From positions 95,171-159,170 of IMG/VR virus record IMGVR_UViG_3300002143_000172: DNA of 64,000 bases, one strand, 5' to 3'. Shown here in pieces: positions 1 through 64,000 of this stretch. The notes beneath the pieces were generated by a model that did no database searches, was not told the origin of the DNA, and worked only from the letters and a program-made list of their open reading frames with translations. The position numbers and the translations under genes are program-made. This DNA comes from a virus. The stretch's first letter is position 1, and every line of letters starts with the position of its first letter.

Positions 1-95
1 GAGTTTTCCTCGAGATATTTCTTAAGTCGTTCGGAAAAATATGTTTTCCCAGAACCGGGTAATCCCATTACTAATATTCTTTTTGTATGATTCAT
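1..95 (-). CDS. P-loop nucleotide kinase (APS/adenylate-kinase-like), 5' part only
   Basis: Read manually: MNHTKRILVMGLPGSGKTYFSERLKKYLEEN; Walker A GLPGSGKT; runs off the window edge. Confidence 0.75.
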   Translation of the reverse strand, partial: MNHTKRILVMGLPGSGKTYFSERLKKYLEEN

Positions 96-502
96 TTTTC
101 TTCTTTCGTAGGTAGTTGGCAAAGTGCTTCTAACACTTTATAATGCTCGTAGGCTTTCTTTAATGCTTCAAAGTGTTCTAACTTTTCAGGATCGGGTACA
201 AGTATAGCAAGACGCTTTTGTATATCTTCTAATGCCTTGGCAATGCTAACACCTTTAATCTTAACATCGCCGTCAAATTCTGCATCGCCACTAACTGTTA
301 AACTTGATTGTATACCGGTAGTGGGATAAATGTAGGGACTCGTGGTTCCCCAAGTATTACTAGAAATAGTAATATTTCCGTATTGTGGCGTCGTAAGGCA
401 GTTACCAGTAGTAGTATACATTGACGAGATGTCTAAAGTAACTGTGTCGTCTGGTGGAAACAGTGGAAATTCTAAATCAAGAGTATTTTTGCTATCATCC
501 AT
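92..502 (-). CDS. Hypothetical phage protein
   Basis: 136-aa ORF overlapping both neighbours. Confidence 0.6.
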   Translation of the reverse strand: MDDSKNTLDLEFPLFPPDDTVTLDISSMYTTTGNCLTTPQYGNITISSNTWGTTSPYIYPTTGIQSSLTVSGDAEFDGDVKIKGVSIAKALEDIQKRLAILVPDPEKLEHFEALKKAYEHYKVLEALCQLPTKEEK

Positions 503-719
503 TTAAGTGTGCCCGTAGTTCAGTAAACCCACCAATTAATGTTCCATCTAAGAAAATCTGTGGGACTGTTCTTGCTGTAGGGATAGCCTCTAACAATTCT
601 TCTTTTGTATAGCCATCGCCTATTTTCTTTTCTTCAAATTCAATCCCCTTCTGTGTTAACAGGGCCTTTGCCTGATCACAATAGGGACAATGATACTTGG
701 ACCATATTATTGCTTTCAT
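495..719 (-). CDS. grx: Glutaredoxin
   Basis: CPYC active site, TVPQIF and IGGF motifs; next to nrdAB. Confidence 0.95.
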   Translation of the reverse strand: MKAIIWSKYHCPYCDQAKALLTQKGIEFEEKKIGDGYTKEELLEAIPTARTVPQIFLDGTLIGGFTELRAHLNG

Positions 720-720
720 T

Positions 721-894
721 TTAGCCTTCCTTTGCTTCTACTAGATAAACATCGCTCATTAAAACTTGTACAGAATGTTCGATGCTTTTAATTATTTGTT
801 CGCTAACAACTTTGGTTGTAGTCTTACCGGCATCTTCATCTCGTACTAGTGTACTGATTGTAATGACTACTTGTTCTTCTATAATTTGTGCCAT
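721..894 (-). CDS. Small hypothetical protein (57 aa, MAQIIEEQVVITISTLVR...)
   Basis: Read manually; exactly fills the gap between neighbours. Confidence 0.6.
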   Translation of the reverse strand: MAQIIEEQVVITISTLVRDEDAGKTTTKVVSEQIIKSIEHSVQVLMSDVYLVEAKEG

Positions 895-1908
895 TTAAGC
901 CTCCGATATTTTATATAATTTCTTTGCATTTTTAAATGCAATCTTTTCAGCTACTTCGATTGGTAATTGACCTAGAATATCTCTCCAATGATCGATGATT
1001 TTAGGATATACACTCCATGCATGTTCTTTGTGACAATCAGTAGCAAACATAAAATTATTAGAATATTTTAATAATACATCGTGCCACAACCGTTGAATTT
1101 TACCACTTGGATCTAACATACTACTACTAAGTTTATTTAATTTTTCATAACTAGCAAAGGTGTATCTTCCGAGATCGTATCCCTTAAAAGAACGCCATTT
1201 ATACTTGAAATAAAACATTTCTCGCTTGCTTAATGTAAAATAAACATGTGATTGATGCAATCTTAATATTTCGTGTGCATGAACAGCACTATTATACCCT
1301 GCATGTGGAATTATAAAATCAATATCTGGATAGCGGGTAAAAAGTTCGTTAAAGTTGGGCCAATCTCTCTCCCAATTATACATTTCCCAATGAAGCATTA
1401 CTGGAATATTTTTCCCTTTAAGTTTATCCATTAATTTTAAAAAATTAGGAGATAAGGGATTAATGTATCGTTCACCTGCTAAGTTCACTTCATTGGTGAC
1501 ACTATAATCACTTTGCGGATTATACTTGTCACCATGAGTGCATTGTATCTCTCCGACAAATCTTGCACCACGCTTTATATCTTTTGAAATTGCTTTGATA
1601 AAACTTGGAGTAATATCATTTTGATGATCAAACCCTTTAACTGCTCCAAATATGATAGTATCTTTTAATGTTTGACTAATATTAAAAACATGTTCGTCAC
1701 TATTATTATCAATGCCGTTAGCTCTACCAAATAATGCAAGATGGCTAACACCCGAAGATCCTAAAACTTTACTAAGATGTTCGCTGTCTATTTTTAAATT
1801 AATCTGCCCCATTGCATCGATTAATGGGCCAGTGTACTTGTTATAACTTTTAAAACGATTAAGTTTTAATCGTAACAACAATAGACTTTCTTTTATAATT
1901 CTAATCAT
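895..1908 (-). CDS. Amidohydrolase-superfamily TIM-barrel protein
   Basis: LHWE, IIPHAG, FMFATDCH and terminal KIAFKNAKKLY motifs; start moved to ATG 1908 to avoid overlapping nrdB. Confidence 0.65.
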   Translation of the reverse strand: MIRIIKESLLLLRLKLNRFKSYNKYTGPLIDAMGQINLKIDSEHLSKVLGSSGVSHLALFGRANGIDNNSDEHVFNISQTLKDTIIFGAVKGFDHQNDITPSFIKAISKDIKRGARFVGEIQCTHGDKYNPQSDYSVTNEVNLAGERYINPLSPNFLKLMDKLKGKNIPVMLHWEMYNWERDWPNFNELFTRYPDIDFIIPHAGYNSAVHAHEILRLHQSHVYFTLSKREMFYFKYKWRSFKGYDLGRYTFASYEKLNKLSSSMLDPSGKIQRLWHDVLLKYSNNFMFATDCHKEHAWSVYPKIIDHWRDILGQLPIEVAEKIAFKNAKKLYKISEA

Positions 1909-1909
1909 T

Positions 1910-3010
1910 TTATAGGTCTGGAAGTTCATCATATTCAACTGCATCGCTCATTACACCAATAACATAATTGGTGCTTTCATTTTCTTGTAGTGCAGTTTGC
2001 TTCTTATTGATATTCACATGTTTGTTAAACCAGGGAATTGGACTTGCTCTTGGATGCTCTTCTTCGTACTTGATCCCAACATCTTTTAATTTAATAAAAG
2101 CTGTATGATCAACAAAGTCTTTTAAAATCGCCGCATTCAATCCAATGACGGGACCAAGTTTAAACAGATAATCTGCCCAGGCTTTCTCTTCTGCAATAAC
2201 TTCCATATACATAGCATATACCTCGTCACGACATTCTTCTGCAATGGGCACAAAATCTGGATCATCCTTGACAACATTGTTGATTAACCAAGCAGTCCAT
2301 TCGCTGTGTAAAATTTCATCTTGTAGGATCAAGCTGATAATGTTACCATTACCGATATAGATCTTATTTTCTACCATGGCTAATGAGGTGGCAAATGATA
2401 CCATGAAGCGGAGTGCTTCCAATGCATAGCTCGCGTGTAATGCCAACCAAATCGCTTTCTTGTGATCGTGTAAAGGAATTTCTTCGCCCAATTCTTTACG
2501 ACAGTTAAGTTGATGTAGATCTTCATAATATTTTCCAACGCTGGCGGCCATGTTAGAAATCTCAGCTGTGTCATGAATTTTGTTAAACTCATCTTTAGGT
2601 ACGCCATAGACATTACGAATAATATGGCTATATGATTTACTATGGATTGAAGTTTCAAAGAAACTCCAAGTAAGTGCTAGTGCTTCTAGTTCCGGAATAC
2701 TACTAACAGGACCGAATACCTGGAATGGAGCGCGGCCTTGTATACTATCAAGGGCGGTTTGGCGCAACAGGTTGCTAGTGAATATGTGTTTAACCGCATC
2801 ACTTGCTTCCTTGTGATCCATTTTATCTTTAGTAAGACTAATTTCTTCCGGTACCCAAAAGAACCCACGAGCCAATTCTTCGTACTTCTGTAGTTTAGGA
2901 TATTTTACTTCCTCGAATCTCTGTACTGTTACTGGTCCTGCTGGATCCAAAAACATTTTACGCTTGAGGTAATTTGTGGGTTTGCTAAAATCGTATTGTT
3001 CTTTGCTCAT
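1910..3010 (-). CDS. nrdB: Ribonucleotide reductase class Ia beta subunit
   Basis: FFWVPEEI, LDSIQ, ETSIHSKSY (radical Tyr), QDEILH iron ligands. Confidence 0.97.
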   Translation of the reverse strand: MSKEQYDFSKPTNYLKRKMFLDPAGPVTVQRFEEVKYPKLQKYEELARGFFWVPEEISLTKDKMDHKEASDAVKHIFTSNLLRQTALDSIQGRAPFQVFGPVSSIPELEALALTWSFFETSIHSKSYSHIIRNVYGVPKDEFNKIHDTAEISNMAASVGKYYEDLHQLNCRKELGEEIPLHDHKKAIWLALHASYALEALRFMVSFATSLAMVENKIYIGNGNIISLILQDEILHSEWTAWLINNVVKDDPDFVPIAEECRDEVYAMYMEVIAEEKAWADYLFKLGPVIGLNAAILKDFVDHTAFIKLKDVGIKYEEEHPRASPIPWFNKHVNINKKQTALQENESTNYVIGVMSDAVEYDELPDL

Positions 3011-3081
3011 TTATATTGTGTCCATTCAATGTCTGCGGTTGGGATCCGGCCCTTCCTAAAATACTTTACCATGTTCATAGT

Positions 3082-5430
3082 TTACAACTTGCAGGCTTCG
3101 CAGGAATCATCATCCTCGTAAATAATCGAGGTGTCAGTTGTAATTATGCTTGTAGCTGGTATGGCCAGTAAAATTTCGTTTGTTCCAGTAACCGAGGTCT
3201 TAGCGCCAACTTTATTAATAAGGCTGTAGTAGATGGATTTGATTCCCCATTTATAGGCTAACATTAAATTCTTAGCAACTAGTGTTCCCGGAACTTTACC
3301 ACCTTCAAAATGTGCTGGATTGTAAAATGTGTTAGTGCTCAAACTTTGATCAACATAGGCTGCTAATACTGCCGCAGTCTTTAGATAGGTGACACAATCT
3401 TTTTGGTCCCACATGAGTTGATAGCGATTTTTTAATCTACGATATTCAGGAACTACTTGCACAAAACTACCTGCTTTTGATTCCTTAACACTAATCATCT
3501 CCATGGGCATCTCAATACCATTTGTACTGTTTAATACTACACTACTTGACTCAACCGGAGCCACAGCCATTAATGTAGCATTACGGATACCATACTTCTT
3601 CATGTTCTCACGCAAGGGCTCCCAATTAATGCTGGGAGTGAAATCAGTTAACTCATTTACACCTGAGTTTCTACGCTCCCAAGGAAATACGCCCTTACCA
3701 TACCAAGTGTGTTCACTGCGAGTACAGGGGCCGCGCTCCTTGGCTAATTCAACACTGATCTCGGTAAGATAATATGCTTGATGTTCCATCCAACGCTTAA
3801 CTTCTGCAAGTGCTTCTGGATCTCCATACTTCATTGACTTGCGAGCATGCCAGTAAGCTAAGTTAGTAATGCCCACGCCTAACGGCTCAAATTCCGTATT
3901 AGCCATTTTACTTTGAATACTAAGGAAGTCTTGGTATTGTAGTAGATTGCTTAGACTTCTTACCAATGTACGGCAGGCCTTACGCATCTCTTGAGGATTA
4001 CGGAATGCACCCCAGTTAATCGAACCTAGCGTACAAAGGGCGATTCGCCCATTTGGATCTTCAATGCGTTGGAACGGTCGTGTGGGCAAGAGAATCTCTT
4101 GACATAGATTGCTTTGATATATAGGGTCAACTTTAGTATCAAACGGGCCTTGGTTGATAACATTATCTATGTTTACTAGATAGATGCGACCGGTGTCCGA
4201 CCTTTCTTTAAGAATGCCATTCTTAAAGATTGCCTCTGCCGATAAGACTTTCTTTTTCTTAGTTTTATCTTGCTCGTACTTTAGGTACAATGTTTCAAAT
4301 TCTTTACTATCTCTGTAATAGGCTTCGTATAGGTCAGGAACTTCATTTGGATCAAATAATGTAATGCTTTCACTATTCTTATAACGGCGCCAAAACATTG
4401 CACTAACAACTACACTATAATCCATTTGACGCACACGAGTCTCGTCAGTACCTTGATTATTTTTCAATACAATAAGGTCTTCAAATTGATAATGCCAAAT
4501 AGGGAAAGTTACAGTACATGACGCATTACGAATACCGCCTTGGCTACATGAGCGCAGGTCGGAGAACCATTTCTTTAGGAATGGGAGCATGCCAGTATGC
4601 TTAATCTCTCCACCGCGGATCGGTGCTCCTAATGGACGCAACCTTCCAATCTCAAGTCCAATGCCTGCCCGCTTGCTGGCATACTTGGCCATCATTTCAC
4701 CTGCGGCAAAAATACTATCTAATGTATCATCACTGCTAATCAACACGCAACTACTAAACTGCTTGGTAGGTGTGCCAAGACCGGCGAGAACAGGAGTTGC
4801 TAGGGTAAAGTGTCCGTCGCTTGCACACTCATAATAATCCTTCACATATTTTAATCTATTTTCTTTAGGTTCAGCATGAAAAGCTGTGCTGGCGGCTATG
4901 GCATATCGTATTTGTGGGGTTTCGTAAATTTGACCAGTGGTGCGATTCTGTACAAGATATTTTTCGCATAGTTGTGCAATAGCGGCAAAGTTATAATTTT
5001 CATCTTTATCATGATCGACGAAAAGATCGATGATATTCCATTCGTCTTCAGTATACCATTCTAGGAGGTCTGTAGTATAGACACCTTCCTTAACATTTTT
5101 CTTAACTATCTCATAAAGTTTTGGAGGAACATATTCTCCATAGACTTCTTTACGCAACATACTCACTCGTTGCCTACCAGCTACATACTGATAGTTGACA
5201 TTATTGATTTCTGGATTTTCGGTTTCGTCAATTAGGTTGACCATAGCCTTGAGCAATAGCTCGTCTATAGTTTCTGTTGTAATTCCATCGTGCAATTCTA
5301 TCTGTGCTTTTAATTCTATCATTGACTGACTAACTCCGTCAATGCCTCTACATGCGTGTGCTACCTGTCTTTGTATCTTCGAAATATCGAGAGGAACACG
5401 CTCCCCATTGCGTTTAACAACTGTTATCAT
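3082..5430 (-). CDS. nrdA: Ribonucleotide reductase class Ia alpha subunit with ATP cone
   Basis: VVKRNG ATP cone, FSSCVL, SNLCQEI, KSIYY, C-terminal CEACKL. Confidence 0.97.
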   Translation of the reverse strand: MITVVKRNGERVPLDISKIQRQVAHACRGIDGVSQSMIELKAQIELHDGITTETIDELLLKAMVNLIDETENPEINNVNYQYVAGRQRVSMLRKEVYGEYVPPKLYEIVKKNVKEGVYTTDLLEWYTEDEWNIIDLFVDHDKDENYNFAAIAQLCEKYLVQNRTTGQIYETPQIRYAIAASTAFHAEPKENRLKYVKDYYECASDGHFTLATPVLAGLGTPTKQFSSCVLISSDDTLDSIFAAGEMMAKYASKRAGIGLEIGRLRPLGAPIRGGEIKHTGMLPFLKKWFSDLRSCSQGGIRNASCTVTFPIWHYQFEDLIVLKNNQGTDETRVRQMDYSVVVSAMFWRRYKNSESITLFDPNEVPDLYEAYYRDSKEFETLYLKYEQDKTKKKKVLSAEAIFKNGILKERSDTGRIYLVNIDNVINQGPFDTKVDPIYQSNLCQEILLPTRPFQRIEDPNGRIALCTLGSINWGAFRNPQEMRKACRTLVRSLSNLLQYQDFLSIQSKMANTEFEPLGVGITNLAYWHARKSMKYGDPEALAEVKRWMEHQAYYLTEISVELAKERGPCTRSEHTWYGKGVFPWERRNSGVNELTDFTPSINWEPLRENMKKYGIRNATLMAVAPVESSSVVLNSTNGIEMPMEMISVKESKAGSFVQVVPEYRRLKNRYQLMWDQKDCVTYLKTAAVLAAYVDQSLSTNTFYNPAHFEGGKVPGTLVAKNLMLAYKWGIKSIYYSLINKVGAKTSVTGTNEILLAIPATSIITTDTSIIYEDDDSCEACKL

Positions 5431-5463
5431 TTTTATTGCCTTCTGGTATTGTGGTGAAGATAT

Positions 5464-5898
5464 TTACCAGCGGGAGCTCAGTTCTACTTGATTTTCGAGG
5501 TAAAATGAATCCGGGACATCATCTGCCGGAACTGGACCGTTATCGTTGTAGTTAATTACCCAAGTGTCATCGACACACACGATATTATAATAACACTTTT
5601 TTGTTGAGTTTACAAGTGTTTTGATTTCTATTTTTGAATTTTTAAACCGATCAGTTAACTTTAATGTCCAACCGATCATTACAGCTTTAGTGAAGTCATC
5701 GAACCTATTTGAAACAATAATTTCCCAAGGTGTGGGCCAACTTTTTTTATTGTATTGATCTATTTTATTATTGAATGGAACAAATGGTGCGTCTCGCCAA
5801 AAGTTGTGCACCTCTTGTAACGGATCACTGCATTGGGTAAGATACCTGCGATGGTCAGCCCATGCCGACAGTCGATCGTCAATTGATTTTTCAAACAT
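5464..5898 (-). CDS. Hypothetical phage protein
   Basis: 144-aa ORF in co-oriented run. Confidence 0.6.
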   Translation of the reverse strand: MFEKSIDDRLSAWADHRRYLTQCSDPLQEVHNFWRDAPFVPFNNKIDQYNKKSWPTPWEIIVSNRFDDFTKAVMIGWTLKLTDRFKNSKIEIKTLVNSTKKCYYNIVCVDDTWVINYNDNGPVPADDVPDSFYLENQVELSSRW

Positions 5899-5901
5899 TA
5901 A

Positions 5902-7554
5902 TTAAACCATTATGGTTATAGTATATTCCATTGTAGTCTCAACTTCATCAAAGTTATAAGCAACCACTGATATGTAATTAAGTGCGTCATTATCCATGTT
6001 AGTTGAGAACGCTAGTAAATTCGAAGTATCGGTTATTACTTCGGAATAGTTGTAATAGTCACTTACTGATGCAAAGTTATCGCTTGAAATATTTACGGTC
6101 AATGTACCTTTCCTGCTCATGTTGTCATTACCTATTTGATATTCAATCAATGCAATCTGGTCATGTCCTGTAAGAGGAATTTTACAAACTTCTTGGTTAT
6201 TAGTTGATGCGGCTAATGTAACATTTTCTGGGATAGTGTTTTCTATCTTTGCATGTTGGCTTGCTATAGGATTATAGTAAAAGCCCGGATCGGAATTAAC
6301 CGAAACTTCTTTTCTATTAAATCGATCGTTTATTGATGTATTACCCATTGAATCAAATTTAAAAATTGGATTCTTTTGTTGCGTGATATTTTTATCAGCA
6401 ATGGTTCCTAAATTACCCACAGTTCTATAGATATTCTCTCTGCTTATCAAATTAGTTGCAGAATCATTTTGGGTAGTTTCAATTGCATACTCTCGGATGT
6501 CTTGAAATCTATTTTTAGTGACTAAAGTATGTTGTGCAATTCTGCCTGTTGGATCTGCATTTGCAGATGATACGCGAATTCCAGTTTTTAGATAGCCAAA
6601 GGTGCTGTTGGAAATTTTTGTGCCGCTAATACGACCAATTAAATTAACTCCTCGCTCTATATTTTTAAAAACACAATTTTGTACCAGAGTGCTGTAAGCA
6701 ACTGCTCCGGTTAAGTCCGATCCGAGATTTCCTCTAACAGTAATAGCAGTACCGGTGCTTACATAAGTAGAGGTCGATATATTAGCGTCTTTAGTTGTAA
6801 ATTCTATATTATTGATTGTAGGTTTCTCACAGTTATCTATTGTGATTAGGCTTGCTGTATTAACATTATCTTTTTTATAAGCAAGAGTCATATCTTCCAA
6901 TGTTACATATTTTGAAGAAAACTCACCGGTCTGCATTGTAACTGAGAAATTATTTCCTAACCCATCCACGGTCCTAAATAAATTTGTAGCATTGTTAGTC
7001 AATGTAATTGATGTAATACCCGGACCTTCTCCACGCAAGTGGGCATATGGAGGTAAATCAACTACAGAAGAAACTCTAAAGTCTCCCGCAGGGATTTCTA
7101 AAACTCGAACGGTTCCAGTTCCATAAAATTCGTTGGAATAGATATCCTGTATAGCCCTAGTTAACGCATCCGTGATGTCAGTCCCGTCAATAAGAGCCTC
7201 TTGAGTAAAATCATGTAGGTTTACTGTAGCGTCTAGTTTTTTAGCAATCGTAGTTGTAGTACTTCTAAACTGACTAAATGGTAGATCATCGCGATATCTA
7301 TATGTACTTGTACTAGCGGCAGAGCCTGTTAGACTGTGGCTTCCTTCTATCAGGTTAAAGAAATTTTGAAGGTCCTTATCGGTTAGGACCCTAGCATTAT
7401 CATCGCTATTCGCTCCTTCAGATACCCGCTTACCAATATATAGATTTTGTGTATCTTCTGCCCAACCAAATTCGCCGGGCTCTAGTTGAGGAACGCCGGT
7501 TTCGTGCTCTTGTCCTCTACGGACCTGTATTCTCGCGATTTCTATTACAGCCAT
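5902..7554 (-). CDS. Virion or tail protein with pectate-lyase-like beta-helix
   Basis: N-terminal IQVRRG..PQLEPGEFGW fibre module; D.T.AL..AI...IPAG.F...LRGEG beta-helix cap; late promoter upstream. Confidence 0.65.
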   Translation of the reverse strand: MAVIEIARIQVRRGQEHETGVPQLEPGEFGWAEDTQNLYIGKRVSEGANSDDNARVLTDKDLQNFFNLIEGSHSLTGSAASTSTYRYRDDLPFSQFRSTTTTIAKKLDATVNLHDFTQEALIDGTDITDALTRAIQDIYSNEFYGTGTVRVLEIPAGDFRVSSVVDLPPYAHLRGEGPGITSITLTNNATNLFRTVDGLGNNFSVTMQTGEFSSKYVTLEDMTLAYKKDNVNTASLITIDNCEKPTINNIEFTTKDANISTSTYVSTGTAITVRGNLGSDLTGAVAYSTLVQNCVFKNIERGVNLIGRISGTKISNSTFGYLKTGIRVSSANADPTGRIAQHTLVTKNRFQDIREYAIETTQNDSATNLISRENIYRTVGNLGTIADKNITQQKNPIFKFDSMGNTSINDRFNRKEVSVNSDPGFYYNPIASQHAKIENTIPENVTLAASTNNQEVCKIPLTGHDQIALIEYQIGNDNMSRKGTLTVNISSDNFASVSDYYNYSEVITDTSNLLAFSTNMDNDALNYISVVAYNFDEVETTMEYTITIMV

Positions 7555-7587
7555 AAAAATATCCCTGTTATAGGGATATTTATCTTA

Positions 7588-8313
7588 TTAGTTCGTGAGT
7601 TTTTGTTTGAGTCCGCGCATACCAGTGGTGTAGTATTCGTTTACTTTGTCTAACCACTGACTTTGCCAGTGTTCAAACTCGTCGGGCCAAAGATCAAATT
7701 GCTGGTACTGTAAATCTCTGCTACACATGAACACATGACCTTCTTTTATGTTGGTACCGTAGACTTCATTGTGTGCTAAGATATATGCTATAAGTTGTAT
7801 TTTGTAATCACCAACCCATTCTTCTTTTTTAGGTTTGTTGGTTTGTTTATAATCGCATACGCTAGGATTGCCTTTATAAACACCCACTAAGTCAGTTGTG
7901 CCGCTGTATAGACCTGGAAAGTACAAACTTTGTTCCATTGCCCAAATTTCGGACATGTCAACAAGGCCTTTTTCAATAATAACATCGGCCATTTTGTTGG
8001 CTTGTATATGTACAGGATTGTTTCCAGGTTGACGCTGAACCCCGGCAATAAATCTTTCTAAATTGCCATGCATAGCAGTTCCTACACCAGCAGCCTCATT
8101 GGTGATTTGTTGAGCCTTGTCATGTCCTATCTTATCACGCCATGCGTTTAAGGAAGTCATGTCTTTGGTAGAACTTAGGATAGTGGTCACACTTGGTAGT
8201 GTTTCACCGTCGGGAGTTTGGTAAACTCTTTTACGAGTTACCGGATCATTTATTTGCTTACAGTTTTTATATTGGAATCGTTCAACGAACGGTGGAGGAG
8301 TATAAGTTTGCAT
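7588..8313 (-). CDS. PD-(D/E)XK exonuclease (Cas4/lambda-exo-like)
   Basis: LPSVTTIL, GTAMH, YSGTTDL, DYKQT, QLIAY motifs. Confidence 0.85.
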   Translation of the reverse strand: MQTYTPPPFVERFQYKNCKQINDPVTRKRVYQTPDGETLPSVTTILSSTKDMTSLNAWRDKIGHDKAQQITNEAAGVGTAMHGNLERFIAGVQRQPGNNPVHIQANKMADVIIEKGLVDMSEIWAMEQSLYFPGLYSGTTDLVGVYKGNPSVCDYKQTNKPKKEEWVGDYKIQLIAYILAHNEVYGTNIKEGHVFMCSRDLQYQQFDLWPDEFEHWQSQWLDKVNEYYTTGMRGLKQKLTN

Positions 8314-8320
8314 AGTGTTA

Positions 8321-8349
8321 ATTATAACACCTGCAACCTACCGTGTCAA
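8321..8349 (-). promoter_or_regulatory. Sigma70 promoter for the exonuclease; likely leaderless mRNA
   Basis: TTGACA-17-TATAAT with ATG 7 nt downstream. Confidence 0.8.
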
Positions 8350-8696
8350 ATATCTGGACTTAACTTCTTAGAGTTAGCCGAAGCCATTTTGTCAACGCTG
8401 GGTCCTGTTGCTTTTTTAGGAGCAGTTCCCTGTTCTTGATTAGCACCTTGTACTTTGGTGTTTAAGGTAACGGTACCATCATCGGAAATATCTTGGATAA
8501 CATCACCACTTGGATCAACAGCATTTTTGAGTGCGATCAACCCATCTGGAGTGCTAATACCCAATCCAAACGGTTTTAAAATATTCATTACAACGGGAAA
8601 GGGCAGTTCACTTGTCTGCCCTTCTTTGTCTGCCAGGCCCTGCATTACTGCTAATACATCCCTGACAGACCCTTGGTCTACTTCAAATAATCTCAT
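8346..8696 (-). CDS. Hypothetical virion-region protein
   Basis: 116 aa, MRLFEV N-terminus, coupled to upstream gene. Confidence 0.6.
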   Translation of the reverse strand: MRLFEVDQGSVRDVLAVMQGLADKEGQTSELPFPVVMNILKPFGLGISTPDGLIALKNAVDPSGDVIQDISDDGTVTLNTKVQGANQEQGTAPKKATGPSVDKMASANSKKLSPDI

Positions 8697-10018
8697 TACC
8701 TTGCTAACTTAGACATAATGTTGTGAGCTTCGGATAACTTACGAGCACGGCGTTGTTCTTTGCTTTCACGCATTGCACGACCTGTTACTTCAGCGCCGCC
8801 TGCGGCAGCATCTGCACCTGCAAACTCGTCCCCTGCCAGTGAATTCATCATGTCTGGGCCAGCGGCATCCATACCTGGCTCTGCTCCCATTGGCATCTCT
8901 GGTGCTGCCTCGCCTGCTAGTACTGCAACCGCATTGCTGATAGCTTCGCGCTGTTGTGTCAGTACTTCTAGTGTAGCACTTAAAGCTGGTCCGACTGACT
9001 GTTTGAATGTTTCAGATTCTTGAGCACCGAAATCTGCTTTGATAGCATCGGCTAGTTCAATCATGGTCTTTGTTTGATACTGACCAACTCGTTGCATCCA
9101 ACTTGTGAAGTCATTGACCATATCGCCTGCGGCTGTAATTGCCTTGGCCTTGCCCTCTTCATCTTCCTGCAATAAGAACTGTAAACTTTCATTTACGAAT
9201 CTTACATTGTGTTTGAATTGGCTTTCTTTAACTTTCTTCTTATCCTTAACGGCTTTCTTCATTGGTTCTTTCTTATTGCCATCTTTGTCCATGTTAAGGA
9301 AGTCTGGTTTAGCTTTCTTGCTTTCCCACATGCCTGCACACTCTTTACAACCTTTGGTCATTTTTGTATGACCTTCGGAGCAAGACTTGCCTTCATCTAG
9401 ATCTTTTTCTTTATCAGCATTTTTATCTGCTTTCTGACTCTGCCACCCTTGTACTTTGCGTACATTAACATCAACATCGCCGCCGCCTTGTTTCTTCATC
9501 TTAACTGTGCGTGAAGTTTCTTTTGATGGTTTACGATCGGTGTCGTCTTCTTTAACTTTAGCAAATGGGTTAACACCCTTCTTAGGACCTGCTTTCTTGT
9601 CAGCGACAGCTTTTTTCATTGGCTCTTTTTTGTCGCCGTCTTTGTCCATGTTAAGGAAGTCTGGTTTTGCACCCTTGGCACTAATCTTTGTTTTTGGGGG
9701 GCGTGTGCCCTTTTTAGCTTCGTTTAGCGCATCCATTTTGTCGCGCAATTTTTGCATTTGTTCGCCTAGCATCTCTTTAATCCTTATGTTGAGCAATTCT
9801 AACATTGCTTTATCTTTTTGGTATGACTCATTCTTTAACAAATCATTGTAACCCGATTTACCTTCGTGGTGGAAAACACGGGTGCGTAATTTGTTACGCA
9901 TATCTTCCAATTGCTCACGGTTATATTTTTCAAAGTTAATTGTAGTACCAAACTGTTTGGTAATATTTTCTTTCAACTTTGAACTTGAAATTTTACTTGC
10001 GAAATCTGTGGGCTTCAT
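8696..10018 (-). CDS. Charged, low-complexity head core/scaffold-like protein
   Basis: Lys/Glu-rich, many L/V-x-E motifs, duplicated KPDFLNMDKDG(D/N)KKEPMKKAV, late promoter at 10049-10054. Confidence 0.5.
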   Translation of the reverse strand: MKPTDFASKISSSKLKENITKQFGTTINFEKYNREQLEDMRNKLRTRVFHHEGKSGYNDLLKNESYQKDKAMLELLNIRIKEMLGEQMQKLRDKMDALNEAKKGTRPPKTKISAKGAKPDFLNMDKDGDKKEPMKKAVADKKAGPKKGVNPFAKVKEDDTDRKPSKETSRTVKMKKQGGGDVDVNVRKVQGWQSQKADKNADKEKDLDEGKSCSEGHTKMTKGCKECAGMWESKKAKPDFLNMDKDGNKKEPMKKAVKDKKKVKESQFKHNVRFVNESLQFLLQEDEEGKAKAITAAGDMVNDFTSWMQRVGQYQTKTMIELADAIKADFGAQESETFKQSVGPALSATLEVLTQQREAISNAVAVLAGEAAPEMPMGAEPGMDAAGPDMMNSLAGDEFAGADAAAGGAEVTGRAMRESKEQRRARKLSEAHNIMSKLAR

Positions 10019-10051
10019 ATGGTGAGTTCCAAAAAGTTATATTAAACTTAT

Positions 10052-10516
10052 TTATACGAGTTTAATAAGTTTCTGATAGCTTGAGACCAAAGATCTTCTG
10101 TGGAGCGCCTTCTTTGCTCGAGCTATATTTGCTTTAGTAGTTACTATTTCGTAAGTCTCTAACGATTTGGGGCCTTTTTTAGAAGCAATTCTAGTTTGTA
10201 ATTGTTCTTCAAATTCAGCATACCCGTAGTATCGATCATGATTTAAGATAATGTCGTTTCTAAAACGACCCAATGCTAGATCATTGGCTAAAATTACGGC
10301 AGTTTGCGGTAAATTTATTCTTTCTATTATCGGTTCACCTGCTCTATCTAATATACTGTATCCGTAATCAGTTTTAACGATCTTATAAAATCCAACATTA
10401 ACAGAACCGTCATTATTCCTTAAGGGAATAACGATTCCTTTTTTTCTAAGAGTCCGTTTAACTTCGTTAGACAAGACTTCTATTTTTTTATAAAGTTCAG
10501 CTGGAATATTTTTCAT
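10052..10516 (-). CDS. Hypothetical protein
   Basis: 154-aa ORF. Confidence 0.6.
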   Translation of the reverse strand: MKNIPAELYKKIEVLSNEVKRTLRKKGIVIPLRNNDGSVNVGFYKIVKTDYGYSILDRAGEPIIERINLPQTAVILANDLALGRFRNDIILNHDRYYGYAEFEEQLQTRIASKKGPKSLETYEIVTTKANIARAKKALHRRSLVSSYQKLIKLV

Positions 10517-10709
10517 TTAGGTTATTGATCAATGTGATGTTATCTTTACTTATTTTATAAACTCCCTTACGGACTAAACCTTGGGCAATCCATTGATCGT
10601 GCTCATCTAAACTCGGTATCTTTACAGCCCCAGTATGATGCTCAATGAATTGTTGCTCTTCATTAGTAATGTGGATAGATGGGCCATCGATGAGCTGATG
10701 TATTTTCAT
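10497..10709 (-). CDS. Hypothetical protein
   Basis: 70-aa ORF, coupled to neighbours. Confidence 0.6.
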   Translation of the reverse strand: MKIHQLIDGPSIHITNEEQQFIEHHTGAVKIPSLDEHDQWIAQGLVRKGVYKISKDNITLINNLNEKYSS

Positions 10710-11059
10710 TATACTGTTTTTTGCAACTGTTGTTGCATTTGTTGTTGTTTTTGTTTTAGCCCCACAATCTGTGCGGCAATTTTATCTAAGTCGGTCATTG
10801 CCTGCTTAGATTGATCTGCAAATTGTTGTACTTGCTGTGCTTGCTGTGCTTGTTGCGGATCTTGTCCTACCTGTTGATTTGGAGGAGGAGTTACAGGAGT
10901 TACAGGAGTTTGCCCTGCTACTGTAGATGGCGGAGTGCCATTCGATGCAGTAGGTGGAGTAGTAGTTCCTGTTTGTGCCGGAGTAGTAACTGGAGGTTTC
11001 TGTGCTTGCCCCGGGGGTACAGGTGCAACTGTCTCTTCAAATAATTCGCTTATTCTCAT
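10709..11059 (-). CDS. Pro/Thr/Gln-rich low-complexity protein
   Basis: MRISELFEE N-terminus, Q-rich coiled-coil tail. Confidence 0.6.
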   Translation of the reverse strand: MRISELFEETVAPVPPGQAQKPPVTTPAQTGTTTPPTASNGTPPSTVAGQTPVTPVTPPPNQQVGQDPQQAQQAQQVQQFADQSKQAMTDLDKIAAQIVGLKQKQQQMQQQLQKTV

Positions 11060-11060
11060 G

Positions 11061-11297
11061 TTATTTCTGTAGTACTACAACGACTAGTCCTAAAATTCCA
11101 GTAATAACTGTACCGGCAGTACCAATGAGTATCCTAGTAATGCTGTTTTGACTAGTTTGAATCAATACTTGTAATGTGGTTAGTTTTTCTTCAACGCTGG
11201 TCAATCTCTTGTCCAGGCTTTCGTATCGAGATGCACATAAATCAACATGGGCTTCTAGATTTTCTCTTTCTATATCAATTGGACCTTGTACGGTCAT
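11061..11297 (-). CDS. Small coiled-coil protein with C-terminal transmembrane helix (holin/XhlA-like topology)
   Basis: Heptad region followed by ILIGTAGTVITGILGLVVVVL; GGAG RBS. Confidence 0.6.
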   Translation of the reverse strand: MTVQGPIDIERENLEAHVDLCASRYESLDKRLTSVEEKLTTLQVLIQTSQNSITRILIGTAGTVITGILGLVVVVLQK

Positions 11298-11342
11298 AGT
11301 TTATCTCCTAAAGGTATTACTCTCATGCTATCCTACGATGCC

Positions 11343-11771
11343 TTACAGTGTGCCTTTATGAGCCTTGATGATAATGTTTTTAGAGGTACGGTCTTTACAA
11401 TCAAAGATCGCCTTGTCTATATTTACCGTTTCTGTGAGATTTTTTATGATTGGTACAGAGTCGAGATCTTCAACTAAACTACCTTTAGCGTCACCATGCT
11501 CGTCGGCATATACGCCAACTCTATCAGGAATAAACTTAAAGGTCCATACACGATGCTTGCCTTTGAACTCGCTACCGAACCCTAACTCTTTTACATCAAT
11601 CATTTCTGAGGCAGGCGGATTATCATAGGAAATAATACTTCTAATTTCTACACACTGTCTTAGTGTGATAAAGTTTCTATTTTGGTCATACTCAAGTTGA
11701 CTTCCTTGGTTAGGTCGTATTACCCGTGTATTGGTGATGTCAACTAAAGTTTGAATTTCTATTATTTCCAT
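11343..11771 (-). CDS. Hypothetical late protein
   Basis: ORF; start set at MEIIEIQ, downstream of TAAATA at 11789-11794. Confidence 0.6.
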   Translation of the reverse strand: MEIIEIQTLVDITNTRVIRPNQGSQLEYDQNRNFITLRQCVEIRSIISYDNPPASEMIDVKELGFGSEFKGKHRVWTFKFIPDRVGVYADEHGDAKGSLVEDLDSVPIIKNLTETVNIDKAIFDCKDRTSKNIIIKAHKGTL

Positions 11772-11800
11772 AAAGTACCTATATAATGTATTTATGGCCA

Positions 11801-11827
11801 AAAGAAAAGGGACTTAAAAAAGTCCCT
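11801..11827 (-). terminator. Rho-independent terminator
   Basis: AGGGACT/AGTCCCT stem followed by U-rich tract on minus strand. Confidence 0.8.
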
Positions 11828-11848
11828 AGTCTTAAATCTAATTAAAGA

Positions 11849-12244
11849 TTATAGTGTGAACGCTGTAACAGATACGCTACCTAATGCGATACCGTTAACT
11901 GTACCAACTGCCTTAATTGCTGTTTCTAAAGCATCTGCTGTGCTAGATTCTTCGTCTGGAAGACCCATGCCTAACCCACTTGGGCTTAGAGAGTCTGCGC
12001 CAGTATCTTCAATAGCAATGCGTAGATCGCGATTTGCACCTGTACCAGTGTTTTGAACTGTACCGATCATTGCTACTGTGGCAAATAATGAGCAAGCCTG
12101 AATAGTCTTGTCAATTGCACCGTTTACAACACCAACTTGACCATTTACTGCGGCTGGGAAGGCAATGTTAAAAAAACTTAGTGTACTTGGACGCTGACTT
12201 GGGGCTGCGACTGAACCGTTAACTCGTGTAATTCCTGCTGACAT
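11849..12244 (-). CDS. Putative abundant virion structural protein, paralogue 2
   Basis: MSAGITRVNGSVAAPSQRPSTL; strong AAGGAG RBS, own late promoter and terminator. Confidence 0.7.
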   Translation of the reverse strand: MSAGITRVNGSVAAPSQRPSTLSFFNIAFPAAVNGQVGVVNGAIDKTIQACSLFATVAMIGTVQNTGTGANRDLRIAIEDTGADSLSPSGLGMGLPDEESSTADALETAIKAVGTVNGIALGSVSVTAFTL

Positions 12245-12350
12245 AATATTTCTCCTTTATCTAAAATGTCCACTCCGCTCAGGAGTGTTTTTGGTAATAA
12301 TATTTATGCTGTTTGGAAAAAATATGCGGAAATGGCCTAAATTTAGGCCA

Positions 12351-12376
12351 AAAGAAAAGGGACTTAAAAAGTCCCT
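12351..12376 (-). terminator. Rho-independent terminator (duplicate of 11801-11827)
   Basis: Same AGGGACT/AGTCCCT stem plus U tract. Confidence 0.8.
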
Positions 12377-12397
12377 AATCTCAAATCTAATTAAAGA

Positions 12398-12799
12398 TTA
12401 TAATGTGAAAGCGGCAACAGTAGCACCTGTTAAATCAATGCTATTTTCACCAACATCGTCACCTAGAGCAGTGATTGCGGCTTCTAGAGCGGCTGCTGTG
12501 GTAGCTGCCTCATCTGGAAGGCCCATACCTAAACCACTTGGGCTAAGACTATCAACACCTGTGTCTTCAATACCGATAACTAATCCCTGTCCTGTACCAC
12601 CTGTAGCACTTAATGTTCCGACCATTGCTACTGTAGCAAATTCTGAACATGCGCGGACTGCTTGATCAATAGCGCCATTGACAAGACCGACTTCGGCCGT
12701 ACAATCAACACCAAAATCAATTTGGAAAAAAGTTAGCGTACTTGGACGCTGACTTGGGGCTGCAACTGAGCCATGAACTCGTGTAATTCCTGCTGACAT
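12398..12799 (-). CDS. Putative abundant virion structural protein, paralogue 1
   Basis: MSAGITRVHGSVAAPSQRPSTL; shares DSLSPSGLGMGLPDE and terminal AFTL with paralogue 2. Confidence 0.7.
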   Translation of the reverse strand: MSAGITRVHGSVAAPSQRPSTLTFFQIDFGVDCTAEVGLVNGAIDQAVRACSEFATVAMVGTLSATGGTGQGLVIGIEDTGVDSLSPSGLGMGLPDEAATTAAALEAAITALGDDVGENSIDLTGATVAAFTL

Positions 12800-12892
12800 A
12801 ATATTTCTCCTTTATCTGAATATGTCCACTCCGCTCCGGAGTGTTTTATGTAATAGTATTTATGACAACTGGGAAAAATGTGCCCAAATGGG

Positions 12893-13195
12893 TTAAAGAT
12901 CGTCGTCTTTTACATCACCCTCTAGTATTTTGAGGTGTCTAGCTGTATCCTTGCTGTCGCGCAACTTGCGTATGCTACGGACGAACTTAGCTGGATCACT
13001 ACCTTTTATGCTATTAATAAGCCTGCGCTCTAGCTCATACGCATCTTCTGGGTTATAATTCTCTTTGATTAGAGCTAGAAGATTGATAGCACTATCGATG
13101 ACATGGGCGGCTCTACTTTCAATAATAGCATCGCTATTCTTCTTGATAGTTATCGAATTGAGTTCTTCTAAAAGACTACGGGTGGCTCGTTTCAA
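12893..13195 (-). CDS. Hypothetical late protein
   Basis: 100-aa ORF, TTG start with AGGA RBS, TAAATA upstream. Confidence 0.6.
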   Translation of the reverse strand: MKRATRSLLEELNSITIKKNSDAIIESRAAHVIDSAINLLALIKENYNPEDAYELERRLINSIKGSDPAKFVRSIRKLRDSKDTARHLKILEGDVKDDDL

Positions 13196-13352
13196 GATAG
13201 TTTCCTTTCTTTTATTTATTTGTTGTTAGTGTTAGTTTAACATAACGAATGGGCAAATAACAACTTGTAAATTGTGCGGTCGCAACATATAATACTAAAT
13301 ACTCAGTAGAAACGCTAATATCTTTCTACACACACTTACAGAGGAAATTGAA

Positions 13353-13532
13353 ATGGAAACTATATCAACCCGTATGTTGAACATGATTGCTCGATTGAGC
13401 GAAATGTTCCCAGACAGCTCTTATCAGAGCCGCTTAGATGCATACCTAAGCACCAAAGGCATTACCGATGCCGCACAACTAGATAATTATATACAACAAT
13501 ACTACTACTCTCAAAAGGAAAAATATCTATGA
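13353..13532 (+). CDS. Small hypothetical protein (59 aa; DUF3563-like)
   Basis: Read manually: METISTRMLNMIARLSEMFPDSSYQSRLDAYLSTKGITDAAQLDNYIQQY...; GAGG RBS. Confidence 0.6.
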   Translation: METISTRMLNMIARLSEMFPDSSYQSRLDAYLSTKGITDAAQLDNYIQQYYYSQKEKYL

Positions 13533-13651
13533 AAAAAATAATTAATGCTATCTATGAACTAATTACCGCAGTTGGACAAGCAAGCCAGGCAGCTTACCTA
13601 GCCCGTCACGGCAACTATAAAGAAGCCAAATTACTCATGATGAAACGATAA
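13529..13651 (+). CDS. Small hypothetical protein (40 aa)
   Basis: ATGA overlap; MKKIINAIYELITAVGQASQAAYLARHGNYKEAK... Confidence 0.5.
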   Translation: MKKIINAIYELITAVGQASQAAYLARHGNYKEAKLLMMKR

Positions 13652-13660
13652 GAGGTAAAC

Positions 13661-14236
13661 ATGAAGCTGGTTTATATCCACGGCGCTAATGCCACTAGCG
13701 AAAGCTTCAATTATATCAAAAGCAAACTAGGTAATGGTATAGACATTGACTATGATAGCCGTAATGGGTTTGAAAATAACCTAAAAGACATGCAGTCAAC
13801 ACTACAGGACCATACGGACCTAGTGTTTGTTGCTCACAGTCTAGGCGGCATCTATAGTTTGCATTTGGCCAACTCAATGCCCGCCGCTGTTAAGGGTGCT
13901 GTTACACTAAGCACCCCTTATGGTGGTGCTGAAGTTGCAGACTATGTACAATACTTCCTACCGTTTAGTAGATTAATGCGCGACATTGGTCCTAGCAGTT
14001 GGGTAATGAGACAAGCAGATAAAATTAAAATACAGCATCCGTGGTGTAATGTGGTTACTGTAAAAGGACACAGTCCATTCATTACCGAGCCCAATGATGG
14101 CGTTGTAACTATCAGCAGTCAGAGGCATCATGCTGATATGGAATTAGTGGAAGTAGATTACAACCACTATGAGGTTGTGCTTAGTGATGAAGTTATTAAA
14201 ATTATTAAAGAACGAACAAATAAGTTCAAGAAATAA
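13661..14236 (+). CDS. Alpha/beta hydrolase (lipase/esterase-like)
   Basis: IHG oxyanion motif, AHSLGG nucleophile elbow, STPYGG, NDGVV, NH. Confidence 0.9.
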   Translation: MKLVYIHGANATSESFNYIKSKLGNGIDIDYDSRNGFENNLKDMQSTLQDHTDLVFVAHSLGGIYSLHLANSMPAAVKGAVTLSTPYGGAEVADYVQYFLPFSRLMRDIGPSSWVMRQADKIKIQHPWCNVVTVKGHSPFITEPNDGVVTISSQRHHADMELVEVDYNHYEVVLSDEVIKIIKERTNKFKK

Positions 14237-14321
14237 TTGCTTTTTTTCATATAGGCATATATAATAGTACATAGGGAAAAAGAAGTACCTATACAGACAT
14301 ACACACACAAGGAGAATTACA

Positions 14322-14603
14322 ATGTCAAACACATTCAATACACCAAAATTGCCCGAGTTCAAAGTTAATCAATCTAGGAATGGATATGAACTGAGAACAG
14401 ACATCTTGGGCATGGCCAAGGATCTAGTTCAATCGGAACATAGCATAAAGTTCCATGGTTGGGAAATGACTGCCAAGCGTGACGAGAAGACTAATCAGAT
14501 CGTTGGCACAGTAGAAATGCCATCGTTTCCAGGACTTGACAAAGTTCTAGAAACAGCTGAAAAGATGTATGCCTTTGTAAACTCAGGCGTTGCAAAGAAG
14601 TAA
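14322..14603 (+). CDS. Hypothetical protein
   Basis: 93 aa; CA-rich leader plus AAGGAG RBS. Confidence 0.7.
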   Translation: MSNTFNTPKLPEFKVNQSRNGYELRTDILGMAKDLVQSEHSIKFHGWEMTAKRDEKTNQIVGTVEMPSFPGLDKVLETAEKMYAFVNSGVAKK

Positions 14604-14661
14604 TATTAAAATATATATAGTGGCGTAGCCTACAATAATAATATAAAATATATGTGGTACA

Positions 14662-14695
14662 AAGGATTGGGCAGTTTTGTCCAATTCTTTTTTTT
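14662..14695 (+). terminator. Rho-independent terminator
   Basis: GGATTGGGCA/TGTCCAATTC stem followed by T tract. Confidence 0.65.
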
Positions 14696-14799
14696 GGACA
14701 AATATATTTTAAAATCTTGTCAACGGGTTTACTGGCTCAAGCGTTATATATATGTAGGGGAAATAATTCTTCCTACAAATTAACCAAAAAGGAAATACC

Positions 14800-15015
14800 A
14801 TGAAATTGATCGCAACCACAATCGCAACTTTGTTCGCAGTCTCCGCTTTTGCCGCAGAACCAGCTAAGGCTCCTGCAACTCCTGCTCCAGCCGCTACAGC
14901 AAGTGCCCCGGCTAAAGCTGAAGTTAAGAAAGACGAAAAGAAGCCTGCAAAAAGTCAACCTGCTAAGAAAGACGCACCTAAAGCAGACGCCAAAGCCGTA
15001 CCAGCCGCAAAGTAA
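14800..15015 (+). CDS. Secreted Ala/Lys/Pro-rich small protein
   Basis: Signal peptide MKLIATTIATLFAVSAFA; AAGGA RBS. Confidence 0.75.
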   Translation: MKLIATTIATLFAVSAFAAEPAKAPATPAPAATASAPAKAEVKKDEKKPAKSQPAKKDAPKADAKAVPAAK

Positions 15016-15208
15016 TCGTAGTTTAGATGATAATAATGATAATAATGATATCATTGTAGATGATGAAGTCACATTTGGCCGTAATCGAAAAGCTAGCGAG
15101 TATGGTAAATTAGTCGATGAAGATCCAGAAATATCAGACTATGTTAAATTTAGATTATGGCTAGCTAGACAGTTAGCACTTAGGAAGTACGAAAAAGTCC
15201 ACGGTTAG
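14849..15208 (+). CDS. Hypothetical protein, start uncertain
   Basis: C-terminal part looks coding and is followed by a hairpin plus T tract; no in-frame ATG. Confidence 0.4.
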   Translation: MPQNQLRLLQLLLQPLQQVPRLKLKLRKTKRSLQKVNLLRKTHLKQTPKPYQPQSNRSLDDNNDNNDIIVDDEVTFGRNRKASEYGKLVDEDPEISDYVKFRLWLARQLALRKYEKVHG

Positions 15209-15229
15209 CCCCCTGGGCTTTTTCTTTTA

Positions 15230-15772
15230 TTATAATTTTAGACTTATTACTTCCCAGTTGATAATCCGCCACTGTCCGTCAAGATATTTTTTCTTATCAC
15301 TTCCAAAATCTATCATAAATGAGTGTTCCCACCAATCGATTAATAAGACAATATCTTTCTTAATTTCGTGATTGACTATTGTTTTAATCTCACCATTCTT
15401 GGCAAGATAAACCCAACCACTACCTTGTATAGCCATTGCTGTTTTTAAAAACTTTTCTTTAAAATTATCAACTGATTTAAAATGTCGGTTGATAAATTCT
15501 AAGATATCGCCAGTGGGCTCATTAGACTTTGTTGGATGTTGGAATTGGGCAAAATATATGCTATGTAAAAATGCGCCGGCTTCATTAAAACCGGCATCAC
15601 CTTCGCCGTTGTTAAATCGATCAACATAGGCTTTGTACAGTTTACCATAATGGTATTCCATGGTCTCTTTACCAACGCTATCTTCTAATGCACCCAACGC
15701 ATAGCCTAAGGTAATTCTTTCAAGTGTCTTTGGTGTTCGACCTTCGGAGATAGTCTTGATGAAGTTGTACAT
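15230..15772 (-). CDS. sod: Fe/Mn superoxide dismutase (divergent)
   Basis: YHYGK, LHSIYF, GSGWVYL, DWWEH; all four metal ligands recognisable. Confidence 0.9.
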   Translation of the reverse strand: MYNFIKTISEGRTPKTLERITLGYALGALEDSVGKETMEYHYGKLYKAYVDRFNNGEGDAGFNEAGAFLHSIYFAQFQHPTKSNEPTGDILEFINRHFKSVDNFKEKFLKTAMAIQGSGWVYLAKNGEIKTIVNHEIKKDIVLLIDWWEHSFMIDFGSDKKKYLDGQWRIINWEVISLKL

Positions 15773-15775
15773 CTA

Positions 15776-16366
15776 CTATTCCTGTGTTCTCATGTATTCG
15801 CTAGCGTCCCCAGCTAGGCTGACATGCCAAGCATAAAATTTAGTATTTGGGAATTCTGTTTTAAGACTAACAAATGAATCTAGATTGGGTACTGCATCGT
15901 CATACATGATCGCTTTTGAATAGTTTCCAGAATTAAGCAAAGAGCTTATAATTCTCTTTTTACGATCTTCTGTAGATCCGCCCTTTAAATTTCCTGCACG
16001 GTAAACATGCACCTTGTTCATATCCACTCCGTACTTACGGAATGTGTCTAAAAACAATTCCTTGTCATTGAAGTCTGCACGGGCAGTTACCATCACTACT
16101 TTATTACCAGTGGCAATATCTTGTTTAAGCTGATCCATCATTGGTATGATTGGTTTAGCGTTGGCAAAAAATTCGCGGGCATCTCGAAAGTCGCCAAAAT
16201 CAAATTCTTCATCGGGCTTTAATTTATAGTGTGTAAAGTCGTGACTGTTAAGACTTTTGATCACCTGCCCATTCCTAACTACATGTACTTTGGTCTGGGT
16301 GTGTACAAGTGTGTCGTCTATATCAAAAATGACCAACTTGTTTGATGTTAAATCACTGGCTCTCAT
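15776..16366 (-). CDS. HAD-superfamily phosphatase
   Basis: FDIDDTL motif I, VTAR motif II, K, YDD motif IV. Confidence 0.85.
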   Translation of the reverse strand: MRASDLTSNKLVIFDIDDTLVHTQTKVHVVRNGQVIKSLNSHDFTHYKLKPDEEFDFGDFRDAREFFANAKPIIPMMDQLKQDIATGNKVVMVTARADFNDKELFLDTFRKYGVDMNKVHVYRAGNLKGGSTEDRKKRIISSLLNSGNYSKAIMYDDAVPNLDSFVSLKTEFPNTKFYAWHVSLAGDASEYMRTQE

Positions 16367-16375
16367 AATATCACA

Positions 16376-16930
16376 TTATCCCCAACTTATTCCAGCGCCC
16401 TGTTGTTGAGCAAACTTAACCATAGCCATTAATGTATCAACATATCGATCCACTTGGCCTTGACTTCTGCCCATGTCATGTATTGTTGGTCCCCTGCCTA
16501 TACTGGTCAATCCTGTCTCAGTATCAGTTGTTTGGCGCATATTTCCTCGATTTACCGTTGGATCTTGTGTGTAATGTTTAGTGTCTTGATTCTTTAACAG
16601 TATCAATTTTTTCATTATTGCAGGCAATTGTTCGTGTGTTATAATCCCAGAGTAGTCGCTATTATCTAAACCCAACATATCAGCTATTGCACCTGCATTG
16701 GCGTTGGATACTTGTAATGTAGGTGCATTAGATACCCATTCTTTACTCTTCCCGTCACCGCGACAATATCTACAATCGGTTCCGTCATAGCTGTCTTTTC
16801 CAGTGCCGTCACATACCATGCATGGGACCATTTCGTATTTGCCAAACTCATTTGATGACCATTGGCCTTGGTCATTTAATTTAGCCACACCAAATTCTAC
16901 ACCTTCTTTAAGAAATTCTTTTGCTCTCAT
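16376..16930 (-). CDS. Protein with DnaJ-type zinc-finger pair
   Basis: CMVCDGTG and CRYCRGDG. Confidence 0.65.
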   Translation of the reverse strand: MRAKEFLKEGVEFGVAKLNDQGQWSSNEFGKYEMVPCMVCDGTGKDSYDGTDCRYCRGDGKSKEWVSNAPTLQVSNANAGAIADMLGLDNSDYSGIITHEQLPAIMKKLILLKNQDTKHYTQDPTVNRGNMRQTTDTETGLTSIGRGPTIHDMGRSQGQVDRYVDTLMAMVKFAQQQGAGISWG

Positions 16931-17351
16931 AGTCTTCCGTTATTGGTTTTGAGTTTAAGTATTCTGGATATTGTTTATTAAAATGCCGCATGATAACACC
17001 TGCAACTGCGTGGGCTTCGTTTTCAATAGGACTACCGGTGTCTCCACTATCGGGTCTTAGTCGGTGTTCTGTTCCTTGTTTGAAATGACATAACTCATGC
17101 GCGATAGTTCTTAAAATATCATTAGGATGCCGGTTCATTAGGGCAACATTCAGGGTGTTGGCCTCGTTATCAAATTTACCAAATGTGGGTTGATGGTCAT
17201 CTCCAACCTGTGGTTCAAATATCATCTGCGGGAGTGATTTTAACTTTAAAATCTTCATGGCAAGAGGTAAGAATTTCTTAAAAATTTCAATAAAATTCTT
17301 CTTATGATCTGATATGCTACCGGTGCTTTCTGTAAATTCTTGTGCTCTCAT
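16908..17351 (-). CDS. Zincin-like metallopeptidase
   Basis: TIAHELCHFKQ (HExxH) and downstream E.EA. Confidence 0.75.
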   Translation of the reverse strand: MRAQEFTESTGSISDHKKNFIEIFKKFLPLAMKILKLKSLPQMIFEPQVGDDHQPTFGKFDNEANTLNVALMNRHPNDILRTIAHELCHFKQGTEHRLRPDSGDTGSPIENEAHAVAGVIMRHFNKQYPEYLNSKPITEDYESKRIS

Positions 17352-17362
17352 GACTGTATTTA

Positions 17363-17448
17363 GTGCTCACTTTGGTAACGAATGGCGTTAAGTTACCTGG
17401 CAGCAGCCGCCACACCCGTAAAGATTAACGGTCCTAAGGGTGTTTTTT
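17363..17448. ncRNA. Candidate structured RNA element containing rRNA-identical segments
   Basis: Three adjacent hairpins (GGTAAC/GTTACC, TGGC/GCCA, ACACCC/GGGTGT plus T6); contains CAGCAGCCGC and TAACGGTCCTAAGG. Confidence 0.5.
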
Positions 17449-17574
17449 AAAAGATTCTACTATTTCTTCTGTATTTAAGGCAATTCCTGCCTGCCCGCAG
17501 CCAAAGCAGGCTAGACCCACCATGATATCAAGCAGAAATTCATTTTTAAGGTAGTTGATTAAATTTTCTATCAT
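17434..17574 (-). CDS. Small hypothetical peptide (46 aa) whose TAG stop lies inside the RNA element
   Basis: Read manually: MIENLINYLKNEFLLDIMVGLACFGCGQAGIALNTEEIVESFKKHP*. Confidence 0.4.
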   Translation of the reverse strand: MIENLINYLKNEFLLDIMVGLACFGCGQAGIALNTEEIVESFKKHP

Positions 17575-17737
17575 AATAAATTATACCCAATAACTATAGC
17601 TGGTCAATAGTGTTGAAGTAGTCTTCACCGTAAGTCTTGACACTTTTGTTGGAGAAAGTTTTTCTTGTTTCGAGGCAGGTATCTTACTCGTAATAACTTT
17701 TAGAGAATATAATTGAGTAATCGCAAGGATCTGTGTA

Positions 17738-17809
17738 TTAGTAAACGCGAAATTTACTCTTAATTTTAATGTTAATGGGGATATTAATAGTAAATTCTCG
17801 TGCTCTCAT
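17738..17809 (-). pseudogene. Truncated late gene (23 codons, MRAREFTINIPINIKIKSKFRVY*)
   Basis: TAAATA promoter and MRAxEF tag like its neighbours, but premature stop. Confidence 0.35.
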
Positions 17810-17819
17810 AGTTCTATAT

Positions 17820-18635
17820 TTAGTCGGCTTTACCGCATTTTTGGCGTTTCATTTGAGTTAATTTTCCAAAGTTAACAGGCCATTCTGCGCCGGGCTGAAT
17901 CTCAACTGCACCTGCTGGGAAAGCATATTGTACCCCGGCTTCTTTCATAATATCAGCAATAGGTTTACGGAATACACGGAGATCGTTGCCTAAATTAGGG
18001 TATGGTGCAATGTGTGGAAATGCCCAACCTGCAATCTGCTTAGTGTTATTATTAACTACAATCTTGTAGTAACCGTGTGGAACGATAACTCCGTTGCCAA
18101 TTGTTTTATCTCCAGCACCATAAAATGCACCGACGAAGATTGTATAACTCTGATTAGTCTGTACTGCCCATCCACGAACCATCGTTTCAAGTAATTTCCA
18201 AATGCCACGATTTAATGATCCAGCTTGTGGATACATGTTAGTCATTAAGAATGATTCATACTCCACTTGCTGTGTCCAGCTTAGGTCACCGTCTGGAGCG
18301 GCATGTCCTTTGTCGTAGCCTGTGCCTGCATAGTCATCTGGACGAGCACCTGTGCCGCCCAGACTTTGATCAGCAACAAACGCATTTGTTCTAGGAAAGC
18401 ATCCTAATGCATTTTGCGGTAATAGCGTATATGCCACATAAGCAGGAATCTTTACAGGAGCATCGTATGCCACCAAATATGCTTCACGACAGATAGGCTG
18501 TGCTGTGCGTTGTGTTTGTGCGAAGCCATATGGGCTGTGTACTTGACAAGCCTGGACTGGTAGTGGGGGGCGTTGATCCCACGCTTGTGCTAGACTTGAA
18601 GCCGCTAGCAATAGGGCAAATAGAATTTTTTTCAT
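17820..18635 (-). CDS. Secreted DNA/RNA non-specific endonuclease (NucA/EndoG family)
   Basis: Signal peptide MKKILFALLLAASSLAQA; YDKGHAAP, TNMYPQ, LNRGIWKLLE, VPHGYYKIV. Confidence 0.92.
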   Translation of the reverse strand: MKKILFALLLAASSLAQAWDQRPPLPVQACQVHSPYGFAQTQRTAQPICREAYLVAYDAPVKIPAYVAYTLLPQNALGCFPRTNAFVADQSLGGTGARPDDYAGTGYDKGHAAPDGDLSWTQQVEYESFLMTNMYPQAGSLNRGIWKLLETMVRGWAVQTNQSYTIFVGAFYGAGDKTIGNGVIVPHGYYKIVVNNNTKQIAGWAFPHIAPYPNLGNDLRVFRKPIADIMKEAGVQYAFPAGAVEIQPGAEWPVNFGKLTQMKRQKCGKAD

Positions 18636-18642
18636 GAATATC

Positions 18643-18810
18643 TTAAGCAACCGGAGTTATTGATGATGGGGCATCTTGAGCAGGCTCAGTCATCTGCGCA
18701 AATAGTTGTGCAAATGCACCACCTATAGGATCGGCGGGCTGTTCTTGTTGGGCGCATTCAACTCGATCGATTAGATCTAGCACGCCACGGATAATTTCAG
18801 TTGCTCTCAT
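18643..18810 (-). CDS. Small late protein
   Basis: MRATEII start 5 nt after TAAATA. Confidence 0.55.
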   Translation of the reverse strand: MRATEIIRGVLDLIDRVECAQQEQPADPIGGAFAQLFAQMTEPAQDAPSSITPVA

Positions 18811-18824
18811 AGTGATATTTACCA

Positions 18825-21800
18825 TTAGTCAAACCACGAAGTATCTGTATTCCACGCACCGTCTGTGAATACGGCTACTGCTAGACTTCTCCAATCTTCA
18901 GCCCGAAGATTATCATCAATTTGAAAAGGAATCCATGACTTGGGTCCTACAGTGTATCCGCCTTCACTGAAATACCTAACATTAGCAATATTGATATAGT
19001 GGTTATTAAGGCCTGCACCTTTGGGAACAAAATACATGATCTGTCCTTCCACACCGTCTGCCAAACTCCAACTGTCATCATTGCCATCAGCACTGACCAA
19101 CACTTGAACACTCTTGGTTAGGTCCAGTGCGGTTGATGTTTCACTACCTGCTCCACCTGTTTTTTCTATAGTAGAATGTTTAACTACCCCATCTAATGTT
19201 ATATCACCAGGTGCTGTTAAATCACCATCATTGCCAAAGTACCAAGTTTTCTCTGTGCTGTCCTCGCCTGACACAGTGATCGAGATCTGTTGATCACTGT
19301 AGATGTCGTTGGTGTGAGTGATTTCGCCTGTGCTGGCATCGTATTGCAGTATGCTGGTTCCTGCCGCTGCTCTAACTGGCTTGACTACAAAGGTATCTTC
19401 TACTGTATTTTCTAAAGCTGCGCCAGATGCATTAATTACAATTGAATTTGCGGCTTGATTTCCAAAACCTGCTAGATCACCTATGGCTATTGCTCTAGCG
19501 CCTTGATTACCGTTACCTGCCTGACGACCTATAGCAACTGCACTGAAGCCTTGAGTTGTTTGACCTGCTAGATAACCTACGGCTACTGCACTGTTGCCTT
19601 GTGAGGTTTCACCTGCCTGTGCACCTACAGCCACTGCTACCACGCTTTGTGAAGTTTCACCAGCTTGATCACCAATTGCTATTGCTTTTGAACTTTGAGT
19701 TGTTTCACCTGCTTGATCACCAATTGCTATTGCATTGGCACCTTGATTTGTTAAACCTGCACTAACACCAATGGCTACTGCCTTTATTCCTTGATTTGTT
19801 CTACCTGCACCCGAACCAAGTGCTACTGCTTCTGCGCCTTGAGTTGTTTGACCTGTAGTATATCCAATTGCTACTGCATAGCCGCTTTGAGTTGTTTCAC
19901 CTGCACTCTCGCCGATTGCTACTGCCGCAATGCCTTGAGTTGTTTTACCTGCATAAACACCAACTGCTACTGCTTCTGAGCCTTGTTGAGCTTGCCCAGC
20001 CGCGGCACCAACTGCTACTGCGTTTGCGCCTTGAGAAGTAGTACCAGCCGCAGAACCAATTGCTACTCCGCTTTCGCCTTGAGTTGTGTTACCAGCCGCA
20101 GAACCAATTGCTATCCCAAATTGGCCTTGAGTTGTGTTACCAGCCGCAACACCAATTGCTACTGCTTCTGAGCCTTGTGTTGTTTGACCTGCAAGATATC
20201 CAACTGCTACTCCGCTTTCGCCTTGAGTTGTATAACCAGCCGCAACACCAATTGCCACTGCACCTGCGCCTTGACTTGTTTCACCTGCCGTATTACCAAC
20301 TGCTACTGCACTTTCGCCTTGAGTATCATTGCCAGCCCGTTTGCCAACTGCTACTGCACTTGTGCCTTGACTTGTTGCACCTGCCCTATTACCAACTGCC
20401 GTCGCGTCTGCACCTTGATCTGATTGACCAGCAGAGACGCCAACTGCCGTTGCGTTTTCGCCTTGATCTTCATTACCTGCATACCAACCAATTGCTACTG
20501 CTTCTTCACCTTGAGTATCATAACCTGCACCCGAACCAATTGCTACTGCATCAACGCCTTGAGTTAAATAACCGGCTTCTTCTCCAATTGCTACTGCTGT
20601 TCGGCCTTGACTTGTTCGGCCTGCATCTTCTCCAATTGCTACTGCGCTTGTGCCTTGGGTTGTTTGGCCTGCACGTTGACCAATTGCTACTGCACGAGAG
20701 CCTTGAGTGTCACTACCTGCTGTGTAGCCTAATGCTATTGCAGTTTCCGATGTACGCAATCTCGCAGTCTCTACATCGCCAACGATTTTACCTGCCACAC
20801 CATCTACCAATAATGTGCTGCCATCACTGAACACTGAACCAGTGACATCACCATCCAGTGAAGTCTGCGGACCTGTGTAGGCAGTGGTCTGGACTGTATC
20901 ATCTGGGAAAGTTAAACTGGCATCTGTGCCAAATAGCCAACTATTAAGATTGTTCACATCAGCACTAGCAGCCAGTCGTACACCGTAACTGTCTATTGCT
21001 AGCTGTGAAGCACTAGTGGGTGTTGGATATGTATCTACCCAAGAAATACTGGCAAGTCCTGATCCCGAAACAAGCATGCCTGTTTGAGTATCTGCTGCTG
21101 CCACAATAAACTCTGGGCCAACACCATCTGGATTTCCAATTGACACAGTTCCACTTGGCAATGTCAACCCTCCAGTGTTTCCAAAATTCCAAGTGTAGTT
21201 ACTGCTGTCTTGATTATTGACTACGATATTAATATCATCATTGCCTGACACAGTACCACCAATGGGTAAGGTTAAACTACCAGATGTAGATAACGCAACA
21301 GTGTAAGTTCCGCTAATTAAGGTCGAAGTTGTAGCAGATCCGCTGCCTGCAACAGGACTTCCGTCAACAGTTAAATTGCCACCGCTAACGCTTAATGCTG
21401 TACCGCCTAAATAAATTGTACTAGTTCCCACATACAAACTACGCCATTGACTCGATGTTGATCCTAGATCGTAAGTTAAATCTGCGGCTGGTATAATATG
21501 CTCTGCTACAGCACTAAAATCTGGTGTAGCACCTGTTGGTCCTGTTGGACCAACTATACCACCATTTGATTGAAATTGGAAATATAAATCTTCTGCACTA
21601 GTTAATGCTACTTGATAATAAATCTTATGAATTAACGGATCGAAAGAAGTAATAAAATTAGGTGCGCCCGGGTCTAATATTCCGGATAATCCAGTATTCC
21701 CTGTCTTAGATACTAGGTCAATACTTGCCCAATTTGCATCAGGACTGTTTTGTAGTCCGCCATCTGCCATTAATCTATTATTTAAAACATACATAGCGGC

Positions 21801-22262
21801 AGGAATTTCTGTGAATCCTGTTAGTGTAAAAACAAGATATCCGTTGTTACTTAATCCTATTCCAGAACCGGCATCAAATGAACCAGTTAATGATCCGCTA
21901 ATTGTTGTAAATGTCCAACGATTTTCTGTATTACTGCCTCCAGCAGTTCGTTGTGCTCTTACTACAGAAACAATACCAGTACCTGTGTTCAAAGGACCAG
22001 TTGCACCGGTAGTTCCTACTGATCCCGGGTCTCCTTGTGGTCCAGTTGGTCCTGCAACACCCGGATCTCCTTGTGGACCAGTTGGACCTGCAACACCCGG
22101 GTCTCCCTGAACTCCTTGTGGTCCTGTTGGTCCTACTTCAATTGTAGAGAGCTGATCAATTATTTCACCAAAGTTATAATTGATCTTAGTAAAAGCAACT
22201 CGTAAACTGTCGCCGTTGCCTGCGTTTGGTCCTGAACCTGTATTGATATAGTAAATGGTCAT
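18825..22262 (-). CDS. Tail or capsid fibre adhesin with collagen and YadA-head-like repeats
   Basis: N-terminal INTGSGPN.G.GDSLR.AF.KIN module, GXY collagen tract, ~27 x 16-aa AVAIGxxAG repeats. Confidence 0.85.
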   Translation of the reverse strand: MTIYYINTGSGPNAGNGDSLRVAFTKINYNFGEIIDQLSTIEVGPTGPQGVQGDPGVAGPTGPQGDPGVAGPTGPQGDPGSVGTTGATGPLNTGTGIVSVVRAQRTAGGSNTENRWTFTTISGSLTGSFDAGSGIGLSNNGYLVFTLTGFTEIPAAMYVLNNRLMADGGLQNSPDANWASIDLVSKTGNTGLSGILDPGAPNFITSFDPLIHKIYYQVALTSAEDLYFQFQSNGGIVGPTGPTGATPDFSAVAEHIIPAADLTYDLGSTSSQWRSLYVGTSTIYLGGTALSVSGGNLTVDGSPVAGSGSATTSTLISGTYTVALSTSGSLTLPIGGTVSGNDDINIVVNNQDSSNYTWNFGNTGGLTLPSGTVSIGNPDGVGPEFIVAAADTQTGMLVSGSGLASISWVDTYPTPTSASQLAIDSYGVRLAASADVNNLNSWLFGTDASLTFPDDTVQTTAYTGPQTSLDGDVTGSVFSDGSTLLVDGVAGKIVGDVETARLRTSETAIALGYTAGSDTQGSRAVAIGQRAGQTTQGTSAVAIGEDAGRTSQGRTAVAIGEEAGYLTQGVDAVAIGSGAGYDTQGEEAVAIGWYAGNEDQGENATAVGVSAGQSDQGADATAVGNRAGATSQGTSAVAVGKRAGNDTQGESAVAVGNTAGETSQGAGAVAIGVAAGYTTQGESGVAVGYLAGQTTQGSEAVAIGVAAGNTTQGQFGIAIGSAAGNTTQGESGVAIGSAAGTTSQGANAVAVGAAAGQAQQGSEAVAVGVYAGKTTQGIAAVAIGESAGETTQSGYAVAIGYTTGQTTQGAEAVALGSGAGRTNQGIKAVAIGVSAGLTNQGANAIAIGDQAGETTQSSKAIAIGDQAGETSQSVVAVAVGAQAGETSQGNSAVAVGYLAGQTTQGFSAVAIGRQAGNGNQGARAIAIGDLAGFGNQAANSIVINASGAALENTVEDTFVVKPVRAAAGTSILQYDASTGEITHTNDIYSDQQISITVSGEDSTEKTWYFGNDGDLTAPGDITLDGVVKHSTIEKTGGAGSETSTALDLTKSVQVLVSADGNDDSWSLADGVEGQIMYFVPKGAGLNNHYINIANVRYFSEGGYTVGPKSWIPFQIDDNLRAEDWRSLAVAVFTDGAWNTDTSWFD
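19440..20745 (-). repeat. 48-bp-period coding tandem repeat (~27 units)
   Basis: QGxxAVA(I/V)GxxAGxT(T/S) periodicity. Confidence 0.9.
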
Positions 22263-22330
22263 AAGTTTTCTCGCTAACCCTGTAATATGATATTTAGTTT
22301 TACCTTTTATAATCCGAATGTAAATAACTG

Positions 22331-22618
22331 GTGATTGTGGAAATAAAAAAAATCAAAACGGAATATACAAGGCTCAGCAAGAGCGGAAAGTCACACGCTT
22401 ATACTAGATATAAGAAAGTGGCTGTGCTACGATGTGATCGCTGTTCTGTTCTGTTCGAACGAGCAGTGGGCAACATGGATAAGAAGCGGGCCAGTAATGA
22501 CTATAAGCATGTCTGTGCCAACTGCAATCCAAAACAATTTGCACAAACAGTCGGAGTTAAGAATAGAAATTTCTGGAATATGCCCGTAGATACTGATATA
22601 GATATTACGAAATTCTAA
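22331..22618 (+). CDS. Basic zinc-binding hypothetical protein
   Basis: CDRC...CANC; TAAATA 4 nt upstream of GTG. Confidence 0.6.
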   Translation: MIVEIKKIKTEYTRLSKSGKSHAYTRYKKVAVLRCDRCSVLFERAVGNMDKKRASNDYKHVCANCNPKQFAQTVGVKNRNFWNMPVDTDIDITKF

Positions 22619-22652
22619 TTGACAATACTGGTAATATCAAGTATAATAAATA
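22619..22652 (+). promoter_or_regulatory. Sigma70 promoter abutting a TAAATA late promoter
   Basis: TTGACA-17-TATAAT followed by TAAATA. Confidence 0.75.
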
Positions 22653-22685
22653 CATTGGGTCACGCCTTTATAAAGAAATAAAAAA

Positions 22686-23192
22686 ATGTCTTGTTTAATT
22701 TTAAATGCGGATGCCGCACCAGTAAGTATGCTTCCACTTAGCACAATCTCGTGGGAAGAATCGATTCGTTATCTAGTAACGGATAAAGCCACAGTTCTAG
22801 AATGGTACGAAGATTGGATCGTTCACAGTGAATACTGGGAAACTCGCGTTCCTGCGGTTATGATTCTTAGGGAATACCAAAAGAAGAAAACCACGGTCCG
22901 ATTCTCAAAACAAAATGTATTCCTGCGTGATGGATACTCTTGCCAATATTGTGGAGATGATGTTAGCCGTAAAACTGCTACATTGGACCATGTATTGCCA
23001 ACTAGTCACGGAGGAAAAACTGTTTGGGAAAACTGTGTTACTGCCTGTGCACCTTGTAATGCCCGAAAAGGTAACAACAAAAAGGTCGTACCTAAGATCA
23101 AACCATTTAAGCCAAGTTACTTCTATTTGGCCGATAAGCGTAAAAAGATGGCTTGGGAATTACAACACCCGAGCTGGGCCAACTATATATAA
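22686..23192 (+). CDS. HNH endonuclease (McrA-like)
   Basis: RDGYSCQYCG, TLDHVLP, GG...WENCVTACAPCNARKG. Confidence 0.92.
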   Translation: MSCLILNADAAPVSMLPLSTISWEESIRYLVTDKATVLEWYEDWIVHSEYWETRVPAVMILREYQKKKTTVRFSKQNVFLRDGYSCQYCGDDVSRKTATLDHVLPTSHGGKTVWENCVTACAPCNARKGNNKKVVPKIKPFKPSYFYLADKRKKMAWELQHPSWANYI

Positions 23193-23199
23193 TAGACGG

Positions 23200-23227
23200 A
23201 ATAGCCCCGAGAGGGGCTATTTTTTTG
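23200..23227 (+). terminator. Rho-independent terminator between convergent genes
   Basis: AATAGCCCC-GAGA-GGGGCTATT plus T tract. Confidence 0.9.
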
Positions 23228-23239
23228 GCTAGAAGTATT

Positions 23240-23458
23240 TTATTTTTCTCGGTACACTATACGACCTTTGGTTAGATCGTATGGACTCATTTCGAGTTTA
23301 ACTCGATCGCCCATTAATATTTGAATTTTATTTTGGCGCATTCTGCCACTTATGTGACCAAGGATCGTAGATCCTTGTTCTAGCTTTACCCGAAACATTG
23401 CGTTGGGTAACACTTCTTCAACCCTGCCTTCTAGGTTGATCATATCTTCTTTTGCCAC
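23240..23458 (-). CDS. infA: Translation initiation factor IF-1
   Basis: [26 protein letters not shown]...[13 protein letters not shown]; 72 aa. Confidence 0.97.
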
Positions 23459-23460
23459 GA

Positions 23461-23703
23461 TTAAATTTTCTCTCCTTTTAAACCCTTAACTACTAGATCT
23501 TTCGCCCGTTGGTTGAGCTCTACTTCTCCCACTTGCATCATTTTATGTGCTATTAAATTCATGTATTCTGACAAAACGGTTTTTCCAATATCTGTCCAAT
23601 GCGAATAGTCCGGACCGGCACTGCTGTAATAATAGTAGTCTCGATTCTTCATTAGCTGATATATACCTCCATACATCAGCTCTTTAACTGCATTACTATT
23701 CAT
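23461..23703 (-). CDS. Hypothetical protein
   Basis: Start reset to MNSNAVKE, just after the ligase stop. Confidence 0.6.
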
Positions 23704-23704
23704 A

Positions 23705-25003
23705 TTAGATTTTTTCACCTTTAGCAAACCCGCGGAATCGAAGGAACCTTGGGAATCTAAGTGAGTATAACTCTTGACTATCTTGACTGAGAGTCGCCGC
23801 ATCTGCTCGGACTTCCACGATCTGACCAACAACTGCATCTTTGTCGGCCCAAAATTCGTTTCGGTCATCATCTGTAAAACCCGACCCAACATTAACACGA
23901 ATCTGCTTCCCATCATCTTCGCCCTCACATATGATCGCACCCAATCGACCTTCATTTTTTCCGGTGCCTTCTTCTACCGCAACAACGGTTAAACTTACTT
24001 CGATAAAGGGCTTCATTTTGAGCCAGCTGGTACTCCGCTTACATTCGTAAGGGGCATCTATATCCTTGATCATAATGCCTTCGTAACCGGCTTCAATAGC
24101 ATCTTTGTTATATTGCTTAAATTCTAGTTCGCCAACATAGCTCCCCAGATCAACTTCAATTTGGGGAATAATGTCAATACTACCGATTTTATCAAATTGT
24201 GCTTTTAGGCCGCGCAACAGATTGCTACGGCGGCGTTGGCCCAACACGCTTTTTCCCTTTTGGAATTCGCTAAGTGGCAGGATATCAAACAGCATTAGAC
24301 GAGCGTCTTCTGTTTGGGCATTTTCCTTACGATGCACCTGTTTCATCAGGGCTTGGAAACTGCTACTAACCATCTCACCGTCAATAACCCAACTGCGTTC
24401 AAACAGTCCTATATCGTCCTCTATGGATTTAGTAATGTGTCCGAAGTTCTCCAAGACCTTACCATTGCGGCTGTACATCACAGCGGTCTTTGCTTCTGCG
24501 TTAATGATAGTGACCACACGGACACCGTCTAGTTTTGGTTCTAGCAGTTTCTTGCCTACGATCTTCTTTTCGTGATTAGCACCGTCATGTGCCAACATAC
24601 ATTCAAACACAGGGACTGCATTTTTCTTAACTTTGTTAATGGTCTTTTCACTAACACCACAGCGAAGATCTTTGATAAGGATACGGCGATACCAATTATT
24701 CCACTGATCCTTTTTACTGGCACCCAATGCCAGTTCAATAGCACTACGGGCGTCGTCGCCAGTAAGTTGTCGTGTGCTTAAAAGATGACAGAGTTCTTTG
24801 AAAGCTACCCAAGGCAAACCTTGTCCATCCGGACCACCGTGGCTGGGAACTTTCTTAACTCCGAAAGTAATATAGGGACTGAGTGCTAATTGGAAACCTT
24901 CAAACAGTTCTTCGTTATCGATTTCTGCCTCGATGATCGCTTCTTTGTTAAGACGGCTAGGATGGGTTTCCAGAGACCAAATGATGTTCTCACAGTGTGA
25001 CAT
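23705..25003 (-). CDS. lig: ATP-dependent DNA ligase
   Basis: EPKLDGVR, DGE, EGIMIK, WLKMK, VGSGF, SLRFPRF. Confidence 0.96.
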   Translation of the reverse strand: MSHCENIIWSLETHPSRLNKEAIIEAEIDNEELFEGFQLALSPYITFGVKKVPSHGGPDGQGLPWVAFKELCHLLSTRQLTGDDARSAIELALGASKKDQWNNWYRRILIKDLRCGVSEKTINKVKKNAVPVFECMLAHDGANHEKKIVGKKLLEPKLDGVRVVTIINAEAKTAVMYSRNGKVLENFGHITKSIEDDIGLFERSWVIDGEMVSSSFQALMKQVHRKENAQTEDARLMLFDILPLSEFQKGKSVLGQRRRSNLLRGLKAQFDKIGSIDIIPQIEVDLGSYVGELEFKQYNKDAIEAGYEGIMIKDIDAPYECKRSTSWLKMKPFIEVSLTVVAVEEGTGKNEGRLGAIICEGEDDGKQIRVNVGSGFTDDDRNEFWADKDAVVGQIVEVRADAATLSQDSQELYSLRFPRFLRFRGFAKGEKI

Positions 25004-25035
25004 TAAATTTCCTTTAAGTTTGACTTGATGTATAT

Positions 25036-25064
25036 ATTATACAAGATATTTGGAAAATTGTCAA
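25036..25064 (-). promoter_or_regulatory. Sigma70 promoter for the ligase-IF1 unit
   Basis: TTGACA-17-TATAAT on minus strand. Confidence 0.8.
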
Positions 25065-25081
25065 CTGGAGTTTTTACCAAT

Positions 25082-25405
25082 TTATACCGAAAAACTAGAC
25101 CCGCATCCACAGGTACTTTGGGCATTTGGATTTTTAATAGTAAACTGACTGCCCATAAGATCGTCAGTAAAATCCACTGTTGCACCCTGCAGATATTGCA
25201 TACTCATAGCATCAACGAGCAAGGTCATTCCGGGCCGTTCGACTGCAAAGTCATCTTCGCCCTGTTCTTCATCAAAAGTAAATCCATAACTAAATCCGCT
25301 ACATCCGCCACCTTGGACGAATGTTCGAAGTTTTAATTTTGGATTATTTTCTTCTGCTAATAGGTCTGCAATTTTTGCAATTGCACTTTCTGTAAGTTCA
25401 ATCAT
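25082..25405 (-). CDS. erpA: A-type Fe-S carrier, ErpA-like
   Basis: [21 protein letters not shown]...[14 protein letters not shown]. Confidence 0.92.
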
Positions 25406-25728
25406 ATTCTAAAACTTTCTCCACAACCGCATCGGTCTCGTTCGTTTGGGTTAACAAAATCAAAACCTTCGTTAAGACCTTTTTTAACCCAATCCACTGT
25501 TAGTCCTTCTAGGTAAACATGAGACCTTCCATCTACCCAAACTGTTACTCCGTAGCTTTCATATTTGAATTGATCCCTAGTAACTGGTGTATGATCAACA
25601 TATTCTAATGTATAGGCCAATCCACTGCATCCAGTAGTTTTAACACCAAGGCGTATGCCCAGGCCTTTGCCTCTATGTGCTAACTGTTGTTGGACCTTAG
25701 TGGCCGCTTGTTCAGTTAGTGAGATCAT
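25402..25728 (-). CDS. iscA: A-type Fe-S carrier IscA
   Basis: [16 protein letters not shown]...[12 protein letters not shown]...CGCGESF. Confidence 0.93.
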
Positions 25729-27118
25729 GTCTTTCTCTGTAGTCTTTTATTGCCGCTTTGATAGCATCTTCTGCTAGTATTGAACAATGTATTTTAACTG
25801 GCGGTAGGGCGAGCTCTTCAGCAATCTCTGAATTCTTAATGCTTCCTGCTTGGTCAAGAGTTTTACCTTTGACCCATTCAGTAACAAGACTGGAACTGGC
25901 AATAGCTGAACCACAATTGTGTGAACCGACTCTATTAGAGAAAAACACATGAGCACCATCCTCCAATTTTAAATCATAAACTACGACTAATTTGCCATCT
26001 CTTTCACATCCACGCAATTGATTTTGATGAGTTATCGCTGAAATGCCTACGATTTCCATTCCATTGTGAATAAAATTCTGCACTTCTGGTAATGATTGTG
26101 CAATATCTTCTACTGCTAAAAATAACGAGTCGTATCCGGCTGTGGCCAATTGCTTACGCCGGTTGGCCACATAATTTGATTCCTCAGACCGATCCTGCAT
26201 AAATTTCGGCATCTGCTTTGTATATACTTCTATACATTTTTTCTTGCCAGGCACAATAAAGTCCGGACTTGCTGGACCAGATTCCGTCTGAATCCATATC
26301 TTGCCAGCACTCCATCTTACAGCTACATTGTTTTCTTCAAATAAACTGATGTATTTTTGTTCAATACTAGTAGGTTTAGTCCAATCTCGTTGTGCCATTC
26401 CCTGTTGCCATTTTTCAATGTATGCTAGATTTGACCAATTTTTAACTGAGGCTGCACTTGAACGCTTCTTTTTAGTTGCTAAATCTTTACACACATACCC
26501 AGGTTGATTTTGTGGTAATACCGAGTGGTCAAACTCCTTATTCCATGCTGTCATTCTGACACTATTTTTTTGTTTAAGTGTAGTACAATGTCTGTTGTTA
26601 GTAAGAATCCTTAGTTCGTGTTCAGTTATCTCATATAACTCTTGTCCTACTTGTAGCTGTTGCGCTTCGATTGGCTTGTTATTGGCATTCCAAAATATAT
26701 GTTCCTTAGTACAAATTAATGAAAAAGTTCCAGGATTAATATTTTGTCTACTAGTTTCTCTTTGAAATGTAATTACTAACAAATCATCCACTTCGACCGA
26801 ATGTTTAATAATATCTCGCACTTTTTGCGGATGAATAGTATTTCCATCCCACGCTAACACTTCATCACCAACGACTAACGATGATATCTTTTTTCTATTA
26901 GTTGGTGTATTCACTGGCATATTGCTTGTTAGACACCCATATGTTTTAAATTTTGCGTCTTTGATAATTCCATCTTCTACTCTAATCTGTAATTTCATTA
27001 CATCGCCACAAGCAGGTGCGCCCACCATTCCTGTGCCAACATCGGGATCATCTTTTTGGAAAGATCCTGCATTTCTAGGATTTTCATAATGATCAAGTAC
27101 CTTGTCTGAATATGCCAT
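25712..27118 (-). CDS. iscU: Fe-S scaffold IscU precursor containing an intein (128-aa spliced product)
   Basis: MAYSDKVLDHYENPRN, APACGD, FKTYG|CGSAIASSS, LPPVKIHCS. Confidence 0.95.
   Translation of the reverse strand: MAYSDKVLDHYENPRNAGSFQKDDPDVGTGMVGAPACGDVMKLQIRVEDGIIKDAKFKTYGCLTSNMPVNTPTNRKKISSLVVGDEVLAWDGNTIHPQKVRDIIKHSVEVDDLLVITFQRETSRQNINPGTFSLICTKEHIFWNANNKPIEAQQLQVGQELYEITEHELRILTNNRHCTTLKQKNSVRMTAWNKEFDHSVLPQNQPGYVCKDLATKKKRSSAASVKNWSNLAYIEKWQQGMAQRDWTKPTSIEQKYISLFEENNVAVRWSAGKIWIQTESGPASPDFIVPGKKKCIEVYTKQMPKFMQDRSEESNYVANRRKQLATAGYDSLFLAVEDIAQSLPEVQNFIHNGMEIVGISAITHQNQLRGCERDGKLVVVYDLKLEDGAHVFFSNRVGSHNCGSAIASSSLVTEWVKGKTLDQAGSIKNSEIAEELALPPVKIHCSILAEDAIKAAIKDYRERHDLTN
25916..26935 (-). 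mobile_element. Intein (340 aa) with central endonuclease-like domain
   Basis: Block A CLTSNMPV, block B CTKEH (TxxH), block F VVYDLKLEDGAHVFF, terminal SHN followed by +1 Cys. Confidence 0.93.
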
Positions 27119-27128
27119 AATATGTGTG

Positions 27129-27371
27129 CTAAGAGGTGCCTATTTTAATTTTTTTTACAAACTCGATAACTTCTTTAACTGTTTGTAATTGTTCTGAATC
27201 GTCATCTGGAATTTCTATCTCTAATACTTCTTCCAAATTCATTATTAATTCAACTTTGTCCAGAGAATCTGCACCAAGGTCATTTGTTAAGTTACTATCA
27301 TCTGTTACTTGCTCTATCTTAACACCTAACTGTTCGGCTATGATTTTCTTTACTTGTTCTTCAATAAGCAT
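27129..27371 (-). CDS. acpP: Acyl carrier protein
   Basis: [18 protein letters not shown] phosphopantetheine Ser. Confidence 0.93.
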
Positions 27372-27380
27372 TTGAATCCT

Positions 27381-27632
27381 TTATTTTCCGCTGTAATCTT
27401 TAACAATACCACCGTGTGTTACGCTTTTGGCTTTACGACCTTTCAACGGGTGACCACTACCCTTAACACCCTGTTTACCCGTACCATCTGTGTGACCTGT
27501 ATCGTGCTTCAACATTCCGTTGCTCACGCATTGTGCATAACGCACATTGCTTAAACGAGAATGCCCCACAGAGCACTGGCTCTGCGTGGGCGTAGATAGA
27601 TTCTTTTCAGATAAAAGTTCTGTTATTCTCAT
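27381..27632 (-). CDS. Small basic late protein
   Basis: MRITELLSE N-terminus; TAAATA at 27657-27662. Confidence 0.65.
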   Translation of the reverse strand: MRITELLSEKNLSTPTQSQCSVGHSRLSNVRYAQCVSNGMLKHDTGHTDGTGKQGVKGSGHPLKGRKAKSVTHGGIVKDYSGK

Positions 27633-27659
27633 TGATATTCCATGTATAGTTCCGTATAT

Positions 27660-27998
27660 TTACCTAAAAAATATCAAACCCATTAATACTGTTTGAGCCA
27701 AAAATCCCATACAAATCGTTGCTATGTATAATGAATTCTTCTCAATAAGGGCTTTAAAGAATAAAGTAGTTAATCCTGCCCAAACAAAGATCATAATATC
27801 AATAGGGGGTAGTTTATCGCTTTGCGCCATCAGTAGTGCAATCAAGGTAGGAATGCTAGCAAGGTGCAATAGAAGAATAGTCACCCATCCTAGTGTATGC
27901 GAGCTAACATGGCCCAAATGATCTTTTAAGAACTCGTAGGTACTAACCAGCACTGATGTTAAAAACTTAACGGGTGAAAAATTTGATAAAAAGCTCAT
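27660..27998 (-). CDS. Small membrane protein (3 TM)
   Basis: Three hydrophobic segments; AAGGA RBS; downstream of the cell wall hydrolase. Confidence 0.7.
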   Translation of the reverse strand: MSFLSNFSPVKFLTSVLVSTYEFLKDHLGHVSSHTLGWVTILLLHLASIPTLIALLMAQSDKLPPIDIMIFVWAGLTTLFFKALIEKNSLYIATICMGFLAQTVLMGLIFFR

Positions 27999-28010
27999 GA
28001 TAGTTTCCTT

Positions 28011-28592
28011 TTATTTGTAAAAGATGTGACGGCCGATTTTTGCAACCTTTTCTTTGCGCCAGCCGGGGTTTATGTAATCAGCATGATAAAACATTGCTTC
28101 TTCTAAACTTGGAAGCCTAAATCCTTCCAATAAAACCTTCTTGGCTACGGTCATGCTTTCTTCGTAGCTTTCTTTGTTAGGACTACGGGCGGCGACGACT
28201 TTATCGCATACCCAACTAAATTGGCAAACGACCTTCTTATAAAAGACATTTTTCTGATAGATAGTTTGGCAAATATCTTCCGGAAACTTTCCGCTTACTG
28301 TTCTGTTTAAAGTAACCTGTGCGACTGCAACCTTTCCTTCAAATGGTTCAGACCCAGCTTCGTGATAGATATTTTGAGCAAGACATTGTAATTGCCTTTC
28401 TCGCACCTTTGCGGTAATTTGTGTATGTTCTACTGAACTGAGCTTTGCTAGTTTAGAATCCATAACAAATGATAATAGCGACATAGTGGACACAACTGCA
28501 AGTACCATCAGAATGATAGTTGCAATCTTTTTGCATGTAGCAGTTACTACTGCGTCCATGCTATACCCTGTATCAAGTGTAATTTCAGTCAT
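28011..28592 (-). CDS. SleB-like cell wall hydrolase (Hydrolase_2) with N-terminal TM
   Basis: CLAQNIYHEAGSE, VAVAQVTLNR, CQFSW, FYHADY, IGRHIFY. Confidence 0.92.
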   Translation of the reverse strand: MTEITLDTGYSMDAVVTATCKKIATIILMVLAVVSTMSLLSFVMDSKLAKLSSVEHTQITAKVRERQLQCLAQNIYHEAGSEPFEGKVAVAQVTLNRTVSGKFPEDICQTIYQKNVFYKKVVCQFSWVCDKVVAARSPNKESYEESMTVAKKVLLEGFRLPSLEEAMFYHADYINPGWRKEKVAKIGRHIFYK

Positions 28593-28693
28593 AAAAACCT
28601 CCTTTTTTCTCTTGTGGTAAGAATAGTTATCAACAAGCGTATAGTATATGCTAAAAAGAGACTAAAAATCAACCTTTTTGGTAAAAATATCGG

Positions 28694-29242
28694 TTACTTG
28701 ACGCCAATAATCATAAATCTACTAAATTTCCAGGTCGGATATTCAAAGTCCTTTTGGCCTGCATAATTTAGTGTAGTGATTGGATAACTGTTTACGAATG
28801 CCTTAAGATCTGTAGAATGGACATGGTGATCCTCGTGCGGCATGTTGTTGCCTTGGAGTATGATTCTAGTTCCATAGGGAATCTGATCAAACCATTCGGT
28901 GCTGTCAAAATGTTCTGTGCTGGTGTTAATAACTAGGTCCGGACTGCCTCTTACATAACTGTTGCAGTCAAGGGTAAAGGCTTTGAACTTCCAATCTTGC
29001 CAAACCCAATTTTCATTAATCATATCTGCAATAGGTTCGCAGGCAGGATCAAGGTCAAAACTTTGTATATGGTCAACTTTAAACTTACCGCGTGACAATA
29101 ATAGGAACGCAGTGACTCCATACCAGCCGCCATATATGTAGGTTAGATTAGAAGTCCATTTGGTTCTTTCTAATTCTTCACAGAGCCAAATTTTACTACC
29201 AACTTGACCGCTACTAAAGGCGTCGGAATTTATTTCATACAT
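28694..29242 (-). CDS. SAM-dependent methyltransferase-like protein
   Basis: IYGGWYG glycine loop, SFDLDP, VINTSTEH. Confidence 0.65.
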   Translation of the reverse strand: MYEINSDAFSSGQVGSKIWLCEELERTKWTSNLTYIYGGWYGVTAFLLLSRGKFKVDHIQSFDLDPACEPIADMINENWVWQDWKFKAFTLDCNSYVRGSPDLVINTSTEHFDSTEWFDQIPYGTRIILQGNNMPHEDHHVHSTDLKAFVNSYPITTLNYAGQKDFEYPTWKFSRFMIIGVK

Positions 29243-29774
29243 AGTACAATTCTGGATATTCAACTAACACATGAGCACCGCCCTGTTCGTATGCAGATTG
29301 GTAAGCACTGAAGATATCTTTTGTCTTTTGTAAGTCGTGGAATTGAATATTTGGACAAAGAGATTTAAATTCAGAAAGGTAGTTGCCCTTGTGTTGATGT
29401 CCGGGATCTAATGGTTTGTCTGATCCTTTGCCCAGCCTAATGAGAATGTTTGCTTTCTTACTGGTCATCAATTCATACTTGTCAATATGGTTAACTAATT
29501 GGTTAACGGCCAATATGATAAAGTCCCAACGGGGATAGAATGTAACCACTGTCTTGCCCGTCATAGCAATACCTAAGCTCATGCCCATTTGTGATTCTTC
29601 CATTACCGGAAGCTCTACCATCTTGTCTTTGGACACATCACCTAAAGTTGTGCTCATAGGATTACCTGCATAGACAATCTGCTGTCCTATAAACATCACA
29701 TTGTCCTGCTGTCCTAGGAATGTCATTGCCCTAGTAAGCTCGTCCTTGTAAGGAGATAGTTGTGGTCCACTCAT
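29235..29774 (-). CDS. ThDP enzyme beta-like subunit (transketolase/E1 pyrimidine-binding domain only)
   Basis: ELPVMEESQMGMSLGIA, QLVNH, DPGHQH. Confidence 0.85.
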   Translation of the reverse strand: MSGPQLSPYKDELTRAMTFLGQQDNVMFIGQQIVYAGNPMSTTLGDVSKDKMVELPVMEESQMGMSLGIAMTGKTVVTFYPRWDFIILAVNQLVNHIDKYELMTSKKANILIRLGKGSDKPLDPGHQHKGNYLSEFKSLCPNIQFHDLQKTKDIFSAYQSAYEQGGAHVLVEYPELYYV

Positions 29775-30640
29775 GCTAGTTTCTCAATTCGTTTAATAAT
29801 GTTCTCTGCCATTACTTGATGACAAGTTACTGACGGGTGATGATCTTTGGGTGTTACTTCAAACTGTTCTTCATCCCACTTTACCGTTAATTCTGGGTTG
29901 TAGCCTTTTGACTGCATTGCGCCCGGACTCATCAAATTCTGTATACTATCATAGTTTACACCCTTGTAGTCAAAAGTCAAGAACCGTTCTTTTAACCACG
30001 GATCTTCGTTTATAAAAGCCGAGTAGTCATTGGGCCAGGAAAACAACATCGTCTTTATTCCGTGTTCCTCACACTGGACTAGTAGACTCTTTACATTGGC
30101 TAAGCCATCGCGTATATATTGATCAATCCATTGATCCAGAGTAAGTCCTGTTTGATCTAACCATTTTAAGAACTTTTCCTTAAATCGATCATCTCCCCTT
30201 GCCATGTGAAAGGGTATTTCGTGTTTCTCTCCGTTAACTTCCATAAAGAAGTTATCTCGTTGCCATTGTGTTAATTGAAATACTAAATGCGACACTTCTT
30301 CGTATTCAATAGGAGGAATGTTATGTCCACCATACCAGGCTTTAGGATCTCTATTTGTGAGACAATTTTTCCACCAATGCACCGCGCCTTGGTTTGATCC
30401 GCCGTTGTTGGGGTGTACATGTTCAAAAGTTTTAAAATGATTGGCTACAAGCCTAGGATACCTAACACTCTCCATGTATCTTTTGTGAGAAGGTGTTAAT
30501 AGCTTCTCGTCGTAATGATCGGGCAATGGCTCACGCAAAGTTGACAGATTACTATAATAGTAAAGTCCCTGACCCCAAGTGAAACTGCAACCTGCAAAAA
30601 TGATACCTTTAGTTACTCTAGCTGTGTCTTTACTTTTCAT
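29771..30640 (-). CDS. SGNH/GDSL-like protein
   Basis: FAGCSFTWG, GGSN, terminal DHHP. Confidence 0.6.
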   Translation of the reverse strand: MKSKDTARVTKGIIFAGCSFTWGQGLYYYSNLSTLREPLPDHYDEKLLTPSHKRYMESVRYPRLVANHFKTFEHVHPNNGGSNQGAVHWWKNCLTNRDPKAWYGGHNIPPIEYEEVSHLVFQLTQWQRDNFFMEVNGEKHEIPFHMARGDDRFKEKFLKWLDQTGLTLDQWIDQYIRDGLANVKSLLVQCEEHGIKTMLFSWPNDYSAFINEDPWLKERFLTFDYKGVNYDSIQNLMSPGAMQSKGYNPELTVKWDEEQFEVTPKDHHPSVTCHQVMAENIIKRIEKLA

Positions 30641-30645
30641 ATGTA

Positions 30646-31344
30646 TTAAATTCCAAAATGTTCCATAATTTCATGTGCAAGAGCTTTTAATGGCGCTAGT
30701 GCAGGATGTTTCTGATTATAAAATTTTGCCGTGTCTTTGGTTGCTTCTTTGATGATTTCTGCAACTGCTTGCTCTCTTTCAATAATCTCATCAGTTATTC
30801 CTTTGAAGTCCCAAAGGCACCCTTTTCCTCTTTCTAAGAATTCAAATGCTTGGCTTTCCGGAATATCCTGTCCTGCAATTTTTGCTCTTAGATTATCTAT
30901 TCTAAATTCTGCCCAGTCTAATAAATGCTTCCTGGAAGATAACAAAGGTGCGTGTCCCCCCATTATGGCCCATTGAGTCTTTGGGTACTTCGCCTTCATG
31001 TTAGTTACTTGTCCATAAATTAAATCTGCTGTTAACTCCATGGCAGCATCATAACCCACAGTCGGAATTTGACTTACAATAGGAGGAGTTAAATCCCTCA
31101 TTAATTCAGAATGAAACCAAATAATTAAATCAATTTCTCGTTCAGTTCCTTTTGTAGCATCGAGGTATACTTCTGCTTGAGTTAGTTGATAGTTGTTAGA
31201 ATTGCCGCCCCAGGACCTATTAGATACTGCATGACCTTTTTTCATAAACTGAAACTCAAACCATTCTGAAATAGTTTTGTCCATGCTCCACATATGGCAG
31301 GGAGTAATTCCCCAAGTGTCCCCTAATATTAATATATTTTTCAT
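30646..31344 (-). CDS. SGNH/GDSL-like protein (divergent)
   Basis: ILGDTWG, GGNSN, terminal KHP. Confidence 0.5.
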   Translation of the reverse strand: MKNILILGDTWGITPCHMWSMDKTISEWFEFQFMKKGHAVSNRSWGGNSNNYQLTQAEVYLDATKGTEREIDLIIWFHSELMRDLTPPIVSQIPTVGYDAAMELTADLIYGQVTNMKAKYPKTQWAIMGGHAPLLSSRKHLLDWAEFRIDNLRAKIAGQDIPESQAFEFLERGKGCLWDFKGITDEIIEREQAVAEIIKEATKDTAKFYNQKHPALAPLKALAHEIMEHFGI

Positions 31345-32271
31345 TTATTTCTCTAAAAATTTTATTACATTTTCTGCAATTATTTGATGGCATTTTAAAC
31401 TAGGGTGCCCATCTGGTGGCGGAACCTTAAAATTTTCAAAATCATTTTCAATTGCTAATTCGGGATGATTCTTTATTAATGCCGAGACGCAATCATACTT
31501 GTTATTGTTATAGTTAAATTCAATAAATCGTTCCTTTAACCACGGGTCAACTTTAATGTAGGGTAGATATTCCGGAGGCCAAGACATTATTGAAGTTTTA
31601 ACTCCCTGTTCCTCAAGCCCTTGTAAAAAAGTTTTAATATTTTTAACAGAAGTTGACATTAATTTAGCATTATACTTAGCTAGACTAGTTTCTTCTTTTC
31701 TAAGTTTTTCTAAAAGTATTTCTTGATAAGGCTGATCCTTATCCCATGTTTGCGATATTGTTACTTCAACCCATTTACCGTTGTAGACAACTGTATCGAG
31801 CTCGCGTGTCCATTCAGTTATTTGAAACACAAAATGTGAAATATCAGAAATATCTAAAGGCATAGGTCGATCAACCATTTCTGGATGATCTTTCTCTACT
31901 GTCCTAAGATCAACTCCATCTAAACTACGATTAGTGTAATCAAAATTGTGCCCACGAATACGAATTCTATCTTTGATAGTTGGTGTTTGTAAAGCTGTAG
32001 TCCAAAATTTGATTATTTGATGATTTGCTCCTCCGTTCTTAGGTTGAACTAGTTCAAATGTTTTAAAATGATTAGCCACTAATCGAGGAAAGCGCACGGC
32101 ATCTTTAAACGCCAAATGTTGCGATTGCTGTAGATGGGGAGTGTATCCGTTCTTGATATCTTCTTGAACAGTTGACGAATTCATGTAATACCAAAGTCCT
32201 TGCCCCCAAGTGAAACTGCACCCTGCAAAAATGATACCCTTAGTACGGGCTACGGTATCATTTAACTCCAT
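31345..32271 (-). CDS. SGNH/GDSL-like protein
   Basis: FAGCSFTWG, GGAN, terminal DGHP; paralogue of 29771..30640. Confidence 0.6.
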   Translation of the reverse strand: MELNDTVARTKGIIFAGCSFTWGQGLWYYMNSSTVQEDIKNGYTPHLQQSQHLAFKDAVRFPRLVANHFKTFELVQPKNGGANHQIIKFWTTALQTPTIKDRIRIRGHNFDYTNRSLDGVDLRTVEKDHPEMVDRPMPLDISDISHFVFQITEWTRELDTVVYNGKWVEVTISQTWDKDQPYQEILLEKLRKEETSLAKYNAKLMSTSVKNIKTFLQGLEEQGVKTSIMSWPPEYLPYIKVDPWLKERFIEFNYNNNKYDCVSALIKNHPELAIENDFENFKVPPPDGHPSLKCHQIIAENVIKFLEK

Positions 32272-32692
32272 CGTCAGTCTCCTGTTTACTCCAACTAATT
32301 TCCCAATCTTTCCATTCTGCGGCCAGGCAGTCGACTTTATAATCCTTGCGACCGCCGACTACTTCTTGGATTTTATTCTTAGCAGTATTTCGGATACCAT
32401 TAAGCCCGTGTGTTAGTTCTAAGTTGTTGCCATCTTTAACACCACGACGGTAATTAGACTCGTTGTGCCAGATATGCAAATTCATCTGTGATACTACAAC
32501 GATAGCGCGAATAGTGTCTGCTGTAATATTCCCGGCCGCTTCGTCTAAAATGATTTGGATATCGTGTACGATATCTGCTATCTCTGTAGAATATTCATCT
32601 TTATGTTCTGAAATAAACACTTCTTTAAGTTGAACAATGCTCAGGCGATCAATTAGATCCCCAAGAGTATGTAGATATTTTCGTTCGCTCAT
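32258..32692 (-). CDS. Hypothetical helical protein
   Basis: LGDLIDRLSIVQLKE...IWHNE...N.IR...K..I pattern. Confidence 0.55.
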   Translation of the reverse strand: MSERKYLHTLGDLIDRLSIVQLKEVFISEHKDEYSTEIADIVHDIQIILDEAAGNITADTIRAIVVVSQMNLHIWHNESNYRRGVKDGNNLELTHGLNGIRNTAKNKIQEVVGGRKDYKVDCLAAEWKDWEISWSKQETDDGVK

Positions 32693-33630
32693 AAGTTTGT
32701 AAAGCTCCTGTTGTTATGGGTGATAATAAATTGGTAAGCATCGATCAATTGTGCGATACCGTAGTCTAAGTCGTATAACGGGCGCCAACTCAGATTTTCA
32801 ATCTTTTCATTTGATACGATGTAATTTCTTTTATCAAAATCTTCTTTAAATTCGTCCTGCTTGATCACTAACTTGGGAAGATGTTCTTTAATCTTTTCAG
32901 CTAGTTCCAATTTACTTAGGTTTGCAGAACTCAATCCTACATTATACGCCTGTCCTTTACATTGGTCATAATTCCTAATCATGAACTCAAATGTTTGGGC
33001 AATATCCTGCACATGAATATAGTTGCGTTTGAAATGCGCTTCGAACAACACTAGGTAACCATCAGTAACTGATTTATAAACAAAGTCGTTGACTAATAAA
33101 TCTTGTCGCATCCTTGGACTTACACCAAAAACTGTAGCAAGTCGCATTGCTATTCCGTTGCCTCTACTCAACACTACATCTTCAGCATCGCATTTAGTTT
33201 TAGCATAGTGCGACAGAGGCTTGAAAGGACTTGATTCGGTAATAATCTGATCCGATGATCCGTACTGACTGTTAGTATTTGGTACAAGGATTTTTTGATC
33301 TCGACCTAATACTGACACAATGTTTGCAATGTGTTGAAAATTTACATCTGTTGCTAATTGCGGATTAGCTTTACATGCAGGCATTCCTACTATGGCAGCT
33401 AATGGGATAATAACATCATGTACTTTTGCCTGTTCAAGTAGGCGTTCAGTATCTCTAACATCACCAAGTATAAACTTAAAGCCTTGTCTCTTAAATAGGT
33501 GAAGCATTGATAACTGTTTATACATCAAATTATCAAAAACAGTTACATGGTATCCCTTATCGAGTAGATACTCTGTTAGTGTAGAACCTAGATAACCTGC
33601 GCCGCCTGTGATTAGTACTTTCATATCCAT
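32689..33630 (-). CDS. NAD-dependent NDP-sugar epimerase/dehydratase
   Basis: TGGAGYLG, YAKTK, RLATVFGVSPRMR. Confidence 0.92.
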   Translation of the reverse strand: MDMKVLITGGAGYLGSTLTEYLLDKGYHVTVFDNLMYKQLSMLHLFKRQGFKFILGDVRDTERLLEQAKVHDVIIPLAAIVGMPACKANPQLATDVNFQHIANIVSVLGRDQKILVPNTNSQYGSSDQIITESSPFKPLSHYAKTKCDAEDVVLSRGNGIAMRLATVFGVSPRMRQDLLVNDFVYKSVTDGYLVLFEAHFKRNYIHVQDIAQTFEFMIRNYDQCKGQAYNVGLSSANLSKLELAEKIKEHLPKLVIKQDEFKEDFDKRNYIVSNEKIENLSWRPLYDLDYGIAQLIDAYQFIITHNNRSFTNL

Positions 33631-34295
33631 CCTAATTTTTCTATGTGTGATTTTAATTCATTTGCCATGTAACGATGCCCGAACTCACTGAAGTGGCAGG
33701 TGTCATTTTCTCTAAGGTTATATTTGGGATCGCTGTGCGTATCCTCAGATATTTGGCTAGGTTGAAAATAATCAATTACATAATTTGATATTAAGTTACT
33801 TCTAGTTGTGTTCAAGAAAATAGTTCTTATCTTATGATTCTTTAACATCTGCTGAAAGTTATAATTGTTAACCCTAAACTCTTCTTCTGAAAATCTAGGA
33901 CTCACAAAATACTGCTCAAACTCTTTAAGGAATTGCTTCTCTTCATCATGTGGTTGCCATGTATGTGCCGCAGGCTTCCATCTAATTACTCGACCTCCAT
34001 CATGCGACAGATCTGCGGGAGGGGCTGTGTACTTCGGTCCAGGATCCGGTAAAGCACTCCAAAATTCATTTCTAACTATTTCTGTATACTGTATAACAAC
34101 TACATCTTCTTCTGTGATAGTTTTATCTAAAATATGGTTAGTTATCCTTCTCCATATTCTAAAATTACTCCCGGCGCCAGCACCTTCGTGGAGGTAGTCA
34201 ACGCCAAGATCGGTAGCAAGTATTTTACCATACGGCAAGTCAACATCAGTATAGTCACTGACGCTACACCCTGCTACACATAGTTTTCTAATCAC
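33621..34295 (-). CDS. SGNH/GDSL-like protein
   Basis: VAGCSVSD, GAGSN, terminal DTCHF..GH. Confidence 0.55.
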   Translation of the reverse strand: MIRKLCVAGCSVSDYTDVDLPYGKILATDLGVDYLHEGAGAGSNFRIWRRITNHILDKTITEEDVVVIQYTEIVRNEFWSALPDPGPKYTAPPADLSHDGGRVIRWKPAAHTWQPHDEEKQFLKEFEQYFVSPRFSEEEFRVNNYNFQQMLKNHKIRTIFLNTTRSNLISNYVIDYFQPSQISEDTHSDPKYNLRENDTCHFSEFGHRYMANELKSHIEKLGWI

Positions 34296-35260
34296 TTAAA
34301 CTCGTCCTTGTTAGCTAGGTACCAATTATATGCTTTTAGTAAGCCTTCTTCTAACGGAGTAGTTGCTTCCCAACCTAGTGCATCTTTAATCTTGTTAGAG
34401 TCAATGCGGCGAGTAGGAATCATGCTAGGCTTACCCTTAACATACTCAATAGGATTAGTATTGTTTACTAACTGTTTCATTATAGATAATACATCATTAA
34501 CAGAGTAAACATTGTTGCATCCTACATTGAATACATCATATGTTTCTTGTTTTTCAATTACTAATTGTAGCGCCTGAATGAAGTCGTCAACGAACAACAA
34601 ATCTCGCAACTCAGTACCGTCACCCCATACTGGAATAGGATTCATATTGTCTGCTACTTTACGGATAGTTGCAGGTGTTACATGACACTTAGCAAAGTCG
34701 TATTTGTCATGAGGACCAAATAGGTTAGCAGGACGAATAACAACTGTAGTCATTGGATTGGGCAAATACTTTGCATACAACTCGCATTGTACTTCTGCAT
34801 ATCGTTTCATCCATCCTACTGGAAAGTACACAGGGTAAGGCTCATCAAACAAGAAGTCTGTTTCAACTACTGGCTCATCGCCCTTAGGAGGATATACTGT
34901 ATTGCTACTAATAAAGATATACTTGCTAACTTTGTTACGATACGCACTATCGATCAAGAAGTTGTTCATAGCCACATTTGGTGTAACATGAGCAAGAGGG
35001 TCCTGAACTGTGTCAACTGCGTTACTGGTACTTGCGGCCGCGTGTACTACAACATCTACATCTTTAGTAACAGCTAGGCAATCTTCATAAGTCATTAAGT
35101 TTCCACTAACATAATCTACAATGTCGTGTTTAATACGAGGCTGTCGAGTATGTAGGTGTACACGGATATTAGTATACCCGTCTGCCACTAATTTGTTTGT
35201 AAGATTTTGACCAACTAGGCCAGAACCTCCAGTAATTAAAATTCTCTTATCTTTTAACAT
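34292..35260 (-). CDS. GDP-L-fucose synthase-like epimerase/reductase
   Basis: TGGSGLVG, RPANLFGPHD, VWGDGTELRDLLFVDD; start at MLKDKR. Confidence 0.85.
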   Translation of the reverse strand: MLKDKRILITGGSGLVGQNLTNKLVADGYTNIRVHLHTRQPRIKHDIVDYVSGNLMTYEDCLAVTKDVDVVVHAAASTSNAVDTVQDPLAHVTPNVAMNNFLIDSAYRNKVSKYIFISSNTVYPPKGDEPVVETDFLFDEPYPVYFPVGWMKRYAEVQCELYAKYLPNPMTTVVIRPANLFGPHDKYDFAKCHVTPATIRKVADNMNPIPVWGDGTELRDLLFVDDFIQALQLVIEKQETYDVFNVGCNNVYSVNDVLSIMKQLVNNTNPIEYVKGKPSMIPTRRIDSNKIKDALGWEATTPLEEGLLKAYNWYLANKDEFK

Positions 35261-35960
35261 TATTTTCCTTAATTTCGTCTTTGTTATATAAAAATGCCAA
35301 GTAACAATATCTTTTGAAGTCACCTGTAACACGATTCACAGTGTGCCACGGGTTATGCTCTTTGAAATCCAATATTACATAATTACCTTTTATTGGTGGT
35401 ACTGTTACATGATCTTGGGCGGACATATTTTGGTCTTCACCCTGAAGTACTAGTTCCCCGCCATTATTGTCATATCCATCGGACTCACTCATGTAGATTA
35501 AGACGGCAGCAATTCTACCAAGATTCTTTCCATCTCGGTGTTTATCTATAAAATCTCCATTTTGGTAAAGAGTAAAATAATCTCGAAATTCTAGATTAGA
35601 ATGTTCGGAGTTAATTTCAGGATAGAAATTTCGAATAAACCCTTTAACAATACCTCTAAAATGAGATAAGGGATCAAATGCAGATCTATTAGCAATCTGA
35701 AACCACTGCTGGCTAACTTGCCTTGAATGTTCCTTGATTTTTTCTCTGCGGGTCTCAATCATCGAAATCGGAATCGTCATTGGCCAGTCTGGGTCATTGT
35801 GCGTTCCTATTATACAGTTATGGTAAAATGCTGTATCATCCTGTATCGGAAGATTTTTTATCATAGTAGACATTGTGTCAAACTCCGGCATATCTGATTC
35901 TCTAACAATCTCAGTAAGGTCGCCTACATAAAATCCCCGTTCTTTTAAACTATCATTCAT
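35247..35960 (-). CDS. 2OG-Fe(II) oxygenase
   Basis: HRD (HxD), GGEL, WHTV, R. Confidence 0.85.
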   Translation of the reverse strand: MNDSLKERGFYVGDLTEIVRESDMPEFDTMSTMIKNLPIQDDTAFYHNCIIGTHNDPDWPMTIPISMIETRREKIKEHSRQVSQQWFQIANRSAFDPLSHFRGIVKGFIRNFYPEINSEHSNLEFRDYFTLYQNGDFIDKHRDGKNLGRIAAVLIYMSESDGYDNNGGELVLQGEDQNMSAQDHVTVPPIKGNYVILDFKEHNPWHTVNRVTGDFKRYCYLAFLYNKDEIKENNVKR

Positions 35961-36940
35961 TTTTTAGATCCATATGCAGAAACTACTTTGAGTATCCCGT
36001 CTTTAAGACTAGTACTAGGTAGTATGTTATATTTCTTTTGCTTTTCTGCGCCCAGACATCTTAGCATATCACCGTTAGGTTTTGTTTCGTCCCAAACAAT
36101 CGTTTTAGTTTTTCCCGTAACTTCTGCATAGGCAGCAACGATTGCTTCTATTGTTTCTTTAATGGTAACTGCTTTGCCACAGCCAAAGTTAATTACATCA
36201 TTAACTTCTTTCTTTACAACATCAACAACCGCTTGGGCAACATCATCTCCAAATACAAAGTCTCTGCGGGCAGAACCATTACCCCAACATACAATTTCAT
36301 CACCGTCAGTATTAAACACTTTCCATACATTGGCACCGATAACTGTTGCTTCTTGAGAGAAGTTATCTTTTATTCCGTAAATGTTAGCAGGCCGCATAAT
36401 AGTCCACTTAGTCCAATCGTGCTGTATCCGCAAAGAGTCTATTGCTAACTCGCCCATACGCTTGGCCCAGCCCGGATGCCAATCATTCTTACTGGGCATA
36501 GTATCCCATACTGTATCTTCGTGCATCACATCGGCAGGTTGATAAACACCAACCGACGACATGTAAACGAACCAATCAACTTTAGCATCAAACGATGCTT
36601 TGATCATATTAGTATTAAACATCATCATTGGAAATAGATAATCAGCGGGTTGCTTGGCAGCTCTAGATGGGCTCCCTTTAATACCAGCAATGTGTAATAC
36701 TACATCAACTTTGTTTCCGGTAAACAAAGTTTGACAGTTATTAAGATATGTTAAATCTTTTTCAATAAGTGTAAGTTTACCCAACGGATATTGTTTTCTC
36801 AGAGCTACTAGATCATCACTAATCTTAATGTCTACTGCGATTACTTCTAGGGCACCCTCGTCTAGACATTTGATCACTGTGGGGTTGCCCACTAATCCAC
36901 TAGCACCTGTTATTAATATTCGTTTATCTTTAATTTCCAT
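35957..36940 (-). CDS. GDP-L-fucose synthase-like epimerase/reductase
   Basis: TGASGLVG, RPANIYG..DNF, WGNGSARRDFVF, KPNG. Confidence 0.85.
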   Translation of the reverse strand: MEIKDKRILITGASGLVGNPTVIKCLDEGALEVIAVDIKISDDLVALRKQYPLGKLTLIEKDLTYLNNCQTLFTGNKVDVVLHIAGIKGSPSRAAKQPADYLFPMMMFNTNMIKASFDAKVDWFVYMSSVGVYQPADVMHEDTVWDTMPSKNDWHPGWAKRMGELAIDSLRIQHDWTKWTIMRPANIYGIKDNFSQEATVIGANVWKVFNTDGDEIVCWGNGSARRDFVFGDDVAQAVVDVVKKEVNDVINFGCGKAVTIKETIEAIVAAYAEVTGKTKTIVWDETKPNGDMLRCLGAEKQKKYNILPSTSLKDGILKVVSAYGSKK

Positions 36941-38342
36941 AATTAGCCTCAAAAAAATCTGTCAACGGATTGTAGTTCTTAAAAGCTAAGAATTGCCGTT
37001 GATTGTGCTTTGTTATCTCTTGAACAGAATAGTAAAAATCATGTACCTGTTCTAATGACATGTTAGCAAATCTTACAATTTCTTTTTCTATTAGAGCAAG
37101 CCTCTTCTTTGGATCTTGTTCTAAGTCATAACTTTCATCAATGAACGGATGAAATGTTTTATATCCTAGTCTACGAAGTTCTTCGAGTGCTTTATAATTT
37201 CCTATGTATATAAACGGTTGTAAGTTTAATATAGGTCTAAAAGTCTTCTCAGTCATAAACGGACTGCCCGATGCATCAAACTGCGTTTCTGATACTATAT
37301 GTATGTAACTATCTTCGTACAATTCTTTTTTGTTATTTTCGTTAGACTGAAATCCCATTTTTCCATCAGGAGTTAAGTCCTGGGTGTCTACTTCATAGGG
37401 CATAAGATTTACAATGGTATCCACTGCCTCTGTTAATTCTTCGCTAGTCCCATCAACAAGTTCACCTAATGCACCTACTGGATCATCATTTGGTAAAGAA
37501 TGTATGAAACTAAAGATTCCGTCTTTAAGTAAATTGTGCTTTAAGGCTAGGTAAAAGATTGCTACTCTATGTGGCCTGTTCATAGCACGATTCCAGCAGA
37601 TAAACTTTTTAGATCTAAGTTTAGCTGTGTCTAGATCTGTTTCTCTTACATAGTCGCAGAGATACCCTAGTGAACTTCTTTCAATTGGATATCGACTTGC
37701 AATTTCTGCTTGCTGTTGCATCGAGGCGTGTGCAGTTCCGAGTCTTGCACGACCTTGATAATCTGTTCTAAAGTTTCCCTGAAGTAAATTTACATCGGTT
37801 CCGGGTACTCCTATTTTAACAAAGGCATTTTCAACATTCAATAGCGTATTTTTATCATATGACGGTTCTGTGCCATTGAACAGAATAGGTTTTACCTTAC
37901 CGGTCTTTAACAATTCTAATAAACGAGGGCCCAGTGTGTCTGCATAAGAATAGGTGCTGATTGTCCCATCTATGTTAAAATCAAAGTTATCGTATATGTA
38001 ACCTAAATTTCCTCTGTCTAATTCGTAGGGCAGGAAGTAGGTAATATCGTCAGTTTCGTTGACCTCGTCTATTCCTACTATACTATCTTCTCCATAGTGC
38101 TTTTTAAAAAAATATAAAAGACTGCAATGCTGAAATACAACACCCGATCCTTTGGAGAAATACTCTTTTTCTAATTCCCAAATACGGCAATATTGATTGC
38201 CGTTAAACGATAATTCTTTTTCGGACGCTTCTTTTTGCATCCATGCGACCACGGACGGATGCAGGCCATTTGCTATAGGGAGGCGGGCATTTGTTAATTG
38301 CACCCAATCTTGATATACAAGTTTAAATTTTAAATCTGACAT
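36930..38342 (-). CDS. Glycosyltransferase-like protein (GT10-like C-terminus)
   Basis: FICWNR..RPHR, IVSET, TEKTFRPILNLQPF. Confidence 0.55.
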   Translation of the reverse strand: MSDLKFKLVYQDWVQLTNARLPIANGLHPSVVAWMQKEASEKELSFNGNQYCRIWELEKEYFSKGSGVVFQHCSLLYFFKKHYGEDSIVGIDEVNETDDITYFLPYELDRGNLGYIYDNFDFNIDGTISTYSYADTLGPRLLELLKTGKVKPILFNGTEPSYDKNTLLNVENAFVKIGVPGTDVNLLQGNFRTDYQGRARLGTAHASMQQQAEIASRYPIERSSLGYLCDYVRETDLDTAKLRSKKFICWNRAMNRPHRVAIFYLALKHNLLKDGIFSFIHSLPNDDPVGALGELVDGTSEELTEAVDTIVNLMPYEVDTQDLTPDGKMGFQSNENNKKELYEDSYIHIVSETQFDASGSPFMTEKTFRPILNLQPFIYIGNYKALEELRRLGYKTFHPFIDESYDLEQDPKKRLALIEKEIVRFANMSLEQVHDFYYSVQEITKHNQRQFLAFKNYNPLTDFFEANYGN

Positions 38343-39625
38343 AATTCTTTCAATGGATTAAAGTTCTTAAAAGAGTGTAGATGTTTCTGATTATGGATTA
38401 ATCGATCTTTAATAGAATAGTACCAATTGTGTATTTCTTTTAAGGATAGATTATTAAATTTTACAATTTCTCGTTCGATAAGTTGAAATCTCTTTCTAGG
38501 ATCAACTTCTAAATCATAACTTTCATCAATAAACGGATGAAAAGTTTTAAATCCTAACTCTTTAATCTTATTTAATGCTAGGGTATTACCCACATGAATA
38601 AACGGTTGCAGATTTAAAATAGGTCTCCAAGTCTTCTCACTCATAAATGGTGTCCCGGGTTGATCAAACTCGGTTTCCGATACAATGTGTAGATACGAAT
38701 CTAGATACAGCTCTTTCTTGTTATTTGTAACGGTAAAGAATCGTCCCAATTCTTCATATTCTAAATGATGTGTATCAAGTTGATACGGTAATAGACTATC
38801 AATTTTCTCTGCATAGCTGTTGTCGTCGTCTACTATCCTAGCTAAGAGATCTTTAGTGTTGTCTTCTGGACTATATAAGAAACTAAAAAATCCATCATCG
38901 AGTAAATTATGTTTTAGTGCTAAGTAGCAAAGACCTAGTCGATGGGGCCTGTTCATATATCTGTTCCAACAGATAAACTTCTTGGTCCTCTGTGTAAGAT
39001 CGTTGAGATCTTCAATCCTTACAAAATCACTTTCATATCCCAGTGCTGTAGGGTAGGGGTACTTGTCCATTTCATTTGCAGTTTGGTATAAAGATATGAC
39101 AGATTCTAGCATCTGCATTGATGAATTGTGCTCCTTTATATTTCCCTGCATCATAATTACTTTCTCAATCCCCTGCTTGTTAAAAAACTTTTCAATTTCT
39201 TTAATAGTTCCTGGTTCTGCAGAAGGATCGATCATGTTTACCAACAAGATGCCAACTTTTCCCGATCGTAAGTGCTCTAGCATCTTAGGAGATAGAGTTT
39301 CAATGAAATTATAATTTGGTTGGGTATCGGTGATATAGTGAACTGTGTTACATTCAATCTCTATAGGAAATAGGTATGTTCCTTCTTCATCTATTTCATC
39401 ATCACTGACCATTGGTATGTTTTCTCTAGCACTATGATAAAAAAAGTTACTGTGTCTAAAATAGTAAGTAGATGTGGGATCGTTAAAAAAATAACGAGTA
39501 TCTATTTCTTTGAGATGTGAGCTAGCCCACTCGCGAAACTCTTTGGTAAGTCCGTTGGGAAATGGACGGAGTTCATTATCTATCTCGTACCAATTTGAAT
39601 AAACCAGTTTTAAAATGCGATCCAT
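38330..39625 (-). CDS. Glycosyltransferase-like protein (GT10-like C-terminus)
   Basis: FICWNR..RPHR, IVSET, SEKTWRPILNLQPF. Confidence 0.55.
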   Translation of the reverse strand: MDRILKLVYSNWYEIDNELRPFPNGLTKEFREWASSHLKEIDTRYFFNDPTSTYYFRHSNFFYHSARENIPMVSDDEIDEEGTYLFPIEIECNTVHYITDTQPNYNFIETLSPKMLEHLRSGKVGILLVNMIDPSAEPGTIKEIEKFFNKQGIEKVIMMQGNIKEHNSSMQMLESVISLYQTANEMDKYPYPTALGYESDFVRIEDLNDLTQRTKKFICWNRYMNRPHRLGLCYLALKHNLLDDGFFSFLYSPEDNTKDLLARIVDDDNSYAEKIDSLLPYQLDTHHLEYEELGRFFTVTNNKKELYLDSYLHIVSETEFDQPGTPFMSEKTWRPILNLQPFIHVGNTLALNKIKELGFKTFHPFIDESYDLEVDPRKRFQLIEREIVKFNNLSLKEIHNWYYSIKDRLIHNQKHLHSFKNFNPLKELCQI

Positions 39626-40239
39626 TTTCCAGAGCCATAATGGGGGTACTTAGATTTATATTCGTAGTGTATTACATCTGCAGGTATTTCTCTTTTCTTT
39701 GCCCATGTTGCTTCCGTAGGAGTGTATGTCGACACTCCGTTATCCTCTACTACAAAATACAATGGTAAATCAAAGTTCCTAGCATATTTGTGTGCTTCAT
39801 AAAAGGCTCCGGTCTCAAAACTCATATCACCCACAAAGACCCAAACCTTGTCAGTGCTACCGCTGTTCTTTAGAGATAACGCAACTCCAAGAGCGATAGG
39901 AAGGGTAGCGGTAACGATCGCACTACTGTAAAACTTTTCGTCAATATTGCAAAGGGTGATAGACTTTCCGGCAAGGATTTCATCCTCAATCCAGGTTGGA
40001 TCGATACCTTTGAGGAACGCATGATAATGACTACGCCATGTTGAGAATACCCAATCGGTTGTTTTTATTCTTTTAAAAATTTCAATAAGCTGTTCTTCGT
40101 TACCGTTAGATAAGTGAACTGGTCCCCTTATCTTTGCCGCTTCCCAATGACTAACTATTAGTTCTTCAAACGCTATTAAATCATCGCTTGAATGGGCAAT
40201 GTCTCGTTGTATTGTATATTGGTCAATATTTTGTATCAT
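39610..40239 (-). CDS. ThDP enzyme alpha-like subunit (E1 dehydrogenase family)
   Basis: HLSNGNE, STWRSH, ThDP motif GDMSFETG...EDN. Confidence 0.88.
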   Translation of the reverse strand: MIQNIDQYTIQRDIAHSSDDLIAFEELIVSHWEAAKIRGPVHLSNGNEEQLIEIFKRIKTTDWVFSTWRSHYHAFLKGIDPTWIEDEILAGKSITLCNIDEKFYSSAIVTATLPIALGVALSLKNSGSTDKVWVFVGDMSFETGAFYEAHKYARNFDLPLYFVVEDNGVSTYTPTEATWAKKREIPADVIHYEYKSKYPHYGSGKWIAF

Positions 40240-40781
40240 CTGTCTCTCTTTTGTAGTATTGGTTTGTCAGTTGGCCATTCAATGTTAAACTTGGGATCAT
40301 TCCACTTGACGACCCCTTGCCTGTTTTCATCTACATAGTCACCTTCGTAGAACAAGTTATAATGAAATATGCAATCTGTAAGGGCAAAGTGCCCGTTCGC
40401 AAATCCCGGAGGAACTAATACTTGATCTCTGGTACGCTCACTAATAATGTAGGATTCCCATTTTCCATAAGTTGGACTACCTGCTCTAACATCTAGCACA
40501 ACCAAATAGATTTCTCCTACTAGTGCTTGTACCAGTTTCCATGTTTTATCATCGTAGTGTAGTCCACGAAGCACTCCCTTGTATGATCTAGAAAACCTAC
40601 CATGTATATTAACTTCTTTTGGTAGTAGGTCGTGTATAGGATGATCAACAGAATGATATGTAGTAAATATCTCTCCTCTGTATTCTCTATAGACACTAGG
40701 AGAGTAAACAGGTACTTCTGTGTTAAAAGACCTTAAGTGTGCAACATCAAAATTATTCCATGCTTTATTCTTATAACTCAT
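40236..40781 (-). CDS. rmlC: dTDP-4-dehydrorhamnose 3,5-epimerase
   Basis: GVLRGLHY, KLV, DVRAGSPTYGKW, VPPGFANG, WNDP...IEWP. Confidence 0.9.
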   Translation of the reverse strand: MSYKNKAWNNFDVAHLRSFNTEVPVYSPSVYREYRGEIFTTYHSVDHPIHDLLPKEVNIHGRFSRSYKGVLRGLHYDDKTWKLVQALVGEIYLVVLDVRAGSPTYGKWESYIISERTRDQVLVPPGFANGHFALTDCIFHYNLFYEGDYVDENRQGVVKWNDPKFNIEWPTDKPILQKRDR

Positions 40782-42217
40782 AATCGTGTTTTTCCAAATA
40801 GGTAGCCAATAAATTTGGCACTGTGCGGTTCGTTGCGATAGATGTCAAGTAATTTATAATGATTGTGGATTAGGATATCCTCCATACTCCAATACCAATT
40901 ATGTATTTCTTCTTGGCTCATAGCACATAACCGCTTAACCTCATCAGCAATCATCATCATCCGTTTTGTATTATCGGGTTCTGTGTCATAGCTTTCATTA
41001 ATGAATCCATCGAATGTTTTAAACCCCAAACTCCTTAGTTCTTGAAGTGCGCCCGGAAACGATAAGAATAAGAAAGGATTAAAATTTGCCACAGCTTTAA
41101 ATACCTTCTCAGTCATAGATTTATATACACCGTGTACATAAGTTTCGGTAGCAACATAAAAATAAGAATTTAAGTTATGTTTGCTATGTTGATCTCCCCA
41201 ACCACTAACGGAAAAATAATTACTTCCCGGTTCATCTTTAAGACTGTGCGGGATCTGTTCATGCAGTTGTTTAACAACTTCCATATTATAGCCTAATGGA
41301 AAAGAATTAGCCCTTGCATAACTTTCTTCAAAGGATACAGGATCATGGCACGACCAGTCTGCTTTATCTAGTAGCCCTTCCGACGCAAACTTATACAGCA
41401 GGGCAAGCCTGTGGTCTCTTGCACGGCGTATGGGCATTAGAAAATAGTTAGGTCGTATGGTATTCTTTGAGGATTTAAATATTTCTTCGTTCAATCTTAT
41501 ATCTGGATTATTGTCGTAGTACCAAGAGATCTGACATAGTATGTAAGGTAAGTTTCTAACTTCTAATAATCGGTGTTCGGGACTGAACCAATTCTCATAT
41601 ACTTCTTGGGCATTAAAACTATTAACTGATAGCACGATGCTTTCTTTTGGAATTCCACTATAGCGTATTCCTTCATGCAGATTTTGGTAATCACCTTGCT
41701 CAATAAAGTTTTCGTTGGCCCAATCTAAGAATACGATTGCATCTCCCTTACGAAGGTCTTTAAGAACAGACTCACTTATGTGTTTCCAGAAGTATTCGCC
41801 GTTTAACTTACTGCCGACATTATCTCTGCCAGTACATCTAGGAAAATGTAAAGTTAGTTTAATTGGGTACACATACCGTCTAAAGCCGTCACGATGAAGA
41901 TTCCTTCTGCCAAAGTAAACGCTGTTCTCGTAAATCTGTACGCTAGGGTGATAACATCTATTACGCAAATAGGATCCATTCATACCTAGACTGTTGGGCA
42001 TATCCCCAAGTCCTTTTCCAAACATCTGCTTAAATGGGCTGTCCTCTTTCTCTGTATGCTCATCAAAGAAACTTTCAGTAGTTAATCTATCTGAGAATTG
42101 CGTGTGGATGTAATTTACAACTCCCATTTCAATAGGAAGGGCGTTGGGCATGACTGTATTTGGTAAAATATAATCATAGAAGAAAGGTAGAACTGGTTTT
42201 TTAGAATTATTGTACAT
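40778..42217 (-). CDS. Glycosyltransferase-like protein (GT10-like C-terminus)
   Basis: RDHR, VATET, TEKVFKAVANFNPF, GFKTF...ESYD. Confidence 0.55.
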   Translation of the reverse strand: MYNNSKKPVLPFFYDYILPNTVMPNALPIEMGVVNYIHTQFSDRLTTESFFDEHTEKEDSPFKQMFGKGLGDMPNSLGMNGSYLRNRCYHPSVQIYENSVYFGRRNLHRDGFRRYVYPIKLTLHFPRCTGRDNVGSKLNGEYFWKHISESVLKDLRKGDAIVFLDWANENFIEQGDYQNLHEGIRYSGIPKESIVLSVNSFNAQEVYENWFSPEHRLLEVRNLPYILCQISWYYDNNPDIRLNEEIFKSSKNTIRPNYFLMPIRRARDHRLALLYKFASEGLLDKADWSCHDPVSFEESYARANSFPLGYNMEVVKQLHEQIPHSLKDEPGSNYFSVSGWGDQHSKHNLNSYFYVATETYVHGVYKSMTEKVFKAVANFNPFLFLSFPGALQELRSLGFKTFDGFINESYDTEPDNTKRMMMIADEVKRLCAMSQEEIHNWYWSMEDILIHNHYKLLDIYRNEPHSAKFIGYLFGKTRL

Positions 42218-42229
42218 AATCTCGTTTTA

Positions 42230-42979
42230 TTATATGCTACTATTATTTAAGTGAAATGAATACAGCTCATCGGCAAACATTAAATGCGGCTGCTCATCGT
42301 GGTGCCAATATTGTGCTTTGGAGTTAGTAAATCCTAAATTTCGATACTTCCAATAGAATGATTGATCGTTGTCTGTTGCGTTAAGATAGCGAGTGTTATC
42401 TATTAAGTCTAGATAAACTTGTATATGCTTATTGTTAGTAAACATGTGCATGGTATTGCACATTAGGTAATCAATCTTGTTTAATTTAAAGAAGTATTGC
42501 ATTTGAAGGACTGTAGACGCACTGATAGTTTCTAAATAGATTTGATTAAAAGGATCTACCATAAAATTATGACACCTCTCAATCATTTCCTGTTCTTCTT
42601 TAAAAGTGCCCTTGTACCCAAAGTTAACTCTAAAAAAATCTCTAGATGCCTCGGATAGAAAATCACTTGCTGGGTTCCATTCCTCGTAATGGGTAGGGCG
42701 GGCGTTGGGGATTTCCATGCGAGAACTCTCCGACCATGCCACTAGCACCATAAGGTCCATATTATCATGATAACACTTTGAGTACCACTCTAGAACAGTA
42801 CGGGCCATGCCTTGATTACTTGACCCACTTAGGGCAATGTTAACAGCCCGACGACCCAACTTTTCAGCCAATACATTTCCAAAACTATGCTGTCTATTGT
42901 ATGCACTATCCTGTGAGCCATCTATTTCAGATCCGGCGGCATTACTACATCCCGTAATTAATAATACCCTGTCTTTCAT
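42230..42979 (-). CDS. SGNH/GDSL-like protein
   Basis: ITGCSNAAG, SGSSN, terminal WHH...H. Confidence 0.55.
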   Translation of the reverse strand: MKDRVLLITGCSNAAGSEIDGSQDSAYNRQHSFGNVLAEKLGRRAVNIALSGSSNQGMARTVLEWYSKCYHDNMDLMVLVAWSESSRMEIPNARPTHYEEWNPASDFLSEASRDFFRVNFGYKGTFKEEQEMIERCHNFMVDPFNQIYLETISASTVLQMQYFFKLNKIDYLMCNTMHMFTNNKHIQVYLDLIDNTRYLNATDNDQSFYWKYRNLGFTNSKAQYWHHDEQPHLMFADELYSFHLNNSSI

Positions 42980-45201
42980 TGTGCAACTGATCTTTTTATA
43001 TTAGATATTGAGATAGTATGCATGACAGCTTTCTCTGGAATTTTTACAGAAGTTATAGCGGGGACTGCTATTTCATAGTTCCTATAGTCTCCCCAATTAC
43101 CTTCTCCAGTATAGCTATGTGTAAACGAGAAATCAGTTTCTTTGTTTAGCTTAAATTCTTCTTGCAATACTTCCCAGAATTTCATATCATTCCATCCCGT
43201 CTTTAAATCCCAATCAGGCTTGGCTAACTTCCTGGCTCGTTTAGCAGAGTTGCTAGTTAGTCGTGTAAACTCTTGTGTATAGAATGGGCCACATCGTTCA
43301 GGATCTTCTTCCTTGACCGGGGGTTGCTTGACTTGTATAAATTCAAAATCAAAGTCGGCTGTCCAATCCCCTGCATCATTAATCTTAAATTTAAAATTAG
43401 CATTATAGATTGCTGGCCCGTATTGGCTTCCAAATTCTTTAAGATCTATTTCCGGATTAAACTTTATTTCTGCTTCGTATCCGCCGCGGCATCTCCACAA
43501 GGTACGGAACATTGGCCATAACTCGTTTACTAATTCGTCAGCAAATGGATTTTTATTTAATTTTATAATGTTGTAATCAAAGTCTTCGTACTCTATATTC
43601 CTTGCTGTATTTTCATTGTCAAACTTGATAGAGTAATGATCCTTGACTAGATTATCTCGTATCGGATATCCAAACTTTTGTTCGCTCATGTTAACTATGC
43701 AATCAATAAACATATAAAAAGATTTAACTCGAGACATTATATGGGTGCCCCCTAGTGTAAAGTCTTTAGTGATCCAATGATCGAGATATTTAAAATGACT
43801 TAGATCAAACTTCTCTGGGTTCTGTCCTACAATAGTTTCTGGTCCAAGACCAAACCCAAGCCCTGCGCCCACATTATTGATATTCATATTTCTCATGCGC
43901 CACAGAAAGGTCATAGTATCTGCAAAGTCTTTTTTCTTTTCTGTAGGGAAACCTACAATCCAATTAGTAGCGGCGAAGATTCCTACCTCCTTGCCATCTC
44001 TAAAGTTTTGTTCCATCTCTGCAATAGTAACACCCTTGGCCATTGAATCTAACACCCGTTGGCTTCCGGATTCAATTCCATAGTTTAGAATTATACAACC
44101 ACCTGCCTTTAGATCTTTAAAGTATTCTAGGTCCATACGCCCGTCACAGCGAGCGTAACCAGTCCAATGAATAGGAAGATTCTTTGCCGATACTGCCTTG
44201 CAAAAAGCTCGTAACTCTTTTAAATTTCCGTTGACTAAACTATCAATGAACCAGATAACATCAGTTCCTTTATTGTAATAGAGCCATTCAACCTCTGTAA
44301 TTAAATCTACTGCTTGTCGTTGGCGATATTTAAAGAAATGAGTTTCTTCACAGAATGTACACTTAGCGGTACATCCTCTGCTTATCTCACTGTTAACACC
44401 GTTTGGAATAGTGTACTGACTAAAATCAATACTCTCGTAATCGGGCATAGGGAGCCCGTTAATGTTAATGCGCTCTTCTTCTGGTTGTGTTATATACTGT
44501 TGTTCGGAGTGGGTTATCTTGTTTTCAACATCATCTAGTATTTTTAATAAAGACTGCTCACCTTCTCCGTTCACAACATAATCATAAATTGGATCTCTAT
44601 TAAACCATGCTTTCTGAACATTGCTGCCACCCACTGCTAATTTTAGATGTGGCATCCGCTTTTTTAATTCTTTGGCCATCCAGTTTGTGGGTTGTTCGCT
44701 AGTATAGTATTGAGTAAAACCCACAATGTCAGGATTCAATGCCGCAATTTCGTCCATTACTTCGTTCATCAATGGTTCAAGCAAAGGATGTATATCTTTC
44801 CAGTAAGTATCTCCTAGCCAATGCCATGTGGCGCTAGGATCCCAAAGCCTGTAAGGCAACTTCTTATTAGGAAGCCAATCATTTATAAAATTATTAAAGG
44901 CACGGATGTTAAGATCGATGATGTGTGTTTCGTAGCCCGCACTCTTAGCGATACCACTTAGTCTAGCTAGATTAAATGGAGGCATTTCTGTAGCCCATTC
45001 GGGACACATGATCAATACTAACTTAGTATTACGAGTCTTGTAATTAATATAGACTGGCGTAACATTTGATTGTTGTGTTTTTCTAGCATACGGAGCAATC
45101 GCATCCATCATTGCTTGATGTCTTGCGTCGGCTATATCTGCAGGAGGCTGTTTAGGTAAGTCAACTGTGCTTCTGGCCAGCCCCTTCATCATAAAATCCA
45201 T
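42976..45201 (-). CDS. Cobalamin-binding radical SAM enzyme
   Basis: PPFNLARLS, PDIVGFT, AVGG, GEGE, SRGCTAKCTFC, GIESGSQRVL. Confidence 0.9.
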   Translation of the reverse strand: MDFMMKGLARSTVDLPKQPPADIADARHQAMMDAIAPYARKTQQSNVTPVYINYKTRNTKLVLIMCPEWATEMPPFNLARLSGIAKSAGYETHIIDLNIRAFNNFINDWLPNKKLPYRLWDPSATWHWLGDTYWKDIHPLLEPLMNEVMDEIAALNPDIVGFTQYYTSEQPTNWMAKELKKRMPHLKLAVGGSNVQKAWFNRDPIYDYVVNGEGEQSLLKILDDVENKITHSEQQYITQPEEERININGLPMPDYESIDFSQYTIPNGVNSEISRGCTAKCTFCEETHFFKYRQRQAVDLITEVEWLYYNKGTDVIWFIDSLVNGNLKELRAFCKAVSAKNLPIHWTGYARCDGRMDLEYFKDLKAGGCIILNYGIESGSQRVLDSMAKGVTIAEMEQNFRDGKEVGIFAATNWIVGFPTEKKKDFADTMTFLWRMRNMNINNVGAGLGFGLGPETIVGQNPEKFDLSHFKYLDHWITKDFTLGGTHIMSRVKSFYMFIDCIVNMSEQKFGYPIRDNLVKDHYSIKFDNENTARNIEYEDFDYNIIKLNKNPFADELVNELWPMFRTLWRCRGGYEAEIKFNPEIDLKEFGSQYGPAIYNANFKFKINDAGDWTADFDFEFIQVKQPPVKEEDPERCGPFYTQEFTRLTSNSAKRARKLAKPDWDLKTGWNDMKFWEVLQEEFKLNKETDFSFTHSYTGEGNWGDYRNYEIAVPAITSVKIPEKAVMHTISISNIKRSVAQ

Positions 45202-45205
45202 TCAA

Positions 45206-46183
45206 TTACTCCTTGGGGTCTACTGGTCGTTTTGGAATCAATATGTCTGTTCCACAATGGCAATGATCTTTTTTACAAATGATTTTTCTTGGACCAATCT
45301 CTAGGGTATCCCAAAGTATATTACCCAGGATGCCAACCTGTCCACAGGTACCCATGCTCACTTGCCCAACTTGGTCAATCCAGATGCTATCGCCGATGCT
45401 ACATTCCCAACCCTTAAAGAAGTTTTGTCTTTCTAATATCACTTCGTTACTGAATGTTCCGTTCTTAGTACCGTCTGACCAATATGATTCACTGTAGAAC
45501 AAGTTGTCAAAAGTTTTATGGGGGATCGTTTTTACACTGTCAACTTTATACTTTTCTAAGAATCGAAGTTTCTCGGGATCCTTATATTCCCATGGGCCAG
45601 CGTTCCTAGACATCTCATCGAACAATGGTGTCCATTCAATAAAATAGTTTGGCATTGATTGTTTTAACTTTTCTCCAAACTCTACAACTTCCCAAAAACG
45701 CTCATCGTGCATTAGCATCTTACAACTGAAGTAATTGAACTTATCAGAAAGAAATATAGCGTTATCTAAGTATCTCTGTTGATCAGCAAACTCAATGTGA
45801 AAGCTGGCCACAACATCATCAAAATAGTGATAGTGTTTCTTCCACCAATTTGTAGATCTACTAAAGTTAGTATTAACGGCAATTAATGTATTTGGCAGTG
45901 ACTCTCTAATCCATTCAATAATTGGGATTAAGTTTCTCCAGAGCGTGGGTTCCCCACCACTAAAGAAAAACTTAAAGTTTTCATACCCTAGTTCTCTGTA
46001 CTTGTCGGTTATGTTTTTAAGGTTGTCAATGTATAGTAACAGATTTTCATCGTTCCTGCTCTCGCCCGAATAGTTTCCAGGATTGCAGTAACTACATTTG
46101 TAATTACAGAAATTACTAACCTGCCATACCACATCAAGATATTTCTTGTTGGGTTCTATCTTTATAAGTTTTCTTGTGTCCAT
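45206..46183 (-). CDS. Radical SAM enzyme with C-terminal Cys-rich domain
   Basis: CNYKCSYC, SGGEPT, terminal C...C...C.C. Confidence 0.9.
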   Translation of the reverse strand: MDTRKLIKIEPNKKYLDVVWQVSNFCNYKCSYCNPGNYSGESRNDENLLLYIDNLKNITDKYRELGYENFKFFFSGGEPTLWRNLIPIIEWIRESLPNTLIAVNTNFSRSTNWWKKHYHYFDDVVASFHIEFADQQRYLDNAIFLSDKFNYFSCKMLMHDERFWEVVEFGEKLKQSMPNYFIEWTPLFDEMSRNAGPWEYKDPEKLRFLEKYKVDSVKTIPHKTFDNLFYSESYWSDGTKNGTFSNEVILERQNFFKGWECSIGDSIWIDQVGQVSMGTCGQVGILGNILWDTLEIGPRKIICKKDHCHCGTDILIPKRPVDPKE

Positions 46184-47418
46184 TCGTATATGTCCTCTAG
46201 GTCTGGAATCATTTCAAATAATTCTTCTTTTCGAATCTTATCAGTTTCAAATTGAATGTCAAAGAATTCTTTAAGGCCGTCAATTCGAGTATCTCCCTTT
46301 AATGCTTCTTGAACCATTGCCGCGCAGTTTTGTACATCTACACAGTAATTAGGATTCATTTTAATCTTGTTCCATTTAAGGAATAATCGATCTTTGTAGT
46401 ACTGCGGTAGTATGCTAATGTTTGCCCACCAAGGGTTCGTTAACATGTTTAATCGTAAACTTTCTCTTCTAGTTGGATCAATATATTTGTTATCAACCAT
46501 ATAGTTAAAGAAGTCTGGAAAGTGTATTACATTCCAAATGCTAATAGTAGGTGTTAGATTAAATTCTACATGGGGAACTTGTTCTTTCAACATTCTGATG
46601 TTGTTTTCGACTTCATCCCACTTGGCACCAGACCGCAAGTATTCTAGTGTAGGACCCATGCCATCGAGACTAGCAAATATTTTAACTTTTTTAAACTTCT
46701 TCCAATAGTCTAATACATTTTTACTTTTGTATTTGAATACACTAAAATTTGTTGTATAGGTTATCTCAACATCGTCTCTACCTAATTTAATCCATTCGTC
46801 CAATACTTTATAGTGTTCGGAAGTAATTAAACTTTCGCCGCCTGCAAAATAAACTTCTTCAACATCTTTAAGATATGGGTTAACTTTAGGAAAAAAGTCA
46901 TCGTTGTCGTTGCAGGTAACTAGCATGTCGTCCATGTTAAAGTGTATCTTTAACTTTTCAATCCCACCTTTATGTTCAATGAACTCTTTAGCATGAAGGC
47001 TGCTAAATTCGGGTCCGCAACTTCTACACTTTTGATTGCAGATGTTACTCCAGCGGATGTCCATGTACCGTAATTTAAAGTCGTTGATGCTACCGTTTGC
47101 AGTTGTTGCATTAACCAAGCTAAGATTGGCGTCGCCCCTAACTTGATTGGAGCTTTGCCGGAGGCTCCATTGTCCCACAGCTTCGACATCATAACATCGA
47201 TTGCATACATCACTGGGCTTTCCAGAAAGCATGTTCCGTCTAAGTTCTTTGTATTCCTTAGTGTTCATCATAGTAATAACATCTTTGCTATCAGTAGTCG
47301 ACACCGGAAGATCTGAGTTTGCCATACAGCAAGGTAACACTTTCTTATTTGGTAATGCATGAAAGTGTATCCACGGTAATATACAGAATACTTGTGATTC
47401 GGGAATTTTGGTAAGCAT
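46162..47418 (-). CDS. Radical SAM enzyme with N-terminal SPASM/twitch-like domain
   Basis: FCILPW, PCC, CNRCY; CNQKCRSC; FAGGE. Confidence 0.9.
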   Translation of the reverse strand: MLTKIPESQVFCILPWIHFHALPNKKVLPCCMANSDLPVSTTDSKDVITMMNTKEYKELRRNMLSGKPSDVCNRCYDVEAVGQWSLRQSSNQVRGDANLSLVNATTANGSINDFKLRYMDIRWSNICNQKCRSCGPEFSSLHAKEFIEHKGGIEKLKIHFNMDDMLVTCNDNDDFFPKVNPYLKDVEEVYFAGGESLITSEHYKVLDEWIKLGRDDVEITYTTNFSVFKYKSKNVLDYWKKFKKVKIFASLDGMGPTLEYLRSGAKWDEVENNIRMLKEQVPHVEFNLTPTISIWNVIHFPDFFNYMVDNKYIDPTRRESLRLNMLTNPWWANISILPQYYKDRLFLKWNKIKMNPNYCVDVQNCAAMVQEALKGDTRIDGLKEFFDIQFETDKIRKEELFEMIPDLEDIYEWTQENL

Positions 47419-47420
47419 AA

Positions 47421-48638
47421 TTAATCCAATAGGCTTGTTAGTTCAGGGAACACGCTTGCAAAAGATTCGCCGCGTACTTTATCTAATGCGCCCACCTCTT
47501 CTTGAAACATCGTCTTGTATGTGTCCCATGTATGTTCAGTTTCAGCCCAAACAATATTTTTACCAATTGCATTTGTTTGATGACTTAAAAATCCTTTTGC
47601 TCTCATTGAAACTATAAGACTCTGTATTCCTTGTTTGCCCATTGCTTTTAATTCTTTTGGTAGCGCACGGGCAGTTAGGTGTTCGGGACTAACCATACTG
47701 TAGGTAGTGTGTACATAATCAGTGGGCAAAATGATATTTTTGTCAATGATATAATTATAAAAATCGTGTAGTGTTGTGTAGTTAAAGATACTAACCACGG
47801 TGTTCAATGTAAGCGATATGTTATCTAGAGATCTAAACTTTAACAGATTACTTTCAACCTGGGCCCAATCAGTTCCGTTCCTAATGTATTCTGCTCGTTC
47901 ACCGTAATGGTCAATACTTGCAGCCATCAGGATAGGTTTACTAAACCTTGACCATAAATCAATCACATCCTTTTGTTTAAATTTTAAATTGCTGGCATTT
48001 GAATTATAAGAAAGTTGGATATCAGTCTTACCTAACCTGATCATTTCTTCAAGTAGGATGTAATGTTCTTCGGTGATCAATGGTTCGCCACCAGCAAAGT
48101 AGGCAGTTTCCATATAAGGAACATGATCAAGGATCTCTTTTAAAAATTCAGGTTTGTTATTTTTATCAAATACTCTAGCGTCGGGTAACTTTCTTTTTAG
48201 ATTTTCAAATTCCCACTGACTGCTAAATGCTGAGTTACATGTCCTACATTTAAAATTACATATATTTGTAAATCGAAGATCAAAGTATCTCATTTTGAAA
48301 TTACTTAGATATCCAACCATATTTGTATGTATTAACGATTCCTCTAAATCTTTTCCAAAATCTTTATTTAATTTATTCCTAAAAGAGTTCTGTCCTTGTT
48401 TCTCATGTTGATAGCAAGTTGTACAAGATGGACTTTCCTTTTCAAAAATCATATTAGTTCTAAGATTCCGCATACCATCTGAATTGACCAGCTGTTCAAG
48501 ACTGTTCTCTAAACTGCTCCCAAATTTTTCTTTAGAGATACAACACGCAGAAAAATCACCAATCGGACTAGTGTGTGCATGGATCCACGGGGCCATGCAA
48601 AACACTTTGCTTTCTTTTAATAGTCTATCTTTATCCAT
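47421..48638 (-). CDS. Radical SAM enzyme with N-terminal SPASM/twitch-like domain
   Basis: FCMAPW, ACC, CTTCY; CNFKCRTC; FAGGEP. Confidence 0.9.
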   Translation of the reverse strand: MDKDRLLKESKVFCMAPWIHAHTSPIGDFSACCISKEKFGSSLENSLEQLVNSDGMRNLRTNMIFEKESPSCTTCYQHEKQGQNSFRNKLNKDFGKDLEESLIHTNMVGYLSNFKMRYFDLRFTNICNFKCRTCNSAFSSQWEFENLKRKLPDARVFDKNNKPEFLKEILDHVPYMETAYFAGGEPLITEEHYILLEEMIRLGKTDIQLSYNSNASNLKFKQKDVIDLWSRFSKPILMAASIDHYGERAEYIRNGTDWAQVESNLLKFRSLDNISLTLNTVVSIFNYTTLHDFYNYIIDKNIILPTDYVHTTYSMVSPEHLTARALPKELKAMGKQGIQSLIVSMRAKGFLSHQTNAIGKNIVWAETEHTWDTYKTMFQEEVGALDKVRGESFASVFPELTSLLD

Positions 48639-50019
48639 TTAATTTTTTACATCTGTTAAAGAAACTTTTCATTTCTGGAAAAGTTTCCAGAAAGTTTGTA
48701 TCTCTTCTGCTATCCAGAGCAGTGAACCAATTGTAAAAGTCTCGGCGCCCTTCTTCTATCTTATCTTCGCTATACTGAGTATCACGCATATAGTCAACTA
48801 CTCGTCTAAACTTTTCGTATTCAATCTTAGTAAACTTTCCAAGATCGTTATCGTCCATATTCTCTTCCATAAAAGCAAGACTTTCGTCCATATACTTCAT
48901 AAACTTATCTTTGGGAAGAATGTTCATATCATACTGTAATGGCTCTTTAAGATATGGAGTATCAAATCTCAATATCTGCGGTTTGTCGGGCTTGTTATAC
49001 TTAACACGCCATTCTAAAATCTTTGTTAGGAGATCTTTAAACGTAGTAACGCATAGGATGTTAAATGTAATCATAAAACTAATTGGCTGTCCGGTCTTAG
49101 TTAGGTATGCATCTAAATTCTTTTCCCATATTTCTAAATCTAATCCAGTACGAATATACTCGGCTCTCGATCCCCAAGTATCGATACTAGTGAACAATTT
49201 AAAGGCCTTGATTTTGTTGCCGTCGAGAAGATGATTTACTTTCTTTATCATCTTCTCGACCATTGCGGTCTTTACACCCATGTTGCTATTAATGTTTAAT
49301 TCAAGCCACGGCATTGGATCTTCTTCAATGCTATCTAATAGTTTCCAAGTGCTCGAATGCATCAGTGGTTCGCCCCCGGTAATACGCAAGATAGTTAGAT
49401 CCTTACGCATCTTTGGCCACCACTCCCACCATGCATCTACATAGGGGTTGTCTTCTTCTCGTTCATATAGTTTCATCCAATCGATATCACACCTATGATT
49501 TTTAACTGTTTCGACTGGGCCATGTTGTTTGATTTCGTTATAGAATCTACTACTAGCCTTGGGATGGCAATAGCCACATTTAAAATTACACTCATTACCA
49601 AAGCTAATCTCTACATACTCTGGATTAATATTAGCATCCCACGATGCATCTGTAATTGCGGCAAGCCGCTCAGGTGTGTAAATTGATGCAGATCGCAGGT
49701 GCCTATCACTTAGGTGATCCTTTCCTAAGTTCTCTATGTTCCAACAGTATTGGCATCCTTTAGTTTGAATACCATGTAGCATCTCATGGCGTTCAGTCTT
49801 TTTTGCTATGGTGTTATGTAATGCACTAGGATTCTTTTGTATTTCTTTGATGCCAATAGGGTGCGGAGCAGGATGATAACAACTATGGGTTTCTCCCGTT
49901 TGCAAATACAAAGTAGTGTGGTACCATTTAGCCAGACAGAATGTGGGACTAACTTCATTGACTATTGGAATAATTTTCATTAGTCTACCATGGAGACTTT
50001 CATTGTCGCTCATTAACAT
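48631..50019 (-). CDS. Radical SAM enzyme with N-terminal Cys-rich domain
   Basis: FCLAKW, SCYH, CQYCW; CNFKCGYC; TGGEP. Confidence 0.9.
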   Translation of the reverse strand: MLMSDNESLHGRLMKIIPIVNEVSPTFCLAKWYHTTLYLQTGETHSCYHPAPHPIGIKEIQKNPSALHNTIAKKTERHEMLHGIQTKGCQYCWNIENLGKDHLSDRHLRSASIYTPERLAAITDASWDANINPEYVEISFGNECNFKCGYCHPKASSRFYNEIKQHGPVETVKNHRCDIDWMKLYEREEDNPYVDAWWEWWPKMRKDLTILRITGGEPLMHSSTWKLLDSIEEDPMPWLELNINSNMGVKTAMVEKMIKKVNHLLDGNKIKAFKLFTSIDTWGSRAEYIRTGLDLEIWEKNLDAYLTKTGQPISFMITFNILCVTTFKDLLTKILEWRVKYNKPDKPQILRFDTPYLKEPLQYDMNILPKDKFMKYMDESLAFMEENMDDNDLGKFTKIEYEKFRRVVDYMRDTQYSEDKIEEGRRDFYNWFTALDSRRDTNFLETFPEMKSFFNRCKKLNG

Positions 50020-51436
50020 CCTTTCTCTCTGGGTAATTTTTATAAAACATTTTTTCTAACCATTTTCTATCGTTGATCTTCATTAGGCCGGTTAAATCGT
50101 ATGCATTGTCGTTAACAAATGTCAATGCATGACCTGCGGCAGCGGTCGCGAATGACGCAAACTCTCGCCTAGTATCTATATTCTTCCAGACATTAAAACG
50201 CAGGCTATGTTCTAAATTTTGAGGATATCGATGCATACTAAACAGTAATTTTACACACTCTCTAAAAACACTTTTCCAGACACTAAATTCATCCGTGTTA
50301 AAGGCTGTCCAATTACTGATCGTTTCAACTATCTTTATTTTTTCACTGATTGAAGTTGTTAAATCCAATGTTCGCCATTTTTTAATTTTTAATAGTTTAT
50401 CTCTTGGTACTAGTTTAACACCTCCGTAACCGTAAGTCAAATCTGCTACTGGATTTTTAGCACTCCAAATGTATACACAGTCTCGATCAAAAATACCAGG
50501 TTGGAAATCAAATTCAAACTTTTTAAATAAGAAAGCATCTCCGTCGACTACATAAAACATATCAGTTCTAGCAACTCTTGCGGCTTCTTTGTGCGCTTCG
50601 AATATGCCTTCTACTCCATCAACCCGTCGAGCATGTGGTGCTTTTTCCAATACCCGTTGCCAATTTTGTTCTGCATTTGGTTCGTGGTAGCTGATAAAAA
50701 TAACATCGAGTAAATTTTCTAAAATGGGTTGTATTTCCCCAACCCATTGTATTTGTTTAGGACGGACGCCTGATACTACAATTCTAATAGCCCAAATATC
50801 TTTAAAACTATAAAATGAAGAATTGAGTCGATAACGACAGTCAAACTGACCGAGATCAAAAATGCTGGGGTAGAGATCTTCTAGATCAAAATTCATATTA
50901 GGAATATCTGGATTTTGTGCGAGTTCAATATTTGGAGATAGATATCCCATATGTTTTTGGTATTTCGTTTTGGCACCGGCTACCGTTGCTCGATAAAGCC
51001 AAATGTCTTTTCCGTTGGGAGTAAACCTAGGATCAACATACCAAATCAATTCGTGTCCAAGGTCACTTGGATCTATTTTATAATCCCTTCGAGGATCTTC
51101 TAAAAATCTAATGTTTGGATTTATTTCTGAATTAGATTTCCAGTTAAGTGATGGTACTACAATATCAAATTCTTCGTAGCCTTTTACCGGATTCCAACGA
51201 TCGTTAAATATTTTAGCGATCCAATCGCCTTCGTAGAAATAGACAATACATTTTTCTGTTTTAGGAATATAATTAATAAACTGATGAACATCTTTGTAGT
51301 CTGTCCAAGGATTAAGGGCAACAAATTGGGTGTGGCCTGCTCCAAGATTAAACAAATTTACATCATAAGAAATATTATTGCCTTCCCATTCAACGGCGGC
51401 AATTTCTTCATAAGGGACATGATAAAGGGTTGGCAT
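50000..51436 (-). CDS. Glycosyltransferase-like protein (GT-A-like C-terminal domain)
   Basis: DVIFISYHE, VVDGD (DxD), YGYGGVKL, FRECVKL. Confidence 0.6.
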   Translation of the reverse strand: MPTLYHVPYEEIAAVEWEGNNISYDVNLFNLGAGHTQFVALNPWTDYKDVHQFINYIPKTEKCIVYFYEGDWIAKIFNDRWNPVKGYEEFDIVVPSLNWKSNSEINPNIRFLEDPRRDYKIDPSDLGHELIWYVDPRFTPNGKDIWLYRATVAGAKTKYQKHMGYLSPNIELAQNPDIPNMNFDLEDLYPSIFDLGQFDCRYRLNSSFYSFKDIWAIRIVVSGVRPKQIQWVGEIQPILENLLDVIFISYHEPNAEQNWQRVLEKAPHARRVDGVEGIFEAHKEAARVARTDMFYVVDGDAFLFKKFEFDFQPGIFDRDCVYIWSAKNPVADLTYGYGGVKLVPRDKLLKIKKWRTLDLTTSISEKIKIVETISNWTAFNTDEFSVWKSVFRECVKLLFSMHRYPQNLEHSLRFNVWKNIDTRREFASFATAAAGHALTFVNDNAYDLTGLMKINDRKWLEKMFYKNYPERKDVNERQ

Positions 51437-51465
51437 ACACAGTAATTATCTTACTGCGGTGGTGG

Positions 51466-54400
51466 TCAACTAATATTTGCCGCAACTAGGTCAGTGATGG
51501 TATTACCATGTACATCAAATCCAGTAAAGTACTCTGTTTGATTAGATGCATCGGCCAGTACTAATTGGCTATTTCTATACAAGGTTTCATCATAGTAATA
51601 GAACGCACCCTCCAGTCCCTCCAAAACTTTCTGTTGATCAGGATCGCTAGAATCGTTACTAAGAATATTAAGATCAATTTCTAAGTTGCCTCTATAATTT
51701 TTAACAGTTAATATGCTACCGGTAGCGTTGCCAATTCCAAAATAGTTTCCAATGTTATCAATGCCAGATACTAGGTAATCGTTAGTGTAAAGTATTTCTG
51801 ATGTAACTGATTTGTTAATTGGTATTCTATAAATTGTTTCCCACCCTGTTGGATTTGCTGTCTGTAGGTCCGTGATGTATAACTCTTCGCCATAGCCGAT
51901 GCCAACAGTAAGATATCGAATGCCACCAATGATATCATATGTTAAGCCCAAGCAAGAATTATCATAGCCTAGTGCGCTTACCCAATTTCCCAATCCTTGA
52001 TAGAATACAACATTGGTTGTAATTGAAATTGGTACATCCAGGTTAATTAGATCAAGACTACTATCTAATGGGTATATTGTCACGGTAGCAGTTGTTTGGA
52101 AAGTACCATTTATTTCATCTATCGCAGGATCAAATACAATTCTAAATGTATCTTGACTATTTTCAACTATATCAAGGTAAGTGAATCCCGCCGGGTTGCT
52201 GGTTGGAAAGGCGACTTCAAATTTATTATAGTCACCACCTCGATGGTCAACTAAGAAATCCTGGGTTATCACCGAAGTATTAGTTATCGTCGTGATTAAC
52301 TTAGGCGGAGTGACTGACCCTACATTAACCTCTGTAAAGAGTGTTAGAGGGTTAACATTTTGTAGCACTCTAACTGTACCTTTGTAATATCCAGGAGTTG
52401 TCCCCGCGTATTGAATAGCGAAGGCGCTATTAGAGTGTGGGGGGATAGTCAGAGAAGTTGGAGTTATTGTTCCTGTAGTATATCCCTCTAAGATAATATC
52501 AGACACCACACAAGTTAATGTGCTATTGTTGTTTAAGGTAACAATCTGTGAGTCGCTAAGACCAGTTGCAAAAGAAAATTCAGCCAAAGGTGCCGGACTA
52601 GCACTAACATAGTTAGATACTAACTGTGTTTGCGGTTTTTGTGAAGAAATGCCGTCGTTGTTCCCCACAACATAGGTAGTCTTAAAGTCTGTTTCTACAT
52701 AGAGACTAACTCTAATCCACTCGCCCCGTGTAAATCCCTTTTTCGTTTTCTTACCCCATTTCTTCTTGTCTTTCTTGTCTTTCTTGTCTTTTTTCTTTTT
52801 CTTTTTACCAAGTCCCACTAGATAGTGTACAGATCCAATGATAGTACTTCCTACGATTTGATATGTAAGTATTATACCGTTAGTTTTATAATCATCGGTT
52901 GTCCGGCCCTTTGGTATAGTAGGAGTATCAGTGTTTCCTTCTCCGATAGCAATGTATTCCCAAGATAAGTCATCAGACTGTAGGGCTTCTAAAAATTCTG
53001 CTGTTCCAAAAGTTAACCCATTGATTTCGTCAACTACTGGTTGCCATCCATCTATATCTCTCTGCCTTCCTCCAACGATGGTTATGTCAGGAACGATTTT
53101 GCCGCCTAGATTAAAGAAATAATTAAGTTGTTGTTGATATGCCCACGACCAATTAACTGCTGTAATATATCCATTATTAGAAGATCCTAATATCATTGAT
53201 GCAGTTGTAACATAGTTGGTACAGGTCCAATCTTCAGTAATAGACACAGGAGTGGTATGCGATATAAATGCTAACTGACTCGGGTGTACCGTCTCTTTAT
53301 TAATTTCTAAAAATTGCGCGGCGGTATACATTCTATCAGGTACTGAGGCTAATATTACAGTTCCAGTAGTAGCAGAAGGTATTATATTGTCGTTATTTCC
53401 GTTTTGATGTACTAGTATTCGGTCAGTGTCTAATAACAGATTATCCCAATTTGCCGCTTGGATGATATCTCCATCTAGTACATTCTGTCCTTTCAGATTG
53501 GCACCGTACCCTGTAGAAGTTGTTCCAGCAAATTCAAAAAAGTAATCGCGTATATAATTACTGTCGTCACTCAATATAACATTGTCTCGGGACAGTTTTA
53601 ATCTAATAACTTCAGATTTAACTTGACTTGCAACATCTGTCACAGTAATAGTATGATAAGTCGAAGTAACTCTTGGGCCAAGTGATTCACTTGGTGTTCC
53701 ATAAATTGTGCCAGTACTACCAAAACTAATACCAGTCGGTAATGCAGGAGTAACGGCCCAACTGTACGGAGCATTGCCTGAAGTTATAGTAATTGGATTA
53801 AAGGGATCAATTGTCTTGCCAAATATTTCTACTAGGTTTCTTCTGCTAGTTGATATTAATAATGGCTGTATCTCAACTTCTAGTGTAAAAGTTACGCTAC
53901 CAACTACCGCTGCCGTAATGGAATATGCAGAAGAATCAGTTACCGTAACGGTGAAGGTTGTTTGAGGAATAGCCGATGTCGGGGTTCCAGTTATTTGGCC
54001 AGATGATAAGTTAAATGACAGGCCGGTAGGTAAGGTCGGGGTAATTGAATAAGTTTTAGCGCCAATGCCGCCAGATACAGTAATTGGAGTAATTGGTGAA
54101 GTTAACAGCCTACCATAGGTTAATCGAACAGATGGGGAAGACACCGTTAACACCAGTGCTGGCACTATTTCTAGTCCAAAATTTCGACTAACAATCTGTA
54201 ATGCACTATCAGATACAATTACATTATGGTACTGCAACGAATATGTTGTTGCAGGAGTTCCGGTAATTGCACCGTTTGATGTGTTAAACGATAATCCTAA
54301 TGGCAGGGCCGGGGTAATTGAATAAGTTAATGTTCCAAATCCGCCGGAGCCGACTACAGGGATTGCCGTATTCATTGTTGCAATATTAACTAGTTGTAAG

Positions 54401-54711
54401 AAGTTAATTGCTACCGTTGCTGTTAACGGTGGTGCTGTTACATTAAGAGAAAAAGACCTGTTACTTGTTTGACCCACATTATCTGTTACTGTCACAGCAA
54501 ATGAGCTAGTTGAATGTAATATTGTTGGAGTACCTGAGATTGACCCAGAACTAGTGTTTATAGCTAATCCTGTTGGCAAACTTGGACTTAAGGAAAATAT
54601 ATAAGGAGCTATTCCACCAGATACCGTCACTGGTATAAACGGTGTTGCTGATTGACCAAACGACAAAGTTTTACTCGGAATAGATAATGTTAGATTTAGT
54701 GGTGGGCTCAT
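51466..54711 (-). CDS. Large virion fibre protein with four putative Ig repeats
   Basis: Repeated GG..Y..S.TP.LP.GL.....G.I.GTP; Thr/Ser-rich; TAAATA upstream; internal poly-Lys tract. Confidence 0.8.
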   Translation of the reverse strand: MSPPLNLTLSIPSKTLSFGQSATPFIPVTVSGGIAPYIFSLSPSLPTGLAINTSSGSISGTPTILHSTSSFAVTVTDNVGQTSNRSFSLNVTAPPLTATVAINFLQLVNIATMNTAIPVVGSGGFGTLTYSITPALPLGLSFNTSNGAITGTPATTYSLQYHNVIVSDSALQIVSRNFGLEIVPALVLTVSSPSVRLTYGRLLTSPITPITVSGGIGAKTYSITPTLPTGLSFNLSSGQITGTPTSAIPQTTFTVTVTDSSAYSITAAVVGSVTFTLEVEIQPLLISTSRRNLVEIFGKTIDPFNPITITSGNAPYSWAVTPALPTGISFGSTGTIYGTPSESLGPRVTSTYHTITVTDVASQVKSEVIRLKLSRDNVILSDDSNYIRDYFFEFAGTTSTGYGANLKGQNVLDGDIIQAANWDNLLLDTDRILVHQNGNNDNIIPSATTGTVILASVPDRMYTAAQFLEINKETVHPSQLAFISHTTPVSITEDWTCTNYVTTASMILGSSNNGYITAVNWSWAYQQQLNYFFNLGGKIVPDITIVGGRQRDIDGWQPVVDEINGLTFGTAEFLEALQSDDLSWEYIAIGEGNTDTPTIPKGRTTDDYKTNGIILTYQIVGSTIIGSVHYLVGLGKKKKKKDKKDKKDKKKWGKKTKKGFTRGEWIRVSLYVETDFKTTYVVGNNDGISSQKPQTQLVSNYVSASPAPLAEFSFATGLSDSQIVTLNNNSTLTCVVSDIILEGYTTGTITPTSLTIPPHSNSAFAIQYAGTTPGYYKGTVRVLQNVNPLTLFTEVNVGSVTPPKLITTITNTSVITQDFLVDHRGGDYNKFEVAFPTSNPAGFTYLDIVENSQDTFRIVFDPAIDEINGTFQTTATVTIYPLDSSLDLINLDVPISITTNVVFYQGLGNWVSALGYDNSCLGLTYDIIGGIRYLTVGIGYGEELYITDLQTANPTGWETIYRIPINKSVTSEILYTNDYLVSGIDNIGNYFGIGNATGSILTVKNYRGNLEIDLNILSNDSSDPDQQKVLEGLEGAFYYYDETLYRNSQLVLADASNQTEYFTGFDVHGNTITDLVAANIS

Positions 54712-54801
54712 AGCTTATAGTTTTCCTACTGAAGTTTCCTTAATTCGTATTTAGCCACAATTTTTTTAACACTAACTTGTCTGAGATTAAATACATACAT
54801 A

Positions 54802-55566
54802 ATGAAACGATTTAAACATAGCGGCGCCTTTGGCGATTTGATCTACAGTTTGCCCACAGTAAAACATTTTGGAGGTGGAGAGTTTTATCTACATCTTAAT
54901 CAAATTGATTGGATAGGCAAGCATTATTATGGTAGTAGTCCCGATCCATTCCATCAAGGAAGGATGACCGAGAAAGACTACGACTTCATGTATGACTTCA
55001 TGATGGAACAGGACTATATTGACAAGTTCGATACCCTGGATGTCAAATATACAGAGATAACACACGACCTGGACCGCTTTAGGCGTCTGTTCGTGGGCCA
55101 TCCTACCAACTACATTGATATCTATAATGCTACCTTTAACATCTACGAAGATGCCAGACAACGAGTTAATACCGAGCCGTGGCTCACTGTGCATAGGCCC
55201 CACGAGTTTACCAACCCTACCTGTGTGATCAATCGATCGGCTCGTTGGTCACATCCAGATAGCCTAGTAGGGTGGACTGCTATTAGAGAACAGCATGAAG
55301 ATGCAGTATTTGTGGGCCTGCCCTCTGAACATGCGAGTTTCTGTGAGTTCACGGGTTGGGCTGTGGATTATGTTGAAACCAACACCATGCTGGAGCTGGC
55401 CCAGATCATTGCGGGTGCCCAGGCCTTCGCGGGTAACCAAAGCCAATGCTACGCTCTGGCAGTGGGTCTAGGTGTTGCCAAAATAGACCTAGAAACTCGT
55501 AGGGACATGCCCTTAGAGCGGAATGAGTGCTATTTTCCCCAAAGAACCCATATCAAATACTTCTAA
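54802..55566 (+). CDS. GT9 (heptosyltransferase)-like protein
   Basis: GAFGDLIYSLP; ELAQIIAGAQAFAGNQS. Confidence 0.6.
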   Translation: MKRFKHSGAFGDLIYSLPTVKHFGGGEFYLHLNQIDWIGKHYYGSSPDPFHQGRMTEKDYDFMYDFMMEQDYIDKFDTLDVKYTEITHDLDRFRRLFVGHPTNYIDIYNATFNIYEDARQRVNTEPWLTVHRPHEFTNPTCVINRSARWSHPDSLVGWTAIREQHEDAVFVGLPSEHASFCEFTGWAVDYVETNTMLELAQIIAGAQAFAGNQSQCYALAVGLGVAKIDLETRRDMPLERNECYFPQRTHIKYF

Positions 55567-55570
55567 TAGG

Positions 55571-55599
55571 TTGACTTATGGTATTACCTATGTTATACT
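55571..55599 (+). promoter_or_regulatory. Sigma70 promoter
   Basis: TTGACT-17-TATACT with extended TG. Confidence 0.7.
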
Positions 55600-55632
55600 T
55601 AATAAACACACAGAGAACTAGGAGTATTAAAC

Positions 55633-55794
55633 ATGTATATATTTGAAGTCCGAATCGCACTCAACGGTGACCGTGGCAATACTGTGGCCGTCCAAATCAC
55701 AGCGGAAAATGCCTATGCTGTACAGCAAATGGCCGCGGCACAGTATGGTGCCCAAAATGTTATCTATTACAGAGAATTACAACAAATTGGCTAA
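55633..55794 (+). CDS. Small hypothetical protein (53 aa)
   Basis: Read manually: MYIFEVRIALNGDRG...AQYGAQNV; AGGAG RBS. Confidence 0.65.
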   Translation: MYIFEVRIALNGDRGNTVAVQITAENAYAVQQMAAAQYGAQNVIYYRELQQIG

Positions 55795-55808
55795 CTTAGG
55801 AATATAAT

Positions 55809-56840
55809 ATGCGTGAACTAGCAACCATTCGCAAGATTGATTTGATCCGTCCTATCCCTGATGCTGATGCCATCGAGTGTGCAGTAGTAGGTGGGTGGAC
55901 CGTAGTGATTAAAAAAGGTGACTTCAAGGCAGGCGATCTTGCCATCTACTGTGAGATTGATTCTTGGATTCCCACAGAACTGGCACCGTTCCTATCCAAA
56001 GGACAAGAGCCACGCGAATACAACGATGTTCGTGGTGAACGGCTCCGAACCGTTCGACTGCGTGGGCAACTTAGCCAGGGACTGTTGCTGCCAATTAGTG
56101 ACGATACGCGAACAGGCGCTGGCATCCTTTGTAAAGAAGGACTCGATGTATCTGATCATTTGGGTATCGTAAAATACGAACCACCAGTGCCAGCGCACCT
56201 AGCAGGAGAAGTGCGGGGCCTGTTTCCAACATTTATTCCAAAGACAGATCAAGAGCGTGTTCAAAACCTTAGCACAGAGTTTGCACAATGGCAGGCCGAC
56301 GGAGTCAATTGGGAAGTAACTGAGAAGCTGGATGGCTCGTCAATGACAGTATATGTCAATGGCGACGATCATGGAGTATGTAGCCGTAACCTAAATCTCA
56401 AGGACACAGAAGGCAATACACTTTGGCAAGTGGCACACCGTGATCAGATCATTACTGCTATCATTGAAAGCGGCCGTAATATCGCTATCCAAGGTGAATT
56501 AATTGGCAATGGTATACAAGGTAATCCTTACAAGATTAACGGTCAAAGTTTTTACACTTTTGACATTTATGATATTGATGCCAGACGCCATTTCACTCCA
56601 GTAGAACGGAATGAGTTTTGTGAACTATATGAAATTCTGCATGTTCCCGTAATAGCATACAGTGCCGAACTGTTTGACACACTGGGCATTGTGACTATTG
56701 CTGACATGTTAAAATTTGCCGAGGGTAAAAGCAATCTCAATGCTCAAACAGAAAGAGAAGGAGTTGTGTTCAAGGCACATTCACTTGACCAATCATTTAA
56801 AGCGATCAGCAACAGGTTCTTGTTGAAAAGCAAGGACTAA
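55809..56840 (+). CDS. RNA ligase, DRB0094/Rnl5 family
   Basis: RELATIRKI, IYCEIDS, LRGQLSQG, PKTDQER, EKLDGSS, QGELIG, EGVVFK, FKAIS. Confidence 0.93.
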   Translation: MRELATIRKIDLIRPIPDADAIECAVVGGWTVVIKKGDFKAGDLAIYCEIDSWIPTELAPFLSKGQEPREYNDVRGERLRTVRLRGQLSQGLLLPISDDTRTGAGILCKEGLDVSDHLGIVKYEPPVPAHLAGEVRGLFPTFIPKTDQERVQNLSTEFAQWQADGVNWEVTEKLDGSSMTVYVNGDDHGVCSRNLNLKDTEGNTLWQVAHRDQIITAIIESGRNIAIQGELIGNGIQGNPYKINGQSFYTFDIYDIDARRHFTPVERNEFCELYEILHVPVIAYSAELFDTLGIVTIADMLKFAEGKSNLNAQTEREGVVFKAHSLDQSFKAISNRFLLKSKD

Positions 56841-56856
56841 TACATTATATAGGAAT

Positions 56857-57591
56857 TTGAAGAAATTGGCTAACAACAAGCGTCTTGGTATTATACAAAG
56901 CAGGGGTCTGGGCGATCTAGTCATAGCCCTACCCATAGCGGGTCACTATAGGGATGAGGGTTGGGACATCTATTGGCCCATCCTGGATGAATTCATGCCC
57001 AGTATGCAGGCCCTAGCACCCTGGGTCAAATGGATACCCTTGCCCTATGATGCTCCGGGTCGTTATTTCTACGATGTGGCCATGGAGAGACTCAAAAACT
57101 TCAAGTGCCTTGAGATCATGCCCCTATACCAACATCTAACGGGCCACAAGTTCAACGAAGAAAAGTACTTTCAATTTACCAGCTTTGATCAATACAAGTA
57201 CATCAAGGCCGGGGTCCCATTCCTGAGCAAATGGCGGCTGGCTGAGTATATCACCCGTCGCCCCCTACAAGAGCAGGCGCTCAAAACAGCCCTGGGTATC
57301 CAAGACAACGAGGCCTATGTGGTCGTACACCTAGAGGGTAGCGATCACAAGGCCCAATGGGATCCCAGTATAGTACCCCAGGACATGAGGGTCATCGAGA
57401 TCAAGAACACACCCCCGTACCTAGTGGGTGATTGGTTGGGTGTAATCGAGGGTGCCCAAAGTCTAGTCATGGTGGACAGTGTCTACGCCAATCTAGTGGA
57501 TCAACTCAACCTGGGTGAAGATCGTTACTTTATCCAAAGGTCACACATGGGCCTAACACCCGTACAGGGTCAACATTGGTATTGGTTGTAG
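56857..57591 (+). CDS. GT9 (heptosyltransferase)-like protein
   Basis: RGLGDLVIALP; YVVVH; VMVDSVYANL. Confidence 0.6.
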   Translation: MKKLANNKRLGIIQSRGLGDLVIALPIAGHYRDEGWDIYWPILDEFMPSMQALAPWVKWIPLPYDAPGRYFYDVAMERLKNFKCLEIMPLYQHLTGHKFNEEKYFQFTSFDQYKYIKAGVPFLSKWRLAEYITRRPLQEQALKTALGIQDNEAYVVVHLEGSDHKAQWDPSIVPQDMRVIEIKNTPPYLVGDWLGVIEGAQSLVMVDSVYANLVDQLNLGEDRYFIQRSHMGLTPVQGQHWYWL

Positions 57592-57610
57592 CAGTGTAAA
57601 TATACACACT

Positions 57611-57829
57611 ATGAGCAGATCAAATCCCAGAGAACAAGAACTCAAACTACTGATCGAGAAGATGCTGGTCAAGTGCTGCCCCTATCACGATGATCCAAAC
57701 AGACGCATGCCCCTAGCTTGGGCAGTCGTGGTGTTAACCAATCTGCTCAGTTATTCGGCCAGTGACCAATACCTAGTCCGCCGCCACATAGAAGATATGA
57801 TCGAGCAAGCAGAGCGGGGCCGCCGTTAG
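57611..57829 (+). CDS. Hypothetical protein
   Basis: 72 aa; TAAATA 8 nt upstream. Confidence 0.5.
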   Translation: MSRSNPREQELKLLIEKMLVKCCPYHDDPNRRMPLAWAVVVLTNLLSYSASDQYLVRRHIEDMIEQAERGRR

Positions 57830-57841
57830 GCTCGTTTGCTC

Positions 57842-58006
57842 TCATCGTTTATTCTCTGGTTGCGTGGGTATGCATACACTCTTTAATTTACTGTCCTGTA
57901 ATTCTTTCACGGCCTGCTTACAAACCGCTTCATCTTTGTAAGTGGCCAGATAAGTCAGTGTGGGATTTAACTGTCCCCATATCAAGAACAGAACCCACAG
58001 GGTCAC
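57842..58006 (-). CDS. Small exported or membrane protein (54 aa)
   Basis: Read manually: MTLWVLFLIWG...C...CIP; GTGA overlap with upstream gene. Confidence 0.5.
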   Translation of the reverse strand: MTLWVLFLIWGQLNPTLTYLATYKDEAVCKQAVKELQDSKLKSVCIPTQPENKR

Positions 58007-58203
58007 TCTAGATAACCCGTTTGAGAGTAGAGTTGCGCCCCACCCGTGCTGTCCAAAATCAACTCCCCGGATAGCTCGGCCGCGGCCATAAACTTGCCCT
58101 GCCCCACTGATTTACCATTGAACAATACAGCCCTAATCACCCGTCCATCTAACTTACGCAGCCGCTGAGTAGTCTTTTCTTTACTGCTTTTGGGTGCTGC
58201 CAT
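58003..58203 (-). CDS. Hypothetical protein
   Basis: ORF MAAPKSSKEK... Confidence 0.55.
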   Translation of the reverse strand: MAAPKSSKEKTTQRLRKLDGRVIRAVLFNGKSVGQGKFMAAAELSGELILDSTGGAQLYSQTGYLE

Positions 58204-58299
58204 GATATTATTCCACACTCCTATATATGATTAACCACACACACACTAGGTTAATATTTACCAAAAACATGACTGCGAAGCAGGATAGCGGTAAAATTT

Positions 58300-58803
58300 T
58301 TATAACATTGGTTTGTCTACGTTAACCGAGATAGATATCCGATCAGCGGTGCCAGTGTTTATTCCAGCTCGATGATATGTATCTTTTGAAAATAACAGCC
58401 ATGTTCCAGTTTCACAATGGTGTTTAATCCATTCATTATTAATACGAATCTCTAACGGAGGATGGCTGGTATTGCAATTAACATAGTATACAAAAACGCT
58501 ATGTCCCGATCTATCATGATGATGTGCTTTCATGACGCCGCCCTTTAATGTTATATTATACCAACTAATCATTATCCGTTTTGGATCTATCAAAGTTTTT
58601 AAATGATCCATTACTTGACTAAATTCCGGCCAGAGGTGCGGGTTAGCAAGGGGATTTTGCCAAGCATCTACATGGGAATCTATAACGTCCACAAAATTCC
58701 AATTTAGATTTTTATGATATCTGGCAATTTTTTTATCAGTAGAAGTATCAAGGCATCTTTTCATTAATGCCGAATTGTCTATATTAAGTTTTCCCGTTAA
58801 CAT
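58300..58803 (-). CDS. 2OG-Fe(II) oxygenase-like protein
   Basis: SWYNI, HHHD, VYYV, LLF...YH, RISISVN. Confidence 0.8.
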   Translation of the reverse strand: MLTGKLNIDNSALMKRCLDTSTDKKIARYHKNLNWNFVDVIDSHVDAWQNPLANPHLWPEFSQVMDHLKTLIDPKRIMISWYNITLKGGVMKAHHHDRSGHSVFVYYVNCNTSHPPLEIRINNEWIKHHCETGTWLLFSKDTYHRAGINTGTADRISISVNVDKPML

Positions 58804-59076
58804 CCAATTATTTATATACAGGCCTTAAAACTCAAGTGCGGCACACACACACACTGGCATCAAAAAATTTACAAGTAATAGTCTAGTCTGCGTTACTATA
58901 GTATAGATCTCTACCGCCCGGTAATAGAACCAAACTAACTCGATCTTCGCGTATATAAAAGCGTATTCCACCAGCAGGTAATGCAGAACACCAAAGAGCA
59001 TTTAACCAGATAGTTTCTCTAATATCTAGGTCTTCTAACCAGCAGTCATAACATAGTACATGCATACAGTATAGTT

Positions 59077-59206
59077 ATACACAATACCCCGCTATAGCCG
59101 ATCACTGGATTTAGCCTATATACAAATACCCCGCTATGTAGGGAACAGCCCAGAGCCAGCGGGATACAGTGTACGTGTGTATATACAAATACCCCGCTAT
59201 GTAGGG
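59077..59206. repeat. Direct repeats: two exact 27-mers plus one partial copy
   Basis: TATATACAAATACCCCGCTATGTAGGG at 59117-59143 and 59180-59206; AATACCCCGCTAT at 59083-59095. Confidence 0.9.
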
Positions 59207-59466
59207 TCGAGCACTGTGTCGGCTCGCAGTTCGACGGCCTGCGCTGGTGAACTGAAAACAGTGGGACCACCTTGGTTTGGGTGGGAGGTATGTGGGAAGA
59301 TTGGAGAAGTTGGGGGAAAGTATTTGACTATAACCTCTCATCCCCACCCTCTCCATCGTGCGCCGCACCCTAGAATCCACCGTGAATCCACCCTAGAAAA
59401 GCCTCAAAATGGCGCCACTCTCGGCCATTTTGGCCCCATTCTGAAGCCATTTTGGCCCCTTTTTGG

Positions 59467-59496
59467 TTGACTTTTTTACCATGATTCTGCTATACT
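59467..59496 (+). promoter_or_regulatory. Sigma70-type promoter with no downstream ORF
   Basis: TTGACT-18-TATACT, extended -10 TGC. Confidence 0.65.
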
Positions 59497-59542
59497 GCTA
59501 GTGTGTGCTAGTGTGTGCTAGTGTGCTAGTGTGCTAGTGTGT
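59496..59542. repeat. Tandem TGCTAGTG(TG) x5 microsatellite
   Basis: Seen directly. Confidence 0.9.
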
Positions 59543-59888
59543 ATCAACGATGAGATCGCTACACCGGGGTATTCAAGGATTAGCCAAAATCCAAAGAAGA
59601 TACCTAGACTCGAGACTATATAGTATATAAACCGTAATGGTTGGACTATCCATGCGGGCTCGGCAGGCTTCTTACCAGGCTTCAATGCCGAGGTCCAATT
59701 GGTGAGTAAGGTTATAGACCTGCGTATCCAGCTGTGAAGGATCGACCGTGTGGTAAGCGGTTAAGGCTAATGGAAACGCCCAACAGGAACAAGATCCACG
59801 GGCCGGAGTCATGATACTTGCTGACGCTCCGGACTGATCGTGCCCAGAATGTATATACAGCGAGTATATACACTGGGCATCGTCTTTT
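59500..59888 (+). ncRNA. Candidate large structured ncRNA (~390 nt)
   Basis: Promoter upstream, no ORF of 60 aa or more, at least 8 stems, two loop-mediated long-range pairings, terminal long hairpin plus T tract. Confidence 0.6.
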
Positions 59889-59889
59889 A

Positions 59890-60126
59890 TTAATATGCTT
59901 CTACAGTATCTGTTCTTAATGTATCTTTTGCGCGGGCTATTGCTCGATTGATATTATACTCGATATATTCTCTAGTATCTGAACAGTTGGCTATATCCCC
60001 TGTTATTAACGCGGTGTTTTTAACAGTGATGCGATTATAAGCGTCGAAAGTAAATTGAACGCGAATAGTATTGTTTTTAGTTTTGACTATTTTATAGAAT
60101 AATTTGCAGTTTGTTTGCACGTTCAT
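59890..60126 (-). CDS. Small early protein
   Basis: 78 aa; GGAG RBS; own promoter TTGACA-17-TATTAT at 60152-60180. Confidence 0.7.
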   Translation of the reverse strand: MNVQTNCKLFYKIVKTKNNTIRVQFTFDAYNRITVKNTALITGDIANCSDTREYIEYNINRAIARAKDTLRTDTVEAY

Positions 60127-60304
60127 CGCTCCGTTTTGTTAGTGTATGTGTATAATAACATCTCTTTTACCATTTGTCAAGCGGTCATTTGATAGTTGAC
60201 TAGTCAGTAGGGTCTTTGCGGAGTGCCGGGTGTGTGGCTAAAATACAACACTTTATTTTAGAAAAATGGTTGACAGAGTGGTAAAACCTTGCTATAATAC
60301 TGAC

Positions 60305-60655
60305 ATGGACACAAAGAACACACCCCGTAAAAAGCGAGTCGATCGCAATCACATCATATACGAGCTTCGTGTCAACGGACTCAACTATATAGGCGTGACT
60401 GCTAAGACTGAAGCCACTGTATTGAAGAGCGTCCGGGCCCGTGCCGCAAAGCATTTTTATCGTGCTAAGACAGAGACTAAGAACTGGCTTCTGTGTGCAG
60501 AGCTCCGCAAGCTCAATTCAAAAGATGAGATAGAGATCGTTATACATGAGATCGTTCGCGGCAAGGCTCCCGCCCACAAGCGAGAAGTTGAGATACGCCG
60601 AATGGTTAAACCCGTTTTGAACACTGACACTAGAGGAGATCAACATGCAGACTAA
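60305..60655 (+). CDS. GIY-YIG-like nuclease-domain protein
   Basis: HIIY...NYIGVT...R...H...E; ATG 6 nt after the -10 box. Confidence 0.6.
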   Translation: MDTKNTPRKKRVDRNHIIYELRVNGLNYIGVTAKTEATVLKSVRARAAKHFYRAKTETKNWLLCAELRKLNSKDEIEIVIHEIVRGKAPAHKREVEIRRMVKPVLNTDTRGDQHAD

Positions 60656-60971
60656 AGAACTCATGACCAGCGAAGCACCGAGCAAATGGTGGGCCGCGCA
60701 GGATGCTCGTATGCGGAACATGGCTAACAAGAGCCGCTACCCTGCCAGCACTCGTTTGCAAGTAGAACGCATGATGCTGGTCATGGATATGGTCTACTCC
60801 TGCAAGCAGGTCTACGATGCTTTTGGCAAGACTGGTATCAGCATCAAGATCGACGGTGCTTGGTGCAAGGACAAGCCCACGCTCAAGAGCTTGGAAGAAG
60901 CTTGGACCCTGCAGGGATGGGTTAAAAAGATCACTCCGCAGGGTGTCATTTATCGGTTGACAAATAGGTAA
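60645..60971 (+). CDS. Hypothetical early protein
   Basis: 108 aa; GAGGAG RBS. Confidence 0.7.
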   Translation: MQTKELMTSEAPSKWWAAQDARMRNMANKSRYPASTRLQVERMMLVMDMVYSCKQVYDAFGKTGISIKIDGAWCKDKPTLKSLEEAWTLQGWVKKITPQGVIYRLTNR

Positions 60972-61014
60972 AACCTTGTTATAATCATTGCACACACTAA
61001 CAAAAGGAGCAGAT

Positions 61015-61299
61015 ATGTTTCGTACAGACAACCAACAAGAACTCGCAGATCAGTTCACTACTATGATCAAAGATCAGGACGCTCAGTTCGTAGCGGGCTA
61101 TGCCGTGCAGATGGCCACTGACATGCTGAACTTGCTACCCAAACGCAAGCAGAAAGAGTTCATCAAGAACATCAAGACCTTCAACGATCGTCAGATCATT
61201 ACTGTGAAGAACCTGCTCAGCGGTATGGATGTTGAGATCCGCAGAGGCGATCGCGGCTCTTGCTGTGATCCTAGCACAGAACGATACCACTCAATGTAA
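61015..61299 (+). CDS. Hypothetical early protein
   Basis: Start reset to the ATG after AAGGAG; terminal SCCDPSTERYHSM. Confidence 0.7.
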   Translation: MFRTDNQQELADQFTTMIKDQDAQFVAGYAVQMATDMLNLLPKRKQKEFIKNIKTFNDRQIITVKNLLSGMDVEIRRGDRGSCCDPSTERYHSM

Positions 61300-61357
61300 G
61301 GTTGACAGGGCCTAAGAACCCTGTTATAATACACACTTACACACTAAGGAGCAGACG

Positions 61358-61675
61358 ATGGCAGTAGCAACAATCCGGTTAGCACCTTCCGAACTCATGG
61401 GCGAGTTCTACTTTCAACGCGAGTTCGCACAGAGCATCGCACTCCGCAACCTTGCCCAGTATACCGTTGCAGGCAGCATGGGCATCCCAGGACTAGAGGG
61501 CGAAGCAGTGGCAGAGGAAGTGTTTGACCTTACCAACAACCCCGGCCGCCAGGATGAACGCGAAGAACTCTACGGTCGGGGTCGTAGTGTAAGCGTGGGC
61601 GACATTGTTGATGTGGATGGCAGGATGTTTCTGTGTGCCGCAACCGGCTGGAACGAATTGGAGCATGTAATATGA
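61358..61675 (+). CDS. Hypothetical early protein (YodL-like RSVSVGDIV motif)
   Basis: F...N...GRSVSVGDIV.V.G...C...GW. Confidence 0.65.
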   Translation: MAVATIRLAPSELMGEFYFQREFAQSIALRNLAQYTVAGSMGIPGLEGEAVAEEVFDLTNNPGRQDEREELYGRGRSVSVGDIVDVDGRMFLCAATGWNELEHVI

Positions 61676-61944
61676 GAACACCACAAGTGCCGGCTCTGGC
61701 GGGGATGACTCCGTTAGGGCTTCCTGAAGCAACGAAGCAGGTCCATGTCTACGAAGAGACTACACATTGGGAGCAGGTCTCTTGCTCGGATAACTGCAAT
61801 CATGTCTATGTGTTCACAGAGAAGCCCACAGGTCGCAGTGCCACGGTAGTAGCCTATGTCAAGCGGGGCACCACAGAGCTCTTCCGCTTTGGAGGTCTGC
61901 GTAAGATCGATCTAAAGGGCAGGACTTTTAAGCCCTTAAATTAG
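61672..61944 (+). CDS. Hypothetical early protein
   Basis: ATGA overlap; GGAG RBS. Confidence 0.6.
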   Translation: MRTPQVPALAGMTPLGLPEATKQVHVYEETTHWEQVSCSDNCNHVYVFTEKPTGRSATVVAYVKRGTTELFRFGGLRKIDLKGRTFKPLN

Positions 61945-62008
61945 GGGTTGACAGGTTGGTAAAACCTGTGTATAATTAAGACTTACACACACTAAACAGG
62001 AGCGAAAA

Positions 62009-62335
62009 ATGGAACAAGCAATAGTCAACGCTGTAGTAGCAGAAGCCCAACAAGCCGCCGCGAAAGCCGCATTTGAGCACATTGCCAAGCATGGCGAAGA
62101 TTGGTACTGCGGCTTTGCATGGGTTACGGTCTACGAAAAGGGATCGACCAAATTGGGTCGCGCACTGCTCAAGTCGGGCTTCACCAAAGCCTACGGCGGC
62201 GGTCTCCAGATGTGGAACCCAAGTGGACACGGTACCCAGAGCATGTCAGTCAAAGAAGCGGGTGCCTATGCCGCCGCAGAGGTGTTGACGCAGAAGCTGG
62301 GTGTGAAAGCCTACGCTGGCGGACGAGCAGACTGA
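62009..62335 (+). CDS. Hypothetical early protein
   Basis: 108 aa; CGFAWV...KEAGA.A motif; AGGAG RBS. Confidence 0.75.
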   Translation: MEQAIVNAVVAEAQQAAAKAAFEHIAKHGEDWYCGFAWVTVYEKGSTKLGRALLKSGFTKAYGGGLQMWNPSGHGTQSMSVKEAGAYAAAEVLTQKLGVKAYAGGRAD

Positions 62336-62410
62336 TTGGTAAAGAGGGGTTGACAGCCCCTCTTGTTCGTGCTATAATACACACATACACTAGCAAACAA
62401 GGAGCACTAT

Positions 62411-62659
62411 ATGACACGCGAATACACTATGAAGCTGTTGAACATGATGGACGAGGGTTTGATCTCTGCAAAGGATGTGGCAGAGATGGCTCTTGGTTAC
62501 ATGTCCGAGGATGATGTTGAAGACATGATGCGAAGCAACGACATCCTGGATGAGGACGAAGATGAGCCCGACTGCGATGACAGTGATGACGGCTATGCTT
62601 TGGCCAGTGCCGGGTTCGGTACTGACGAAGACTACGGCTCTGCAGAGGACACACTATAA
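62411..62659 (+). CDS. Highly acidic small early protein
   Basis: Asp/Glu-rich; ALASAGFGTDEDYG tail. Confidence 0.7.
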   Translation: MTREYTMKLLNMMDEGLISAKDVAEMALGYMSEDDVEDMMRSNDILDEDEDEPDCDDSDDGYALASAGFGTDEDYGSAEDTL

Positions 62660-63036
62660 TGAGAGACTACGACACACTGGCTGAATTTGAACGGGACGGC
62701 TATGAGATCATCGTTGATAAGACCTACGAAGACATGCACCCCGGCGACAGCTTCGATGATAGCTGTCACGACATCAAAGAGATCTGCGAGGACATCGATT
62801 GCGGGAACCTCGACTGGTTCATGCTCCGGGTCCGGGTACTTGTTGAAGGACACGAGCTCGCGTCAGAGTACCTCGGGGGATGCTTATACGAGAACGCCCT
62901 TGATGTCCTTACTGACGGGGTTGCCGAAGACCTCATCTATTCTGCGATGATGGATGCTAAGACGCAGGTCTATCGACTGAGCCGCAAGTTCACAGAGTTG
63001 AGCTATGCTGTGGACGCTGAAGGCATTAATGCATGA
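62659..63036 (+). CDS. Acidic hypothetical early protein
   Basis: 125 aa; TAATG coupling; YLGGC.Y motif. Confidence 0.7.
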   Translation: MRDYDTLAEFERDGYEIIVDKTYEDMHPGDSFDDSCHDIKEICEDIDCGNLDWFMLRVRVLVEGHELASEYLGGCLYENALDVLTDGVAEDLIYSAMMDAKTQVYRLSRKFTELSYAVDAEGINA

Positions 63037-63269
63037 GCTATAAAAAGACTGACGAAGTACTACAGTGGACGGGTACAGTGTTCATCTTGGTGATGTATGC
63101 TTTGATGAACTTCTTTCCAGAGAGCCGGCCGTGGAACATTATAACAGGACTCGGGGGTGCCATCTGCTTCTTCACTTGGTCATATCGAGTGGCTAACCGA
63201 CAGCAGATGATCATCAACGGTGTAGCAATAGCCCTATGCTGTCTAGGGTTATACAAAGTCTGGGGTTGA
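63033..63269 (+). CDS. Small membrane protein (3 TM)
   Basis: Three hydrophobic segments; ATGA overlap. Confidence 0.7.
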   Translation: MSYKKTDEVLQWTGTVFILVMYALMNFFPESRPWNIITGLGGAICFFTWSYRVANRQQMIINGVAIALCCLGLYKVWG

Positions 63270-63320
63270 CAGATGGTAAAACCGGTGTTATAATTAACAC
63301 TTACACACTAAGGAGCAGAT

Positions 63321-63605
63321 ATGAACATTAGTCAAATCAATACCGCAATCATCAACGGCGTGTTCAGCAATGATGAGCTGACCAGCATCACCGATGCTGT
63401 TAAGTATGCTCGTTCACGCATCCAGAAGAACAACATCCGCTCTCTGCGAGTTGGCGATTCAGTTAACTGGGACAGTACCAAGACCGGAATGAACACCACG
63501 GGCACCGTGATGAAGATCGCGCAGAAGTATGTGACTGTTCAGACTGTGCGGGGCTTGTGGCGGGTTCCTGCGAACATGCTGACTAAGGTTGGAGAGTTTG
63601 CGTAA
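63321..63605 (+). CDS. Hypothetical early protein with SH3-like C-terminus
   Basis: LRVGDSV...GTVMKI..K.VTV...WRVPANML. Confidence 0.7.
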   Translation: MNISQINTAIINGVFSNDELTSITDAVKYARSRIQKNNIRSLRVGDSVNWDSTKTGMNTTGTVMKIAQKYVTVQTVRGLWRVPANMLTKVGEFA

Positions 63606-63784
63606 TGGTTGACAGCCAGTTTCGACTCTGGTGTCAACAGATGTGGTACGAGCATTGCGCTGAGGTAGAGGGGTGGACTGGTCGTAGTCCTAACTACCTC
63701 AGCGGTGAGTACTTTAGCAAGTACAAGTGGTGGCTGAAACGAGAGTTCCTGACTGTTGTGAAAAAACAACAAACTAGGGGTTGA
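63605..63784 (+). CDS. Small Trp-rich protein (59 aa)
   Basis: Read manually: MVDSQFRLWCQQMWYEH...YFSKYKWWLKREF; TAATG coupling. Confidence 0.6.
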   Translation: MVDSQFRLWCQQMWYEHCAEVEGWTGRSPNYLSGEYFSKYKWWLKREFLTVVKKQQTRG

Positions 63785-63835
63785 CAAACTGGTAAAACCT
63801 TGCTATAATTAACGCTTACACACTAAGGAGCTGAT

Positions 63836-64000
63836 ATGAAAGTAAGTCAATTAATCGAAGAGTTGGGCTTTATGAATCCGGATGCAGAGGTTCACTTTAG
63901 CTACAACTATGGTGACCACTGGCGCACAGAGGTGGCTCCTGCAGTCAGTCAGGTGTTCGAAGGCGTTGTAGAGTTTAGCGACTACCACCGCATGGACAAG
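63836..64000 (+). CDS. Hypothetical early protein, 5' part only
   Basis: MKVSQLIEELGFMNPDAEV...; AAGGAG RBS; runs off the window edge. Confidence 0.7.
   Translation, partial: MKVSQLIEELGFMNPDAEVHFSYNYGDHWRTEVAPAVSQVFEGVVEFSDYHRMDK

Follow-up and report, generated by a model that had tools for sequence, protein, structure and literature searches.

TURBS (termination upstream ribosomal binding sites), known from caliciviruses and from segment 7 of influenza B, are segments of ~80 nt of viral mRNA linked to the place where one ORF stops and the following one starts, with a conserved short motif complementary to rRNA that is thought to tether the post-termination ribosome (PMC6393290, PMC3035654). 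The motif pairs with an exposed loop of 18S rRNA, and the segment lies upstream of an overlapping stop and start. To our knowledge, no TURBS-like element has been established in bacteria. The Shine-Dalgarno sequence and the 'epsilon' leader of T7 gene 10 act near the start codon by pairing with 16S segments that are accessible, and the snoRNAs of archaea and eukaryotes are guide RNAs that pair with rRNA. Huge phages carry translation genes.

The RNA element described here lies in a 64-kb window (the whole stretch of DNA analysed, 64,000 nt), which is the final part of a 159-kb IMG/VR record. Because this record is only 44% complete (CheckV), the source phage is huge. An initial annotation of the window, made from its sequence, had called positions 17363-17448 a compact structured element assembled from conserved rRNA sites, and had proposed either a sense rRNA decoy or an antisense ribosome-binding element. 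Here, we show that the element belongs to a family of phage RNAs with two architectures, type B (that of the window) and type A, and we establish its strand, helices, single-copy state and position, and its non-random complementarity to rRNA. The family is real, undescribed and widespread.

By analogy, TURBS are the nearest functional counterpart of this element. In most members the upstream stop lies within 10 nt of the most conserved motif, L1, so that an ORF ends at or next to the element, and its conserved loops (L1, L2 and L3) complement rRNA, a likeness that is statistical. TURBS are placed upstream of an overlapping stop and start, whereas the phage element is placed between a stop and a start ~100 nt apart; among its putative sites are 23S rRNA and stretches that are buried in the mature ribosome, rather than an exposed 18S loop; and it is bacterial and known from sequence, in contrast to the elements of caliciviruses and influenza B. 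Like Shine-Dalgarno and epsilon sequences it is a leader with short rRNA-complementary sequences, for which we propose an aid to ribosome capture, but it has three motifs on a covarying scaffold, two of them directed toward 23S domain IV, and no motif resembles the anti-Shine-Dalgarno partner. It shares covarying helices, invariant loops, a position before the start codon and, in one variant, a pseudoknot with the leader and riboswitch candidates from phages and metagenomes in Rfam, although four of its representatives have no match in Rfam 15 at E up to 10, its downstream genes are heterogeneous and no ligand logic is apparent. With snoRNAs it has in common short conserved antisense elements to universal rRNA sites on a small structured RNA and, in one class of loop, two elements that would lie side by side on one rRNA stretch; unlike the archaeal and eukaryotic snoRNAs it lacks C/D and H/ACA boxes, has no recognisable enzyme nearby, abuts a start codon and occurs in a bacterial and phage setting.

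Results

Matches to rRNA in the window alone

E. coli rRNA reference sequences were taken from NC_000913, and comparison with these and with the window bore out the strings, coordinates and rRNA positions of the initial annotation. On the plus strand, CAGCAGCCGC at 17401-17410 is identical to 16S 519-528, TAACGGTCCTAAGG at 17426-17439 to 23S 1917-1930, CCGTAA at 17416 to 23S 1908-1913 (with a 4-nt spacer to TAACGGTCCTAAGG vs 3 nt in rRNA) and GCTCACT at 17365-17371 to 23S 1099-1105. Two more 11-mers match in the same orientation, at 17378 (23S 1966-1976) and at 17384 (23S 648-658), and a T6 run at 17443-17448 follows helix P1 on this strand.

The expected number of 14-mers in common with the 4.6 kb of rRNA is 1.0 for each shuffled window, as the annotation had cautioned. 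It had then located the signal in the clustering of the matches, which the window alone does not sustain: the local cluster of matches of at least 10 nt at 17363-17448 is exceeded by 10-45% of shuffles with both orientations allowed, and by 1-4% when the observed orientation only is counted. The fold of the element is no more stable than those of shuffles (z = +0.3 plus, -0.4 minus). Thermodynamic tests on the single sequence and on 51 homologues, for both strands, gave z near -0.5 and were dismissed as uninformative, and minimum free energies gave no preference for the gene strand, the plus strand being equal or better. On the window alone, then, the likeness to rRNA is not beyond chance, and the signal that does exceed chance comes from homologues. 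That short rRNA matches had clustered by chance, in an ordinary intergenic spacer or terminator that serves no specific function, would account for these unremarkable statistics and for fold z-scores near zero, but in our view this reading is already refuted by the covariance-model matches and the covariation described below, there being ~100 homologous loci with strong covariation, invariant loops and a single copy of the element.

A family of elements in huge phages

At the DNA level, a search with the 1-kb region against 50,697 phage records gave no match, an exact 22-mer was not found in an IMG/VR search, and no cultured phage matched. Searching IMG/VR with the protein encoded downstream (147 aa) recovered 29 loci, many with a conserved gene-strand sequence directly upstream. 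Pattern scans, with conserved parts of the element as patterns, yielded 43 stretches (38 distinct) and 28 stretches in two scans of IMG/VR, and 42 stretches (34 distinct) in a scan of metagenomes. A covariance model built from 13 window-like sequences has exactly one match per locus in 46 type-B loci, and its sole match in the window is 17357-17448 (minus strand; 111 bits, E = 1.7e-21); it finds no match in type-A loci or in loci without the element, and so does not bridge types B and A.

The homologues that the initial annotation had suggested looking for thus exist, in ~100 phage and metagenome contigs, with the element once per genome and always on the gene strand. Its carriers are huge (~360 kb) freshwater and marine phages. 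It is single-copy in the 159-kb record, in a complete relative of 357,559 bp and in two other fragments, as is the full conserved tail of the element.

No Rfam family accounts for the conserved bases, a check that the annotation had also called for. The whole window gave 0 Rfam matches at the gathering threshold, including none to an LSU or SSU model, and the element region only Spot 42 (12 bits vs 80) and a CRISPR repeat (13 bits vs 39). Rfam 15 was tested with four representatives at E up to 10, and those of type A and of L3 classes ii and iii (described below) returned miRNA noise only. Literature searches on phage leaders complementary to 23S rRNA, and on jumbo-phage IF-1, yielded nothing on such an element.

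Architecture

The 5′ part (L1 with hairpin P1a) is common to both architectures, as are the nine final bases ahead of the start codon. Type B reads, 5′ to 3′ on the minus strand, P1 enclosing L1 and the optional P1a, then P2 with L2, P3 with L3, and an unpaired, conserved tail of 16 nt. Type A includes an optional hairpin, a joining strand that is conserved, and two further hairpins, one of 5 bp with a bulged U and a loop engaged in a pseudoknot, the other with a conserved 9-nt loop. The parts in the window are:

17357..17448, minus strand: the type-B element in full, the span of the covariance-model match
17440..17443, minus strand: 5′ strand of P1, ACAC, extendable into the CC of L1; all 4 pairs of this helix (helix 1) show two-sided change
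17431..17439, minus strand: L1, CCUUAGGAC, the most conserved motif of the family, with invariant columns; antisense to 23S 1922-1930 (9/9, p = 0.021)
17416..17431, minus strand: P1a, optional inner hairpin, its stem the antisense of the 23S helix 69 stem
17412..17415, minus strand: 3′ strand of P1, GUGU, with the covariation of helix 1
17399..17411, minus strand: P2 hairpin, GGCGG-CUG-CUGCC, with L2, CGGCUGCUG; antisense to 16S 519-527, with an invariant internal G.U
17374..17397, minus strand: P3 hairpin, GGUAAC/GUUACC, with loop L3 of class i (17380-17391); all 5 pairs of this helix (helix 4) covary
17356..17373, minus strand: single-stranded conserved tail, AAGUGAGCACUAAAUA, with 4-8 nt between its end and the start codon in every member

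P1 is 94.5% paired and alternative stems exist; L1 is internally paired to a CUAAGG segment in L075, L077 and L094. P1a (helix 2) is mostly invariant and is absent in L076, L079, L086 and L095. In P2 (helix 3) the outer pairs covary among GC, CG, GU and AU, with the internal G.U present in 45/46 sequences, and P3 has at least seven different complementary stems among the relatives. The end of the tail, CACUAAAUA, is common to types A and B, and in the window the tail stops 5 nt before the AUG.

L1 is kept in sequences gathered without L1 in the search pattern, and likewise L2 and L3. The complement of L1, GTCCTAAGG, is kept across the whole family, and that of L2, CAGCAGCCG, is exact in 33/34 sequences gathered without requiring it. 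Of the rRNA-identical bases, whose invariance the initial annotation had proposed to test, those at the L1 and L2 sites are the conserved ones; GCTCACT is only a 7-mer in the conserved tail. Of the part that the annotation likened to helix 69, the L1 motif is kept and the hairpin is optional, the four members named above lacking it. The GCTCACT match, the T6 run and an ORF stop codon that falls in L1 in the window are incidental or local.

Covariation and the RNA strand

The three hairpins and the compact structure that had been proposed for the window are real by covariation, and the stems covary in both types. In type B, whose alignment was fitted to the covariance model, 93.2% of cells are paired vs 69.2% in shuffles, the covariation score is 0.46 vs 0.11 (0/500 shuffles as high), and 13 of the 18 pairs show two-sided change; controls with slid partners are 35-63% paired. 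The type-A alignment is plain MAFFT with no fit to a structure and is thus the cleaner control: 96.2% of cells are paired vs 75.2% in shuffles, with a score of 0.43 vs 0.12 (0/500 as high), two helices have every cell paired (100%) and covariation at each of their ten pairs, and one pair of the pseudoknot covaries (CG 25, GC 3, AU 1). The element has the marks of a structured leader, namely compensatory changes in its helices together with a constant orientation and distance to the start codon.

Three observations favour the gene strand as the RNA. Read on the plus strand, the invariant G.U of P2, and the G.U/A-U exchange and U.G pairs within the fully paired helices of type A, would be A.C mismatches; the distance from tail to downstream AUG is fixed at 4-8 nt, in one orientation, whatever gene follows; and no U-tract is conserved on the plus strand. 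The other type-B pairs are strand-neutral (G.U in 14 cells vs A.C in 17). An outward extension of P2 with 45 G.U vs 0 A.C was discounted as strand evidence, its flanks being G/U-rich. The RNA is very probably that of the gene strand, which is the minus strand in the window.

The converse reading, favoured by the annotation in one form, is a plus-strand RNA ending at T6 that would serve as an rRNA-like decoy for toxins or factors, or would act as a cis-antisense to the downstream start. It is on the plus strand that the conserved motifs are identical to rRNA, that P1 is followed by T6 in the window and that minimum free energies are equal or better, and the helices are strand-neutral save for one pair. 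Against this, the T-run is a feature of the window that is not conserved, relatives having A-rich, stop-codon-containing sequence in its place, and a rho-independent terminator was not called by the scan, and the window stem encloses ~20 nt. A sense decoy needs a plus-strand RNA, which would carry the A.C mismatches in P2 and in type A and whose promoter would have to fall inside varied coding sequences, and the neighbouring genes are all on the minus strand. With orientation and start distance also pointing to the minus strand, we consider this reading very unlikely.

Genomic setting

On the gene strand, the element occupies the space that separates an upstream ORF's stop codon from the start codon of the gene that follows. 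In type B the upstream stop precedes L1 by 2-10 nt at 27 loci, coincides with the UAG of L1 at 4 (including the window) and is farther away at 7, and 10 loci have no ORF of at least 40 codons there; two type-A members also have the stop on the L1 UAG. The neighbouring features in the window are:

16908..17351, minus strand: downstream gene, encoding a 147-aa protein with an HExxH motif and weak matches to zincin metallopeptidases
17434..17574, minus strand: upstream 46-codon ORF with its TAG stop inside L1, not conserved beside the element elsewhere
17580..17607, minus strand: sigma-70-like promoter TTGACC-16-TATAAT, a consensus match only, with 11/12 consensus positions

The 147-aa HExxH family accounts for 46 of the 76 distinct downstream proteins and is the commonest to follow the element. 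A YbeY-like rRNA nuclease was considered and dropped for this protein, which has only weak zincin peptidase matches and no PDB match. The remaining downstream proteins are varied, and many begin MR-x-x-E-F/L. In L043, L045, L075, L088, L097, L098 and L107 the element precedes not the zincin-like gene but that of a membrane protein of 233 aa, whose histidine boxes are similar to those of a fatty-acid desaturase.

The 46-codon ORF does stop within the helix-69-like part of the window, as had been reported, and is not conserved next to the element, so it was dropped as a part of it. The sigma-70-like promoter is ~130 nt upstream of the element and is not conserved in relatives. It lies only ~5 nt before the ATG of the 46-codon ORF, and the message of that ORF would therefore be nearly leaderless. 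All genes neighbouring the element are on the minus strand, in agreement with the annotation. Contigs of three lake metatranscriptomes join a relative's downstream gene to the element, and other lake metatranscriptome contigs match window 17397-17446 exactly; these contigs report presence in RNA libraries only, with no strand, ends or level and with DNA carry-over possible. Where contigs break inside the element, the breaks probably reflect sequence common to strains.

The phage encodes an IF-1 homologue, again as annotated (PF01176, 93.7 bits; window 23249-23437, minus strand), which is also present in the complete 357-kb relative. A Shine-Dalgarno-like 4-mer precedes 13 of 43 genes (at least 100 aa, window minus strand), which hints at a host with weak Shine-Dalgarno use; with so few genes having the 4-mer, an argument from a missing Shine-Dalgarno sequence to special initiation was dropped.

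Several further features of the region were recorded. The neighbours at 15776-17351 (minus strand) encode the 147-aa zincin-like protein, a 184-aa Zn-finger protein and a 196-aa HAD/PNK-like protein, all of which begin MRA(K/Q/S)(E/D)(F/L); these N-termini may resemble the capsid-targeting sequences, short and N-terminal, that internal proteins of T4 carry. The sequence CTAAATA, with an ATG 4-7 nt behind it, is found ahead of several MRA-type genes (at window 17363 and 17823, and genome-wide). The idea of a T4-type late promoter of general use, or of a repeated cassette, was rejected for it, since it is not enriched, the full tail is single-copy and no gp23-type capsid gene was found above threshold. 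Behind a CTAAATA motif, window 17736-17806 (minus strand) holds a 23-codon mini-ORF, MRAREFTINIPINIKIKSKFRVY, which matches the N-terminus of an 81-100-aa family found after the element in L054, L126 and L132, and which is probably the truncated remnant of a displaced cassette. The adjacent genes at 11849-12244 and 12398-12799 (minus strand), with upstream regions alike at 19/22 bases and identical first codons (ATGTCAGCAGGAATTACA), are probably tandem paralogues. Three radical-SAM-like genes at 46162-50019 (minus strand) adjoin an Fe-S assembly module (NifU/IscU-like, 25712-27118).

Complementarity to rRNA across the family

On the gene strand the conserved loops are antisense to rRNA. L1 matches 23S 1922-1930 at 9/9 positions, extending to 11-14 nt in many members, and L2 matches 16S 519-527 at 9/9. 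L3 occurs in three classes at one structural position. Class i is antisense to 23S 1968-1976 (9-11 nt), with a short form at 1971-1978; in the window the loop and two stem bases form the reverse complement of 23S 1966-1976. Class ii, found in other phages only, is antisense to 23S 1929-1937 (8-9 nt), immediately next to the L1 target. For class iii, no match to rRNA rises above background. Overall, two of the three forms of L3 are complementary to 23S 1929-1937 or 1966-1977.

An rDNA fragment or pseudogene (23S or 16S) was considered as the source of these matches, and the element as a whole shows no collinearity to one rRNA. Collinearity is limited to L1 and P1a, vs 23S 1908-1931 on the antisense strand; L3 is on the wrong side of L1 for collinearity with 23S, and L2 matches 16S instead. 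Simple descent from one captured piece of rDNA therefore does not fit.

For the four antisense matches, shuffling of each motif gave p = 0.021, 0.021, 0.075 and 0.156; in the sense orientation no motif had a comparable rRNA match. A Fisher combination over all ten motifs, computed by hand, is ~0.09, and there is a selection effect in that L1 and L2 had been picked out for resembling rRNA. The co-location test scanned all rRNA windows in both orientations and placed three loops in one 80-nt window of 23S, in one orientation (8 vs a null of 3.25 +/- 1.0; p = 0.0017). The case for rRNA depends on this test and on the independent L3 variants, the single-loop p-values being modest. Taken together, the loop sequences suggest that the link between element and rRNA is in good likelihood real.

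Other properties of the loops would suit a leader that binds a protein or ligand, for example an autoregulatory operator, a site of RNA processing or an element akin to a riboswitch; its likeness to rRNA would then be a frozen accident of origin, such as captured rRNA-derived sequence, or a coincidence. Near-invariant loops on covarying stems, the type-A pseudoknot and the mutually exclusive pairings around L1 are typical of such leaders, and the global Fisher value over all motifs is only ~0.09. Type A retains only a 7-8 nt core of L1 and works without L2 or an rRNA-complementary L3; as its hairpin at the P2 position is optional, L2 pairing is not essential to the family. L2 lies mostly within a stem, and the target rRNA nucleotides are largely paired or buried, and not freely accessible, in mature ribosomes; like the internal pairing of L1 in some members and the class iii loops, this counts against pairing with rRNA. 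Set against these points is the co-location result (p = 0.0017), by which two of three L3 classes complement the 23S neighbourhood of L1; since different classes share one structural position, a frozen accident would need repeated independent captures. Nor is there a match to a riboswitch or leader family in Rfam, and the downstream genes are too diverse for a single metabolite logic: in place of one pathway there are zincin-like proteins, desaturase-like membrane proteins and several unrelated small proteins. We regard a protein- or ligand-binding leader as possible, though on the unlikely side.

A further alternative is a processed small RNA acting in trans on host rRNA (23S helix 69-71 and the 16S 530 loop), as an antisense or guide in assembly or repair. 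The element is compact (~90-115 nt) and single-copy, with exposed loops complementary to universal rRNA sites, class ii would place L1 and L3 as neighbouring duplexes on 23S 1922-1937, class i would have them flank 1932-1965, and the phage family has translation genes such as IF-1. Ribosomal RNA far outnumbers any phage leader, however, making titration implausible; no recognisable guide-dependent enzyme is nearby, and a role in cis is favoured by the tail, which adjoins the start codon in all members. An RNA acting in trans is accordingly an improbable account.

Discussion

We propose that the element is a cis-acting leader RNA between a stop and a start codon, working possibly through pairing with rRNA, and give this reading a probability of roughly 45%. 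Its two parts are of different strength: that the element is cis-regulatory is, on balance, probable, and that rRNA pairing would be its mode of action is a tentative suggestion. It is in this form, with loops of the gene strand antisense to rRNA, that the initial annotation's antisense ribosome-binding element is viable and favoured, as a putative mechanism.

In the proposed mechanism, ribosomes would finish the upstream ORF and the leader would then set the translation level of the downstream gene. Because upstream ORFs end at or near L1, a terminating ribosome would sit on, and would have to unwind, the 5′ part of the element. L1, L2 and L3 may then base-pair with conserved rRNA (23S 1922-1937 and 1966-1977, and 16S 519-527), and this pairing could hold the ribosome or a subunit, or could sense rRNA that has not yet folded. 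In class ii, L1 and L3 would lie side by side on 23S 1922-1937, and in class i they would flank 23S 1932-1965. The conserved loops presumably need a partner, for which rRNA is the sole candidate indicated by the data. That pairing of all three loops, with the 23S helix 69-71 junction and the 16S 530 loop, drives expression of a phage protein module is a more doubtful step, suggested by the sequences of the loops.

Whatever its mode of action, the element stands at the head of a gene module that encodes proteins with a common N-terminal tag. If the pairing with rRNA is incidental, it is still a well-supported family missing from Rfam, with ~100 members and two architectures, one of them with a pseudoknot. 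If the three-loop pairing is true, it would be the first counterpart in a bacterial virus of rRNA-tethering elements such as TURBS, and the first such case with large-subunit rRNA. As a single-copy, widely conserved RNA between stop and start, with loops that mirror the most conserved rRNA, the element offers a testable handle on how the messages of huge phages compete for ribosomes.

Follow-up and report, generated by a model that had tools for sequence, protein, structure and literature searches.

Vsr-like endonucleases have been described from 'fractured genes', and at the time of that description none was known inside an intein (Dassa et al. 2009, PMC2677866). A 2025 survey of actinophages reported Vsr-like nucleases only in association with split inteins or in antisense orientation. 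The reference structure for comparison is I-Bth0305I, a homing endonuclease of the EDxHD family (PDB 3R3P; Taylor et al. 2011, PMC3239194). Inteins are also known in proteins that assemble or depend on iron–sulfur (Fe-S) clusters. Conditional splicing has been proposed for the intein of the Fe-S assembly protein SufB of M. tuberculosis (PMC8891592), and a redox trap has been described for the intein of MoaA, a radical SAM enzyme of P. abyssi (reviewed in PMC10663303). Phages that carry sets of iscU, carrier, and radical SAM genes have already been described, with inteins unmentioned (Nishimura et al. 2017, PMC5332604).

The locus analyzed here lies in a window of 64 kb, which is the last part of a 159-kb IMG/VR virus record judged to be ~44% complete; all coordinates refer to the window. 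The source is a large uncultivated jumbo phage that has its own auxiliary Fe-S scaffold gene, iscU. The gene and all of its parts discussed below are on the minus strand. It spans positions 25712–27118 and encodes a precursor of 468 aa that consists of an N-extein, an intein, and a C-extein followed by the stop codon. Pfam NifU_N matches this ORF with an E value of 1.3e-48 and the NCBIfam iscU equivalog model TIGR01999 scores 206.6 bits (cutoff 192.4), in both cases in two stretches on either side of an insert (precursor residues 1–65 and ~385–464). The N-extein (26936–27118; IscU residues 1–61) includes Cys37 and Asp39 in the motif APACGD, ends in FKTYG, and aligns with residues 1–62 of solved IscU (1Q48, 2L4X). 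The C-extein and stop codon (25712–25915; equivalent to IscU residues 63–128) include His105-Cys106 in KIHCS. Alignment of the C-extein begins at residue 63 of the solved proteins and therefore the residue that follows the insert, encoded by the first C-extein codon (25913–25915), is the cluster ligand Cys63. The ligands Cys37, Cys63, and Cys106, as well as Asp39 and His105, are all present and intact in the exteins, according to this alignment and to the established numbering of E. coli and H. influenzae IscU. Removal of the insert from the 468-aa precursor leaves an IscU of 128 aa with Cys63 as the +1 residue. A first-pass annotation of this DNA had proposed such a clean product, which is borne out by the alignment to 1Q48 and 2L4X, and had placed an insert of 340 aa between FKTYG and CGSAIAS; the insert is exactly 340 aa, or 1,020 nt, at 25916–26935.

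On the strength of its sequence, the insert is a genuine canonical class 1 intein (Cys1 ... His339-Asn340) and is predicted to splice. It is delimited by its presence as a 1,020-nt insertion relative to the DNA of related phage contigs (L002 and L004), and is recognizable by conservation and by fold. Conservation and Foldseek define the N-lobe of the Hint domain (intein residues 1–104; 26624–26935), with block A (Cys1) and block B, the latter reading T76-K-E-H79 (T76xxH79; 26699–26710). Conservation and the model define the C-lobe (residues 294–340; 25916–26056), with blocks F (VYD321L) and G (GSH339N340). Across an alignment of 52 relatives with identities down to ~21%, C1, H79, H339, and N340 never vary and T76 is retained at 90% or above. 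The junctions, FKT[YF]G/C ... HN/CGSA with slashes marking the splice points, are kept in 119 of 120 close homologs. The first-pass annotation had listed all splicing blocks as present, and C1, T76-K-E-H79, D321 in block F, and H339-N340 followed by Cys were each found.

The fold of the intein is consistent with this assignment. An AlphaFold (AF2) model built on the alignment of relatives has a mean pLDDT of 85, and a Foldseek search with it returned 22 matches at E ≤ 0.001, nearly all to inteins or other Hint domains. The best was gp41-1 (6QAZ; E 3.4e-5), and DnaB and RecA inteins were also among the matches. Like the IscU intein, gp41-1 is a class 1 splicing domain of the Cys1/Cys+1 type from an environmental phage. 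But whereas gp41-1 is a mini-intein that is naturally split and belongs to a helicase, the IscU intein is contiguous and has a nuclease in frame. Direct searches with the intein alone were weak, with only sub-threshold matches to Hint families in Pfam, NCBIfam, and PHROGs, and only chance matches to sugar-binding proteins when phmmer was run against PDB sequences. Relatives and profiles were therefore needed to identify the family, and relatives of the intein exceed the threshold of Pfam PF14890 (Intein_splicing). A bacterial intein-like or pretoxin-Hint domain was considered and rejected on account of the canonical C1/HN/C+1 residues and the clean extein.

Alternatively, the insert could be a nonsplicing sequence or an assembly artifact, in which case iscU would be a pseudogene. 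This is extremely improbable, given that the 1,020-nt insert is in frame and free of stop codons, that the splicing residues are all intact, and that, across more than 100 independent metagenome clusters, both the exteins and the intein show purifying selection. Extein identity and dN/dS were computed from a codon alignment; all parts of the intein have dN/dS values of 0.05–0.14, which indicate purifying selection but are rough figures because synonymous sites are saturated.

Between the two Hint lobes are a basic helical region (intein residues 105–185; 26381–26623; dN/dS ~0.14), with helices modeled at pLDDT 59–90, and a domain with the Vsr/I-Bth0305I-like PD-(D/E)XK nuclease fold (residues 186–293; 26057–26380; dN/dS ~0.085), assigned by fold and profile matches. 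The helices are presumed to form a DNA-binding module and, by analogy to the N-terminal part of I-Bth0305I, probably bind DNA. Within the nuclease domain, E192 in PTSIE (26360–26362), D225 in PDF (26261–26263), K233 (26237–26239), and E236 in IEVY (26228–26230) are invariant in the intein alignment. A profile (A4) made from the central region of the intein and free-standing nuclease homologs was run against the whole PDB sequence set, and its two best matches were I-Bth0305I (3R3P; E 2.2e-4) and Vsr (1CW0; E 7.6e-3). A separate model of intein residues 104–300 (pLDDT 89.6) was compared with 48,161 representative chains. The top match was again I-Bth0305I (3r3p_B; Z 10.2, rmsd 2.8, 92 residues), followed by 3HRL (3hrl_A; Z 9.2), Vsr (1cw0_A; Z 8.8), and further PD-(D/E)XK nucleases. 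Foldseek agrees with a Vsr-like fold and ranks 3R3P second. Neither LAGLIDADG_3 nor HNH domains were found between the Hint lobes by Pfam, NCBIfam, or PHROG, and a nuclease of either type was rejected because of this and because the fold search yielded PD-(D/E)XK nucleases only. The intein has no match to the DUF559/Vsr family PF04480 even at E ≤ 1; a free-standing relative of the nuclease (P0196) is just above the cutoff of that family (21.2 vs 20.6 bits).

The nuclease deviates from its closest structural matches at a catalytic position. In the HMM alignment, the IEV strand of the intein nuclease lines up with the IEV of 3R3P, and the column of I-Bth0305I H213 (Ala in the crystallized mutant) holds Pro243. 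No conserved histidine occurs in the nuclease domain across the 52 relatives and the G..WH segment is absent. The first reading of this region as not LAGLIDADG but Vsr/DUF559-like without G..WH was thus right, as judged from the 3R3P and Vsr fold matches and from Pro243 in the histidine column. H213 is the general base of I-Bth0305I, and because the histidine general base of Vsr/EDxHD enzymes is absent, the chemistry of the intein nuclease is uncertain. Instead of the EDxHD histidine, the domain has the invariant Lys233, which the enzyme possibly uses in catalysis. We treat this putative nuclease as a distinct branch: it shares its fold and acidic residues with the EDxHD/Vsr clade yet lacks the histidine. 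The fold, the helix-borne Glu, the PD-Asp, and the extra acidic residue in the IEV strand are shared with I-Bth0305I and the nucleases of fractured genes, and like I-Bth0305I, it is a phage-borne putative homing nuclease with an N-terminal helical part. Unlike those nucleases, it is encoded in frame within a contiguous intein rather than as a free-standing ORF between the halves of a split intein, within an intron, or in antisense.

The intein is polymorphic among closely related phages. Intein-less alleles of 128 aa (P0262–P0267) are 94–96% identical to the spliced extein. Contigs L002–L004 have the same gene order as the window and ~95% DNA identity to it, and their iscU is intein-less in the same operon; the intein is dispensable, since these nearest phage relatives do without it. 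Compared to the DNA of L002 and L004, the intein is a clean insertion between the Gly61 codon (GGN) and the Cys codon (TGY). The first-pass annotation had suggested looking for iscU alleles with and without the insert, and a scan of IMG/VR uncovered 17 viral loci with the intein and ~60 without. On a tree of extein DNA, intein-plus alleles are scattered, with at least nine changes of state, at least five of which are forced by well-supported branches, and the extein of the window is sister to intein-less alleles (support 99). At the protein level, the allele in P0003 differs from that of the window at none of 340 intein residues and at 10 of 124 extein residues, hence the intein is younger than its exteins.

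Patterns of DNA identity around the intein are mosaic. An 840-nt block of the intein (25919–26758) is 93–100% identical to phage locus L005, in flanks that are 55–85% identical: ~70% in general, 80–85% immediately after 25919, and 55–70% further downstream. Relative to the intein-less allele of L004, which is otherwise ~95% identical, the C-extein has a divergent tract that begins exactly at the intein junction (25763–25915; 43 mismatches in the first 153 nt, vs 2 in the last 48). Its first 30 nt have 15 mismatches, all synonymous, compared with 43 of 354 elsewhere in the extein (Fisher p 2e-6). In the N-extein, there is no mismatch to L004 within 75 nt of the junction except at the third base of Gly61. 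The divergent tract looks like a co-converted flank from a diverged donor. The 30 nt of C-flank in the window show no significantly greater similarity to intein-plus alleles than to intein-less alleles in general (Mann–Whitney p 0.08), and no donor can be named. The mosaics prove that the element recombines, not that its own nuclease initiates the recombination. Alleles with altered inteins, as read from their sequences, show what would be other stages of a homing cycle: P0126 has a mini-intein at Cys63 from which the nuclease is cleanly deleted and P0133 has a full intein with a divergent nuclease. In addition, three metagenome proteins (P0131, P0136, and P0173) each have two mini-inteins, one before Cys37 (GAPA/C ... 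HN/CGDV) and one before Cys63, thus two of the three cluster ligands are +1 nucleophiles in a single protein.

We consider it very likely that the intein is a selfish homing element, which splices out to leave IscU normal and passes between co-infecting phages by means of its Vsr-like nuclease. According to this model, the Hint domain of the 468-aa precursor would fold, Cys1 would form a thioester, and the +1 Cys (Cys63) would then accept the N-extein. Cyclization of Asn340 would release native IscU of 128 aa and a free intein of 340 aa. The helical DNA-binding region and the Vsr-like nuclease would together act as a homing endonuclease that cuts the intein-less iscU of co-infecting related phages, and recombinational repair would copy the intein and some of the flanking extein into the cut allele. 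Selfish homing would account for the intein-less relatives, the patchy tree, and the mosaics with no need of a regulatory role.

Movement of the intein could also be passive. If the nuclease were dead or repurposed, the intein would be a nonhoming resident that is moved by general phage recombination and kept only because imprecise loss would destroy IscU. The missing EDxHD/Vsr histidine, the survival of nuclease-free mini-inteins in other alleles, and the free recombination that occurs among phages in any case are all in keeping with such a resident. But E192, D225, K233, and E236 are invariant across inteins in at least six host proteins at 21–40% identity, dN/dS of the nuclease domain is low at ~0.085, free-standing genes of the same nuclease type exist, and the breakpoints of recombination hug the element. 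We therefore regard passive movement as unlikely and favor selfish homing.

The intein belongs to a wider family. Among 1.84 billion representative proteins searched, 131 were relatives, and the same combination of intein and nuclease is also present in radical SAM, transglutaminase-like, DegT aminotransferase, NrdD, and family-B polymerase proteins. The same type of nuclease also occurs as free-standing proteins of 200–300 aa. In the radical SAM relatives, whose junction is CxxxCxx/C ... HN/CDT, the +1 position falls on the third Cys of the CX3CX2C motif. Several of these proteins (P0158, P0181, P0185, P0209, and others) are QueE-like radical SAM enzymes with the CDT motif; like the MoaA redox trap, they have an extein Cys at −3, and their +1 residue is the third ligand of the 4Fe-4S cluster. 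Intein-plus IscU was verified in at least 119 metagenome clusters, among the best 120 of 905 matches that were inspected.

In the phage GenBank collection, tblastn with the intein had no match, and the sole blastn match of the region was 153 nt of NifU in phage C48C1. Intein-containing IscU was absent among the best 80 cellular matches in a pattern search of 185,579 species genomes. A second intein of this family was not found in the rest of the 159-kb record, which says little because the record is a fragment and ~44% complete. The cellular IscU proteins nearest to the phage extein (L084–L163) are mostly those of freshwater Burkholderiales, such as Rhodoferax, Limnohabitans, Hydrogenophaga, and Polaromonas, which suggests a host group and a lake origin for the phage. 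The viral IscU proteins described by Nishimura et al. (2017) group with proteobacterial homologs. In the literature searched, no paper joins an intein with IscU or NifU as host protein, no Vsr-like nuclease is reported in frame inside an intein, and nucleases of the Vsr/I-Bth0305I type are reported only beside split inteins, in introns, or in antisense. The claim of novelty made at first pass thus holds in that no IscU intein appears in the searched literature, but the allele is abundant in metagenomes. The kind of intein is known; what is new is that a contiguous intein located at an Fe-S ligand Cys has an in-frame Vsr-like nuclease that lacks the histidine.

The genes around iscU are arranged in an operon-like array. 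Directly upstream is a gene encoding an acyl carrier protein (27129–27371, minus strand; PP-binding, E 7e-15), and directly downstream are two genes encoding A-type, IscA-like Fe-S carriers (25082–25728, minus strand; Fe-S_biosyn, E 2e-18 and 3e-20), the first of which overlaps the end of iscU. Small ORFs vary within this array. In L002 and L003, an extra ORF of 63 aa (7810–8001) separates the acyl carrier protein gene from iscU and is absent from the window (27119–27128), and in the P0003 contig, another ORF of 63 aa is located between iscU and iscA. Five consecutive radical SAM genes (42976–50019, minus strand) are located 16–24 kb from iscU; one encodes a B12-binding protein of 741 aa and two encode proteins with an N-terminal SPASM-like domain. 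The run is flanked by several genes for NAD-dependent epimerase/dehydratases (32689–36952) and one for a 2OG-Fe(II) oxygenase (35247–35960). The radical SAM and epimerase region looks like a large cluster for sugar or cofactor modification. Four ORFs of 431–479 aa in the same cluster (36930–42217 and 50000–51436, minus strand) have no Pfam match at E 0.05. No cysteine desulfurase (PF00266) was found in the 159-kb record, a result that says little for a fragment of ~44% completeness. In having iscU, IscA-type carriers, and several radical SAM genes, this phage resembles the large tailed phages of Nishimura et al. (2017).

Elsewhere, the window also encodes a ribonucleotide reductase (RNR), an exonuclease, an RNA ligase, an ATP-dependent DNA ligase, a cell-wall hydrolase, and a collagen-like protein. 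The last, of 1,145 aa (18825–22262, minus strand), has collagen triple-helix repeats and is probably a fiber; its homolog in L004 exceeds 2,282 aa. A gene for a phage IF1/eIF-1A-like S1 protein of 72 aa (23240–23458, minus strand) adjoins a free-standing HNH endonuclease gene (22686–23192, plus strand). In L002 and L003, a methyltransferase gene (259 aa) is inserted between the two, making this spot an indel hotspot. From 54000 to 64000, G+C content rises from ~0.37 to 0.43–0.50 and the coding strand switches to plus, and this end block is compositionally distinct.

A rival reading, put forward in the first-pass annotation, is that the intein has been co-opted as a sensor of redox or metal state. 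In this case, a disulfide between Cys1 and Cys+1, or Zn or Fe bound to the ligand cysteines, would keep IscU as an inactive precursor, and the hold would time the supply of Fe-S clusters to the phage radical SAM enzymes. Conditional splicing of this sort is chemically plausible, as the two nucleophiles are cysteines and the one at +1 also ligates metal, and the five radical SAM genes are 16–24 kb away. Relatives of the intein occupy Cys37 of IscU and the third cysteine of the CX3CX2C motif in radical SAM enzymes, and there are precedents in the redox trap of P. abyssi MoaA (PMC10663303) and in M. tuberculosis SufB (PMC8891592). Conversely, iscU is free of the intein in the nearest phage relatives, where it occupies the same operon, showing the intein to be dispensable, and its distribution is patchy and mosaic as expected of a selfish element. 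The −3 residue is Thr and there is no N-extein Cys like that at −3 in the MoaA trap. Moreover, conserved cysteines are the expected landing sites of Cys-dependent inteins, so the position of the intein is by itself no evidence of function. The present data lend gating no support, and we think it improbable that splicing is gated in this phage.

The SufB and MoaA inteins, for which conditional splicing has been proposed, resemble the IscU intein in that the host protein assembles or depends on Fe-S clusters and the nucleophiles are Cys. The IscU intein differs from both in its host protein, in a site where the Cys63 ligand is the +1 residue, and in its type of nuclease; SufB has a LAGLIDADG-type intein. 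The IscU intein is also viral, polymorphic, and recombining. A broader version holds that, across the intein lineage at Cys37, Cys63, and the third Cys of radical SAM enzymes, splicing varies with the metal or redox state in which the ligand Cys is found. We give this little credence. If true, maturation of the Fe-S scaffold of the phage and of its client enzymes would await conditions in which the infected cell is able to load clusters. A second speculative possibility is that the putative nuclease, if tolerant of sequence differences, may also cut the iscU of the host, where the protein sequence at the site is identical.

The selfish homing intein proposed here brings IscU, the central Fe-S scaffold, into the set of proteins in which inteins are known, and its splice nucleophile is at the same time a ligand of the cluster. 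It is, in addition, a contiguous intein with an in-frame putative homing nuclease that has the Vsr/I-Bth0305I fold and lacks the histidine of the family. Because intein-plus, intein-less, mini-intein, and double-intein alleles occur in closely related phages, they constitute a natural test bed for asking whether splicing at metal-ligand cysteines is conditional and how a histidine-less Vsr-like nuclease would cut DNA. Should it prove merely selfish, the intein would remain a clear-cut case of a homing cycle in progress among uncultivated jumbo phages.
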